Assembly: GCA_047967505.1 (NCBI GenBank)
Contig: CM106538.1
Direction: 5' to 3' (one strand)
Length of the DNA: 64,000 nucleotides
DNA from: Dipteris shenzhenensis
Taxonomy: Eukaryota
In this document: positions 1-64,000 of the stretch, in pieces
Numbering within the stretch: position 1 is the first letter of the stretch
How the letters are laid out: each line of letters starts with the position of its first letter
Translations under genes and position numbers: made by a program
The notes under the pieces: generated by a model
Database searches by the model: none
The model's input: the letters and a program-made list of their open reading frames with translations, nothing else
What the model was told of the DNA's origin: nothing

Positions 1-650
1 CCTTTTGCTATCCAGTCGTCTTCTCATAGCCCTCCTTTGATTGTCAAACTTCTGGGGGTTGTCCCTCAGCTCCTTCTTCAAAAACTTCTAGCCAGCTTTA
101 TCCACCCAGCTGCGTTTAGGCTTCTTCGCTGCGATGGCATCTCGTAAGTTCATGACCTACGATGCTTCAAGATAGCACACATGCAGTTTCACATGTAATT
201 GTCATCGAACTACATGTTTGGACACTTAGGCCAGACAGACGAGGCAGACATGGAGAACCCCTTTGCTAGCATGTCTGCAGGGAGGAAAGGTCAGCAAATT
301 CTAGCTCCCAAACCATAGAATGGGATAGAAACCACATTTGCAGATCCAAAACCCTCTGCCTATGCAAGACCTTCCCAATGGGAACACATGGATGATGAGG
401 ATCCATGGATGAGGGAATTACGAAGGCAAGACCCCAGCTGATGGGATACTAGGAACTTCCAAGGCGACAGAGCGCCTTATGAACCCCCAATAGTCTAGGT
501 GCCACCAACCTTCATCAACTATGGGGCATCACAGTTTCCACCTTATTGCCCATTGCATGGAACTAACGTTCCCATGTCCCAGGACCCACCTCCTCTGAGA
601 ATACATCCTTTCTCATCCATACCTATTGCACTGATGAATGCAGGCCTTCG

Positions 651-2146
651 TGTTGAGATATCGAGCTCCACTCACGATATGCCAGGGTGACCGTTGTGCA
701 TTTATGTCACCAACTTGTTAGCTGCAGATGCAGTTGGTACACCGCCCATGAATAATAGCTGGATATCGATGACAACTATCTTTATATACTCTAGTTAGTG
801 GCTCGGTTAGTTTTCCACCTTAGTTAGGGACATGCCTAAATTGAGTGCAATAATGTTTGCACATGGGACCAGTGTAGTTGCAGATATTGATATCTGGCAT
901 AAACACATTGGTCATGTTAATGTACAGTGACTTAAATTAATGCAGGCCCAAAATATTATTGCAAGATTGCCTAAGTTCAAGGTTGCAAAAATGCATAAGG
1001 TATGTGAAGCCTATTAATTTGAAAAACAGGCAAGGAAACCATTTCCTAGACATGCTCAAGAGAGTGAGGCCATTGGAATTAATCCACTCTGATGTGTGGA
1101 CTACTAAAGCTGCATCTATTGGAGTCTGTCATTATTTTGTCACTTTTATTGATGACTACAGCAGAAAAGTTTGGGTATATTTTATGAAAAAGAAAAGTGA
1201 AGTGTTTGGGCATTTCAAAGCTTTTAACGCTATAGTTGAGAAAGAAATAGGCCTGCAAATAAAATGCTTAAGGTCAGATGGAGGGGGAGAGTACCTCTCA
1301 AATGAGTTTGCAAGTTTCTTACAGGAGCATGGCATAAAGCAGCAATATTCATGCAGTCATACCCCACAACAAAATGGACTTGCAGAAAGGAAAAATAGGC
1401 ATATTGGAGAGGTATCTCATGCCATGCTGAACGAAAAAGACTTGCTAGATTATTATTGGGTTGAAGCAGTTGCTACAGTAGTATACATAATGAACAGGAC
1501 TCCCACTGCAGCAATACATGGTGACGCTAGAGGAGAGGTATACTAGTAGGAAACCAGATATTTCTCATTTGAAAGTTTTTGGTTGCATTGCCTATGTTCA
1601 TGTGCTACATGAGTTGAGATCAAAGTTGGATCCAAAAGCTAAGAAGTGCAACTTTATTGGTTATTCTCTGTAGCAGAAAGGGTATAGATGCTATAACCCT
1701 TCCACTTGTAAGTTTATAGTGAGCACAGATGTTATTTTTGATGAGATGAGTAGCTAGTATAAACCAGTAAATGTGATTGATGATGTAGATGCACAAAATG
1801 GTAATGCTACACAGAATTCAGAATAGCAATCACAAAATATTAGTGGACCTATAGTGTCCTGTAGCAGTGGTTCACATACTTTGCCATGGACAGGTAGATT
1901 GAGATCAGGAGGATCTCCTCAAAGCAATGCAAATAGTGGTATGCAAGGATCACAAAATGGAAAAGAGAAAGTAGATCAGCCCATGGTTGATGTGAATGCA
2001 GGTCACTTTTATGTGGATGGTGAATCCAGTGGCTCAAAACAGAGCCTTGATGATGAGTTGGGTATTCCTTCTATTGTTACACCAGGAGTAAGGAAGACAA
2101 GGGATGTTTTGAGAGCACCTGGTAGTGAGCCTATTTTGCCAGGTCT
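651..2146 (+). mobile_element. Ty1/Copia LTR retrotransposon, family B, internally deleted (left part)
   Basis: LTR start TGTTGAGATATCGAGCTCC at 651 matches the LTRs at 21122(-) and 60579(+). The LTR is cut at ~820 and joined directly to the GAG-pre-integrase region (DMPKLSAIMFAHG), followed by integrase. Confidence 0.9.
830..1760 (+). pseudogene. Copia integrase (frameshifts/stops)
   Basis: LELIHSDVW, FVTFIDDYSRKVWVY, LRSDGGGEY, TPQQNGLAERKNR, then the SH3-like SKLDPKAKKC region. Confidence 0.92.
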
Positions 2147-2381
2147 CATGGATGATTTTTTCACGTTAGCTTCATTAATAAGAGAAGAATCAAATGATTA
2201 AAATGACACAAATTTAAATTAAAGAATGATATTTTCTATAATGGCTTGGTAGAAGGTGTCTTGTTTGATATTTTAAGTATTTTTTTAGTCGTAGTTTATG
2301 ATTACGAAAAGTAGGTAAAAATTCAACTAAATTAATGAATAGAGCTAGAGTAGTGAATATGCAGTAAGTCATGTATTTACT

Positions 2382-2406
2382 TGTGTGTGTGTGTGTGTGT
2401 GTGTGT
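2382..2406. repeat. (TG)n microsatellite
   Basis: Direct reading. Confidence 0.95.
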
Positions 2407-2703
2407 GAAAATCTAACTTTAATTTCATCATCTACTTCTATACATTTATATATTTAGAAATTTATCACAATGCAAAGAACTTGCCAATCAATAGAGGCTT
2501 TAAATATAAATGTACCCTTCAAGCATTCTCATATATTTAGTACACTTAAGCCATCTATCCAGTCTCACAATCTTGTATAATGGAAGATTCTACAGATTTA
2601 TGATAAGAAATAAGAAGAAATGAACTAAACTAAAATGCCACATGCAAATACTTAAATATATGTATCAATGCATAGGGGGACATACTCTCTTTCTATTTTC
2701 ACA

Positions 2704-2706
<3 letters not shown>

Positions 2707-2743
<37 letters not shown>
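2707..2743. repeat. (CA)n microsatellite
   Basis: Direct reading. Confidence 0.95.
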
Positions 2744-2746
<3 letters not shown>

Positions 2747-2886
2747 GTTGTTGGTCTTGGCATTGCAGTCCCATATGAGCAAGACCTCTCCTAGCTACAT
2801 ACACCTCTAGATGTCCTTGTGGAGTGCTAAGAAGGTAAGATATGTCCCTAGAGATTGTCCTAATATAATTCAATGTCTGTGGGGAT

Positions 2887-3132
2887 CTCGGGGGGTCACT
2901 CATCATATGTAACCCTATCACGTGAGTTCAACAGAAGGATTTTTTTTATTTCTAAAATTTATAGAAATAAATATACATAAGGGACTATTTAGAATAGTTT
3001 TGGAAAAAATTTACAGATTTGTATAGAAAAGGGTTACATTTTATTAATGAAATTTTTTACAGATAAGGGAGTTTAAATATAAGCCTTGAATGCACGTGAT
3101 ATAGAGGATTTATACATAGTGACCCCCCTGAG
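2887..3132. mobile_element. MITE copy 1 (246 bp)
   Basis: TIR CTCGGGGGGTCACT / AGTGACCCCCCTGAG; perfect 8-bp TSD GTGGGGAT (2879-2886, 3133-3140). Confidence 0.95.
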
Positions 3133-4249
3133 GTGGGGATACATAACATGTTGTAATCCCCTCTCTCTCCCAACTCGCTTTAGGGATGCACATTGATGAA
3201 TGAGCAAAGGGTGACAATGGAAGAAAGGAAGAATTAAGAAACCCCATCCTTTGCCATGTTTATATTAGCCCACCCACGTTCCCAACCCAATCCTGTACCC
3301 ACATTAGCCATTCAGCCCTGCGTGGGCATCATTTTGTCCTATCAAGATGCGTGCTCTTGCTTTTTATTAGCCTTTCTATATTGATCTCTATATCTGTACA
3401 TCATGGAAATGCCACCCTTTTGAACCCTTTGGATCATCAGTCATTGCTTAATCAGATGACAATGTCCCCAACATGATGGGCAAAAAAGCCTTTGCTAATG
3501 CACTAATGCACATCTTTTTTGTTCAATAGCTTTTGTAGTAGGTTACAATGATAACATTGATGCACAATGGGCAAAGGATATTGCGTAATCTCTTACAATA
3601 TTGGCCAACAATGCATGTTGTTTTTGTTCCTAGGTTTGTAGTAGGTTTGAGTCACAAAATTAATGTACAATTCGCAAAGGGTATTAACTTTGTCTTTAAA
3701 CATTCCTCTATCTAATGTATGCCAAGTGGCCATGTGCAAGCACTTGAGTTTAGGGGCCAACTCATGTTTGAGCTTTCTCCTTTGTCTCTGGCTTAGCTTG
3801 CGGCTTGCATATGTGTGTGTGTGTGTCCCTGATTGATTGTACTTACTCTCCACATCCATAGGAATAGTGACACCAACAAAAATAGCCATGAAAGGAGTAT
3901 AGCTCAAACTTAGGGAGTTTGTTCCCCAAATATCATCCTGAGACAAGGTTACCATTGAGTGTCTCAAATGAAGCTGAGCCTTGCTAGTCCAGGTTTGAGT
4001 CTCATGCATCATGCATGACCACAAAAAGGTGAAGGTGTGAGGGTGCTCAGGGAGTTTGAGCCCCAAATCACCCGATCTAAGGAGTGGCGAGGCTAACATA
4101 AGCGCTATTTGAAAACTGGTTAGGACCACCTCCTAGTACCAGGTTTGTCCCAAGATCTTTAATATGGTTAATACAAGTGCCATTTCTGCTAGTAGGGAGA
4201 GTCCGTAAGAATAGCAATATGCCTTGGCACCCTATGAGCCCAAGAGCCC

Positions 4250-4560
4250 ATGGTTGTAAAGTGAGGGAGAGTGCTAAAAAGGAAAAGGGTTGGCCCTCCC
4301 TTCAAAAGGTGACTTGTATAAAAGGCCAAATGTTTGACTTTGGTCTTCATTGTTGTTTGCACAAGTTTGAATACAAGCTCCCTCTTCTCTTCCAAGAGAG
4401 TATTTTGGGTGTTCTCTTGTTTCAATTGTAGTGCCTTTGTGGTTGTCACTCTATCCCCGTTTCTCCCTCTCCTCTTCCCTTCCTCCCCCTCCCTTCTCCC
4501 TCCTCTTCCTCTCCCCTCCCCTCTTCCCCTTCCCTCTTCCTCGTGTGAAACCACATTGCA
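4250..4560 (+). repeat. Dispersed LTR-like repeat (shared with ~14910-15180)
   Basis: GGCCCTCCCTTCAAAAG..GACTTGTATAAAAGGCCAAATGTTTGACTTTGGTCTTCATTGT is near-identical at both sites. It has a TATA-like box followed by a pyrimidine-rich tract. Ends were not resolved. Confidence 0.55.
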
Positions 4561-6571
4561 ACAATCCGAAGGCCGCTTTAGTGACACTTGCGGATGGCTT
4601 GTGGTATGCATTGGTCCCACAAGTAGCTGGGAGTGGAAGCTCCATCAAAATATCTTCAACTACCCCACGACACATGAGTCACTGTTGAGACAGACCCACT
4701 ACATGGGTCTATGAGGCAAAACTCATGAACATCCAATCAATAACAATGCTATGTCTTTCTACTTATATGGTGGGGTTCTGGTGTTTTCAATTATCAATGA
4801 ATCTCATGCAACCATGATATTGGTTCTTTGTTCGACTCTTCAAGTATATATGGGCTAATAGTCTAAAAACCTTCAATGTTTTGGTACACTGCTTTACAAG
4901 TCTGCACTATACATCTCAAAGTAATCATTTATTGACTAACCGGATGGACGTGAGATCTTATACAAACGTTGGTGGCTTTTACAATGGTTATGCAATCAAA
5001 GGCACAAGGTTGGCACATGCTATGTACAATTGGAATGGATAGTGTGATTGATAGTGTGTTGTTGGAACAACGTGCCTATGATTTAAGTAAGGATAAGATT
5101 ACATTTAATGCTCTTGGCAATAAGTAAGGATAAGATTCCATTTAATGCTCTTGGCAATGCTCCCTAAATCTTTGACGACTTATGTACATATTCAGTCTCC
5201 CTGTATGGTTGCACCACCTTCTTGTATTGGCATTCTCTTCCATCCCTCTACCTTGCTCTGGCTGTGTGTAGTCCCCTCTATCCTACTCCATGCTGAGCGA
5301 CTGTTCTTCTTCTTTGTAATAATTGGCATCCTGTACCCCATCTTCCACTCTTTGTGAAAGTTTGTTTGTTGCTTTGCACTAGTGTTTGGACCACTACACC
5401 TCCCTTGCTCACGTGATCCTATGGCAGATTGATTCTTAGGTACGTATTTTTTATCTTCTTGATCCCTTTGTGTTCCACTTATATGTCTGGAATGTATCTC
5501 TCTTTGGAATGCATCTCTGTAAGCCTCAGTGTACGTAGGAGGAAAGCCTTGGCTGCATTACCATTCTATAGTATTATGTCTTAATCTCTTATTTTGCTTT
5601 CGTATTGGTCTCTATTGCATTTTTCATGAACCTAAAGAATGTGTCTCACAAGGTTCAGTTTTTAGTCTTTAAGGTGTAGACTCACTGGTTCCCACTCGTG
5701 GCTATCCCATTGATGGACTGCTTTATTGATCTATAACATCTGCTTGGTAATAGCTAACACTCAGGACTATGGGAGAGGTATTTACGTATCTCTCACTTTC
5801 TTTTAGCAAGGCAGTTTGCACTTACCACTATTTCTTATCACTTGAAAGTGGATGGTTCTTAAAGTCTAGAGGCAAGCCATACCGAAATTTCATTTACGAG
5901 CAAGCATATGCAGTAGCTGCTTACATTTGCGCTACCTTGAGCTCCTGGCATGCATGCCCTAGCACTTGTCTTCTACTAATGGCGTCCGTATTCCCTACTA
6001 TGAGGAGGATTTCCTTCTTATTTTGCATGGGAACGTGGAAAAACCCCTTCTCAGTTTCTCCTACTCTTTACACGACTTTTACTTAGGACAACATCGCACT
6101 GAGCACTCAAGACTAGTGATGGTGGCCAAGCACTTTGAGTCTAATTATTAAGTATATGGCAGGACTTTCTCCAGCATAGGGTTCATAAATCATTTAGCAT
6201 AATTATTCGTGATAGTAAGTATGGGGTTACCCGTTTAGCATACATGTGCACAAGCATAATGATGTCTACTCTGACACACTTATTACTTTATACACTTATC
6301 ATCTTCAACTTTTGAATCTGGATGGTGGTTTGGTTCTTTGGTACAAGCAATAACAAGCTGGGGTAAGCAAGCATTACCTATCTTCCCTATCAAAACTATG
6401 ATGTTCTAACACTTAGTTTCTCTTGGATGGTGGCAGGTAGGTTGACCCCGACCTTGGATCTCAAATTATCGGAAAGATTTAGCATTTAAACTTTGTATTC
6501 CACATTTGGTATTGATCGACTATTTATTATCCCACTATTGATCTTCCTCTCAGGCTCTCTCTGTCTACTCG

Positions 6572-8350
6572 GCAAGTTTCTTAGATCTAGCTGACAACCT
6601 GAATAAAAATATGCTTATTTATTTTTTAAAAGTTTCTGTTGTGGATATGCATATGCATCATTGTCTGGTATGCATGATGTGATGTGCTCTTTCTTTTTTA
6701 ATGTATTTATTGGTCCTTTGTATAATGTAAGTTGAAATTGGTTTGGCATGATTTATATAGTGTAGTATTATGCTTTCAAACATGAAAGAAGGGCTTGGTT
6801 TAGGAAGTGGTGTCTGGTTCCTGGCTTGGTGTCTGGTTTTTGTTGTGAATAAGGCTAAGAGGCAACACGACCTAGGACCAAGTTTCTTAGATCTAGTTGA
6901 CAAGCTGAAGAAATGTAAACTTATTTGTTTTGTAAAAGTTTCTGTTGTGAATATGCATATGCATCATTGTCTATGATGTGCTCTTTCTTTGTTAATGTAT
7001 TTATTGGTGCATTGTATAGAGTAAGTTGAAATTGGTTTGGCATGCTTTATGTAGTGTAGTACATAAAAGAAGGGCTTGGTTCGGGAAGTGGTGTCTGGTT
7101 CTTGCACTCACAAGGTAGGGGGCTAAGAGGCACCATGACCTAGGACCAAGTTTCTTAGATCTAGTTGACAAGCTGAAGAAATGTATGCTTATTTATTTTG
7201 TAAAAGTTTCTGTTGTGAATTGCATCATTGTCTGTGATGTGCTCTTTCTTTGTTAATGTATTTATTGGTGCATTGTATAGAGTAAGTTGAAATTCATTTG
7301 GCATGCTTTATGTAGTGTAGTATTATGATCTCAAACATGAAAGAAGGGCTTGGTTTAGGAAGTGGTGTCTGGTTCCTGCGTTCACAAGGCAGGGGGCTAA
7401 GAGGCACCAAGACCTAGGACCAAGTTTCTTAGATCTAGTTGACAAGTTGAATAAATGTATGCTTATTTATTTTGTAAAAGTTTCTGTTGTGAGTATGCAT
7501 ATGCATCATTGTCTGTGATGTGCTCTTTCTTTGTTAATGTATTTATTGGTGCATTGTATAGAGTAAGTTGAAATTGGTTTGGCATGCTTTATGTAGTGTA
7601 GTACATAAAAGAAGGGCTTGGTTCGGGAAGTGGTGTCTAGTTCTTGCACTCACAAGGTAGGGGGCTAAGAGGCATCATGACCTAGGACCAAGTTTCTTAG
7701 ATCTAGTTGACAAGCTGAAGAAATGTATGCTTATTTATTTTGTAAAAGTTTCTGTTGTGAATTGCATCATTGCCTGTGATGTGCTCTTTCTTTGTTAATG
7801 TATTTATTGGTGCATTGTATAGAGTAAGTCGAAATTCGTTTGGCATGCTTTATGTAGTGTAGTATTATGATCTCAAACATGAAAGAAGGGCTTGGTTTAG
7901 GAAGTGGTGTCTGGTTCTTGCATTCACAAGGCAGGGGGCTAAGAGGCACCAAGACCTAGGACCAAGTTTCTTAGATCTAGTTGACAAGTTGAAGAAATGT
8001 ATGCTTATTTATTTTGTAAAAGTTTCTGTTGTGAATATGCATATGCATCATTGTCTGTGATGTGCTCTTTCTTTGTTAATGTATTTATTGGTGCATTGTA
8101 TAGAGTAAGTTGAAATTGGTTTGGCATGCTTTATGTAGTGTAGTATTATGATTTCAAACATGAAAGAAGGGCTTGGTTCAGGAAGTGGTGTTTGGTTCCT
8201 GCACTCACAAGGCAGGGGGCTAAGAGGCACCATGACCTAGGACCACTAAGTTCCTTAGTTCTAGTTGAAAACCTGAAGAAATATATGCCTATTTATTTTT
8301 TTAAAGTTTATGTTGTGAATATGCATATGCATTATTGTTTGGTATGCATG
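6572..8350. repeat. Tandem array, ~270-285 bp unit, ~6.5 copies
   Basis: CAAGTTTCTTAGATCTAG recurs at ~6573, 6879, 7147, 7421, 7689, 7963 and, diverged, at ~8247. Confidence 0.95.
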
Positions 8351-8395
8351 ATATGATATGATCCTTCTTTTTTTAATAAGTTGATATTAATCAGG

Positions 8396-9951
8396 TCCTT
8401 CGCGATGAGCTTCTTGTAGAGATAAATAACATGAGTACAAAGGAGATGGAGATGACCATAGAAAGCACTTCTAGATTGCATACTCTAAAGAGCAAAAGTG
8501 TTTTGAATACAAGGTGTCAAGTAGAACTAGATCCTAATAGGAAACACCTTATAGGGATCAGAAAATGGGACACTGATGTTATGCTATGGGTAGAGAGCAA
8601 CATTGGGAATGTCTTGGCTTGGTTTAATGAAGCATGCACAAGGAACCATACATTTGCAAATGATATTAATAAGGAAAAGATGCATTTATGGAATTCCTTC
8701 TGGGCTAAAAATAAGACAAAGGTTATAAGGTCAGATGTGAAAACCATACTAGCTATAAGTTGGGAAAAAAAGTCAGCAATTGCTTTCAGAAGGGTGGAGG
8801 AAGTAGCAAAAGGAGAAGAAAGTGCAAGGATTTTGAATGGAAAAATGTGAGAAGTGCAAGGTAGTGATTCACAAAGGCTACAGATCAAGGCAAGTCATAT
8901 AAGCAATGTGTCCTTCATGATGTACATAACTAAAAATGAGATCCAAGTTGGTGAAAAGATAGGTTCTGGCACATATGGATTTGTCTACAAAGTACAACTC
9001 ATAGGTGCTCCAGGATTATTATAGCATATATTCTATGCTAAAAAGCAATATAAGGGTGACATAGGGGATCATACACGAGAGGCAAGGAAGGAGGGACAAA
9101 TGCAAATTTGGCATCTTGTGCTTGTTCGTGTTATTGCAGCAACTCCAGAAGAGCCCTTGTGGACTATCACACCATATTTTAATGTTGGTAGCTTGATGCA
9201 CTTCATGAGAACTTTACCATATGAGCAAGGTAGGTTTAGGTGCTATGTTGACATAGTCCTAAAAAGAGGCAAAGAAACGAAGGCAAGGGCACAAGGAACA
9301 TTGGAAGATGTATGCACATGGAAGCCAATAGAGCAAATTAACTACTTTAGTTCAAATGTGCACCACATTATACATGCAGTCATTACTGGATTAGCAAGGT
9401 TACATAAGGGTCAATGGATTCATATAGACTTACATCTTGGTAACATTCTATTAGATCTCATAGCAAATGGTGCATGCAGAGTTGGCATAATTGATTAAGG
9501 GATGGCACTAGTTTCTTCAAAGAATAGAAAAGCTTTTAAGGATATGAAGAAGACATCTCTAGAGATTGAACAACAATTAACACAAAGGAAGCAGAAGAAA
9601 GAGCAAGAGCATGCACGAAAGAAGTGGTTTGCACCTGAGCTTCAATGTTTTTCTAGGAGAGGTGTGTATAGCCCTCAGACAAACATATATGAATTAGGAT
9701 GGATAATTACAGAGATTATATAGTTTTGGGAAGATGTAGTTGGGTATTTTGAACAGTCTCGCCACATGCTTGATAGTGCACTATTAAAGTGTATTAAAAA
9801 ACATGCCTTTGAAAAGATGATGACTGAGAATTCTATAGAGAGAATAGCACTTATGGATACCTATAGTATCCTATCAACATTTGGATGTAATTCAAGTCTA
9901 GCAATGCGGCCCCTTGATGAGATGAATGTTGCTTTGAAGCTAGCAACATAG
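8396..9951 (+). pseudogene. Eukaryotic protein kinase (non-RD, HxDLHxGN type) with an N-terminal extension; 4 in-frame stops
   Basis: One continuous frame joins ORFs 8431, 9100, 9502 and 9766: KIGSGTYGFVYK, FYAKK, HIDLHLGNILL, IID*G (DWG), WFAPE, TNIYELGWI. Putative splice acceptor AATCAG at ~8395. Confidence 0.9.
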
Positions 9952-10297
9952 AAAATATACTCAGTCTACCTTTGAATGTTGCTTTGGATGTAACATTGTA
10001 AGTCTAGCAAAGCGGCCCCTTGATAAGATGAATGTTGCTTTGAAGCTAGCAATATCTTGTTGTTGTATTCATGTGGTGGACTTGTATTCATATAGTAGAT
10101 TTGTATGAAAATAAATTAAAGTATTTCTTCTCTTGGAAGATGTGTTATACTTGATTTGCAACGCACTTGAAGTGCACATAATTTTATAAGGATAAGAATT
10201 ATTATGCTATTTTTTCAGCATGTGTTTAGAGAAAAGAAATTATGTTCTATTTTATGCTCAACTAATAAAGACATAATTTTATAAACAGGTACTTATC

Positions 10298-12993
10298 ATG
10301 GGAAGAAAGAAGAAAGTTCAAGCTCTGGAGAAAAACACAAAAATGACATCTTTCTTATTACCTTCTACATCATTGGGCACTAATATAAACATGTTTACAA
10401 CATCAAGTACACTAGAGAATTTTCTCTCAAGCTCATCATCCATGAATCATGAAGCAATTTATGGGATTCCTGAACATGCTTCGGGCACAATGCATCATGC
10501 TAGAAATCAATGTTCTAGATCACTGCTCAACGATGATAGTTTTAACAGGGATTTGAGTTTTCAAGTCTTGGAAGCAAGGAAGATAGGATCACAAAATTGT
10601 AATCAAGGGAATGCAATTGGAATTGAAAATTCATTAGCTGGCACATCATTGACAAATAATGAGGTAGTGGATTTAACTGGATTGGAAAGTGGAAAAATGT
10701 CAGAAATAGTATCATCAATGTCAACACCAATAGAAGAAGCCATTGAGAATGCATCACAAAATTGCAACTCTTCAAGTAAGTAGAAGAGAAAGAGAGCTTG
10801 GGATATTTGTAGGAATTTTCAAGAAGATTGGGTAGCCAAATATCCTTGGTTAGACGTAGAACAAGTGGACACTAGGGATGCACCAAAGTGGGCCATTTGT
10901 AAAATATGCACATGGGCAAGGAAAAAGGAGGTACGGTTACAATTGAAGATTGATATGATTGAGAAGCATTGTGGGAAGGTTTACAAGAATGTAGAAGGTA
11001 CAAGTAATGAAAAGAAAGTGATCAAAGAGTGGGACAAGGAAAATAACTGCCACTTAAAAAATGAGATTGAGTACAATAAGTTCTTGCTTGCATAAGAGTC
11101 TAGCAGAAATAAAAGTGAAGGATCATTGAAAAAGCGTTGGGAATGTATCGATGATCAGGTTGATAGAGAAAAGATAGTGCAATTCTCAACTATCATGCAA
11201 ATATTGAAGCAAGGCGACTCACTGATAGACTTCTCAGGTTACCAATCATATCTTCAATTTTTGGATGTTCCTAATTTGTTGGCAAGCATGCATTGGTCAA
11301 GGACTAGCACAACAAATATGGCTAACCACATGAACCAAGTCATAATTGATGATTTAAAGGAGACTTTAAAACTTGCAAACTTTTTTCCTGTGTCATTGGC
11401 TGAGTACACAGCTGTGGATACTACATCATGGTTGGGAATGCATTTGTATGTGGTAGAAAACAATAAGAGAAAACCATATTTTTTACATGTATACAAACTT
11501 AATTTAGAATCCAATGCTAATAACTTAGTGCAAGTTTTGATCCAAGCTTTAAAAGAGTATGGAGGCATGACAAAGTTTGAGATGGTCAAGAAACTTGTTT
11601 GTTTTGCATGTGATCGTGCTTTGGTCTTGCAAGGTTGTCAGAATGGTGTCTCTGTACAAATAGAAACAAAATATGCTCCTTACTGTGCTGGGATACATTG
11701 TATGGCGCATCGCACAAATCTAGCTTACAAAGTTGTGTCCACATTTCCATCAGTATAAGGAATCGAGACGGTGGTTAAAAAAAGCTTCTCTTAATTTTGC
11801 AAGAGTCCAAAAAGATACAATCAATTTAGAGTTATTGCAAAAGCACTGGGTACAAAAGGGAGGAAGATTTTGAAGAATGTGGATACTAGATGGATATCTT
11901 TGGTTCAGCCAGTGAAAAGATTATGGGATGAATACAAGACTTTGGTCTATTTAATGCACATGGAGGCAGAAGAAGAGGTTAAAAAGGGAGATATTTTGTA
12001 TCATAAATTGACCAACATAGATTCGATATTGGGATTGTGTGGAATTATTCCACCTTTAGACAAAATGAATATGTTGAGTAAAATGTCGCAAGCGAATGAT
12101 ATTTAATATATCAATGAATACGTCAAGGCAATAAAACTCACTAATTTGAGTATAACAACAGCATACGATAAGAAGTCAAGCTCCAGTTTTCAAGACAAGA
12201 AATTGTTTAAAGATTGGAAAAGTTTAATAGACCTAGATGGGAATTCCTCACTTTTAACATATGACTGGAAGGATATGTTTGCCTTTGTGCAAACAATCAG
12301 GTTTTCAAGATGATGAGAGAAAATAAACGACACAAAAGACTACAATACATTAAAAAAGAGGCTTTTTTAAAGAAAGTACAAACAGTGAAAAATGCCCTTA
12401 GTGAATTTGCAAGTGCAGTGGTAGATGAGATCAGAAGTAGGTTTCCATGAAATGACCTAATGGAAGCATTTACCATCATATTTTCACATTTTTGGGTCAA
12501 TGGATCTTATGAAAGTATCAAAGCAGGTCCAAAGAATCATTTGGATGCTCTCAAAAAGCACTTTGGACGAGACATTGACATGGACAATATAAAGTACAAT
12601 GGTTTGTTGGATTTTGGAAAGCTTTATTCATAGTTTTCCCTTTTTGGAGAAGTCATGCACCAGCAAAGTAATTTAATGGAAAATGTTCAAATGCAAGGTT
12701 CGATGGTTCGGCTTTGGAATGAGCTCTCTCGCATTACATTCCTACAAGATAACATTTCTGAGTAGTTCAAGCTTGCAAATTTATGTAAAACATTTATTCT
12801 TGGCTCAGTTGAGGATGAAAGGTGTTTTAGTACTCTCGGTTACTTGAAGAATAAGCTTCGTAAGAAGCTAGATGATAACTTCGATCTTAGCTTGAGATTA
12901 TACTCTTGTTCTTATGATGTTAGTAGCTTTTCGTATGATAGAACATTAGCACTTTGGAAGTCAAGCTGTAAAAGAAAAGGCTATTTAAACTAG
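10298..12993 (+). pseudogene. hAT transposase (TTF-type Zn finger, DDE core, C-terminal dimerisation motif)
   Basis: RNFQEDWVAKYPWL..CKIC, FACDRA (DGA position), IHCMAHRTNL (CxxH), DTRWIS, GSVEDERCFSTLGYLKNKLR; several stops and frameshifts. Confidence 0.9.
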
Positions 12994-13336
12994 ACTTTGA
13001 GAATTTTCTTCCCCCATTGGATTTGAAGGATATTAATTATCCTTAAACAATTTTATGTTTTGCATACTCTACAGAATCCTAAATGCTAGCTATTTCATGT
13101 ATTTTGAAATTATGTAAAATGAAAAAGACAAAGTTTTCAATATAACTAGTTTTTAGTATATTTGTGAAAATTGAAAGTTTTTTAAATTCCCTAGAATATT
13201 TAGCCAAGTTTTGAAACAAAAATTATAACAAAAGATATAATTCGCCAATTCTTTGAAACTTTTAAAATAATTTATGAAAAATTTCGCCAGTATATTATAA
13301 TACTATATTTCTATACCTTCGATAAAAACATCCCTG

Positions 13337-13423
13337 GCAGGTCTATCAAAGCTAGATATCCTATGGATAGGCTGAAATATGATGGATTTACAGCCATTCA
13401 CTATGCCTATATGGCCAAAGTTA
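13337..13423 (+). mobile_element. Continuation of the Copia family B copy after the hAT insertion
   Basis: GGATAGGCTGAAATATGATGGATTTACAGCCATTCACTATGCCTATATGG equals the reverse complement of ~22695-22745. Confidence 0.9.
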
Positions 13424-13680
13424 TGTTAGATATCAATGCTCCACTCTCGTGTAACTACGCGAGAACCAGCTAACTCTACTTGTAAGCCCCCCATATGAGG
13501 AGAAGGCATTTGAGTAGCTCGGTTATCCAATAGGTCCTAGTTTGGAAACCAGATGGGGGCCATGTGTGGCCTAATGGCTGGACAACTTCAAATAGAGTTG
13601 GCACACTGCCAACTAGGGTACATGCAAGTGTGGGAAGGCATCCCATGACTGACCGCACTGAAGGTAGATGGAGCATTTCT
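13424..13680 (+). mobile_element. Partial Copia LTR related to families A/C
   Basis: TGTTAGATAT start and the shared TTGTAAG(G/C)CCCCCATATGAGGAGAAG motif; 3' end not found. Confidence 0.7.
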
Positions 13681-15848
13681 CAGGGCATCCCATTTTCAGG
13701 TTGTGGGGCCCGTTTGGAGCCCCAGATGGATCCCAGATGGGAGGATGAAGGGGCACATCAGCCCCTAGAAGAACACGACCGACCACCACAGGAGTTCACA
13801 CCTGACCATGAAACATGGTATGAACCCATAACCTCCTTCCGATCGGTTGAGGATGTGGTACATATGTAGCAAAGCTTTCATCTCTCTAGGGAAGATATCA
13901 TGGACTCGGTGAGATCCCTCACCCAGAGTCATTCAACTTAGCTTCTGCAAGTGGTGGCAAGAGCACAAATGGCATACTTGGGAAGGCTACATCTGACTAG
14001 ATTATAAGATGATGCTACCCAAGGTAGAAACTAATGTGGGACTCCAATCTCAATAGAGAATCCATTTTTTATAGCATACAGCATTTTGGACCATATCTTG
14101 TTGTGCACGGTTTGAATGGAGAATCAACCCAACATTTATGCCCCACGCCGATGATGGAGTTGGCGCAATTTTGGAAAGATGTGAGAAGTAGATCCTAACA
14201 TTGCCTACAATTTTTCATGCTTTGATTTTTCTAGAATTGGCTCTTCCCTCACTCTAGCCACCCAAATGAGAGAGTTCAACATGACAATTACATCCTAATT
14301 GCATTTACCCCTGATCCAACAATTGTAGCCACAATGCATTTTTTTTGGCTATTGATAATTTGCAAAGGGATGTGCTAGCAGAAGACTTACCAGTTGAAGA
14401 GAACCACCAATAGTTGTGAGCAAAGATCATCTTCAATTTGAATGTGGACCCTTCATTCTCTCAAGTAATGTAGCTCTATGTATGTGTGATAAATCTTCAC
14501 GGGCATCACATACAAAATTTTTAAGATATGTTCAAGACACATTTTTGGAAACCTCTCCATCCATTTTGCCACATCTCCGATAGGACATTCGACTGCTACT
14601 ATTGCATCATGAATAATGCCCTCAAGTCTGACATTATGTACCAAACACAATCCATGCAAGGATTGTGAACAAGAAGGGCGGCATGTTAATAGGCATTGAT
14701 TATGTTAACACGTACATTGATCATGTTAACAAATCTGACCAATCCAAAGCCTATGAGTTTTGAGCCACAAATGGCTTCTTTTTGAAGTAGTCATAAGGAT
14801 TGCCCAAATTGGCAAGGATAACACAAGTTCCATTTGGATCTTGTATATCGATAACAAAACATCCATTTGGAGAAAAAGGAAGGTTGAGAGAATTAGCATA
14901 TTGGCCCAAGTCGTTGTAAAAAGAGAGAGAGTGGTACAAGGAATAGGATCGGCCCTCCCTTCAAAAGATGACTTGTATAAAAGGCCAAATGTTTGACTTT
15001 GGTCTTCATTGTGTACTTTCAAGGAATGGAATAGAAGCTATCTTTTATCTCATTCTCTTGCATTGAGTTTCTTTGTCCTTTCTTGTGAGTTGTATTGTGA
15101 TTTCCACTACCCCCTTACTCCCATCCCCCTCCCTCATGCTCTCTTCTCCACTACTACTACACACGGGCCTTGTTTTGAAGATTAAGCACACACAGTGCGC
15201 TAATGATTGGTACATAAAGTGGGATCAAAAAGGTTGGTATATACCGACCTTTGAAAGACTTGTTAATGGTTGGTATATATGTTAGATATGCCCAATGCAC
15301 CACCCTCCTAGTAACCACCAGTGGTCCAAGGTGCTGAAGTTGTAAGGCCCCCATATGAGGAGAAGCCATGTGTGAGCCCGGGACACTGGATGGATCCTGA
15401 CTTGCATGTCAGATGAGGTCTATCAATGAGACCGTTGATGGTAGGAAGGTGATTGTGTGGGAGCTCCTTATTCTTGCTGGGGGGTCCCAGGGGGGCCAGT
15501 GGCCCCCTGGTGGGGGTTTGGGGGTAGAAGTCCTTGAATATTCAATGGACGACTAGTTGGTTCCACCGACTAGGTCGACTGGTTGGCTCCACCAACTAGG
15601 TCCACTGATTGACCCCACTGATTACATTGATCCGACTACCACCCTCATAGCTATAAAGACGCGACCTCCCCAGTCCATTGTATCAGATCAGTTCAGAACA
15701 GACTAGATCACTGTGGGAGCACTTGGGTGGATGTAGCCATCATCTGTACTACATCGATATTAAAGGAAAATTTTATTCATATCCAGTTTTACTGTGTACT
15801 CTCTATTCTTTGTTCAGTTTTTGTTCCACTGTGCCGTGTAATTTAACA

Positions 15849-15860
15849 TGGTATCAGAGC
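15849..15860 (+). promoter_or_regulatory. Primer binding site (tRNA-iMet)
   Basis: TGGTATCAGAGC immediately after the LTR. Confidence 0.92.
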
Positions 15861-15997
15861 CTAGGCGGCTCTAAGCATTGAAGAGTAGAAGAGAGGCGAG
15901 GGCTTCAACAACATATGGAGTGATGGCAACATGAAGTGGCTCAACAGGAAGCGGCTCAAGTTCAATAGCTGCTGCTACTGCACCAATAATCCAGGCA

Positions 15998-18900
15998 TTG
16001 AGGATTCGCCCACCAGCCTTTAGTGAAGGCAAGCTAGATGGTACAAACTACACTTTGTGGAAGTTTAAAATTACTGCTATTCTGGATTCGTATGAGCTTC
16101 TGGAGATAGTACTGGGGACTGACCCAGAACCACAAGGAACCCCCGACCCAGTAAATCCAAGGAGCATGATACCTCATAATGCTGACCTTCTATGAGCTTG
16201 GAAATGCAAGAACGCAGATGCTCTGTATGCCCTAGTTACAAGTAGTACTGATAGTTTTTTGACCTTGATTCAGCATACATCTAAGGCAACTATGGCTTGG
16301 AACATATTGAAGAGTCAGTATGAGACGTGGAATCAGACAAGGATCCAAAACTTGGAGAATCAATTCACAGCTGAGAAGTTTAATGAAGGAGAGACAACAG
16401 ACGCGTTCATAACTTGAATCAAAAATCTATGTGACCAGATGGCTGGTGCTGGGATACAAAAGACTAGCGAAGAGCTAGTTCGGCAGTGTCTCCGGATATG
16501 TCCACTAAGGTTTGATGGACTAGTAACAGCGTTTAACACTCAAGTGAGACCTCAACCATTGTCATTTGACGAGTTTTGTGCTTTACTTATGGAGGAGGAA
16601 TTGAGGCTTAAAGCTCGAGATAGAGGCAGCAATGGGGATGCCATGTTCTCTGCCACTACGAAAGGCAAAGGCGGTTCCTCCACCAAAGGTGAGTCCTCTA
16701 CGAGTGGCGACAAAAAGAAGAAGGGTGGCAAGAAGAAGTTTTAGGGAGAATGCTTCTATTGCAAGAAGAAGGGCCATGTGATTGTAGATTGCCATGTCAA
16801 GAAAGCAGATGAAAAGAATGATATCCTGAAGAAGACAGATAAGGGGAAAGAGATAGCTAACACAGTGGATTGGATCTATTTCTCGCCATTGAGGAAGAGT
16901 GTTCCTTAGTTCAAGAAGTGTTAACCATTGATTCATGGGTGTTGGATAGTGGTGCCTCCCATCACATGACCTGTAAGAAGAGTCTATATTGTTCCATGCA
17001 GCCTCTATAGGAACCCATCACTGTGATGGTTGGAAATAATGCAAAGTGCCCTATTGAGGGTACAGGTATGGTTTCATTTGTTTTTGTAAATGGAGATGTT
17101 AAGAAACTATCTAATATGCTGTATGTTCAACAAATCAAGAGAAATTTGCTATCAGTTGCTTCCATAATTGACCTTGACCATGAGGTGAGGTTCAATAAGA
17201 CAGGAGCAAAAATTATGGATAGTGTGTTGGCACATGAGTAAGGAGGAACAACTTGTATGAGCTAAGTGCTCTTACAGCCACTGCTGGAGTGGGCACAAGC
17301 AGACTTTGGCACAAAAGATTTGGCCACATCAGATTTGCAGTGCTGAAGGAGATGCAGAAGCAAGGTATGGTTGCTCACTTACCTGCAGTAGCAAAAATCA
17401 AAGAACCATGTGAAGCTTGCATGATGCGCAAGCAACAGAGAAAGGCATTCCCACAAGAAAACAAGAATAGAGCAAACGCTCCTCTAGAGTTGGTGCATGT
17501 TGACTTGTGCAGTAAGATGCCTACATAGGCCTTGGGGGGATCTTCCTATTTTTTATTGATTGTCAATGACTATAGTAGGAAGATGTGGGTGTACTTTCTT
17601 CGCAAAAGCCTCAAGCTTTTGGTAAATTGAAAGAATGGCTACAGCTTGTTGAAAATGAAACAGGGAGAAAAGTGACGAAAATCAAATCAGATGGTGGTGG
17701 TGAGTTTGTTTCTACAGAGTTTGGAGATTTTTGCAAGAGCAAAGGGATCAAGAGACAAACGATGACACCACATATGCCTTAGCAAAATTTGGTTGTTAAT
17801 GTCGAATGTGGACCACCATGGAGATGGGGAGGTGTATGTTGAAAGGTGCTCGATTGTGAAACCGCTTTTGGGCTGAGGCTATCAATACTGTAGTTTACAT
17901 CCTTAATCGTAGCTATACAAAGGCACTCAAAGGTAAAACACCACATGAAGCTTACAACAGTAAGAATCCATCTGTCTCCCACTTCAGAACCTTTGGGTGT
18001 GAATGCTATGCGCATGTACTAGACAAAGAGAGAAACAAGCTACAACCAAAAAGCACCAAATGTATCTTCTTAGGCTATTGTGATGAGAAGAAAGCCTATA
18101 AGTTTTATGACCGAGAGACAAAGAAGATCATAGCAAGCCACGATGTGGTGTTTAGGAAGCAGCCATATGCAGTGGAGGTAGAGAAGAGCTCTTCCACTTT
18201 ATCATCAAGCGAAGAGGTAATTCGCTATGGACTTGTCCCAGGAGCTATAAAGGAGGAGGAAATATCAGATGATGAAGGTGTAAGTCACCAACCTATTGTT
18301 ACACCATCGGAAAAGCCATTGCTACGATGGGTAAGGCACCTTTATGACCATGATAACCATATGCCTATGTTTGTTGAGCAGCATCCAGATGGACCAAGGC
18401 AGTCTCAGAGAATTGAGGAGCAAAGGAGAGCTTCTGCTCACATAGTCAATATGGCCTTGATGGCTAAGATCATTGCAGAAGTAAAGGAGCCTGCAAGTTT
18501 GGAGGAAGCACTTGAAAACTGAGATTGGAAAAACGCTATGTAAGTAGAATATGACAGCATCATGAAGAATGAAACTTGGGAGCTAGTAGATCAACCACCT
18601 AATAGAAAGGTTATTGGCACCAAGTGGGTTTGGAAGGTAAAGTACAAGGCTAATGGGACTTTGGAAAAGTACAAAGCGAGATTGGTTGCATAAGGATTTT
18701 CGCAGGTTGAAGGGTTTGATTTTCAAGAATCTTTCACTCCGACTACTAGAATGACCACTATTTGCACAGTACTATTGGTGGCTACTCATAAAAAGTGGCC
18801 AGTTTATCAAATGGATGTAAAATCAACATTCTTGAATGGTGACCTCAAGGAGGAGGTGTACATGGCTCAGCCACCTGGGTTTGAGGCCCCCCATTTTGAG

Positions 18901-20001
18901 AACAAGGTATGTAAGCTGAAGAAGGCTCTATATGGGTTGAAACAGGCCCCAAGAGCATGGTACCAACGGATACACAGATTCTTTCATAAATTAAACTTCA
19001 AAAGATGTGCCTCAGATGCTAACTTGTATGTGTATAGGAAAGGTGGAAACTCTGCTATTATGTGGATGATCTCCTTATTACAGGTGACTATGAAGACATG
19101 ATCCAACAGGCTAGAAAGGCATTGAGCATAGAGTTTGAGATGACAGATTTAAGCTTGATGCACTACTATTTGGGGATTGAAGTCTAGCAAGAGCCAGGCA
19201 AGATCTTCATCTCTCAGTAGAAATATGCAAGGGAGACCTTGAAGGCGTTTGGTATGTCTGAGAGCAAGGAGATAGCTACACCTATGGAGGTAAATGCGAG
19301 GTTGTCTATGGAGGATGCCTCACCACCAACAGACATCGAGAGGTATAGGAAGTTGGTCGGCAGTCTCATCTATTTGTGCAACACTAGACCGGACATCAGT
19401 TTCGCTATTGGCATTTTGAGCAACTTCTCCAATAAGCCCAGGAGAATCATTGGAATGCAGGGATGTAGATGCTCAGGTATGTGAGGGGCACTCTTGATTA
19501 TGGCATCACCTATGATACGAGCACTTCCTTGGCTGGACATTGTGACTCAAATTGGGTTGGAGATGTTGATTCTAGGAAATCAATTTTTGGATATTGTTTC
19601 TCTTTAGGTTCAGGTATCTTTTCTTGGATCAATAAGAAATAACCAACAGTGGCATTGTCTTCTACCGAGGCTGAGTACAAAAGGTAGCATGTTTTGCTGC
19701 TTGTGAAGCAGTGTGGCTGAGGAGGATCTTGTGGCACATGGGAGTGCAAGAGGATGAGGCAACTGTGCTGAGGTTTGACAATCAAAGTTGCATGGCCATT
19801 GCTAAAAATCTAGTGTTTCATGCATGCACAAAACATATAGAGATTCAGTATCACTATGTGCATGATTTGATCGAAGAAGGGATAGTGGAATTGGTCTACT
19901 GTCCAAGAGAGAAAAATGGAGGAGATATCTTCACCAAGGCACTTGGGAAGGATCAGCTTCAAGGTCATCTTCAAAGACTCGGCATTGGGCTGAGAAGGTA
20001 G
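15998..20001 (+). pseudogene. Copia gag-PR-IN-RT-RH polyprotein, many stops/frameshifts
   Basis: KLDGTNYTLWKFK, CCHC knuckle, [51 protein letters not shown]. Confidence 0.93.
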
Positions 20002-20774
20002 TTTACCTATGGGTTGACATTGAGGGGGGGTGTTAGATATGCTCAATGCCCCAACCTCCTGGTAACCACCAGTGGTCCAAGGTGCTCAACTTGTAAGGCC
20101 CCCATATGAGGAGAATCCATGTGTGAGCTCAGGAGTCCGACATTGGATGGATCTTGACTTGCATGTCAAATGAGGTCTATCAATGAGACCGTTGATGGTA
20201 GAAAGGTGATTGTGTGGGAGCCCCTTATTCTTGCTAGGGCCTGGGGGGTCCTAGGGGGGCCAACGGCCCTCCTATTAGGGGTTTGGGGGCGGAAGCCCCC
20301 GAAGCAACGCTACTGTTGGGGGTTTGGGGGCGGAAGCCCCCGAAGCAACGCTATAGGGAATATTCCTTGAATATTCCATGGACAACTAGGTTGACTGGTC
20401 GGCTCCATCAACTAGGTCGACTGGTCGACTCCATCGACTACGTTGATCCAACTACTGCCCTCATAGCTATAAAGAGGTGACTTCCCTAGTCTATTGTATC
20501 AGATCAGTTCAGATCAGATCAGATCTTCCAACTAGTAGCTCTTCACCTAGTATCTGTCTAGATCACCATCTAAGCTCCACTATGGGAGTGCACGGGTGGA
20601 CGGAGCCATCATCTATACTACATCGGTATTGAAGGAAAATTTTGTTCATATCCAATTTTGCTATGTACTCTCTATTCTTTGTTCAGTTTCTGTTTTGCTG
20701 CGCCGTGTAATGTAACAATATACTGACTCATAAGGTTGGTATATATCGAACTTTACAAGTCTGTTAAAGGTCTA

Positions 20775-23700
20775 TGAAGAGAGTGGGAGAGAAGGAAAAA
20801 GGCTCACTTACAGCTTTCTCACATACACAATGGGGGAATATACAAAAAGGTGGAGGCTGAAAATAGTTTTTCTCTTCTTAGTTGTGAAAGCCAAAAGAAC
20901 TCTAAGTACAAAACAATAGGTGAACCCTCTATGTGGGTCTCAAACCAAACTCAGCTAACTATGGTGGCATATTAACTAAGCCACTAACTAGAATACATAA
21001 AGATAGCTGTCATCTAGCCATTATTCATGGGCGGTGTACCAACCACATCTTTAGCTAACAAGTCGGTGACATAAATGCACAATGGTCACCCTGGAAAATC
21101 ACTGGAGCTCGATATCTCAACACCCCCCCTCGAGCTCAATCCCAATTCCTGCACACCAAGAAGGTCTCTGAACTTGCGCAACTTCTCTGCACCCAATGCC
21201 TTTGTGAATATGTTAGCTACCTGATCCTCTGTACTGACATAAACTAAATCAATAAAACCTACTAGAACCTTCTCCCACACATAGTGATAATGCACCTCAA
21301 TGTGCTTTGTTCTAGCATGATAGACTGGGTTATTTGCCAAGTGTATACTGCTCATGTTGTCACAATAAATGACAACTGGCCCATCTATAGGTTGATGCCT
21401 ATCATAAAGTAGCTTATACAACCAAGCTACCTCACATGCAGCCATTGCTGCACCCCTGTACTCAGCCTCTGTGCTCGACAAGGAAACTGTAGGTTGTTTC
21501 TTGCTACTTTAAGTGACTGCAGCACTCCCAAAAGAGAACATATATCCACTTGTAGATCGTCTATCAGAAATACTACCAACCCAATAAGCATCAGTGTATC
21601 CATGCAACTGTATCTGAACCCCAGTCTCATAAAATAGTCCATAATACAATGTGGACTTCACACACCTCAGTATGCATCTAGCCACATCCAAATGCGGTTT
21701 CCTTGGAGCTTGCATAAACTGACTTACCAAACCAATAGCATAGCTCAAATCTAGCTTGGTAATAGTCATATAAATCAAACTTCCTACTATGCATCTGTAC
21801 ATAGTAGGGTCTTCTAGAAGCTCACTTGCATCTGTGCTCAGCATCACATTCTGCTCCAAAGAAACTGAAATAGGCTTACAGCTTTTCATCCCACATTTGG
21901 ACAGCATGTCCAATCCATACTGCCTTTGCAAGAGCCATATCCCACTTGTGGATCTAATCACCTCAATGCCCAAGAAGTAAGAAGTAACACAGCTCTCCCA
22001 AATCCTTCATCTCAAAAATCTACTTCAATAGCATTCTCACATGAAGGATATCTTCATCCCTATCACCTGTGAGGATCAAATCATCAACATAAATGACAAA
22101 TAGCCTAATACGTTTCTCTGTTTTTCTCACATAAAGTGAGAAATCTGCCTTGGAAATCTGAAATCCAATAGTGACAAGATATTGTCCTATCTTGTCAGAC
22201 CATGCTCTGGGTGCTTGCTTCAAGCCATACAAGGCTTTCTTCAACTTGCAAAAAAACTCAGGATGAACAGCATGGACATAACCTGGTGGTTGCTCCATAT
22301 AGACCTCTTCTTGCAAATCACCATGCAAGAAGGCATTCTTTACATTTATCTAATGTAAAGACCATCCCTTTAATGCAGCCATAGCAATGACTGCTCTTGT
22401 GGTTGCCATCCTTGCAACAAGACTGAATGTTTCTTCACAATCAATGCCATATGTCTGTGCATACCCCTTGACAACTAATCTTGCCTTGTATCTATTCATA
22501 GAATCATCTGCATTGTGCTTCACCTTATAAACCCACTTGCAGCCAATTGCATTCTTGTCTTTAGGCAAAGGCACCAATTCTCATGTAGCATTTGATTCCA
22601 AGGCATCCATTTCTTCATCCATGGCTTTCTCTCATTTTTCTTTTCCCATGGCTTGCTCAAAAGAAGTGGGTTTTGGTTCATGTATCACTTTGACCATATA
22701 GGCATAGTGAATGGCTGTAAATCCATCATATTTCAGCCTATCCACAAGATACCTAGATTTGGGAAGACCTGCACAAAATAGGCTCACTACCAGGTGCTCT
22801 CAAAGCATCCCTTGTCTTTCTTACTCCAGTAGAAGGAATACCCAACTCATCATCAAGGCTCTGTTCTGAGCCACTGGATTCACCATCCACATAAGAGTGA
22901 CCTACATTCACATCAACCATGGGCTGATCTACTTTCTCTTTTCCTTTTCATGATACTTGCATACCATTATCTGCATTGCTTTGAGGAGATCCTCCTGATC
23001 TCAATTTGCCTGTCCATGGCGAAGTATGTGAACCACTGCTTGAGGACACTACAGGTCCACTAATATTTTGTGATTGCTGTTGTGAATTCTATGCAACATT
23101 ACCAATTTTTGCATCTACATCATCAATCACATTTACTGGTTTATACCAGCTGTGCTCATCTCATCAAAAACAACATCTCTGCTCACTGTAAACTTACGCA
23201 TAGAAGGGTTATAGCATCTATACCCTTTCTACTACAGAGAATAACCAATGAAGATGCACTTCTCAACGTTTGGCTCCAACTTGGATCTCAACTCATCTGG
23301 CACATGAACATAGGCAATGCAACAAAAAACTTTCAAATGAGAAATATCTAGTTTCCTACCAGTATACCTCTCCTTTGGCATCATGCCATGTATTGCTATA
23401 GTGGGAGTCCTGTTCATTATGTAGACTACTGTAGTAATTGCTTCAACCCAATAATAATTTGGCAGGTCTTTTTTCTTAAGCATGGCATGAGATACCTCTC
23501 CAATATGCCTATTTTTCCTTTCTGCAAGTCCATTTTGTTGTGGTATGACTGCATGAATATTGCTACTTTATGCCATGCTCTTGCAGGAAACTTGCAAATT
23601 CAATTGAGAAGTACTCTCCCCCTCCATCTAACCTTAGGCATTTTATTTGCAGGCCTGTTTCTTTTTCAATGATAGCTTTAAAAGCTTTGAAATGCCCAAA

Positions 23701-24405
23701 CACTTCACTTTTCTTTTTCATAAAATACACCCAAACTTTTCTGCTATAGTCATCAATAAAAGTTACAAAATAATGATAGCCTCTAATAGATGCAACTTTA
23801 GTAGTCCACAAATCAGAGTGGATTAATTCCAATGGCCTCTTACTCTCTTGAACATGTCTAGGAAATGGTTTCCTTGCCTATTTTCCAAATTGATAGGCTT
23901 CATATACCTTATGCATTTTTGCAAACTTGAATTAATTTAAGTCACTGTACATTAACATGACCAATGAGTTTATGCTAGATATCAATATTTGCAACTAGAC
24001 CGGTCCCATGTGCAAACATTGTTGCACTCAATTCAGGCATGTTCGCATCCAACGTAAACATCTAGCCCTTCTTCTTCCCTTTTTCTATCAAGCGACCTTT
24101 ATTTTTCATATCCTCAACAAAGCATCCATGATGATTAAATCTGACCTGCAAGCCCTGCTCAACCATTTGACCAATAGAAATCAGGTTCTTGGTGATATTC
24201 AGGACATGAAATACATCAGACAGGTATTTCTTTTTTCCATGCTACATAGACAAATGAATTTTACCAATTTTCACAATAGGATGTGCACTATCATCACCAG
24301 TCTCCACAAATCCTAGTCTTTCCATTTTCCTTGCATCTTGCATCCATTCTGCATGACATGTCATGTGGTTTGACGCACCTGAGTCAACATACCACACATC
24401 ATTGC
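20775..24405 (-). mobile_element. Ty1/Copia family B, 5'-truncated, with 3' LTR
   Basis: 3' LTR 21122->20775, PPT 21123-21130. RH (SSTEAEY, RTKHIEVHYH), RT ([21 protein letters not shown]), IN, and protease WYVDSGASNHMT at ~24360-24395, where homology stops. Confidence 0.93.
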
Positions 24406-24485
24406 TTTAGGATCTCTTATGCAAGAGAGAAAAGCAGATAGTATGGAGAATCAAAAATTTGATTACTGTAAAACTGATACAATAG

Positions 24486-25122
24486 ATGGAGCTGCTTCCC
24501 AGCCGTGCGCTCCTATGTGAGGAGCTTCGATGGCATGCTAGAAATAATAGAGGATAGAGGCTGGATGCTAAGGAATCTGGCGTGGGTGTGAAGCTCACTT
24601 CACTGGGTGGTGAGGAGTATTATTATAGCAAGTCTGCACCTGCAATTACATGCAACCAAGCTGAGTATTCGGCACTCATTTTTGGGCTGAGAAAGGCACA
24701 AGAACATCACGTCAAGCAACTTGAGGTGCAAGGAGATTCTCAACTAGTGTGTGAACAAGTTAGTGGAAGGTGGAAGGTGCGGAGCAAAGGCTTGGTTCCA
24801 TGACATCGACAAGCATTGGAACTTTGCAACCAATTTGAAGAGGTAAAAATTCAGCATATCCCTTGAGCTCAAAATCTAGTTGTTGATTTCTTGGCACGTG
24901 AAGCTTGTACTTCAATCATGCATGATGCGAGTGGAAGCACCACCCCAACAAAGCTACAAGCCACGAAGGAGGGTAATCATTTGTAAGGAATGCAAAGGTT
25001 GTGGTCATCATGAAACTAAGTGTTGGGCATATTTGATACGAGTTTACCGACTTCAAAAGATCATCAGAAAGGTCCTCAAGGACATTGCTCAAAAGAAGGA
25101 TGCTAGACCGCACACCCCTTGA
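24486..25122 (+). pseudogene. Archaeal/cellular-type RNase HI domain followed by a Zn-knuckle-like motif
   Basis: SFDG (frameshifted FDGAC.NN), TCNQAEYSALIFGL, LEVQGDSQLVCEQVSGRWKV, IQHIP*AQNLVVDFLA, then CKGCGHHETKCW. Confidence 0.85.
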
Positions 25123-25490
25123 AGAAATAGCATGGCAATTACAAGAACTGGAAGAAGCTAAAGGTGATGTGCAAGCTCTTTAACTGTTGGCATTTGTCAT
25201 GGCATTCTTGTTTGCCTTGATGAACAACCTCATGCAGCGCCATGTCTCTAACCCTTGCTTGTAAGATGGATGCGATATCATGAGGGTTGGTCCTTTTAAG
25301 ATTGTCTATGAGCTATTCTATGTTGAAGATTCTTCCCGTGTAGTATTTCACAATATGCCAGTCACACCCTACCCTGCCTATGTGTGCTTTGTGGATGTAT
25401 CCTCACCCGATTTTTAGTTCAAGCTTCCTCTTTCTATTGTTTGTAAATAGATAACCCTCGTTTTGTCTCTCTCTTTTCCCTTTTCCAAGC

Positions 25491-28400
25491 ATGGCAGACA
25501 TTCCTATGTTCTATGGATGGGTTGAAGAAAATCCAAGTGAGTATCTTGTGGCGTTCAAGTGCCATTGTGTTTCTCTCAACTTTCTTACTGAAGAAAGATG
25601 GCTGTCAGTTCTTCCCACATTTCTAGAGGGTTTGGCTCAAGTGTGGTATGAGAAGCAGGCTGAAGATGTTTGCCAAAGTTGGCCAAGGTTGATAGCAGCT
25701 ATGATTGAGTATTTCAGCAAAGAAGAGGAGCCAAAGAATGTGTACCTGCAGGTGGCAAACCTGAAGAAGTTAGAAGCGGAGACAACGCATCATTATGTGG
25801 ATCGAGCGACCGTGATCCTAGACTGTTTAATTGCCACGTAGAAGAACAATGCTGGATTTTGAGTTGGAATGACTCAACATGTGCTAGGCTACCTTGTAGC
25901 AGGAGCAAGTGACAAATTTTACCTCAAGCTTAATGGGAGAATCCAGAAACTATGGTGCTAGTACATGAGATTGCTCAAAGGTTTGATAAAGTTTAGTCTG
26001 ACCCTGCTTCAAAGAAGATGATTGTCCCTCCGCAACCCCCTCCACTCTGGCAACAACAACATGGGGGGTCCACCCTAGGGGCATACTCCCACCCCCCATT
26101 AGGGATGTATCCACCGGCTCCACCTCAAATGTATGGTCCTCCCTTAGATGCTTACCCTCAACAAGGTGTATATCCTCACCCTCCACCTAGAAGATTTCCC
26201 TAGCCTTGCCCATGAGCCCCCCTCCTTTCTACTGGACCCTCGGCCCCTCCAGCTAAAGAGACCCCTCCTACAAAAGAACTCGGAGTCAATGACCTAGCCA
26301 AGGCCCTGAATGATCTTTGGCTTGAGATGGTGGGCATCAAAAATCAAGCCAATCGCCCTCCAAGAGAATGAGCCAATGTTGTATGCTACGAGTGCCACCA
26401 AAAGGGTCATTATTGCACCAAATGTCCCAATATTCCAAGGGTGAATCTTCTAAGTGAATTAGGCTCTAAGGATTCTGATGTAGAGCTCCTTGACCTTGGG
26501 AAGAGAAGTCATACCACCTCGAACTCCTCTCCAAACCGTAGACTAGGCCGCCCCAGGAAGGTCTCCTTCTCAAAGCCCTCAGATGCTGAGATGGCAAACC
26601 CACATACAGAGAAGACTAAAAGATCTCGTAGGAGTAAGTGGTCGCCCTTGGATTTTCCCATCGACTCAGGGCAAGAGGACTATTCGGTCATTCAGGACCT
26701 TGCTCATCGGTCTTTGAGCATCACGCTCCCTCAACTAATAGCATTAAGCCCTAAGGTGAGACATGAGCTACAACAAGGGCTCTCAACAAGGAGCAGCAAG
26801 AAAAAGCGAAAGGTACAAGAGGTCTCTTCTATCTCTAAAGAAATTGATCGACACCCACATACAGTAGATGTCATCATAGATAATTGCCATGTCAAAAGAG
26901 TGTGTGTTGATGGGGGAGCTGCATGTAATATCATGGTGCCATGAATCATGAAGAAATTGAATTTGAAATGCACAAGGCATTCCTCCACTCGAATGAAGGT
27001 AGCAGATGGTCAACGACTCGCCACCCTGGGAGTCATTGAGGATTTTCCCATCACTATCAATGGGTGAACTACCACCGTCAATTTCGATGTACTGGACATC
27101 GAAGATACAGGCAGGAGTTACCCAGCCATACTCAGGAGACCATAGTTGAGAAAGAGTGATGCAGTCAGTTATTGGAAGACAAGGCACATGTCTTTTGGTG
27201 CTTCAAAGGAGAAGATCCCGATGCAACCAGGTGCCACGGAACCAGTAGAAGAAGAGGAGCAAGACAATGATACTCTCTCATCCTTGGTGTGTCTGAATCA
27301 ATGGAAGAATCAGATGAGGGGGAGGAATTCTTAGAGGAGGAAGTTTACATGATGGGGGTGTCTCTGACCTCGCTACCTATAGAAAAGGTAACAGCTAGTC
27401 CTCAATAGCTTGAATCCATGCTTTTCCTAGACCTCACTCCAAGTGAGAAAGACGAGTTCCTAGAAATGTTCAAAGATTTCCCTGGCCTCTTCGCAACTAG
27501 CTACTGCCACCTTCACCATGTGACTGCCATAGAGCACAAGATAGAGATGAAGCCTGATGCGAAGCCTATGGCTCATAAGTATCAGAGATTAGGGCTCCTA
27601 CAAACTGATGCTTTGCGCTCAAAGTTGCAGAAACTTGTAGAAGTTGGGTTTATTGTTCCAGTTCACAATACTGAATGGGTTTCACAATGGTAGTCATCCC
27701 AAAGAAAAATAACAAGTGGCAGGTCGGCATCGACTATAAGAAACTCAATGCAGCCACCAAGAGGGACCATCATCCTCTTCCCTTTCAAGACCTCATTCTT
27801 GAGAAGGTAAGTGGTCATGAGATGTATACTTTCTGTGATGGTTACTGCGGGTTTTATCAAATCAGAATTGGTGAAGAAGATGTGCTTAAAACCACATTTG
27901 CCACACCTAGGGGGACATTTGCATTCAAAGTAATGCCATTTGGCCTCACCAATGCTCCTGCTACCTTTCAAAGATTTATGTAGATGGTGTTTGCTCCTTA
28001 TTTGGGGTATTTATTGGAGGTGTTTTTAGATGATTTTTGTATATTCTCGTCATGTAAGGAGCATGTCATGAAGGTTGGGTTGGCCTTCCAAAGGGTCAAT
28101 GATGCGAATGGCAGTCCCAACTCTAAGAAATGCACCATTGGAGCCACTCAAGGGAGGTTACTAGGACATATTGTCTCATCCAAGGGCATGTAGAAGCTAT
28201 CCTCAGCTCTCCCCGCCAACAACCAAACATCAGGTACGCTCATTTGTCAATTTAGCAGGATACTATCGCTGCTTCATTGATCAATATGCTACTTTGACAT
28301 AGCCCATGACTATGCTATTGAAAGATGGGGTTGATTTCTCTTGGAATGAGGATTGTGATCATGGGTTTGCACAAATCAAGAATGCTCTGGCTTTAGAACC

Positions 28401-28586
28401 CATTCTATGCAATCCTGATTGGTCAAAGACTTTCTATATCAATCCTGGGTTTGGTGAGCACACTCTGGTGGGTATTATTCTCCAACAAGGGGAGGATCGG
28501 TTCATGTATCCTGTTCGATTTGCTTCTCGACAATTGCTTGAAACTGAACGATGCTACTCTGAGGCTGACAAGCACGCCTTGTCTTT
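25491..28586 (+). pseudogene. Gypsy gag, protease, RT and N-terminal RNase H
   Basis: Retrotrans_gag-like FLEGLAQVWYE; CYECHQKGHYCTKCP; VDGGAACNIM; IDYKKLNAATKRDHHPLP; MPFGLTNAPATFQR; FLDDF; PVRFASRQL. Confidence 0.92.
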
Positions 28587-29210
28587 CACAACAAGACAAA
28601 GCACCCATAGACGTGCGCACAGACGCATTTCATGAACTAAATAAAAAACTTACGGGCGTGTCTATTTGCGTGTCTGGAGACCCACGTCTAATTGCGCATC
28701 TATATATCAGACTTACACGCGTATAGACACGCAGTTAGATGCAAAGATAGACGTGCTTATAAACGCGTTTATAGACGCACATATAGATGCAAGTCGAATA
28801 GACAGACGCGAATATAAATGCATTTTTAAACGCACGGATAGATGCGCTTTTTTTTTATATTTTAAATTTTACAGAATACTGTGTATGTTGTGTATGCTAT
28901 ATATAGTTACAAGAATCCAATATCCACATTCTGTAATTCAATTCTTATAGCCAACCGCATTTTAATTACAATTCCAAATAAAATATTACAACTCCAAAAT
29001 GCAATAAAATTAAAAGCTCAAAAAGTGCTTGTATATACATATAGCACGAAGCTAAGCCACGTCATGTGGCTTCAAGTACAAAAAATAAGGAAGCTAAGCC
29101 ATGTCATGTGGCTTCAAGTACAAAAAATAAGAGGAGTCTATATACAAGAGGCATGAAGCCAAGCCAGTGGCTTTAAGTACAAAAAAGAGTAGGTAGCACT
29201 ACTTCTACGA

Positions 29211-30678
29211 CTAATCCTCGCTGCCTTCCACGCTCCCTTCTGTGCTTCCTTCTGCGCTCCCTTCTACGCCTCCTTCCTCGTCTTCCTCGTCGTCTTGTGC
29301 ATGGGCCTGTAAACAAGGGACAACATATATCAATGTATGAAAAATCAAATCTTTACTTATAATTTTGGCATTATTTAATTACTTTCAAATACCTGGGGGG
29401 CCGCTCCAGTAGCTCGGGTATACTGATCCTCAGTAATCAACCCATCATCATAGAAGTGCCTCCATGTATCTCCTCTGCGATGGTGGTGGTGGTAGGCTGT
29501 CTCCACTGGAGTAAGGTATCTGCCCACGATCTCAAGCTACATGACCGCGACACCCTTTGTGGAGGGATTAGTACAAAGAAACAACCAACCTCCTAATAAA
29601 CTACATAAGCAATATAATTTGAGATCGATACTTACAAATTGGGCCTCCCATGATTCAACACCCCCTGCTCCAAAATGCGCGCTTCCATATTCCTCCATCT
29701 GGATCCTCCGTGCCTCCATGTGCTGCAGACTGGGGTCCTCCCTCGCTGACTTCATTGCCTTCTTCCACTCACGCTTGTGAGCGGTGTGGGGCGGGCCCCT
29801 TGGTGGTTGACCTGCCTCAAGCCTGGCAAGCTCCGCTAGTGCCTGCCTCTTAAGCGAAGATCTTTTATTGCTAAGTATCGTAACAATCTTTGACTTCCCC
29901 CATTTATCTGTGAACTGGCGATTGGGGGGGTTAGGATACCTAGAGCGAACAGTATCCAGGGTCTCATTAGCCAACCTCTTTGGGTGGTCTTTATAGTGGA
30001 TAAAGCAATCTCTGTAATTGTTAGCAATTACAGAGCGCATGAAGGCCATGATGTCCTTCACCCGTGCATCCATCAAGATGCCTCCTGCCTGAGTGATGTC
30101 ATAATAAATCATACCATCACCCAGAGGCACATCTAAATCATCTGAATCATCATCCTTCTCACTGCCACATGGCCCAAAGCATTGTGCCATGCATCCCCCA
30201 CCGCTCTCCCTACTACTACACCTGCTACCCTGTCGTGTCGAGCTCGTACGCTGGCCACTCGTAGCTAGGGACTGCACGGGACTATGCTGACCACTCGTAG
30301 CTAGAGAACTGAGTCTCGACGGCTGGGGAGTACGTCGATGGCTCGCCGAGACAGACGGACCTCCTGACTTCATGGGGGAAGGGGCATAAGACGGGATGGC
30401 AGAAGGGACATAAGACGGCATGGGGGAAGGGGCATAAGATGGTACGGGGGAAGGGGCATAAGAAGGGGCATAAGCACCTGTGCTGACTCTGCTGGGGTGA
30501 TCTCAGGCAGTGTGGGGTGGCTTGGAGTCTATAGTGCCGACTTCTGGGGAGTGTTAAGAGTACCCGTCATATACCCGTATAACTCCGCAGGACTAGGAGG
30601 GTGCCCTAAAAGGTTATATATGTCCTTCCAAATAGATTCCCAGGGATCAGGTGAGCTAGAAGCGCTTCCTGGCCACAT
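29211..30678 (-). pseudogene. CACTA second gene (TnpA/Transposase_24-like), 3 coding exons
   Basis: Predicted exons 30678-29636, 29536-29393 and 29306-29211 with GT-AG introns. S/P-rich N-terminus with a stop/frameshift, core RYPNPPNRQF..HFGAGG, acidic tail. Homologous to 42775-44300(-). Confidence 0.75.
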
Positions 30679-31208
30679 GTTGAACTGGAAAAAAGGAAAA
30701 AAATCTATTACTGATGAGCTGAGAAGAAAGGGGAAGAAAAGAGAGGCTTACTGTTAGAGCGCGTCTATAGACCCGTCTGATTTGCGCGTCTATAGACACA
30801 TCTAATAGAGCATCTAACAGAGCATTTAACAGAGCGTCTAACAGAGCATTTAATAGTGCATCCAACAAAGCGTCTAATAGAGCATCTATAGATGCATCTG
30901 TGTGTGTCTGCAACAAGCCAAACACGTGGTTAGACGTGCCTGTAGACACGCTTTTAGAGGCGCCCTGAGACGCGCCTATAGACGTGCTCCGACTGACGAG
31001 ATTTCTAAAAAGTCGAAAAGGACATTGCGCCCGACACAAAAACGTGACACTCATACCTAGATCCTGCGCTTCCTAGATACGAGAAAGTACAAAACTGGAG
31101 AGAGCAAACTTCCAAACAAGATCAACTGCAAAAAGACTTACTTGGATAAAGGTATGGAAGGTTCTTCTTTCTTTTCCAAACTTGCTTCGTCTCCTTGTTC
31201 GTCCTCCT

Positions 31209-31454
31209 CTCAGGGGGGTCACTCATCATATGTAACCCTATCACGTGAGTTCAACAGAAGGATATTTTTTATTTCTAAAATTTACAGAAATAAATATACA
31301 TAAGGGACTATTTTAAATAGTTTTGGAAAAAATTTATAGATTTGTATAGAAAAGGGGTACATTTTATTAATGAAAAATTCACAGATAAGGGATTTTAGAA
31401 ATATGCCTTGAACGCACGTGGTATAGAGGGTTTATACATAGTGACCCCCCCGAG
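31209..31454. mobile_element. MITE copy 2
   Basis: Same TIRs and body as copy 1; perfect TSD GTCCTCCT (31201-31208, 31455-31462). Confidence 0.95.
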
Positions 31455-31842
31455 GTCCTCCTCTCCTTTAAGCTTAGAAGTAAGTGTATGTACGGTCCCT
31501 TTCTCTTGAGTGAAAGCTTGGAAGTAAGTATGGGAGGCTCTCTCTTAAGCTTCGAATCTATGGTTCTGCTAATAAAGAAGGAAGGAAGCCGTGCACGAAG
31601 TTTAAGTAATGTAAAGAAAAGCAAAGCGAGCGGCATGCCGAAAAGTAGGTTTAAAAGCCATGTCTATAGTCGCATCTACTAGCGCGTTTATAGGCGCGTC
31701 TAAATACACAGAGTAGACGTGCATTTAGACGTGCTGTTAGACGCGATGTTAGATGCGACTATAGACGTGGTGATAGACACAACACAGAGTTTAAATAAAA
31801 CATTTGAAGAAGAGCAAATTTGGTGGGTTGTTTGTTTGTAGG

Positions 31843-34800
31843 ATGTCTCCATCTTCAACAAGTAGCTCCAGTGAGGATGAATCCCTCCGTATCCACCATC
31901 GCAAAATGTGGTTGGAGCAAAAAATCAAATGTCTGTGTGATCGATGTCGAGGAAACATGTATCGTGCACGTAGGATTACACTCAATCGTATCTCAAAGTA
32001 TGGAGAATGGGATGTGACCGTAAACAGGGTAAGGGTTTGTAAGTTAAGGTTAATTGAGATACCTATGGGTGTTCATATGTTTGAGTTATGATCCCGTTTT
32101 AGTTTGATACAGGATGCAGTGCCACACCCGCACATGTTACCCTATGCCCGTCATGAGGAGGCAAAGCATCGGCGATATGAGGTGGGATCTTCAGGAGGGA
32201 CTGTTACGGATGCATGGAGTGATGGTGATAGTAGCCCTCTGCCATTATCTCATGAAGCCGTGGAGGAGGAGGTGTTTGATGATATGGTGTGGGATTTATA
32301 TGTCCATCAAGGGAGGGATAATAGCATGGAGCAGGATGATCTTTTTACCGCAGCATTGACTCCACTGTTTGAGGGGTGCACATTCTCTATTCTACGTGCC
32401 TCCCTTGAGTTACTAAACTTGCAAACCATCTATGGATGGAGCAATTCAAGTTTGAATGCATTACTCAAGTAAGCTTTAAAGTCGATTTTGCAAACATGGT
32501 GAATTATGCTAGTGGGTCAATTACTCGAATGCTTTTCCTCATTTATGGTCTTCACGTGCAGGCTATTGTGTAAAATGCTTCCAAGGGAGAATAAATTACC
32601 GACCTCAAGAGATATGGCAAGGCAACATGTGACCTCTCTTGGAGGATTAGATTACAAGCGCATCCATGCATGTGTCAACGATTGCGTTTTGTTTTGTGGA
32701 CTACATAAGGATGCAAGAGAGTGTCCTACTTGTGGAGAGGCAAGATATAGAGCAGATCTCAAAACCTTGGACGTGCCTCGTAAGGTATTGCGACATTTTC
32801 CCATAATCCCTCGCATCCAACATATGTTCAAGTGCAAATCTATTGCAGAGCTCATGTCATGGCATTCCTCCCATCGATCAACTGATGGCAAGTGGAGAAC
32901 TCCCGCAGACTCTCTTGCGTGGAAGCATATTGAAGACACATGGCCAAGCTTCAAGGAAGAACCTAGGAGCTTGAGACTTGGATTGGGTATGGACGGTGTG
33001 AACCCATTTGGTCTCAAAAGCACGTCTTACAGTGTATGGCCAGTGGTATTGGTAAATTACAATCTTCCACCCTCTATGGCTATTAAGAAAGGACATGTCA
33101 TGCTGTCCGTTCTAATTCCAGGGAAACATAAATTCAAAAACCCTAATGTTTATTTGGAGCCTTTGATTGATGTGCTAGAGATACTTTGGAGAGGTATCGA
33201 GGTGCATGATGTGAGCAGGCCTCCCTCTCATGAGACATCAACTGCAAAGCAGTCTTGATGTGGATGATGCATGACTTCCCAGGCTATGGCAAGTGTTCAG
33301 GTAAGCATTGCATTTTTTAATTATGAATAGGCAAAGGACGTGGCACCCTAAACCCACCTTCCACTCTTAATTGCATCTATTGTTTAGGTCTCACTACATC
33401 GGGTTACCATGCATGTCCTGTTTGTGGTCCTTCGCTAGTTGCCTCACGGGCAGACGCATTGAATAAGGTCATCTATGAGAATCACCATCGATTTCTCCCA
33501 CCTAATCATCCTAGGTATGTTGCCCCTTGGAATGAAGTCCTCCCACAATCACTCACCGCGAGAGATTGGATGAGAATTTGGGACGGTTCCATGACGACTC
33601 CACCACTTGGCATGAGCCGGTAAGGGTTTGTAACTATTGGCTGGAAGTAAAGATTGGCTATATTGGTTGAAAGTAAAGATTGCACGCTAACACTTTATTT
33701 TGTTTAGATACTCCATCTTTTATCGTTTACCATATTTGTCCCACCTCAAGATCAATCACCTGCTTGATCCCATGCATATCTTCAAGAATGTGGCATCTAC
33801 CATTTGGGAGCATTTGAATGGGACACGAGATTCGGCAGGCATAAGGGAGGATCTACGTACCATAGGGAGGATGCGTGAAGCTTGGCCTCAAGAGAGACCA
33901 AATGGGCGTGTTTTTTTACCTCGTGCACCGTGGATGTTATCAAAGCTAGAGATGGCGACAATGAACCGTGCTATTACTACAATTTGTACTCCCACTGGAT
34001 GCATGAGGTGTTTGAAGGGAGCCTTTACAAAGAGCAAGAAAAGAGGTGTAGAGCAATTATATGGCTTGAAATCTCAGGATTGGCACAAGTTGCTCCAAGT
34101 AAATATTTTATATGCATAATATCTTTTTCCTTTCAAATTTGTGAGTGAATAGCTATAAGCAACTAATCAACCACCTCCTCGCGGGTTCAGTTCATACTAC
34201 CTACTAGCATTTCACGTAGTGCATCAAAGGACGTGAAAGATTGTATTTACAAGATGGGCGAGCTTGTGAGGTATGTGAGCTTAAAGGAAATAGATCCCAC
34301 CACGCTTGAGAATGCTCGCGTTATGTCAGTGGAGGCGGTTTGTTTAGTGGAGGAGACATTTCCACATTCTATTCTCACAAGCCAACTACATCTCATAGTA
34401 CCTTTGGTGGATGAGATTGCTATATGCGGTACTATACATGCACGATGGTTGTTCTTCCTCGAGCGCTTCATGAAGACCTTGAAGGGCTTCGTGAGACAAA
34501 ATGCAAGACCCGAAGGTAGCATGGCCGAGGGTTGGTTGGTACAAGAGTCACTTGTATATATTTCTGAGTTTCTTGTCGATGTGGATAGCTCTCTCCCACG
34601 ACTATGGAGAGATGATGAAGACCTAAGGATGACCTCTATTGTGCCTCAAGGAAAAGGACGCAACAAAGTAATAGACACGGAGTTGCATAATAGTATCAAC
34701 CTCTTTTGCGTGCTTAATAGTGATGTGATGAAAAGATGGGTGACAAGATACGAGGATGCAAAGGCAAGAAGACAAGAAGAAAGGGCCCTCTTTCGTACAC

Positions 34801-35819
34801 GCCACGGATCTCGTGTGCCATACCCTCAGCATCTAAGAGCACTTCCAAAGGATATTCATGTGGATTGGCTACTTGATGAAATGGAGAAAGCAGAGAAAGA
34901 CGAGGGGATGCATATCACAATGGAAGAATGGGAGTATGCTAGGGGATGCATGAGCAAGGTCGGTATATAGAATGTTATGCATAAGTTAGGAGCTTTTTAT
35001 AATTTAGATTGCTTATTTAATTGATTTTTTCTTGGTGTAGTGCACTATGTTCAATGCTATATGGTGTGAGGGCAAGCATTTTCGAACACAACGGATTGAT
35101 GATAAGAGAAACACACAAGATTGTGGCGTCATTGCTAGCTTTGAGGGAGCCAATGGAGCCATGGATGATTATTGTGGCATAATCCAAGATATCATTATGC
35201 TTGACTTTCGACGCTTCTTTGTGTATGTTTTGGACGTAAAGTGGTTTAAGGACGTGGTGGAAAGAGGCCCTAATGCAACAATCAAACACCATGCAAGTGG
35301 CTTTGTAACTATTGACTCCACAAAGTTTTGGCAAAGTAGGAAGGACACACTAGTACTACCGCAACAATGTGAACAGGTATTGTGCACACACATAAAAATA
35401 CTCGCTTTTAAATATTTGATGCAAGAAAAGTAACATGATTGTATTTGTGTTTGAATTAGGTTGTCTATCAACCAATGGTGGATAATAATAGATGGTGGCT
35501 TGTCATACCTATTATGCCACGTTCCAAAGTGATGTATAGTACATTTACTAATATGGAGCATATGGAGGATGATCATGGCCATGGACATGATGATGACCGT
35601 GATACAAGAGAGGAGGATGATCATGAGATAGGAGATATAGATATTGAGGCCATTACCCGTGAGGACGAGCCTACCATTGGAGATGCTGATTTCGATGAGC
35701 ACATGAGTGGCACAAGTAGTAGTGGGTTGAATGTATTTGTAGATCTAAACACTTGTTTGGATTTTGAAGTAGATAGTTTGGCAAGGGTTGATCTCATTGA
35801 GGATGAGATTGAACCGTAG
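31843..35819 (+). pseudogene. CACTA transposase (TnpD/Tnp2-like), multi-exon, at least one frameshift near 33235
   Basis: CLCDRC, IHACVNDCVLF..CPTCGEARY, LGLGMDGVNPF, NYNLPP, HDFPGYG, HLLDPMHIFKN, GLKSQDWH, FFLERFMKTLKGFVRQNARPEGSMAEGW, DYCGIIQDI; GT-AG introns. Confidence 0.93.
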
Positions 35820-36277
35820 CCCCACGATTGTATTTGGAAAAACTATTTTACATATTGTCTCATTCTCCTCATCTCACTTAATTCTTGTATATGTGGGCTT
35901 GCAAAAAATTATGTGCTTTGGTAATCATGGGCAATGTTTGGAAAGCAATGATGTACACCAAAATCTCACTTTCTGTATTCTCTGGAGCGCGTCTATTTAC
36001 GCGTCTAAATGCACGTCTGATTCTCAGTGTAAATGCGCAAATAAATGCCCTAATACATGCGCAAATAGACGTGCTAATAAACGGGATGTTAGATGGGCCC
36101 GTAGTTTCTCAGGTCAGACGCACAAATAGACGCAGTGATTTACGCGCAAATAGACGAGCTTTTAAATGTGCATGTAGACGCGCCCGTAATTTCTCTACTA
36201 AAGCAATGCCTATAGACGTGCCCGCTATTTTGCGCATCTACCAAGCACGTCTATAGTTGCTTTGTGTTGTTGTGTTT

Positions 36278-38040
36278 GGTGACATTGAGAAATTTAACCA
36301 TTATGTGGCTGGAAAGTCCTTCATTATAATCTCTAGCAATGGTCTTGCAAAGCAGGTTCTTCAATCACCAAATCCCATGGGCTGGTTGGCCAAATGGTTG
36401 GTAGTTCTATAAGAATATGATTTTTCTTTCAAAATTATAAAAGGGGGTTGTTCCAACTTGAATAATGCTTTTATTGATTTAGAGGAGTGCCTCGATGTAA
36501 CCCTTGTAGCGGCCATAGAAGTTAGGGATCTATGGTATGGTGGTATCTACAAGTTTCTGACTACTTTCTCCTTTCCTCCAAAAAGTACTAGCTATGAGAG
36601 AAAGAAGATTCATAGAGATAGTAGGCGCTACACCCTCCTTGATGGGGTGTTGTACCATCAAGGCATGGATGGGGTACTAAGATGGGCCATTGATGCAGAT
36701 GAAGTGCCTAAGGTATTGAAGCATTATCATGATGGATTTTGTGGAGGCCACTATGCCAGTGACTATACAGCTAAGAAGATTTTACATGCTGGGTACTATT
36801 GGCCGACTTTGTTCAAGGATGTCACTATGCATTACAAAACTTGTGAACCATGCTAATTCTTTGGTAGGAATGATTTGCATCCTGGGCAACATCACCCAGT
36901 GATGTCGATCCATTTGTTTTAGAAGTGGGGAATAGATTTTGTCGGGCCCCTGCCCATGACTGCCCGCAAAAAGAAGTATCTTTTGGTAGCCACTTAGTAT
37001 GTCACTAAGTGGGTTGAAGCTAGCACCCTCCCCACAGCAAATGGTAAGGTAGTTTCAAATTTCATATTTGAACATATATGCACAAGGTTTGGGACACCCA
37101 TGGAAATAGTATCTGACAATGGGAGTCCATTCTTAAATGAAGTAGTGGAGTTACTCATGGATCGCATGGGTATTGATCATCACACTTCTAGCATCTATTA
37201 TCTAGCATCCATGGGCCAAACGGAGCGGACCAATGGCCTCATTTGTAAAACCATGGGAAAAATGGCTACAAGGAATAGGAGCCAGTGGGATCAGAAGGTC
37301 ACAGAAGCCGTATGGGCTTACAACATCACTCATAAAACGTCTATAGGTCACACTCCTTTTGAGTTGGTGTATGGTACTGAGGCCGTTTTACCACTAGAGA
37401 TAGAGATTCCAGCCTTGAGATCTCGGGGGGGTCACTCATCATATGTAACCCTATCACGTGAGTTCAACAGAAAGATTTTTGTTATTTCTAAAACTTACAG
37501 AAATAAATATACATAAGGGACTATTTAAAATAGTTTGGGAAAAAATTTACAGATTTGTATAGAAAAGGGGTACATTTTATTAATGAAATTTTTTACAGAT
37601 AAGGGACTTTAAATATAGGCCTTGAACGCACGTGATATAGAGGGTTTATACATAGTGACCCCCCTGAGCTTGAGATTGGCACAAGATAGAGGATGACAGA
37701 AAATGAACATGTAGAGGCCAAATTGGCACAACTTGAGAAGCTAGATGAAACCCGATGCCTTGCACTACATCAAACAGAGATCCAAAAGAATCCACAAAAG
37801 GCCCGCTTGGATGCTAAGATTCGCAAGGGATGGGAAAGACACTTTGCTGAGGGGGATGTTATGCTATGCTTTGATAATAGATTGGACTACCAAATGGATA
37901 AGAAGTTTCTACCACTATGGACCGGTCCATACAAAGTAATCAAGGAATGTAGCAATGGGTCTGTACAAGTTCAGGAGCTACATGAACCATATGGCAAGAA
38001 GGTGATCAACAAGCATTATCTCAAGCCCTTCTTTGTGTGT
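36278..38040 (+). pseudogene. Gypsy RNase H C-terminus and integrase
   Basis: KFNHYVAG, LAKWLV, HDGFCGGHY..GYYWPTLFKD..CEPC, WGIDFVGPLP, IVSDNGSPF, GQTERTN, TPFELVYGTEAVLPLEI, WTGPYKV. Confidence 0.92.
37422..37668. mobile_element. MITE copy 3
   Basis: Same TIRs and body; perfect TSD CTTGAGAT (37414-37421, 37669-37676). Confidence 0.95.
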
Positions 38041-38304
38041 GATGGTCCCAGGCATGGAAATGTTGTGCATTCCCTGCCTGGGGGGGAATTGTTATGGATA
38101 AATTTGACCAAAGTAAAAAGGCATAAATATGAGTGTATAGTTGTATGTGTGGCAATAGTATAATAAAATATGGAGTGCATAGGGCCTAGGGTTGAGGTGG
38201 CAGGGCATGACCATGTGCCACCCTTCCATGTAAGAGGACCCATAAGGTGTGTTGTATGTAATCCATGGTAGCAATATTATAAAATTGGATATGGGAGACG
38301 AGAG

Positions 38305-38359
<55 letters not shown>

Positions 38360-38369
38360 CGGAGATAGA

Positions 38370-38405
<36 letters not shown>

Positions 38406-38600
38406 CGTACGAGAGAGAGAGAGAGAGAGAGAGAAAAGAGAAAGAGAGGGAGAGGGGAGACGAGAGAGAGAGGGGAGACGAGAGAGAGAGAGAGAGAGAG
38501 AGACACACACACACACACACAAAAATCTAGGGAGGGAAGGAGGGAGCGAGAGAGAGTACGAGAGAGAGGGAGAGAGTGAGAATGAAAGAGAGAGAAATTC
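38305..38600. repeat. (GA)n / (CA)n compound microsatellite
   Basis: Direct reading. Confidence 0.95.
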
Positions 38601-39430
38601 TTACCAATGAGGAGAAGAAAAGAGTGCGCGAGATGATCGAGGAGGGATGGAGGAGAGATGTTTTGATGGAGGGATGTGGGAGCTACGATCAATAAGGGAT
38701 ATTAGAGGAGATATAGTGAAGGAGATTAGAGACGACAATGATATAATAGGAGTAGAGGCGATGATCAAGGAAGGAGATTAGAGGCTACTAAAGAGAAGAT
38801 AGGAATGAATAAATGTATACGTGTGGAAACTTGAAAACAAAACTATGTACCTTGGTGTGTGATTTAGTCAAAACTTAAACAAACAAAACTATGAACCTTG
38901 GTGTGTGAAAAGACAAATGTGTGGAAACTTGAAAAGTGTGTGAAAAGACAAACTTGTAAAACTTGAATTTTAAATTTTTTACCTTTTTTTTAATTTAAAA
39001 TGAGTTTCACTTACATTTTCAATTTACTAGTTTAATTTCTCAATTGTAACTTATGGAATATAGTAGAAAAAAATGTATTTTGTGTTGGAATATAGAAAGT
39101 ACAATTTCAAATTTCTCACCTTTTTGAAAATTATAAATTAGTTTAGCTTACATTTTCAATACATTAGTTTAATTTATCTCCTTTTAGGGAGAATTAATAT
39201 TTTCTTCTACATAAATTTTGAATTCTTTATTTTAAGCCTTATTTTCTAAATTTTTATATTTTTCCATAAAGTTAAATTTCAATTTATTTAAATTTTGAAT
39301 TTTTTGATTCAAACTAATAAGAATTTAGAGTTTAGATTAATAAGAATTTACTTTGTCAAAAATTAAACTTCTTACTAATGTGAATTTTAAATTCTTATTA
39401 GTTTTAAGTGAAATTAATTTGAATTAAAAA

Positions 39431-40132
39431 AGGGTTTGGGGGTTGGGTTTAAGGTTTGGGGATTGGGGGTTTAGGGTTTAGGGTTTAGGATTTAGGAATT
39501 GGGTATTAGGGCTTAGAGTTTAGGGTTTGGGAGTTTGGGGTTAGGATTTGGGGGTTTGGGTTTTGGGTTTTGGGTTTAGGGTTTAGAAGGCCAAGATTAG
39601 GGTTTAGGTTTTAGGGATTAGGGTTTGGGGTTAAGCTTTAAGGATTAGGGTTTGGGGGTTAGGGTTTAGGGTTTAGGGCTTAGGGCTTAAGATTTATGGT
39701 TTAGGGTTTAGGGTTTGGGGTTTGGGGTTTGGGGTCTAGGGTTTAGGGTTTAGGGTTTAGGGTTTAGGGTTTGAGGTTTAGGGTTTAGGGATTAGGTTTA
39801 AGGTTTAGGGGTTAGGGTTTAAGGTTTGGGTTTAGGATCTAAGGGTCAAGGATTAGGGTTTGGGAGTTTTGGTTTAGGGTTTAGGGCTTGAGGGTTACGG
39901 TTTAGGGTTCGGGGGTTTTGGTTTAGGGTGTAGGGTTAGGGGATTCAGTTTGAGGGTTTGAGGGTTTGGGTTTAGGGTTCAGGGGTTTGGGTTTAGGGTT
40001 TAGGTGTTGGGGTTTAGGGTTTGAGGGTTTGGGTTTAGTGTTAGGGGGTTTGGGTTTAGGGTTTGGATTTTGGGTTTTGGGATAAGGGTTGAGGGTTGAG
40101 GCTTTAGGGTTGGGGGTTAGGGTTTAGGGTTT
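39431..40132 (+). repeat. Interstitial telomeric array (TTTAGGG)n, degenerate
   Basis: ~700 bp of TTTAGGG and variants (TTTGGGG, TTTGAGGG). Confidence 0.95.
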
Positions 40133-40742
40133 GCAATCAATTTGAATTTTTAGTTTTTATTATTTTTCATAAAGGAAATTTTAAATTTTGTGAGATTTTA
40201 ACTTCTTATTAATGTGAATGTTAAATTCTTATGAGTTGTAAGTCAATAAGTTTTTAAAAAAAATAGTGTCTCATTTTTTAAATTGTTTGTCTCAATAGTA
40301 ATTGTCTTTTTTAAACTTGCAACCTAATTATATTAAAAATAACAATGGAAAGAAATTATTTCTTGCTTTTAACTCGCCACCTAAGCATATTAAAAAGAGC
40401 AATGGGAAAGAAATTATTTCTTGCTTTTATTCACTTCGACAGTTGGTGTAGTGTAGATTAGCATAGATTAGTTTATCCTTAGAGGAGAGAACTCTAGAAA
40501 AACCAATCAAAGCCATGCTCAAAATTTCCCGACTGATTCCTAATCAGAGTTAGTCTATTCGTTCACATGCGGTTTCACACTCACAACAATCTTACCATTT
40601 AAGCAACGATCAAGGTTTTAAAACTTTCAAGATGATTTGAAGTTGTATCAGTGGATAGGACAGATTACAGTTGTATTAGTCATGGGAGTGGACAGAGCAG
40701 TTTAATAAATTTGTGCCAATTGTGGGAGTTGACAAAGCATAT

Positions 40743-41316
40743 TATTAAATGACATGAAGCAACGGAATAGAAACTGAACAAAGAATAGAGAGTACACAGC
40801 AAAACTAGATATGAACAAAAATTTCCTTCAATACCGATGTAGAACAGATGATGGCTCCGTCCACTTGTCCGCTCCCACAGTGGAGCTTAGATGGCAATCT
40901 AGATAGATACTAGGTGAAGAGCTACTAGTTGGAAGATATGATCTGATCTGATACAATGGATTAGGGAGGTCACCTCTTTATAGCTATGAGGGCGATAGTC
41001 GGATCAATGTAGTCGGAGGAGTCGACCAGTCGACCTAGTCGGTGGAGCCAACCTATCAACCTAGTCGGTGGAACCGACTAGTCGTCCATGGAATATTCAA
41101 GGAATATTCCCTATACCATCAACGGTCTCATTGATAAACCTCATCACCTTTCTACCATCAATGGTCTCATTGATAGACCTCATCTGACATGCAAGTCAGG
41201 ATCCATCCAGCGTCCCAGGCTCACACATGGCTTCTCCTCATATGGGAGCCTTACAACTTGAGCATCTTGGACCACTGGTGGTTACCAGGAGGGTGGGGCA
41301 TTGAGCATATCTAACA
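40743..41316 (-). mobile_element. Solo LTR of Copia family A
   Basis: Reverse complement of the 15280/20031 LTRs; TSD CATAT at 40738-40742 and 41317-41321. Confidence 0.93.
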
Positions 41317-42261
41317 CATATTGCACTTGTATCAGAGAGACTTCAGATTTGTATCCGATTGTAATTTATTTCATTTTACACTATCCATGAGTTCATTGTA
41401 AATCCTTATTTTGTTTTTCACATTTCTGCATGTATCTAAGCCTTGTAAAGCCTTTTAGGCTATTTCCAAAGCATGAAATTCACACTTATACCATTGGGGT
41501 GAATGAAAACTTGAGGTTTATCAATGGGACTCATTGCACTTTTGATTTATCAAAGTAATTATAGTTTTCATGCAAAAGTAAATTATATTATTTGTACCTA
41601 AAATTTTTGTTATGCTTTAATATAGAAGAGATATAGAATGAGTCTACAACATTTGTCAATGGTATGACACTGAAATACAATGGAAAGTTTATGCCCCAAA
41701 GGACTTCACAAACTGGACCGTTGTGTACACCACAAAGAAAGCATGGTTATTGGTACTAAGCAAAGGAAATCTCATTCTAGTGATGACAAAGAGAGAGCTA
41801 GGGAAAGATGACCAAGCATCAGATGTATCTTTCTCAATGAGAAATTTGATTCAAGGGGGCACCTTACTAGGAATAAAAATTGAAAAAGACAGAAATACAA
41901 TGATGATTTACACAAAGTCAAGAATGAGCAACAGATTGTTACTTCTTTCAAAGAAAGATGCAATGCACTTTGTGATGCCACCTCCAAAAGCACCTAGATT
42001 TCCTAAATTGGTTCCTACATTGGAGATTCTTGAACATGTGTGGCAGGAATTTCCCATCGAGGAAGCAAGAAAAATGCAGTAAAAGATAATCACTACAAGG
42101 CATAGGCCATTTTCCAACGGAAATACTGACGCTTTTTACATTAAAATTTTTTTTTCACAGGTGCAAACATCGCTATAAAAGTCGCTAAAAGCGTCAGAAA
42201 AGGACCATCACTATAAAGCATCGCTATATAGTGACGCTGGCAATCATCGCTATATAGCGAA

Positions 42262-42544
42262 GGGCCAAAAGGAAGCCCTGTTTAGCCCCACTAACCCTTT
42301 TTTTTTACTTCTGTTAATCGTCGCTATATAGCGACGTTTACCAGTGTCGCTATATAGCGACGATTAACAATGTCGCTATATAGCGACGTTTAGCGTCGCT
42401 ATATAGCGACGATCAAACATCGCTATATAGCGACATTGTTAATCGTCGCTATATAGCGACACTGGTAAACGTCGCTATATAGCGACGATTAACAGAAGTA
42501 ACAAAAAAGGGTTAGTGGGGCTAAACAGGGCTTCCTTTTGGCCC
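42262..42544. repeat. Near-perfect 283-bp inverted repeat built of palindromic GTCGCTATATAGCGAC units
   Basis: GGGCCAAAAGGAAGCCCTGTTTAGCCCCACTAACCC... pairs with ...GGGTTAGTGGGGCTAAACAGGGCTTCCTTTTGGCCC. Confidence 0.93.
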
Positions 42545-44308
42545 TGTTTAGCCCCACTAATCCTTTTTTTTTTTTTGTAATTACAAAAGAAAGTTTTTTA
42601 TAACAAAATTTCCCTTGCTTGCAGGGTGATACAAAATTGTTCTTGTGAAATGATGAGTAACAAATGCATATACATTTCGGACATATACAACAGTGTTTGT
42701 AACAAAATTACCCTTTCCAAAGGGCGATACAAAATTGCTCAAATGAGCGGATATATAAAATGCTACTACCACTACTACTCATCCGAATCCAAATCATCTT
42801 CGTCTTGTTGGCCTATTCCTTGGTCCTCGACACCTGTGTCTTCTCCCTCGTCATCGCCACCTGTGTCTGATCCTTGGCCTTGTTGATCGCTTGCCTCTGA
42901 TGATGGGACGCTTGAGCTTTGACCCTAAGAGTGAACCATATAAATCGAAAATTAGATTGGAACTTAAATTAAAAAGTGAGATTACAAGTAGGAGTAAACT
43001 TATACTGTGCAAGCAGCCACCTCAGCCCAATCAACCGTCGCTCCCATTGCCTCTTGCTCAATGAACCATGGCTTTGTCCCTATCTGAAATGCACGTCGTG
43101 TCTCTGCATCTGTAGGAAGACGGCCCATCGCAGCTTGCTGTGGATCCAATTTACGAGAGTTAGAGTTAGCTAACGTGCATGTAATATGTAAGTAAAACAA
43201 ATAGAACAATACATTAAATGAGAAGAAGTAGACTTACCACGATTGTCTCGAACGCATACCGTCCGCCTGCACCAAAGTGCGAAGTACCTACGATGTCCAG
43301 CCGTCTCTTCGCAGCCCTCCTCTGACCATCGAACATTTCGAGATGGTCCCTATGTTGCTTCTTGAAGTACTTCCAATCAGCTTTGTCTGCCCAACTCGGT
43401 TTAGCCAACCCCTTTGTGATGGAAGTACGCAAGGTTGATCTACGATGCTTCAGGACCAAACCCATGTGCTCTCGCATATAATTGTCATTAAACTCCACAT
43501 TTGGCAGATTAGGGTATCTTCATTTAAACTCATCGATCACCGCCTGCTTCTTTTGGCCATCTTGATACCGCCAATCGGTATTTATGCCGCTCTTGAAGTG
43601 ATGACTCATCAACCTCCTCATGGTGGCCATCCTTCTTTGCCCTTTTTATCTTCTATTATCTCTTCGGCAGATGTGATTTGATAGAAGAGATCCCCTAATG
43701 AGTAAGGGGGACTGACGGTAGCAGAGTCTGAAGGAGTGGAACATGCGCGAGCGCTTCCGGAGCGAGGAGTAGCAGTGGGACTAGGAGAGGGAAAGGGACC
43801 TGACTGATACTGTGTCTTTGGACCAAGTGGAGACCTAAAGGAGCCTGAGTGTGCTGACTCGTCTACATCTCCCGAGTCAGCACAACATGAGCCGTCCATC
43901 CTACTCTTCCTTCCCTTGTGAGAGGCATGCACAGGTGATGATCCCCCGGTCGAAGGGGCGCGAGGGGATGGCTAGCAGTACGTCCACCCGTCGGTGTAGG
44001 GGAAGGAATTGCTGAGGTCCTCTGAGAGAGTAGAGAGAAGAATCTCGCTACCTCCTCATCGCTCATCTGCACTACAAACTCGTCGGGACTCCCGACAAAG
44101 ACATGCATGGCTAGCAAAGGAGTTTCCCGAGGGGTAGTCGTAGTGCTACATGGAAGAGGAGTCAGGGGTAGTCGTAGTGCTAGGTCCGAGAGGAGTCCGA
44201 GTCCTCGGGGTAGTCGCTTGAGAGGAATCAAAGTCCTCTGGAGCATATAGATCGTGAGCTCTCCTACTGCGAGGCTATCCGTACTCGTCGGATGAGCGAC
44301 GTGATCCC

Positions 44309-47300
44309 TGTTAGAGTTAGCTCCAATGTCCACCTCTCTTGTAACCCACCAATATTCTGTGTACCCAATGTTGTAAGGCCCCCATATGAGGAGAAGCCAT
44401 GATGGGTATCGGATATTGGGAGGGATCCCCAGTTTAGACACTGGAAGGGGTCTTAGAGTAGACCAGATGGTTATGAGACGGCTTAGGAGCCAAGAGTAGA
44501 TACCCGTCTGCACAAAGGGGGGGTTTGGGGGGGCGATAGCCCCCCCGATAGCAGGGGGTCTGGGGGGCGCAGGCCCCCGGTGGGGGTCTAGGGGCAAAGC
44601 CCCCAGTGGCAGGGTCCGGCAGCCCCCAGGCCCGACGGTATGACCTATGCGCGATCCTTCATCTACCCGACGGCATGTTTTCTGAAGGGTCGGTTGGTCT
44701 TTCAGGCCGACTGTCTATTAGGCCGACTGCCTATTACAGGGCCGACCGTCAACCACTTACACTATATAAGTGGCCACCCCCTATCATCAGATCGCCAGTT
44801 CTTCATGCTCATAGTCCTCCGTCCAGCATCTGTCTAGATCACCATCGAAGCTCTGTCTGTAGAGCGCACGGGTGGACAGCCAACCATCAGTTGTATCAGC
44901 AGTTTGGTATATCAAAATTTTTTTGTATTCTCTCCAGCTTTCCATCGTGTACTTGCGTTTTGTTGTTATCTTCCGCTGCGTACTATTTTCTTACATGGTA
45001 TCAGAGCTCAGGCTATCTGAGTAACGACTTTATTGCAAGTTCAACGAGCTTTGTTAGCAAAGGCTACTAGGAGTGATGGCTGCACCAACCCCGTTGCGAA
45101 TTCGTCCACCTGCCTTCAATGAAGGCAAGCTCGATGGGACGAATTATACTTTGTGGAAATTCAAGATCAGCGCGATCTTGGATTCATATGAGCTTCTGGA
45201 TACTGTTCTGGGATTGGATCCAGAACCGGTTGGATCACCGAATCCAAACAACCCCAACGTCATAACACCACCGAATGCAGATCTTCTTCAGGCATGGAAA
45301 CGAAGGAACGCAGATGCACTCTGCGCTCTTGTTACCAGTTCAAGTGATTCTGTTTTGACTCTGATTCAGCATACAGACAAGGCAAGTGAGGCTTGGAACA
45401 TACTGAAAGGTCAGTATGAAACGCGGAATCAGACCAGAATTCAAAATTTGGAGAATATGCTTGCTGCAGAGAGGTGCTCTGATGGAGAATCAGCTGAGAC
45501 ATTCATCACACGGATCAAGAATCTACGTGATCAGATGGCGGCGGTTGGGATTACAAAGACCAGCGAAGAGTTGGCCAGAAGGTGCATTCGGATCCTTCCA
45601 CAAAAGTACGATGCGTTGGTTACGACACTCAACACGCAGGTAAGAAATCCACCCCTCACTTTTGAAGAGTTCAGTGCGATGCTTCTAGAGGAGGAGATGC
45701 GAATGAAGACCCGCGATGGCGGAAGTGATGCAGCATTCTCAACCACATCCAAAGGGAAGGGTGGAGAGAAGAAGAATGGTAAGAAGAAGAAGTTTTCAGG
45801 TAAGTGCCACTACTGCAACAAAAGCGGTCACATGATCAAGGATTGCAGAAAGAAGCAGCAGGACGAAAAGAATGGCACTACACAGTCTTCTTCGAAAGGC
45901 AAGGAATCTGCCAACATAGTTGAAACTGAGTTGGAGCTATGGGTTGCAATTGAAGAAATATGCTCCTCAACAGAAGTTTCAACAACGAATGATTCGTGGC
46001 TCCTTGATAGTGGAGCGTCCCGTCACATGACCAGAAAGAAGGATTGGTATAGCTCTTTCAAGCCTCTACAAGAGCCCATGAACGTGACGGTCGGTAATAA
46101 TGCAAAATGCCCTGTGGAAGGTACAGGTACTATCTCTCTTTCCATTCAAGAGTGTGAAACTAAAGAGCTTTCTGATGTATTACTAGTTCCTCAGCTAAAG
46201 AAGAACTTGCTTTCGGTTGCTGCGATAACTGATCGCAACTTGGAGGTGCGTTTCAAGAGGACCGGAGCAGAAATCCTTAATGCAGTGGGCAAGGTGGCCG
46301 GCAAGGCAGTAAGGAAGAACAATCTCTACGAGATGACGGCACTAACAGTCTCTTTAGGAGTGGGCATCAGTAAGGTATGGCATGAAAGATTTGGTCATCT
46401 TAGTTATCCTATTCTTTTGGAAATGCAGAAAACAGGGATGGTTGCACACTTGCCTGCACTCTCAAAGGTGCAGGAACCTTGTGAAGCTTGTATGATGGGC
46501 AAGCAACAAAGGAAGGCTTTTCTACATGAGAGCGGCTATCGAGCAAAGGCTCCTCTAGAATTGGTTCATGCTGATCTCAGTGGGAAAGCTCCGACTCAAG
46601 CTTTGGGGGGATGTAACTACTATATGCTTATCGTCGACGACTACAGTAGATACATGTGGGTGTATTTTTTACGAGATAAGGCTGAAGCTCTTGGAAAATT
46701 CAAACAGTGGCAAAAGATGGTGGAAAACGAAAGCGGGCTGAAGGTAAAGAAGCTTTGCACGGATCGAGGAGGAGAGTTCCTGTCAAAAGAGTTCGACACA
46801 TACTTGCATGAGAATGGCATTAAGCGCCAACTCACGACTGCACATACTCCGCAACAAAATGGTGTTGTAGAGCGTCGCAATCGTACTGCCATGGAGATGG
46901 CACGATGCATGGCACTAGGTAAAGGATTGCCTAAGTCTTTTTGGGCTGAGGCAGTCAATACAGCAGTCTACATCCTCAATCGAAGCTTCACAAAGGCCTT
47001 GACGGGCAAAACACCTTTGGAGGCTTACTCAGGTAAAAAGCCTTCCGCTTCTCATTTCAGAACATTTGGATGTGAGTGCTTTGTTCATGTTCCAGATAGC
47101 ACCAGAAAGAAATTAGATCCAAAGAGCAGAAAGTGTATCTTCATGGGCTATAGCCAGGAGTCAAAGGCATACCGGCTATATGATCCAGAGGCAAAGAAGA
47201 TCGTGGTCAGTCGTGATGTGGTGTTTTGGGAATAGCCACATACAGTGGAGGAGGAGGTATGCCCTTCCACTTTATCATCAGCCGTAAAAGTAACTCACCT

Positions 47301-49802
47301 TGTGCCCGTATCTAAAGCAGAGTTGCAGAATGAGGAGTACTTCGAGGAACAGACTCCACCAACACCACAACATGCCTTGGCTCCACAAGGTAAGCCACTT
47401 CCAAAGTGGGCAAGGCAGCTCTTTGATGAGAAGAATCCGGTTCCAGACTTGGCAGAGTCATCTGCAGATGGACTTCGACGATCAAAGAGGATAGAGGAGC
47501 AGAAAAGGGCTTCTGAACACATAGTCAATATGGCCTTGATGGCTGAGATTATGAAAGTTCAAGAGCCTATGAATTTGGATGAGGCAATGACGGATCCAAA
47601 TTGGAAAGCTGCCATGCAAGAGGAGTATGACAGCATCATGAAGAATCAGACTTGGGACTTGGTTGATCGTCCAGAAAAAAGGAAGATCATTGGTACCAAA
47701 TGGGTATGGAAGGCCAAGTACAAATCTGATGGATCTTTGGAAAAGTACAAGGCTAGGCTTGTTGCACAAGGATACTCTCAAGTTGAAGGCTTTGATTTTG
47801 AGGATTCCTTTGCTCCTACAGCAAGGATGACAACTATTCGGGTGGTACTTGCCTTGGCTGCTCATAAGCAGTGGCTGGTGTTTCAAATGGACGTGAAATC
47901 TGCATTCTTGAATGGACATCTCAAGGAGGAGGTATATGTGTTCCAGCCACCAGGATTTGAGGTGCCCAATTCAGAGAACAAGGTTTGCAGACTAAAGAAG
48001 GCATTGTACGGGCTGAAACAGGCCCCAAGGGCATGGTACCAACGGATTGATAGCTTTCTCATATCTTTTGGTTTCTCAAAAAGTGCTTCTGATGCTAACC
48101 TGTATGTTTGTAAGCAGGATGGCAAGTATGTGGTAATAGTCCTTTATGTGGATGACTTGATCATCACAGGAGATCATGAGAAGATGCTGCAATAGTTGAG
48201 GGAGTCGTTGAGTTCCGAGTTTGAGATGACAGATTTGGGGCTCATGCACTTTTGCCTCGGCATTGAGGTTTGGCAAAAACCTGGCAGGATTTTCATCTCT
48301 CAGCAGAGATATGCTCTCGAGATCTTGAAGGCATTCGGTATGACCGAGTGTAAGGACGTGGTCTCTCCCATGGAGGTGAATGGTAAGCTCTCAGTGGAGG
48401 ATGCATCACCACTTGTCGACATCAAGGAGTATAGGAAACTTGTGGGGAGTCTCATTTTTCTGTGCAACACTAGACCTGATATCAGCTTTGCAGTTGGTGT
48501 ACTTAGTAGGTTCTCAAATCAACCTCGAGAGAACCATTGGAAAGCAGGGATGCGTGTGCTAAAGTACGTGAAAGGTACACTGGAGTATGGCATTACCTAC
48601 AGAGCAGGGAAGACCTTGGCGGGTTACTGTGACTCAGATTGGGCGGGAGATTATGATTCTAGAAAGTCAGCTTCTGGATATTGTTTCTCACTTGGTTCAG
48701 GAGTGTTCTCTTGGATTAGCAAGAAGCAACCAACAGTGGCACTATCTTCGACGGAAGCTGAGTACAAGGCAGCATGCATTGTTGCTTGTGAAGCAGTTTG
48801 GCTAAGGAGGATCCTGCAAGACATAGGAGTTCCAATCGAAGATGCGACGGTTCTAAAATGCGACAATCAGAGTTGCATGGCCATCGCAAAGAATCCTGTG
48901 TTCCATGCTCGTACAAAGCACATAGAGATCCAGTATCACTACGTACGAGAGCTCATCGAGGATGGAGTCATAGAGCTGGAGTATTGTCCCACAGAGGACA
49001 ATTGCGCAGACATCTTCACGAAGGCTCTTGGGAGTGATTTATTGTTGCGGCATCTACATCGACTCGGCATTGGTCTGAACACGTAGTTCATCTTCGGGTG
49101 AACATTGAGGGGGGGTGTTAGAGTTAGCTCCAATGTCCACCTCTCTTGTAACCCACCAATATTCTGTGTACCCAATGTTGTAAGGCCCCCATATGAGGAG
49201 AAGCCATGATGGATATCGGATATTGGGAGGGATCCCTAGTTTAGACACTGGAAGGGGTCTTAGAGTAGACCAGATGGTTATGAGACGGCTTAGGAGCCAA
49301 GAGTAGATACCCATCTGCACAAAGGGGGGGTTCGGGGGGGCGATAGCCCCCCTGATAGCAGGGGGTCCGGGGGGCGCAGGCCCCCGGTGGGGGTCTGGGG
49401 GCAAAGCCCCCAGCGGCAGGGTCTGGCAGCCCCCAGTCCCGACGGTATGACCTATGCGCGATCCTTCATCTGCCCGACGGCATGTTTTCTGAAGGGTCGG
49501 TTGGTCTTTCAGGCCGACTGTCTATTAGGCCGACTGCCTATTACAGGGCCGACCGTCAACCACTTACACTATATAAGTGGCCACCCCCTATCATCAGATC
49601 ACCAGTTCTTCACGCTCATAGTCCTCCTTCCAGCATTTGTCTAGATCACCATCGAAGCTCTGTCTGTAGAGCGCACGGGTGGACAGCCAACCATCAGTTG
49701 TATCAGCAGTTTGGTATATCAGAATTTTTTTGTATTCTCTCTAGCTTTCCATCGTGTACTTGCGTTTTGTTGTTATCTTCCACTGCGTACTATTTTCTTA
49801 CA
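44309..49802 (+). mobile_element. Young full-length Ty1/Copia element, family C (related to A)
   Basis: 687-bp LTRs 44309-44995 and 49116-49802 (about 18 substitutions counted by eye); TSD ATCCC; PBS 44996-45007; PPT ~49107-49115. Confidence 0.98.
45073..49086 (+). pseudogene. Copia gag-pol polyprotein, single frame with two TAG stops (47233, 48193)
   Basis: ORFs 45073-47235, 47245-48195 and 48196-49086 are in frame: CHYCNKSGHMIKDC, LLDSGAS, HHCC, TDRGGEF, YVDDL, DSDWAG, ADIFTKAL. Confidence 0.96.
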
Positions 49803-49829
49803 ATCCCATGTCTAACATAGACACAAACA

Positions 49830-51920
49830 CGAAAACAAAAAACAAAAAAACAAACATAAGCATAGGCATAGGCATAGGCATAGGCAAGAAGAAAGAAGAG
49901 GGAAAGGAAAGAGGGAAAGAAGATGGAAAGGAAAGAAGAGGGAAAGGAAAGAGAAGAGGAAGAAAAGGGAAATAAAGAATAAGAGTTAGAGAGAATAAGC
50001 TCATGCTTATGCTTATGCAGAAATAGAGAATGAGAGAAGGGGGAAATAGAGAAGGGGAAAGAGATGAGGGGGAATGAGCTTATGCGGAAATAGAGAATGA
50101 GCTTATGCGGAAATAGAGAATGAGAGAAGCTTCTCTCGTTCTCTATTTCCGCATAAGCTCATGCATAAGAGAAAGCTTGTGCGGAAATAGAGAAATAAAG
50201 AAGGGGGAAAGCTTATGTGAATGAGAGAAGGGGGAAAGAGATGAGGGGGAATGAGAGAAGCATAAGCATAAGCATGAGCTTCTCTCATTCTCTATTATGT
50301 TTCTCTCCTTCTCTATTTCCGCATAAGCATAAGCATGAGCATAAGAGTGGGAAATAGAGAATGAGCTTATGCGGAAATAGAGAAGGAGAGAAGCATAAGC
50401 TCTTGCTTATGCTCATGCGGAAGTAGAGAGAAGGAGCTTATGCGAAAATAGAGAATGAGTTTCCGCATAAGCTTCTCTCATTCTCTATTTCCGCATAAGC
50501 TCATGCGCATGCATGAGCATAAGCATGAGCTTATGCTTATGCTTATGCATAAGCATAAGCTCATGCTTATGCTCATGTAGAAGTAGAGAAGGAGCTTATG
50601 CGGAAATAGAGAATGAGTTTCCAGAGAATGAGTTTCCACATAAGCTTCTCTCATTCTCTATTTCCGCATAAGCTCATGCATAAGCATAAGCTTATGCGGA
50701 AACTTAAGCATAAGCTCATGCTCATGCATTAGCATAAGCATGAGCTTATGCTCATGCGGAAATTGAGAAGGAGCTTATGTGGAAATAGAGAATGAGTTTC
50801 CACATAAGCTTCTCTCATTCTCTATTTCCGCATAAGCTCCTTCTCTACTTCCGCATGAGCTTATGCTTATGCTTATGCTGAAACTCATTTTCTATTTTCG
50901 CATAAGCATAAGCTCATGCTCATGCATGAGCATAAGTAGAGAAGGAGCTTATGCGGAAATAGAGAATGATTTCCGCATAAGCTTCTCTCATTCTCTATTT
51001 CCGCATAAGCTCATGCATAAGCATGAGCTTATGCAAAAACTTAAGCATAAGCTCATGCGCATGCATGAGCATAAGCATGAGCATAAGCATAAGCTCTTGC
51101 TTATGCTCATGTGGAAGTAGAGAAGGAGCTTATGCAGAAATAGAGAATGAGTTTCCACATAAGCTTCTCTCATTCTCTATTTCCACATAAGCTCATGCAT
51201 AAGCATGAGCTTATGCGAAAACTTAAGCATAAGCTCATGCGCATGTATGAGCATAAGCTCATGCTTATGCTCATGCGGAAGTAGAGAAGGAGCTTATGCG
51301 GAAATAGAGAATGAGCTTATGCGGGAAATAGAGAATGAGGGAAATAGAGAATGAGGGAAATAGAGAATGAGCTTATGTGGAAATAGAGAATCATTCTCTA
51401 TTTCCGCATAAGCTCATGCTTATGCATAAGCTTATGTGGAAATAGAGAATCATTCTCTATTTCCGCATAAGCTCATGCTTATGCATAAGCTTATGTTGAA
51501 ATAGAGAAATAAAGAAGGGGGAAACTTAAGCATAAGCTCATGCTCATGCTCATGCATGAGCATAAGCATGAGCTTATGCTTATGCTTATGCTTATGCTTA
51601 AGCATTAGCATAAGCATAAGCTCATGCTTATGCTCATGCATGAGTATGAGCTTATGCGAATGAGAGAATGGGAAAATAGAGAAGGGGGAAAGAGAGAAGG
51701 GGGAATGAGAGAAGCATAAGCATAAGAGAATAAGAGGGAAAGGAAATAGAGAATAAGAGGGAAAGGAAAGAGAGAAGGGAAAAGAGATGAGGGGGAAATA
51801 GAGAAGGGGGAAAGAGAGAATAAGAGAAGAGGGAAAAAATAGAAGGGGGAAAAAAGAGAATAAGAGAAGGGGGAAGAAGGAAAGAGTGGGAGGGGAAGAG
51901 AGGGTTTCTACGCCCATCAC
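49830..51920. repeat. Complex simple-sequence array (GCATAA/TTATGC hexamers plus GGAAATAGAGAATGAG units in both orientations)
   Basis: Direct reading; purine-rich tracts at both edges. Confidence 0.9.
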
Positions 51921-52775
51921 TGCAGCTAGCGCTTAAGGCGCTAGCTGCAGGCCAATGCAAATAACAAAAATAATAAATGGAAAAAAGAGGAAGCACTTAC
52001 CTGAAATAGTATGTCCCACTCGGTGTAGTGGACTGGCCCTACAAAAGAGAGAAAACAACCCATTTTTTCAAATAAGATGTTAGTGGAAGGAGGAGATTAC
52101 AAAAGCAACTTCTTGAAGGGAGGACATTGAGGAGACAAGGAAAGGAGGAGATTGAGGAGACAAGGAGAAAGAGAAGGAAGAGAAATACACAAAAAAGAGG
52201 TGAGTTTTCTTTCTTTCTTGAAATCTCGTTTTTTGTTTCAATCCTTTCAAAACAAGCATGAAAACTAGTTTACAGGTTTAGCAAACACTCACAAAACTAA
52301 AGCTAACAAACAAACAACCTACATTGTTGAAACAAACTCACCTCTTGAAGAACTTTCTTTCAAGAAACCAAAGAGGGAAAAGGATAGAGAGGGAGTACAA
52401 GAGGTAGGAGAAGGGTGAGGAGTGGAAAATAGAGTGGGAGGTTGCTTGGAATAGGTTGGAGGTCATCGAAAATAGGTGGGAGGAGATTTTGGGTTGCTTA
52501 CTTGAGAGATTAGGGAATGGAATCAGCAAAACGCCGCGCGTTTCGACGTTTTGGGTTTTAATCCACAGCGTCAATATATAGCGATGTTAATCCGTAATAT
52601 AGCGACGTTTTTAATTAAAAACGTCGCTATATAGCGACGGAACAGAGGAAAGCCTCGCTATATAGCGACGCTTACTGTCATTTTTTTGATGTGGCATCAA
52701 GAGAATCTCAAACATGCTTTTTTATAATTGTCAATATGTCCTCTTCATGCTTATGTTGTGATTTTATAAGTGTAG

Positions 52776-53565
52776 ATGGAAGGGACGAGTGGAAGCTCGT
52801 CCGATGATGCGCCAACACCCGAGAGCACGAAGTGGCTTATGGAAAGGTTATACTGTCATTGCACTCATTGCAAGCGAGAAGTACGACATCAACGTCGTAT
52901 TATCATGCGCCACTTGCGGATGTATGGGGAGGAACCGGAACCAGTATACCCCGTTGGTGTTGCACATGTTGATGGCTCATCGGTAAGTCAAAGCTATTTA
53001 AGTTCGCAATCTTATTGTATACCAGGAAATGGAAGATCTTATATTTACACGAAATCTAAAAACAGGATGAGGAGGGTGACGAGGGTACACATATACCTTC
53101 TCACTTTCAGTAAGATCTTTCAGTAAGACTATAGTCTCTCGGATGACGACGAGGGTATGGTCGACATGATGGATTCCATTTTTAGGGGCAGTACATCCCA
53201 CGTACATGTGATGTCAGAGTCTGAGGTCAAAATATGAGAGTTGCAATCAACACAATTTGTACGAGGGTGCTAGGATGCCTAAACTACGTCCTTGTCTCTC
53301 AATCTTGAATCTACAAGTACAATATGGGTGGTCAGATACAAGTGTCTCGGCCTTAATGAGGTTAGCCCTTGCATTAATTTGACTCATTATTTGTATATTG
53401 TTTGTTTTGAGAATCATCATTTGGATATTTTGTTTGTCATAGGTTGCTCCAGAAGATGTTGCCTACACCAAATACCATGCCCGCATCAAGAGATGAAGCA
53501 AAAAAGATGCTAACAACGGTGGGTATGGATTATGATACCATCCGTGCTTGCCGTAATGATTGTAT
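52776..53565 (+). pseudogene. CACTA transposase, 5' exons only
   Basis: KWLMERLYCHCTHC..HLRMYGE and KMLPTPNTMPASRDEAKKMLTTVGMDYDTIRACRNDC align with the start of the 31843 transposase; homology ends abruptly at ~53565. Confidence 0.85.
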
Positions 53566-53890
53566 AACACTTATTTCATTAATTTTGGACTTGTCAATGT
53601 ACAAATTCATTTTTACATATACTTTTGGACTAGTTTTCAGATAAAATTTAAGAAAAACCCAATCTTCAAAGCACATATAGAAACATAAAAACAAGCATTT
53701 TTTTATATTTTTTTTTAAGGACATGAAACTAAAATTATAAAATTTAACGCAGCCTAGATAAGTTACATGAAAAAATAAGAATCGGTTGTTGTAAACTCTC
53801 TTAATATTTAATGGTGTTAATAAACACCTTCAAAAGTTAAGCCTGAGATTTTCAAGACTATAGCCATTCAATTTGATGAATTTTCTATTT

Positions 53891-54325
53891 TCAAGTCCTT
53901 AGCCTAAATTCAACCCATTCAAGAGCTGAGCTCATCTCTTCCTCATCGATGTAGTTAAAATTATAGAAGAGAAGTAAGGATTGATGAATTTTCTCCTGCA
54001 TAACACTTTGTTTATTCCAAATGGCTTGCGCTTCCTCGGGGGAAAATCTTCCATAACGAGCCACACGCGAAGATATCTCACTTTGAAAGTCTATCAACTC
54101 TCTCCTATATGACTGCAATTTATCTATTTTAGTAGTAGCCATACTTATTTTTCTTTCCTCTTCCTTCTCTAAGCCCTTCTGACAAGCAAAGTCATCCTTC
54201 TCGTACTGGGTTAATGGAGCTGGATTTTGCTTTCTCTCCTCTCTCTTTCCTTGGTTCTCGACAATCCATTCTTTGAGGTTGCTAATGGCTTGCTCGACAG
54301 AATCGATTACCTTAAAAAGATCCAT
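53891..54325 (-). CDS. Uncharacterised 144-aa ORF (charged, probably helical)
   Basis: Uninterrupted MDLFKVIDSVEQAISNLKEW..EWVEFRLRT with normal amino-acid complexity; the upstream part of the listed 276-aa ORF is repeat-derived. Confidence 0.4.
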   Translation of the reverse strand: MDLFKVIDSVEQAISNLKEWIVENQGKREERKQNPAPLTQYEKDDFACQKGLEKEEERKISMATTKIDKLQSYRRELIDFQSEISSRVARYGRFSPEEAQAIWNKQSVMQEKIHQSLLLFYNFNYIDEEEMSSALEWVEFRLRT

Positions 54326-54334
54326 AATGGCTGC

Positions 54335-55190
54335 AAGATGAAAGGAGTATGCTTGAGAAGAGGAGGTAAGGCTGTAGGCAAGATGGAAGGAGCAAGCTTG
54401 AGGAGAGGAGTAAGGTAAGAAGAGTAAAGTGGAAGAAGTGTGGAGAGGAGTAAGGTAAGAAGAGTAAAGTGGAAGAAGTTTTTGCTGTGGGTGAGATATA
54501 AAAGACGAACGAGGTGAGGAAGGTAACGAGAGTGAGGAAAGATATAGAAGACGAACGAGGTGAGGAAGATAACGAGAGTGAGGAAGGTAACTAGAGGAGG
54601 TAAGGCAAGATGAAAGGAGTATGCTTGAGAAGAGGAGGCAAGGCTGCGGGCAAGATGGAAGGAGCAAGCTTGAGGAGAGGAAGGAGCAAGCTTGAGGAGA
54701 GGAGTAAGGTAAGAAGAGCAAAGTGGAAGAAGTCTCTACTGCGGGTGAGATATAGAAGATGAACGACTACTAGGGAATTTATAGAACTACAGATGCAAGA
54801 CCGTAATGCGAGATGACTAGATGCAAGACCGTAATGCGAGACATTATAAAATAAAATGATGGGATGCAAGACCATAATGGGAGACATTTGAGACATGTAA
54901 GATAGTGATAGTACATTGAAATCTATAAAATAAAATGATGGAACACAAGAATGATATAATTAATAGAATCTCATCATGAGATATTCTTTTAATATAATAT
55001 AAGTTAGTCATTATTAGAATCTCATCATGAGATATTCTTTTAATATAATATAAGTTAGACTTGCTGTACATAATAAATGATAGATTTTGAGTACATTGAA
55101 ATCTATAAAATAAAGTGATGGAACATAAGAATGATATAATTATTAGATTCTCATCATAAGATATTTATTGTACATAATAAATTAGACTTT
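54335..55190. repeat. Short local tandem duplications (purine-rich units; AT-rich AGAATCTCATCATGAGATATT units)
   Basis: e.g. GGAGAGGAGTAAGGTAAGAAGAG x3, AGATGCAAGACCGTAATGCGAGA x2. Confidence 0.8.
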
Positions 55191-55339
55191 CAAAAAAGTA
55201 AAACCTAATGTATTGTAATGAATAAATATCATAAAATATCCTAATGTATTGCAACATTTAACATAAGTTTTAAAAACACTATCATTAATCAATACAAACA
55301 AGATAAAAATCTTCAAGGACTCATGTTTCTTTCTACATG

Positions 55340-57740
55340 TTTTACAACTGAATAGAGTCTGATGAGTCCTCTTGAGGCTGTGATTCTCTAAGAGTACATT
55401 GAGTCTCTACTTGTGTGGATGGTGTACACTAAGATTCTACTTCTGGTGCAATCGGGATAGACTTAATCTCTTCCTCCTTTACAAGATGTGATGTTGTAGA
55501 TGCACATTGAGTTTCCACTTCTTGTGTAGGAAGAATGCATTGAGTCTCTAATTCAAGTGTAGACTGTAATGCTTCTACTTGAGGCTGTGATATAGAAAGA
55601 GACTGAATTGTCTCTTCTTTTTCTTTGGCTCCCTCAGGTTCTTCATTGAGTCCATCATGTTGTTTCCCAATGATAGCAGCTAGATAGTGAACAGTCTTAG
55701 CCACAAAATCTTGTAGCTCGAGCTTGGTATATGCTTCTATGGAGACATGTTCAAAAATTTCATTGAGATACAACATGAAGTTGTAGGCAATTCTCCACCC
55801 ACTACTAAACATGTCTTTCTGCTCCACTGCGAGGCGTGTCTGGAAATTTGGTTGGTCTTGTGCTCCCTGATTTTCATAATCGCAGAAACTAACTTGTTTG
55901 CAGACCTGTCCATCATGACATATGACAAAGTGAATTTGTGTAGTAAATAGTAAGATGCATGTTCATAATGATATGATAAAAGAACACTTACCTGAACACC
56001 CCGTGAAAGCCTGTAATTGAGTTAACAAACCAACAATGGTTGTCATCAAGGTCCCATACTATCAGGCTCCAATGTGAACTACATCACCAATAAAGAGCGA
56101 TAAGATTTATCACAATATTAAGTATTAATTGACACAATATTATAAATAAGAGAGTAAAAGAAAGATTGAGACCATACTTACTTCTCATAGTATGGCATAA
56201 AGACAAGTAGTATGCCATCCAAGTCTAAAGGTTGTAGAATTGAACAAACATCATCTACTGTCTTCTTGGTATCACTAAGTACAGCTGAAAGAAGAGAATC
56301 GAGCATATAGATGCGATTCTGTACTGATCTAGGAAAATGAGATATAACCGTACTATAGCAATAAATAAACAAATGTTAGAAGCAGATTGAATCAAATGAT
56401 TGAAGTATCAAGCCAAGAGATGTTCATATCAAACCTGAGGATGGCCATCATGACTTTGTCATTAGCCTCTTTCAAAGGGTCGGAGAGGATTGTAACTTCC
56501 TCACTACCAAAAGTCCAAACACGAGGTTGCTTGCTAATGATGACCCTAACCTCAGAAGAGCTCCCCATTTCGTCCAATACAGCGGTTACATCAGGACAAC
56601 TTATGGGCATAGCAACCAATGTTTCCTCTGGATGCTCCACCATGTTATCAATAAATGCCTTAATGATAGATGACATAAATGCATATAGATGCAAGTCTGT
56701 ATATGTGGACAATGAGGTTTCACCGCCTCTCAAATTAAAAATCTGAGCAAGGAGCAAAAAGCTAGGTAGGGATTGATACTCACTCCTCGTGATATGCGGT
56801 AAAGATAACTCGCACCGCAGTCAAATCAATAGGTTGCAACCACTTAAAAACATCATCTATGGTCTTCTGCTTATTGCTAAGTACACTAGAAACAAGAGGA
56901 TTGACCATATATGCACATCTTTGTATATATAGCGGAAGCTGTTGTAAAACAATACTGCAACAAAAAGAAAAGAATATTAGTTCATTTGATCCAATGGAAA
57001 TACAAAAGCATAAAGTCAGTAAAAAGTTTGTGTCAAACCTGAGGATGGCTATTATGACCTTGTCATTGACCTCTTTCTTGAAGTTTATGAGGATTGAAAT
57101 GTCCTCTTCATTGAATATAAAAGTAAGAGGTTGTTCTCGAACTTAAAACCTAACTTGAAATGACTTCTCCATTTGCTGCAATGTATGATTATTTTCTAGA
57201 GTCATCCGACGGATAGCCAGAGCAGCTTTGCTTTCTTGAGATGAGCTTTCTATATTCTCTGCTCCAGCTATGTCCTCCTCATCCTCCTCAACTTGTTCAA
57301 ATCCCAAGACTTGACCTTCTGCTACATACTTATTTGTAAATGATAACATTTGTAAAATATCTCCCACTCTAAAATCCAAAGATATGCACTTTGTATTCCT
57401 GATGACATGTGTTGGATAAGTCTCATCTGTGTCCCATGCAATAAATGCTTTGTTGGAAGTATTATAGGGCATAACATCTCCAAGGATTTCCATATCCCCA
57501 CACTTATGCTTTAGCTCAACATGTGCACTAAGAATCCTTGATACGATAACCGCCACCTTATCTTCGCCAAGTCTTCTAAAGTGACAAATAGAATTTGGAT
57601 CACTTTCATGGATTGTAGCAAATGCAACTACTTCTCTTTTGCAACATAAAATCACCTCCATCCCCGGAATAAATTTTGTAGCCATCTCCTTTGTGAGTTT
57701 CCTTTGCAAACAAGCTGTAACAACCATTATAAAGAACATT
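55340..57740 (-). pseudogene. Multi-exon gene with a Tnp1/En-Spm-like domain plus a Ulp1 (C48)-like peptidase domain
   Basis: VAFATIHESDPNSICH..LGEDKVAVIV..LGD..FIAW (Tnp1/Transposase_23-like); RIYMLDSLL, LVFMPYY, HWSLIVWD..FVNS (exon ~56080-55992), QKDMFSSGWRI. Confidence 0.65.
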
Positions 57741-57841
57741 AGTCTCTTCTCAATAATCTACTTTATTAATGATTTAAAAATCTAGAACTTGTTTGAAAAT
57801 TTAATTAGACACTAACCAATAACAACCGTAAACCAATAACA

Positions 57842-58635
57842 ACCCTAAACCCTAAACCCTCAACCCTCAACCCTAACGAATAACAACCCTAAAGCCTAAA
57901 CCCTAAACCCTAACTCCCAAACCCTAAACCCTAAACACTAAACCCTAACCCCTAAACCCTAAACCCTAAACCCTAACCCCCAAACCCTAAACCCTAACTC
58001 CCAAACCCTAAACCCCAAACCCTAAACCCTAAACCCTAAACCCTAAACCCCAAACCCTAAACCCTAACTCCTCAACCCTAAACCCTAAGTCCCAAACCCT
58101 AAACCCTAAACCCCAAACCCTAACCCCCAAACCCTAAACCCTAACTCCCAAACCCTAAACCCTAAACCCTACCTCCTAAACCCTAAACCCTAAACCCTCA
58201 ACCCTAACCCCTAAACCCTAAACTCTAAACCCTAACTCCAAAACCCTAAACCCTTAACCCTAACCCCCAAACCCTAAACTCTAAACCCTAACCCCCAAAC
58301 CCTAAACCCTAACTCCCAAACCCTAAACCCTAAACCCTAACTCCCAAATCCTAAACCCTAAACCCTAAACCCTAAACCCAAACCCTAAACCCTAAACCTT
58401 AAACCCAAACCCCCAAACCCTAAACCCTAAACCCTAACCCCCAAACCCTAAACCCTAAACCCTAAATCCTAAACCCTAAACCCTAAATCCTAAACCCTAA
58501 CCCCCAAACCCTAAACCCTAAACCACCAAACTCTAAACCCTAACCCTCAAACCTTGAACCCTAAACCCTAAACCCTAAACCCTAACTCACCAAACCCCAA
58601 ATCCTAAACCCAAACCAAGACATCCTAAACCTTAA
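57842..58635 (-). repeat. Interstitial telomeric array (CCCTAAA)n on + strand
   Basis: ~800 bp of CCCTAAA with variants (CCCTAACTCCCAAA, CCCCAAA). Confidence 0.96.
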
Positions 58636-58720
58636 ATCCTATGAGTGTTTTCAAGTAATATCATTTATTTAAGTAATAGTTTTAATTAGAATTCATAAGT
58701 AATAGTGGAATTGATAGTTG

Positions 58721-59700
58721 GAAGGGTGGTAGTGGGAGAAAGGGAGAGTGGGAAAGTGGAGAAAGGGAGTGTGGGAGGGTGGTAGTGGGAGAAAGGGAGA
58801 GTGGGAAGGGAGTGGGAATGGGGCGGTGGGGGTGGGGGTGGGGGTGGGGGTGGGAGGATGGGAGTGGGAGTGGGAGAGGGAGTGGGAATGGGGGAGGTGG
58901 GGGTGGGGGTGGGGGTGGGAGGATGGGAGTGGGAGTGGGAGAGGGAGTGGGAATGGGGGAGGTGGGGGTGGGGGTGGGAGAATGGGAGTGGGAGTGGGAG
59001 AGGGAGTGGGAATGGGGGAGGTGGGGGTGGGGTGAGGGTGGGAGGACGGGAGTGGGAGTGGGAGGGGTGGGGAGTGGGAGTGGGAGGATGGAAGTGGGAG
59101 AGGGAGTGGGAATGGCGGAGGTGGGGGTGGAAGTGGGAGGGGTGAGATGGGAGGATGGGAGTGGGAATGGGGGAGGTGGGAGTGGAAGTGGGAGGGGTGG
59201 GGTGGGAGGATGGGGGAGGGAGTGGGAATGGGGGAGGTGGGGGGGGTGGGAAAATGGGAGTGGGAGTGGGAATGGGGGAGGTGGGGGGGTGGGAAAATGG
59301 GAGTGGGAGAGAGAGTGGGAGGATGGGAGTGGGAGGGGTGAGGTGGGAGGATAAGGGTGGGAGAATGGGAGTGGGAGTGGGAATGGGGGGGGAGGGGTGG
59401 GGGTGGGAGGATGGGAGTGGGAGTGAGAGGTGGAGCTGGGAGGATGGGAGTGGGTGGGAGAATGGGAGTGGGAGTGGGAGTGGGAATGGGGGAGGTGGGG
59501 GTGGGGTGAGGGTGGGAGTGGGAGGGGTGGGGTGGGAGGATGGGAGTGGGAGAGGGAGTGGGAATGGGGAAGGTGAAAGAATGGGCGTGGGCGTGGGAGT
59601 GAGAATGGAGGAGGTGGAGTGGGAGGATGGGGGTGGGAGTGGGAGTGGGAATGGGGTGGGAGTGGGAATGGGGTGGGAGGATGGGAGTGGGTGGGAGAGA
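58721..59700 (+). repeat. G-rich hexamer array (GGGAGT/GGGAAT/GGGGGT)
   Basis: Direct reading; dense G3+ tracts. Confidence 0.93.
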
Positions 59701-59984
59701 GAGAGAAGATAATCTAATAGAGAGGCCAATGGGAGAGGAGATAATGTTATAGAAGGACCAATAAGAGAGAAGCACTTAAAACCCTAGTTTTTCTTATATA
59801 TACTCTCCTTCTCTCATTGTTTCTCTCATTTCAACAAGGAAGAGCAAGAGGAGAAGCAAAAAGAGGAGGAAGAGCAAAAGCAAGCACAAGCAAGCACAAG
59901 CATAGATTTCAACTTTTTTCCAGGTACTTTTTTAAAAATTTGTATTCTTTGAAATTTTATTATAGAGAGAGAACTTAGAGAGAG

Positions 59985-60578
59985 AAAAGTGAAGGAAAGA
60001 TTTTTAGAGAGAGAATATAAGAGAGAGAGTCTTGCTGCCTCGGAAGCAAAAGAGAGAGAGAAAGAGAGAGGGAGAGAGAGGAGAGAAGGGGGGGGAAAGA
60101 GAGGGGAGAGAAAGGGAGGGAGGAGAGAAGGGGGAGGGGGGGGAAGAGAGGGGAGAGAGGGGGGAAGCCGCGAGGGGGGGGAGAGAGAGAGGGGAGGGGG
60201 AGGCCGCTGCCGCGGCAGCGGAGAGAGGGGGGGAGGGAGAGGAGGGGAGGGGAGAGAGAGAGGCGGCAGCGAGAGAGGAGGGAGGGGGAGAGAGAGAAGG
60301 GGGGGTGCGGCAACGAGAGAGAGGGGGAGGGAGAGAGAGAGAGGGGGGGCCGCGGCACAGCGAGAGAGGAGGAGGGGAGGGAGAGAGAGAAGGGGGGGCA
60401 GCGAGAGAAAGGGGAGGGAGGACGCTGCCACGGCAGCGGAGAGAGGGGAGGGGAGAGGGAGGGGAGGGCAGGGGAGAGAGAGAGATGGGGGGCCGCTGTC
60501 GCAGCAACGAGAGAGGAGGGGGGAGAGAGAAGGGGAGGGGCCGCGGCAGCGAGAGAGAGGGGTAGGGAGAGAGAGAGA
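59985..60578 (+). repeat. GA-rich low-complexity tract with recurring GCCGCGGCAGCG units
   Basis: Direct reading. Confidence 0.88.
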
Positions 60579-63238
60579 TGTTGAGATATCAAGCTCTACC
60601 CCCGATATATCTCCTGGATGACTATCATTTATGTCACCGCCTATGTTAGTTGTACTCGTGGTGTAGTTAGACTACCACGTATGTTTTTGGTTTGGGTTCA
60701 CATATGAACCACGTATTCTAGGTTTTGACATATAGGGTATTTCCCTCTTCTATTGTATGGTTGTTGTGTGCAAAAGTGAAGAAAGGCTTCACCCTCCAAC
60801 CTTGTGTTCTCTCTCTTTTGTGTGTTGTGAAGAAAGCTGAACTTGAGTCTCCTATCTCTCTCCCTTATTCTTTACATGGTATCAGAGCCTTGTTCGTGGT
60901 AAGGAGCTCAAGAAAGCAAGCCAAGTTTGTGGTGTCCTGGTAAGAGGACCAGTGTTGCTTTCCTATTTCGAGTTTGGGAGCAAATCTCTGCAGGTAGCAC
61001 AGCCAGAAGTGCAAGAGTGCACTGTTTCAGATTGAGAGGCCCTTCGCGGTGTGGCGAGAGCACAGTATATGCTGCGGGAGAGGGCGAAGCCCATGGTGAC
61101 TTTATTTTTTTGATTTGAGGCCGTTTCGGGGCCCGTTTTGAAGGCGCAAGTTCTTCGCAGGCACTCAGAAAAAGGCCCTGTTTCTCGCTGTGCGACCACT
61201 GTGCGGCTAGTCGGTGGAAAGGTGCCACAGAAATTGCATCGTATGCCTGTGTGCAGAGATATTGGGAGTTGCAGATTCATGCCTGTTGCCTGTTGATGCA
61301 AAATCGTCACTAGGAAGTGACTGTGTGGTGAAATACCACTTTCGTCAGTGTTGCAGATCTGCCCCTGTGAGGCTTTTTGCAGAAGTTTTGCTATTTGCCC
61401 TTGTGAGGCATTTGCTGTGTTTACAGGTTGCTGTTGCAATTCGTGATTTGTAAAATGTCTGAGAATCTGTCTACCATTGTCAATGAGAAGCTTGACAAGA
61501 ACAACTTCCAAGCATGGAAGTTCAGGATGACAAACTTCCTTATGGGAAAGGGAGTTTGGGAGTACATCAGTGGTGAAACTGCAGAACCAATGTTGGGTGC
61601 TGCTCCCACTCCTGCTGAATTGAAGGCCTTTAAAGAATGGCATGAAAAAGCCAGAAAATGCTTGTATTGGCTGTTTGTTAGCATTTCAGATTCTATGATT
61701 GTGCATATACAGGATGTAGAGACACCTAAGGAGGCATGGGATACATTGGTGAAGCTGTATAGCACAAATACCAAAGCACGAAAGATGCAGCTAAAGCAGG
61801 AGTTGCACAATGTGCAAAGGAAAAATATGAATATAAATGAGTATTCCTTGAAGGTGAAAGGCCTTGCAGATTCTCTTGCCTCCATTGGAGCACCTGTTGA
61901 TGATGAGGACTTAGTGTCCGTGACCTTGAATGGTCTTGGGAAAGATTATGCACAGTTTCGGACATCCATTGGAGTCCGTGAAACATTTCCTGATTTTCAG
62001 GAACTTATTGCTCTCTTGCTGAGTGAAGAGCAAAGGAATGGTGGTTCAGCCACCTCAACTTCTCAAGAGACTGCTTTCTACTCGAATACAGGTAGAGGCA
62101 GGGGTAGAGGAAGAGGCCGTTTTGGTGGCCGTGCAGGAAATCAGAACCAACAGCAACAACAGGAAAACCAGTCCTATGGAGGGGGACGTGGTAGTTCTAG
62201 AGGCAGGGGGAGCCAAAGAGGCCGTGGTTCATGGCAAAGGAACCAGCAAGTAAATAGCAGCACAGAATGCTATTATTGTGGAAAGCCTGGACACAAGGAG
62301 AATACATGCTATAAAAAGCAGAATGACATCAAAAGTGGGAAGTTGCAGCAAAGCAACTATGCATCATCAAGTGGGCATGGTGATGACAGAAATGAGCACC
62401 TTTTTGTGATGCAGCATATGGTTAACTCCATGTCAGGAGATGCTGCAGCTTGCAATGATGTTTGGTATGTTGATTCAGGTGCCTCTAACCACATGACCAG
62501 TCATGGTGAGTGGTTTCATGATGTTAGAAATTTGGATAAGCCAGGTTATGTTGAAACAGGTGATGATACTGCGCACCCAATTACGCAGGTTGGTAAAGTG
62601 CCATTGGCTATGCAGGATGGCAAAACGAAGTACTTGGCAGATGTACTTCATGTTCCAAAAATCACTAAGAACCTGGTTTCAGTTGGCCAATGGTTGAGCA
62701 AGGTCTGCAGGTTAGATTTAATCCTAATGGATGCTTTGTTGAGGACTTGAAAAATAAGTGCCGCTTGATTGCAAAAGGCAACAAAAATGGCAGAATGTTC
62801 ACCTTGGATGTTGATATGCCTGAGGTGAAAGCTGCTATGTTTGCGCATGGGAGAGGTGTCATTGCAGATATTGAGATATGGCACAAGCGCATTGGGCACG
62901 TGAATATACAAAGGCTGAAATCTATGCAAACGAAAAACATTGTTGCAGGTTTGCCTAAATTTAGAGTTGAGGGAGAAGTAGGACGGGCGATCTTGAATGA
63001 GAAAAACATGCCTGATTATTTTTGGGCTGAAGCAGTAGCAACTGCTGTTTATATTATGAACAGAACCCCCACTGCAGCTGTCCATGGCATGACGCCTGAA
63101 GAAATGTATACAGGCCAAAAACCAGATATTTCTCACTTGAAGGTATTTGGTTGCATAGCTTATGTTCATGTTCCCGATGAGAAGAGAACAAAGCTGGATC
63201 CAAAGGCAGAAAAATGCATCTTTATTGGATATACTCTG
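60579..63238 (+). mobile_element. Ty1/Copia (family B-related), 5' LTR plus gag-pol, interrupted at ~63238
   Basis: LTR 60579-60876 (TG..CA), PBS TGGTATCAGAGC 60877-60888, leader, gag-pol from 61455. Confidence 0.93.
61455..63238 (+). pseudogene. Copia gag-protease-integrase, frameshift ~62690 and integrase core deletion ~62975
   Basis: EKLDKNNFQAWKF, RGG-rich segment, CYYCGKPGHKENTC, WYVDSGASNHMT, WHKRIGH. LPKFRVE joins directly to GEVGRAILNEK, so the CxxC and DDE core seen in the paralogue at 990-1405 is missing. Confidence 0.92.
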
Positions 63239-64000
63239 TGTGGGGTTAAAGGTCACTGTGCCTTAACCCCAGTTATGTACAATACTCAAACACATATATA
63301 AATGAATGAAAAAGAAGATTAGGGTGGTTCTGCACCCACCAAACTTGTGTGGCTCTCTGTCTCTCTCTCTCCTTCTTCCATTCTTGCTTCCGTTGAGAGC
63401 ACTCTCAACTGGTATCAGAGCCCGGGTGATCTAGCTGAGCGTGCGTGAATGCTTGGAAGCTCAGCAGCTCTGTGGGAGGAAGGAGAAGCTCTGTGGGAAG
63501 CTTTGTGGGTGACTTTACTTGCATCCGAGTGTGCAGAGACCTTGGAGGAACCTTTGGAAAAGTCACTTTGGCTTTGCGAAGTGGTTTTGAGAGCCTGTTA
63601 AGAGCTTTCAAAGAAAAAGTCGTTTTTTGAGCTTTTCCCTGTTCCGTTCGATGACAGAGACTCCGTATTGACTTGTAGAGGCAACTATTGCTTACTTTTG
63701 GTGTCCACTTCACTTCAGGAGCTTGGAAACACCTTCATTCTTGAATCTGGGATCATTTCATTGGATTTCTGACTCACTGTGTCAATTCCTGCGTTTTTTG
63801 CTTGGGAGTTGAAACTCAAGTTTGGAGCAACCATTTGCAGATCTGTCAGTTCCGGTGGACTCAGGAGGTCCTAAAACTTCTATGTTGCTCATCATTTGCA
63901 CTCCGGTGGAGTTTACAGATAGCTCTATTTCCAAAAACGTTTTTCAGTCCGTGTGTTCCAGACCCAGTGATTGAGACCACGGTTTCCAAAACCATCTGTC
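63239..64000 (+). mobile_element. Nested LTR retroelement with a very short (~170 bp) LTR, continuing beyond the window
   Basis: Copia homology stops at GYTL. Then TGTGGGGTTAA..CTCTCA (63407), a 2-nt spacer, PBS TGGTATCAGAGC 63410-63421, and a non-coding leader. Confidence 0.8.

Follow-up and report, generated by a model that had tools for sequence, protein, structure and literature searches.

Classical autonomous hAT transposons (Ac, Tam3, hobo) normally encode a transposase alone. A target site duplication (TSD) of 8 bp is a hallmark of the superfamily (PMC6710886; PMC8903248), and hATs carrying a captured histone H3 are described from Pseudocercospora fijiensis and related fungi (PMC6710886). 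Other superfamilies do have stable accessory genes. Some of these determine if their element evades silencing, an example being VANC, which counters the silencing of its own VANDAL family (PMC13317346). Here we describe a 64,000-nucleotide stretch of DNA from Dipteris shenzhenensis (GCA_047967505.1, contig CM106538.1; “the window”), in which a decayed hAT contains a protein-kinase gene next to its transposase gene. The features are collected in Table 1.

Table 1. Features of the hAT insertion, its target site and its internal parts (window coordinates).
Feature	Coordinates	Strand	Basis or remarks
Left TSD copy CCAGGTCT	2139..2146	.	read from sequence and empty-site alignment
Left TIR CATGGATGATTTTTTC	2147..2162	+	13/16 versus reverse complement of right end
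Nested high-copy MITE-like element, TIR GGGGGGTCACT...AGTGACCCCCC	2884..3133	.	sequence, self-BLAST, contig depth
Internal segment without contigs, ~1.2 kb	4976..6166	.	three bins of depth 0, X1 and X2
Tandem array, ~274-bp units	6573..8373	+	self-BLAST, TRF, contig depth
Protein-kinase gene, pseudogenised	8380..9951	+	523 codons, 4 internal stops, no frameshift, no intron
Short local duplication, 56 nt twice, 95%	9880..10055	+	last kinase codons repeated; self-BLAST
hAT transposase, DUF4371/FAM200-ZBED5 type (predicted), pseudogenised	10298..12993	+	9 in-frame stops, one frameshift near 12244-12290
Right TIR, reverse complement CAGGGATGTTTTTATC	13321..13336	-	read from sequence
Right TSD copy GCAGGTCT	13337..13344	.	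read from sequence and empty-site alignment
Empty site in paralogous Ty1/copia copy	22765..22772	-	self-BLAST, Pfam

The stretch 2147–13336 is a hAT insertion, bounded by short terminal inverted repeats (TIRs) and an 8-bp TSD and containing a transposase gene. The 16-nt TIRs are imperfect (13/16 matching), and the two TSD copies, CCAGGTCT and GCAGGTCT, are identical at 7/8 positions. The hAT TIR consensus starts with YARNG; the right TIR begins CAGGG and the left CATGG, i.e. with one departure. A paralogous empty site is present in the same window, where GCAGGTCT occurs once. In self-BLAST, 830–2146 aligned to 24042–22765 (88.7% over 1324 nt) and 13337–13424 to 22772–22684 (89.9%). As both flanks align contiguously to one paralogous retroelement, the uninterrupted site itself is seen, with the eight bases single. 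The left flank contains an integrase core (Pfam rve, 2.7e-13), and the paralog carries SH3_retrovirus and RVT_2 (2.1e-53) across the empty site. The host is therefore of Ty1/copia type, its pol gene being interrupted between integrase and reverse transcriptase. Contigs of two low-coverage DNA runs with the same species label (X1 and X2) provided further evidence, two of them, from other loci, ceasing to match exactly at 13336 (X1 record 8; X2 record 16); the latter continues past this position for 2487 bases of other sequence. The boundaries given by a first-pass annotation of the window, i.e. TIRs, an 8-bp TSD and an interrupted Copia element, are thus corroborated.

The transposase frame opens with an ATG at 10298 and runs in one phase to ~12261 and in another to a TAG at 12991–12993, corresponding to about 897 codons. 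It is 35–41% identical to intact proteins of 692–912 aa from ferns, Taxus and other contigs, and these relatives carry a precomputed PF27073 assignment (FAM200-ZBED5_RNase-like). The family profile matched the DUF4371 proteins P0005 (2.5e-10) and P0069 (3.3e-16), and the nearest Atlas cluster, which is a lead only, has Dimer_Tnp_hAT (PF05699) in 95%, DUF4371 in 93% and PF27073 in 91% of its members. A hAT-type RNase H-like core is predicted from the PF27073-bearing relatives and the DUF4371 profile matches. The PF05699 dimerisation domain itself gave no match at E ≤ 0.1 in the window pieces or in 12 aligned family members and outgroups, the plant family itself matched no model in the Pfam release searched, and a search against solved structures was likewise without a match. 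The family alignment has a conserved C-terminal block, GSVEDER.FS...K.K.RN.L. Judged by its relatives, the window protein is a divergent hAT transposase of the DUF4371/FAM200-ZBED5 type.

The kinase frame lies upstream on the same strand. It had been annotated as complete at 8396–9951; the frame is real and its end correct, whereas it opens at 8380, position 8396 being out of phase, where translation gives only stops. The description of a frame with in-frame stops and without frameshift proved accurate (four internal stops in 523 codons: TGA 8848, TAG 9022, TAA 9496 and TAG 9721, with the terminal TAG at 9949), as did a spacing of ~350 bp (346 bp from kinase stop to transposase ATG) and a comparable decay of both genes (0.76 stops per 100 codons in the kinase versus 1.0 in the transposase). 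Starting from open frames, a divergence of 4% would give 2.8 stops in the kinase, compared with the 4 observed, and 5.4 in the transposase, where 9 were observed. By codon usage, neither gene is distinguishable from retroelement genes. Pfam assigns the kinase to PK_Tyr_Ser-Thr (2.1e-13, 50.7 bits, cutoff 23.1) and Pkinase (2.1e-11, 44.2 bits, cutoff 31.7), and these scores above the curated cutoffs place it, as a prediction, in the eukaryotic protein kinase superfamily. Compared with its family the gene is of full length, P0043 aligning with residues 73–518 and the N-terminus of P0020 near residues 6–20, and the C-terminal RPxxEM motif is followed by the stop codon. An AATAAA at 10110–10115 is a possible polyadenylation signal of the kinase.

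Relatives of this kinase are rare. Among 1.84 billion (1.84e9) representatives, 37 matches were obtained at E ≤ 1e-3, 27 of which are shorter than 250 aa, and the closest protein is 51% identical. Names were checked for 25 of the 37; these members come from ferns, one lycophyte and other contigs. Pkinase was matched by 17 of 21 aligned members, and the family profile found TKL kinases such as B-Raf as the closest solved structures, albeit weakly (7e-15, about 57 bits). The alignment displays GxGxxG, the AKK lysine, HxDLHxxN, IDWG, PW(L/M)APE and the C-terminal RPxxEM. Kinases have DFG where IDWG stands in this family. DFG is replaced by DWG with the Asp kept, and all catalytic residues (glycine loop, beta3 Lys, HxD Asp, Asn, DxG Asp and APE) are visible in the alignment, which argues for membership of the eukaryotic protein kinases. 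The window copy retains the family motifs with three changes: a stop replaces the W of IDWG, KKWFAPE stands at the APE motif and AKKQYKG at the AKK stretch. Owing to the stop at the W codon and three more stops, this copy cannot make an enzyme. Family members that are only 25–30% identical still share the catalytic residues, which is more easily explained if selection acts on the family somewhere. In Adiantum nelumboides, near-identical dispersed paralogs (P0007 and P0043) lie on two contigs, and in Diphasiastrum one kinase protein is found at two loci, with a relative of at least 90% identity on another chromosome. Being rare, patchy, multi-copy and rich in fragments, the family behaves like mobile DNA. 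The gene itself we regard as a complete, highly divergent, TKL-like and intronless kinase gene. A Pack-type fragment (Pack-hAT) was ruled out, as the kinase is complete and uninterrupted relative to its own family and the transposase is present.

Three further features of the insertion lie upstream of the kinase. The MITE-like element recurs at 31208–31456 and 37419–37676 (92–94%, self-BLAST), its bin at 2991–3387 reached a depth of 30751 in X1 and 19456 in X2, and a contig joint from 2665 to 3809 leaves it out; it is outside the hAT family unit. The ~1.2 kb segment that follows is low-copy, i.e. private to the present copy or to few copies; its ORFs had no Pfam match, and no clear termini were seen. 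The tandem array comprises about 6.5 copies (TRF: period 274, 5.4 copies, 89% matches) at a contig depth of 3–23 and stops 7 bp short of the kinase frame. It is possibly a promoter or binding region.

Whether the kinase belongs to the repeated unit was judged from the contigs of X1 and X2. Summed contig depth, which is not a copy number, was about 27–29 for the kinase versus 19–20 for the transposase. The three kinase bins gave 26.4/35.6/18.7 in X1 and 31.1/36.7/18.9 in X2, the six transposase bins 13.9–23.1 in X1 and 10.2–29.4 in X2, and the bins between both genes 22/8 and 22/31; the depth was 1229–6811 in the retroelement flanks and 0 in the bins at 4976–6166. Divergence from the window, taken from the 12 pieces on the two genes among 16 listed of 3070, was 44/1140 (3.9%) for the kinase and 182/4316 (4.2%) for the transposase. 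Listed pieces on the two genes measure 248–630 bases, except for one 4043-base contig that covers only 11800–13336 of the transposase and then leaves the element. One contig per run joins 9312 to 10173, so that half of the kinase stands next to the transposase leader, with a shorter side of 24 letters; none of the listed contigs bridges the full-length kinase and the transposase. As depth and divergence are similar in both genes, the kinase is a repeat of roughly the same age as the transposase. The two appear to be repeated together, although depth does not give a copy count and no listed contig links them at full length. A single-copy kinase, which the first-pass annotation had named as fatal to its own proposal, is thus not what the two runs contain.

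On balance, 2147–13336 probably represents one decayed member of a multi-copy hAT family whose repeated unit carries two co-oriented intronless genes, kinase then transposase. The progenitor rather likely had the kinase before amplification of the family began, and the present copy rather likely inserted with both frames still open. In such a sequence of events, the progenitor element would have carried the kinase into the amplification, kinase and transposase would have arrived at this site with open frames, and neutral decay of both would have followed the insertion. Tentatively, and falling somewhat short of even chance, the kinase may have been kept by selection on the element as a separately transcribed accessory factor. 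It would then be transcribed alone, from the region of the 274-bp array to the AATAAA at 10110–10115, with phosphorylation of the transposase, or of a host factor in repair or silencing, as a candidate role.

The kinase could instead be an insertion of its own. A nested element made of array and kinase (about 6.2–10.2 kb), which inserted into the present hAT copy or into the parent of that copy and resembles it in abundance by coincidence, would fit a 14-nt inverted pair (13/14 complementary) at 6195–6208 and 10196–10209, near both the resumption of shared depth and the intergenic gap. It would also fit the lack of a full-length bridging contig among those listed and the kinase relatives of other species, which were not seen beside the same transposase. 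However, no TSD adjoins the pair (flanks AAATCATT and TTTTTTCA), a rough estimate puts the chance expectation at about 5 such pairs for 4.2 kb of this composition, and 65 pairs of at least 11 nt were found. Depth and divergence match those of the transposase in two runs with both junction bins covered, no listed joint removes exactly the 6.2–10.2 kb stretch, and the joint from 9312 to 10173 ties kinase to transposase leader in both runs. A nested origin is therefore very unlikely, and no separate insertion with its own termini and TSD, against which the first-pass annotation had warned, was found around the kinase. A complete kinase might also have been captured once by the progenitor hAT, as a retrocopy, by gap repair or from another element, and been amplified without benefit to its carrier, as described for histone H3 in fungal hATs. 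There, an autonomous hAT captured a whole gene and multiplied to hundreds of copies (PMC6710886). The joint from 9312 to 10173 suggests copies with a truncated kinase, and no sign of a role for the kinase was obtained. Transposase relatives without the kinase and the separate contigs of both genes in Adiantum (see below) point the same way. Conversely, the kinases are not a widespread host family but a rare, patchy, multi-copy one with many fragments and catalytic residues kept; the frame was probably open at insertion, and the gene is complete and co-oriented and may have its own polyadenylation signal. Capture without benefit, by any of these routes, thus appears rather improbable.

The favoured reading of a two-gene unit bears on this hAT family only. 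At 12 metagenome loci with 46–100% related transposases, tblastn (E ≤ 0.01) found a kinase at none, within upstream DNA of 10000 bases at L008, about 2100–2350 at L004, L010 and L011, about 1050–1190 at L003, L005 and L006 and no more than about 400 at the remaining loci, and within downstream DNA of 10000 bases at L001 and about 5950 at L008. No kinase domain or fused gene model occurred among the transposase gene models examined. In Adiantum nelumboides, three kinase models lie on contigs of 2.30 Mb, 312 kb and 327 kb, and three transposase models on others (1.87 Mb, 1.29 Mb and 45 kb). Ceratopteris, Taxus and Ginkgo have transposase relatives, and no kinase relative from them is among the 25 named of the 37 matches. 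The link thus looks lineage-specific rather than general to the transposase clade. Of the earlier proposal that the kinase is an integral second gene, membership of the family's unit is supported by a gene that is not single-copy, has no separate termini and is of full length; a general association is not. It would be a bold and, at present, unlikely extension that the IDWG kinases form an element-borne accessory-gene lineage of DUF4371-type hATs in seedless vascular plants, kept by selection over hundreds of millions of years, with phosphorylation of the transposase or of host silencing or repair factors as a possible role.

A complete kinase that stayed with a hAT family while it amplified would represent a new kind of DNA-transposon accessory gene. 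If the kinase is element-borne, true two-gene members would exist in the hATs as well as in CACTA, PIF/Harbinger and some MULEs, a transposon would encode a protein kinase, and the origin of a rare, patchy, multi-copy kinase family in ferns and a lycophyte could be explained. A literature search found no description of a transposon-encoded kinase as the accessory of a two-gene hAT. If it is cargo only, the locus remains a clear case in plants of an autonomous hAT amplifying a whole gene, otherwise found documented only for fungal histone H3.

Among known systems, the fungal H3 elements, as described in PMC6710886, are similar: complete hATs (about 9.5 kb there) with TIRs, an 8-bp TSD, a transposase and an extra whole coding sequence, amplified to many copies and now inactivated. 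They qualify the earlier view that a hAT with a full extra gene is unusual, which holds for hATs but is not without precedent (PMC6710886). There, the parent is a known housekeeping gene and inactivation is due to RIP (PMC6710886), whereas here a rare-family kinase without an identified host parent decayed by ordinary point mutations in a land plant. The Pack-hATs of maize and rice likewise enclose non-transposase coding DNA between hAT-type ends with an 8-bp TSD (PMC8903248); Pack-TYPE elements are non-autonomous and capture and shuffle coding DNA (PMC8903248), while the element described here keeps its transposase and one complete gene. A stable second gene beside the transposase is shared with the MULEs, e.g. 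VANC of VANDAL and Ulp1 of KIU (PMC13317346). These belong to another superfamily, their accessory proteins are not kinases, and their function was shown by experiment (PMC13317346), whereas here it is inferred. With regard to the transposase, PF27073, the DUF4371 profile matches and the Atlas neighbours link it to the hAT-derived proteins ZMYM1, FAM200, ZBED5 and GTF2IRD2; those are mostly domesticated animal genes, while the transposase in Dipteris lies between TIRs with a TSD. The kinase, finally, shares the eukaryotic protein kinase domain with TKL kinases such as B-Raf but differs in IDWG, in the N-terminal region of its own and in the C-terminal RPxxEM of its family. The window copy and its nearer relatives also have a long charged stretch inserted between IDWG and APE.

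The insertion at 2147-13336 is confirmed, with precisely defined ends that fit CAKGGATG. The left TIR agrees with the reverse complement of the right one at 13/16 positions, and a second Ty1/copia copy in the window, a paralog, carries the corresponding empty site at 22765-22772. In a self-BLAST of the window, 830-2146 aligns to 24042-22765 (88.7%) and 13337-13424 to 22772-22684 (89.9%), and the overlap of these two matches in the paralog amounts to exactly 8 duplicated bases. A three-way alignment likewise places the insertion site uninterrupted in the paralog, which rules out chance. The hAT element described in the first-pass annotation, bounded by TIRs and a TSD inside a Copia element, is thus borne out by the TIRs, the 8-bp TSD and the paralogous empty site. 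The left flank contains an integrase core, and the paralog shows SH3_retrovirus and RVT_2 across the site; by these sequence matches the interrupted host element is classed as Ty1/copia-type. Moreover, 13336 is the exact match end of two public-run contigs, one of which continues into other DNA, and this terminus is therefore taken to be common to further copies at other loci. The right flank matches the paralog over only 88 bp, so that the host retroelement is rearranged or interrupted again beyond 13424. More Ty1/copia-like copies and shared repeats, 69-75% alike, are found in the window at 15998-20121, 45094-49208, 15275-15848, 20031-20717 and 40745-41321.

Features of the insertion and its borders, in window coordinates
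Feature	Position	Remarks
Outer 8 bases, left	2139-2146	CCAGGTCT
Left TIR	2147-2162	CATGGATGATTTTTTC, read from sequence
Nested high-copy MITE-like element	2884-3133
Segment without contigs	4976-6166	no contig in X1 or X2, no recognisable coding content
Tandem array	6573-8373	~274-bp units; ends 7 bp ahead of the kinase frame opening
Kinase frame	8380-9951	523 codons, 4 internal stops, terminal stop, no frameshift
Transposase	ATG 10298 to stop 12991-12993	same strand as kinase, 346 bp further on
Right TIR	13321-13336	reverse complement CAGGGATGTTTTTATC
Outer 8 bases, right	13337-13344	GCAGGTCT

Two Pfam models, PK_Tyr_Ser-Thr (2.1e-13) and Pkinase (2.1e-11), match the kinase frame with scores that exceed their curated cutoffs, and the frame spans its family from the N-terminal region to the C-terminal motif without an intron. 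The first-pass annotation had correctly given internal stops without a frameshift; its start, 8396, falls in the wrong phase and had to be moved to the opening of the frame. The last codons of the kinase are repeated in a 56-nt duplication, and an AATAAA lies at 10110-10115, between the two genes. A CAG resembling a splice acceptor stands shortly ahead of each frame, at 8394 and 10289. The transposase follows on the same strand at essentially the distance given earlier (~350 bp); it reads in one phase to about 12261 and in another to the stop, with 9 in-frame stops altogether.

The element is filed under hAT because of its 8-bp TSD and TIRs, beside the relatives of its transposase; a Pfam search of the window pieces and aligned family members for the hAT dimerisation domain (PF05699) gave no match at E ≤ 0.1. 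Local Pfam searches with the window transposase and its pieces gave no family match, its profile found nothing at E ≤ 1 among solved structures, and viral contigs searched with it gave no match. Intact relatives with lengths of 692-912 aa, which share 35-41% identity with the window protein, occur in Adiantum nelumboides, Ceratopteris richardii and Taxus chinensis and on metagenome or Logan contigs. These relatives bear the precomputed domain PF27073 (FAM200-ZBED5_RNase-like), the C. richardii protein is named a DUF4371 domain protein in UniRef, and Dimer_Tnp_hAT is assigned to 95% of the members of the nearest Atlas cluster, which is a lead only. One 90% cluster of transposase relatives (P0061) holds 239 member sequences. 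Two gene models, P0067 (T. chinensis, 960 aa) and P0068 (Ginkgo, 672 aa), have pieces of the transposase family joined to a diacylglycerol kinase (PF00609/PF00781) and to an ABC-transporter membrane domain (PF00664); such models reflect either annotation chimeras or genuine fusions between transposase and host genes.

Whether the kinase belongs to the repeated unit was addressed with two low-coverage DNA runs, X1 and X2, which come from different studies under the same coded species label and were used as contigs (0.25 of sampled words each), matched to the window at ≥80% likeness.

Summed contig word depth along the insertion (a relative figure, not a copy number)
Bins	X1	X2
Retroelement flank, left	6811.5	2443.8
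Nested MITE, 2991-3387	30751.6	19456.4
4976-6166	0	0
Kinase, three bins	26.4, 35.6, 18.7	31.1, 36.7, 18.9
Between genes, two bins	22.3, 22.2	8.3, 30.6
Transposase, six bins	13.9-23.1	10.2-29.4
Retroelement flank, right	1229.4	1999.9

In contrast to both genes, the bins at 4976-6166 are empty in either run. Hence these runs do not assemble single-copy DNA, and the kinase stretch is repeated to roughly the extent of the transposase. The listed pieces diverge from the window to nearly the same extent over kinase (44/1140, 3.9%) and transposase (182/4316, 4.2%), counted on the 12 of 16 listed pieces that fall on the two genes, with 3070 pieces altogether. A joint from 9312 to 10173 is present in one contig per run and sets kinase sequence beside the transposase leader, although its shorter side measures just 24 letters. 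Open frames that had diverged by 4% would be expected to have acquired 2.8 stops in the kinase, against 4 observed, and 5.4 in the transposase, against 9. Both frames were therefore plausibly open when the window copy arose and decayed together afterwards, in agreement with the comparable decay proposed for them earlier. Codon usage does not discriminate: GC3 is 0.342 in the kinase and 0.347 in the transposase (retroelement genes, 0.376-0.426), and the RSCU correlation between the two genes, 0.76, lies within the 0.52-0.79 obtained with retroelement genes.

A separate nested insertion would place the kinase between termini and a TSD of its own. None were found around it; the best inverted pair, 6195/10196, was ruled out, as it is not flanked by a TSD and has probably arisen by chance. 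The repeated unit of this hAT family quite probably includes the kinase. Given that place, it may serve the element, a reading we hold tentatively, the alternative being that it is merely riding along. The first-pass proposal of an integral second gene is supported in part, in that the kinase is repeated like the transposase and no termini or TSD of its own were found, but the link between the two looks lineage-specific (see below). Two raw-read RNA runs with the same species label have no reads on 4976-13312, which says nothing on expression of intact copies.

The MITE-like element of ~250 bp, with the TIR GGGGGGTCACT...AGTGACCCCCC, is present in three window copies (also at 31208-31456 and 37419-37676) that are 92-94% alike; its bin far exceeds all others of the stretch in contig depth and receives RNA reads as well. 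A (TG)n run at 2380-2407 and a (CA)n run at 2700-2743 form an inverted arrangement ~300 bp apart in the left part. The 100-bp stretch 4253-4353 is 90% identical to 14913-15012 in the right flank, and the raised depth of the matching bin (207 in X1, 315 in X2) marks it as a separate dispersed repeat. A search for termini of the 4976-6166 segment found none.

A word-based protein search with the kinase gave no match. Relatives emerged when 1.84 billion representatives were searched in full with HMMER, albeit only 37 proteins at E ≤ 1e-3, 27 of them shorter than 250 aa. Among the 25 whose names were examined are three models from A. nelumboides, two from A. capillus-veneris, one Diphasiastrum complanatum protein that occurs at two loci and has a relative on a further chromosome, and three weak matches that are ordinary kinases; the remainder stem from ENA, Logan or JGI contigs. 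An Adiantum protein of 555 aa is a naturally intact member of the family. Among viral contigs, the kinase core alignment gave seven weak, short matches to generic kinases (26-50% over 31-234 residues), which were not counted as family members. The family alignment shows a glycine loop, the conserved lysine in xAKKYKG, HxDLHxxN, IDWG where kinases have DFG, and PW(L/M)APE. Its N-terminal region is specific to the family, and RPxxEM stands at the C-terminal end. The closest solved relatives of the family profile are B-Raf and tyrosine kinases (~1e-14). Catalytic residues retained at 25-30% identity would fit selection on the family. That the family is rare and patchy, with near-identical paralogs at dispersed sites and numerous fragments, would fit a gene travelling on mobile DNA. 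One Logan contig of 1739 bases carries two kinase fragments, P0009 and P0022, matching query residues 279-389 and 402-465. These are probably one broken gene, which agrees with the view of many kinase relatives as decayed copies.

Several observations speak against a general link between kinase and transposase. A JGI metagenome contig scan with the transposase alignment gave 0/12 loci with a kinase relative at E ≤ 0.01, with upstream DNA of 10 kb at one locus (L008), ~2.1-2.35 kb at three, ~1.05-1.19 kb at three and ≤0.4 kb at five. No kinase domain occurs in the transposase gene models seen, and the three kinase and three transposase models of A. nelumboides lie on different contigs, as judged from the differing contig sizes. 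These observations point to a lineage-specific association, by tests that are weak in that decayed transposon genes are often skipped by annotation and only one transposase cluster was listed. The closest group of metagenome loci (L001-L006, L009 and L012) comprises open, intronless transposase relatives, intact or contig-truncated, with a full length of ~874 aa and 70-100% alike. Upstream, these copies cease to be alike ~100 bp ahead of the start codon; on the other side, in those with downstream DNA, this happens ~290 bp past the stop. Intron-like UTR structure is visible. A conserved, expressed gene accounts for this pattern better than copies of the window element would; the group resembles a conserved, widely sampled and possibly domesticated hAT-derived gene of a plant-like organism. 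A TIR-like motif pair in another locus, L010, was rejected as element ends, since neither a TSD nor any additional match to the TIRs accompanies it.

In the literature searched, with subscription journals outside coverage, no description of a kinase-carrying hAT was found. Among known systems, Pack-hATs of maize and rice are described as non-autonomous elements capturing coding DNA (PMC8903248), and VANDAL MULEs as carrying stable accessory genes with a demonstrated anti-silencing role (PMC13317346). In fungi, an autonomous hAT of ~9.5 kb, bounded by TIRs and flanked by an 8-bp TSD, is reported to have captured a whole histone H3 gene and to have been amplified later (PMC6710886). The window element follows the same plan, in which a complete further gene accompanies an autonomous hAT, but differs in that this gene is a kinase of a rare lineage.

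Follow-up and report, generated by a model that had tools for sequence, protein, structure and literature searches.

Retroviruses and Tat retrotransposons have each gained a second RNase H, and in both the original one has decayed. In their passages on domain order, Ustyantsev et al. (2015; PMC4408406) and Neumann et al. (2019; PMC6317226) place the archaeal-type RNase H (aRH) of Tat elements only inside pol, in three positions, as a preliminary description of the locus studied here had stated; both texts also discuss several aRH acquisitions or shufflings. According to the main text of a later survey of 92 green-plant genomes, all aRH-bearing LTR elements fall within Tat, and the native RNase H is degraded in every aRH-bearing Tat structure (Biryukov and Ustyantsev, 2023; PMC10508981). 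Two of the structures described there keep the aRH outside pol. In structure #3, reported from conifers, Cycas and Ginkgo, the aRH follows the integrase (PMC10508981). Structure #4 was found in four mosses (Calohypnum plumiforme, Ceratodon purpureus, Pleurozium schreberi and Syntrichia caninervis; Tat B) and in the clubmoss Selaginella tamariscina (Tat C), with the aRH ahead of gag (PMC10508981). The text of Prokopeva et al. (2026; PMC13468544) names this last arrangement 'pre-capsid' and credits Wang et al. (2021) as well. An aRH encoded as a separate gene is the rare case, and it raises the question of how the enzyme reaches the reverse-transcription complex; how an aRH outside pol functions is a question that the 2023 paper itself poses (PMC10508981).

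The window (the whole stretch of DNA analysed, 64,000 nucleotides) is plant-type, transposon-dense DNA with several copia elements, one CACTA element and one gypsy element. The stretch of interest within it, 24486-25122, is probably the 5' remnant of a dead, nested, Tat-like Ty3/gypsy element with a separate aRH ORF ahead of gag. The preliminary description had regarded this pre-gag location as a new position; it is already in print as structure #4 or 'pre-capsid' (PMC10508981; PMC13468544) and is not new. The features of the locus are the following.

24410..24576, no strand: fragment of an unrelated, more abundant repeat, lying between a truncated copia element (end at 24405) and the aRH remnant
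24570..24986, plus strand: remnant of a solo archaeal-type RNase H (aRH) ORF (RVT_3, tblastn, alignments to relatives)
24880..25122, plus strand: open frame of 80 codons from stop to stop, +1 relative to the aRH frame and overlapping the last 35 aRH codons
25123..25490, plus strand: non-coding leader with a CT-rich tract just before the ATG (sequence; contigs of four runs)
25491..26944, plus strand: gag running into protease, broken by frame changes (weak Retrotrans_gag match, motifs)
26384-26425, plus strand: gag knuckle, C-x2-C-x4-H-x4-C
26906-26917, plus strand: protease motif VDGG
27409..28190, plus strand: reverse transcriptase with one in-frame stop (RVT_1; FLDDF at 28023-28037)
28303..28586, plus strand: first piece of the gypsy element's native RNase H (gRH), interrupted by the CACTA element (RT_RNaseH_2, E 6.6e-15)
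28587..36274, plus strand: inserted CACTA (En/Spm-like) DNA transposon (Transposase_21, DUF4218; imperfect TIRs; TTT target duplication)
36278..38163, plus strand: rest of the gRH, then integrase with H2C2 finger, core and C-terminal part (Pfam)
37419-37676: 250-base repeat interrupting the integrase, with further copies at 2886-3134 and 31208-31456

Along the element the Pfam families Retrotrans_gag, RVT_1, RT_RNaseH_2, Integrase_H2C2 and rve succeed each other in the order gag-PR-RT-RH-INT. The earlier reading of this part was accurate: the gag ATG lies at 25491 on the same strand as the upstream RNase H, the protease and reverse transcriptase carry VDGG and FLDDF, and the native RNase H resumes at 36278 and is followed by the integrase zinc finger, no additional RNase H intervening. 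A six-frame profile search of the surviving element likewise found no extra RNase H between protease and reverse transcriptase, between RNase H and integrase or after the integrase, and thus no aRH remnant in this last position. Beyond 38163 there are GA repeats and a telomere-like array with no recognisable element sequence, and the element's 5' end is cut; both LTRs are therefore missing, the absence of the 5' LTR having been pointed out before and extending to the PBS. The window copy is inactive, being cut at its 5' end, interrupted by stops and frame changes, split by a 7.7-kb CACTA element in its native RNase H and by an insertion in its integrase, and devoid of LTRs. The whole window gave no Rfam match.

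The aRH of this copy is a wreck and not an intact ORF, and it is cut inside its 5' end. A read-through of 24522-24966, with stops written as X, matched Pfam RVT_3 at E 1.4e-21 (77.1 bits, the cut-off being 21.6), covering only profile positions 30-123 of 123, and the uninterrupted piece 24558-24800 on the plus strand sufficed for a match to the same family (PF13456) at E 6.4e-12. When a profile made from 39 stored RNase H proteins was run against the 1,466 six-frame segments of the window, this piece was the single match (E 1.9e-32), the next-best segment standing at E 2.7. Using tblastn, we aligned residues 17-154 of an intact relative (P0159, see below) to 24570-24983 at 78% identity (E 1.3e-68). 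The remnant corresponds to residues 17-154 of the intact 154-residue relatives, followed by a TAA stop at 24984-24986, which lies 504 bases 5' of the gag ATG on the same strand. Similarity to the relatives begins only at about 24570-24577, where the first 16-19 or so aRH codons are absent, and the first catalytic motif is therefore lacking. Two in-frame stops, at 24801-24803 and 24864-24866, interrupt the homologous part, one of them directly preceding the position of the last motif, and a further stop in this frame (24555-24557) lies 5' of it. The D-E-D-D catalytic set with the subtype arginine ahead of the last motif is accordingly incomplete in this copy, the catalytic columns being in part taken from PMC4408406 and in part assumed.

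Of the four RNase HI motifs listed in the preliminary description, three are found in homologous regions, namely NQAEY (24654-24668), GDSQLV (24732-24749) and N..D.LA (about 24876-24899). The fourth, FDG, arises by chance within an unrelated repeat. We rejected it as the first aRH catalytic motif because its letters (24526-24534) are in a frame other than that of the RNase H, belong to that repeat and lie 5' of the start of homology. A diverged copy of the 24410-24576 repeat, FDG-encoding letters included, is present at 40816-40921, with a local score of 23 against 13.25 +/- 1.5 (maximum 18) in 100 shuffles. We also placed contigs of four public runs (X1 to X4) on the window at 80% identity or more, these runs holding a fraction of 0.10-0.11 of the window's sampled words. 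The repeat was several-fold deeper than its surroundings in three of the four runs (bins 24400-24599), and in X1 contigs had loose ends in both directions at 24577: those that fit after this position start with different sequence, of which a 30-letter consensus encodes the true N-terminus of the relatives, and the one that fits before it continues into unlike sequence. Upstream of the repeat, a minus-strand copia element begins at about 21509 and can be matched to another copia copy of the window only up to 24405. The window copy appears to have been cut at about 24577, inside the aRH ORF, where it now abuts the unrelated repeat and the truncated copia element.

To place the domain among known proteins, we ran an exhaustive search of 1.84 billion representatives, which returned 10,500 proteins at E<=0.001. 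The best 150 of these included a single close relative (69% identity over 96 residues); by Pfam, eight of the 150 had a Tat-type context, none a LINE-type context with APE, non-LTR reverse transcriptase or zf-RVT, and none a zf-CCHC domain. Most others were cellular proteins with several RNase H domains and a SAP or hybrid-binding domain. A word-indexed search of proteins of 81-259 residues was more productive, with 13 of 21 candidates at E<=1e-8 and eight close relatives (62-79% identity), all of them from short ENA contigs of 532-1063 bases. Two of the eight (P0158 and P0159, with 25 and 8 member sequences) are complete ORFs of 154 residues that end where the window frame ends, have their initial Met seven residues ahead of the first catalytic motif and contain all four motif regions. 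The other six are partial: five share the start and end earlier, and one covers the C-terminal part only. Two of the shorter relatives end at the position of the window stop 24801-24803 and one at that of 24864-24866, so that other copies are broken in the same two places. Proteins of 260-2000 residues included no close relative, the five matches having only 37-45% identity, which suggests that the aRH of this family does not lie within a polyprotein. We scanned three of these five. Each is a Tat-type polyprotein or a piece of one in which the additional RNase H comes behind the native domain, and in the one sequence long enough to show it the integrase is next.

The intact relatives carry PF13456 and PF00075. 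Their closest solved structures are RNase H1 of Halobacterium (4e19, E 1.6e-17, aligned to residues 7-129 of P0159), Rv2228c of M. tuberculosis (3hst) and the S. tokodaii enzyme (2ehg/3aly). These are RNases HI of archaeal type, and the label 'archaeal-type' is therefore right; the earlier proposal of an archaeal-type RNase H outside pol and upstream of gag agrees with these structures and with relatives that form a stand-alone ORF of 154 residues. The window domain shares the sequence family and the motif set of 4e19, 2ehg/3aly and 3hst, and differs in that it is located in a eukaryotic retrotransposon, truncated and interrupted.

The attachment of the aRH to the gypsy element was assessed with the contigs of the four runs. 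In three runs none of the 30 bins lacked a contig, and in X1 29 had one; most contigs fell in the 80-95% identity classes, which points to a repeat family in the samples X1-X4. An X1 contig of 1027 bases spans 24577-25407 at 95% identity and has an intact aRH N-terminus upstream, and therefore represents another copy and not the window locus. Contigs of X2, X3 and X4 span 24738-25255, 25263-25459 and 25378-25534, respectively, and an X3 contig joining 25301 to 26703 represents a copy with gag deleted, which connects the leader with the protease. The linkage from aRH into gag is a chain of short Logan contigs with no single contig spanning it, in which a short LTR could be collapsed. Since contigs from other runs link the aRH towards gag, the linkage is not peculiar to the window locus. 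We consider it likely, as part of the best explanation as a whole, that the aRH belongs to the gypsy element and precedes gag, the LTR and PBS borders lying outside the surviving sequence.

These contigs bear on the idea that a piece of RNase H from a LINE ORF2, a host gene or another transposon came by chance to lie beside a 5'-cut gypsy element. The locus is indeed a pile of truncated elements, with a copia element ending at 24405, a repeat at 24410-24576 and an RNase H cut at about 24577, and RVT_3 domains occur in LINEs and host genes of plants. However, the contigs of the four runs keep the order aRH, leader, gag/protease at 81-97% identity, one of them with an intact aRH start, and the relatives form a stand-alone ORF with its own start. 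A LINE or the 3' end of another element, named earlier as a possible source, finds no counterpart in the LINE-type count among the best 150 of the 10,500 representatives, and no non-LTR reverse transcriptase lies upstream in the window. Such a juxtaposition is very improbable.

A different arrangement would make the aRH the 3' end of a structure #3 element, with a short LTR and a PBS hidden in the 504-base interval and two elements sharing that LTR. Structure #3 is documented in conifers, Cycas and Ginkgo, and Table S3 of the 2023 survey lists moss LTRs of only 256-356 bases (PMC10508981). There is a purine-rich tract at about 25150-25176, two X4 contigs end at 25179 and several contigs end near 25407 and 25455; moreover, the window element is cut right after its integrase, where an aRH could have stood. 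Nevertheless, contigs of X1 and X2 cross 25179 unbroken, and 24410-25490 is not repeated elsewhere in the window, save for the weak match of the unrelated repeat. Depth over 25000-25499 did not exceed that of the aRH and gag bins in any of the four runs and was flat in X2, a weak argument given that depth is unreliable for ranking, and reading the interval by eye gave no convincing LTR end and PBS. Tandem elements that share an LTR are uncommon. We regard this arrangement as unlikely and prefer a pre-gag aRH. Scans of JGI metagenomes with two aRH alignments gave 113 and 62 pattern matches, none of which was confirmed.

We aligned the gRH of the window, as unjoined fragments, with four Tat-context gRH domains. 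In the columns taken as catalytic, in part after PMC4408406, the window gRH has no acid at the first and third positions, and neither has any of the four Tat-context domains. The last catalytic Asp is kept in all four, in agreement with the 2015 paper, whose text describes Tat gRH as keeping it (PMC4408406), whereas the window copy has no Asp there, which counts against the Tat reading. The degeneration, as read from one decayed copy, appears to be of Tat type, and the family as a whole would presumably share it. In a PDB search the first gRH piece gave weak matches to the connection region of MLV/XMRV reverse transcriptase (E about 0.01) and the second piece gave noise; neither result enters the catalytic-site argument. 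The reverse transcriptase showed 43% and 30% identity, in two pieces, to one Tat-type polyprotein that has YIDD where the window element has FLDDF; the low identity and the motif difference both count against Tat membership. As a lead only, Integrase_H2C2 and RVT_3 occur together in five of the 30 named Atlas clusters nearest to the integrase piece, in each case in fewer than half of the members (36% in the best of the five).

Two RNase H trees were built, as had been recommended, and they differ in where they put the window aRH family relative to Tat aRH. In a FastTree phylogeny of 253 domains from 163 proteins, six members of the window aRH family group together (support 0.993) among prokaryote-like RNases HI, and the 11 Tat-context domains form one clade apart from them, which counts against the Tat reading. 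For IQ-TREE with a site-heterogeneous model, we used 73 of the 253 domains: the six family members, the 11 Tat-context domains, a hand-picked set (the first domains from 34 mostly small matches, where a domain was obtained) and 22 taken at random. There the family groups with three small solo ORFs ('ribonuclease HI') from JGI metagenomes (SH-aLRT 87), and this group adjoins the clade of 11 Tat-context aRH (SH-aLRT 93). An AU test did not reject a single clade of the window aRH family and the 11 Tat-context aRH (p-AU 0.843), and the tree constrained in this way was 22.4 log-likelihood units above the free search. The three solo neighbours are each present on 7-19 contigs. Where complete, they begin shortly ahead of the first motif; for one of the three, the evidence is a longer sequence of its cluster. 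Possibly they represent solo aRH ORFs carried by elements of other plants.

From this placement and the AU test it follows that an independent capture is not needed. The preliminary description had raised, as a possibility, an independent acquisition in a non-chromovirus lineage; a lineage outside Tat would then have acquired an archaeal-type RNase H by itself and reached the same 5' position by convergence. The FastTree topology and the FLDDF motif, as against YIDD in the one Tat-type polyprotein compared, speak for it, as does the published discussion of several acquisitions or shufflings. On the other side are the site-heterogeneous tree, where the AU result favours or at least allows one clade with Tat, the loss of gRH acids in Tat fashion, and the 2023 survey of 92 genomes, with its aRH-bearing LTR elements all in Tat. 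We think an independent capture improbable, and a Tat-like element with a pre-gag aRH the better account.

Compared with structure #4, the window element has the same order aRH - gag - PR - RT - native RH - INT on one strand, a small independent aRH ORF before gag, a degraded native RNase H and no aRH inside pol; it differs in the absent LTR and PBS borders and in a CCHC frame that overlaps the aRH stop. Structure #3, assigned to Tat H and I, also has its aRH as a separate ORF outside RT-RH-INT, but after the integrase, whereas the window aRH lies 504 bases before the gag ATG. With structures #1 and #2 (Tat/Ogre/Retand) and with the tether-RNase H arrangement of retroviruses, the window family, judged by its intact relatives, shares the possession of two RNases H, a degenerate native one and an acquired one that keeps its motifs; there the acquired domain is fused to the polymerase and in the window element it is not. 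Being unfused, the acquired RNase H would need either to work in trans or to be recruited by another route. The extra 5' ORFs of Ogre/Tat elements (plant mobile domain, PMD, or Tr28 with a coiled coil) are likewise sense ORFs between the 5' end and gag, but the window ORF encodes an RNase H and not a PMD; no PMD was found in the 80 ORFs of at least 90 codons picked from the 142 of the window.

In working copies, the aRH of 154 residues would be translated as the first ORF from genomic RNA and would supply the cleavage of RNA/DNA hybrids in trans, in place of the RNase H linked to the element's own reverse transcriptase. The native RNase H, lacking its catalytic acids, may serve only as a tether-like spacer, as the literature on this family suggests. 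The window thus adds another family of the rare type with a separate aRH, for which intact relatives of 154 residues are available in public data. Since the copy is dead and its architecture is published, its value is that of a pointer to these relatives and not that of a discovery.

A feature of this locus that the main texts on structure #4 leave unreported is a nucleocapsid-like knuckle frame abutting the aRH gene. In the main texts of PMC10508981 and PMC13468544, that is, apart from figures and most supplements, the terms zinc, knuckle, CCHC and frameshift are absent. The frame 24880-25122 contains CKECKGCGHHETKC at 24982-25023, a CCHC knuckle of canonical spacing, followed by a basic, helix-like tail. 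The knuckle announced earlier appears to be real and is on the same strand as the RNase H, but it stands in a separate, +1 frame: the codon of its first Cys (24982-24984) overlaps the aRH stop codon. Because of this frame and the overlap with the TAA, no single ORF with RNase H and zinc knuckle extends across 24486-25122, as had been proposed; there are two overlapping frames, the first ending at 24984-24986.

It is conceivable, though doubtful, that the aRH is coupled to this +1-frame CCHC knuckle and helix, which would be made either as a fusion through infrequent frameshifting or as a small partner protein, and that the family occurs in hosts beyond mosses and Selaginella. If so, the knuckle would recruit the RNase H, acting in trans, to the genomic RNA and carry it into the particle, and the coupling would answer the question of the 2023 paper as to how an RNase H outside pol can work.

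Searches with the knuckle frame gave little: no Pfam family matched at E<=1, zf-CCHC included; no relatives appeared among proteins of 44-140 residues, a weak negative given that overlapping small ORFs are rarely called; and an Atlas look-up produced weak leads only. At the nucleotide level, the region of the upstream knuckle scored 13 against that of the gag knuckle, which does not exceed the shuffle maximum of 13. The pattern C-x2-C-x4-H-x4-C occurs five times in the six frames of the window and in none of 30 shuffles, and the other four occurrences belong to gag, in three copia elements and in the gypsy element itself, which argues that the upstream knuckle is a real sequence of nucleocapsid type. 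In BLOSUM62 local alignments, it scored 52 against the gag knuckle of its own gypsy element, compared with 28, 29 and 35 against the three copia knuckles.

The solo archaeal-type RNase H (RVT_3) of the window and its close relatives, which include intact 154-residue ORFs, have as their nearest neighbours in the tree P0055, P0096 and P0077/P0175, database matches from JGI metagenome contigs. These are stand-alone ORFs of 122-146 residues annotated as 'ribonuclease HI', each present on 7-19 contigs, and given this multi-copy occurrence they may be solo archaeal-type RNase H ORFs of retrotransposons from other plants. The top-scoring representatives of the exhaustive similarity search (P0008-P0054 and others) display a SAP or hybrid-binding (Cauli_VI) domain followed by two to three tandem RVT_3 RNase H domains, and they rank first only because the scores of several domains are summed.

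The native, reverse transcriptase-linked RNase H of the dead Ty3/gypsy element is interrupted by a DNA transposon, and a short element is present in several copies in the window:

28587-36274, 7.7-kb DNA transposon of the CACTA (En/Spm-like) type, lying as an insertion within the gypsy element's native RNase H
2886-3134, 31208-31456 and 37419-37676, three copies of a 250-base element, 92-94% alike

The CACTA transposon has terminal inverted repeats that match imperfectly and is flanked by a duplicated TTT target site; its Transposase_21 and DUF4218 ORFs are interrupted by stops. The 250-base element, of which one copy lies within the gypsy integrase and another within the CACTA transposon, looks like a MITE or a SINE.

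Further repeats were found elsewhere in the window:

44309-49415, copia element whose repeat ends of 300 bases are 97% alike, at a spacing of 4807 bases
39431-40132, + strand, plant telomere-type heptamer array (AGGGTTT)n, 101 copies, 73% matches
about 57741-58640, second telomere-type heptamer array, in complementary orientation, approximately 78% alike to the first
6574-8373, tandem array with a unit of approximately 542 bases, sub-repeats of 261-294 bases and copy likeness of up to 96-98%

The copia element is young-looking and carries gag, protease and integrase in an open frame of 725 codons, followed by reverse transcriptase frames; an older relative was observed at 15280-20717. The two telomere-type arrays, inverted relative to each other and 18 kb apart, are interstitial telomere-like repeats. 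A short frame at 9025-9495 matches a protein kinase (PK_Tyr_Ser-Thr, E 2.3e-06) and is possibly a host gene fragment amid the transposons.
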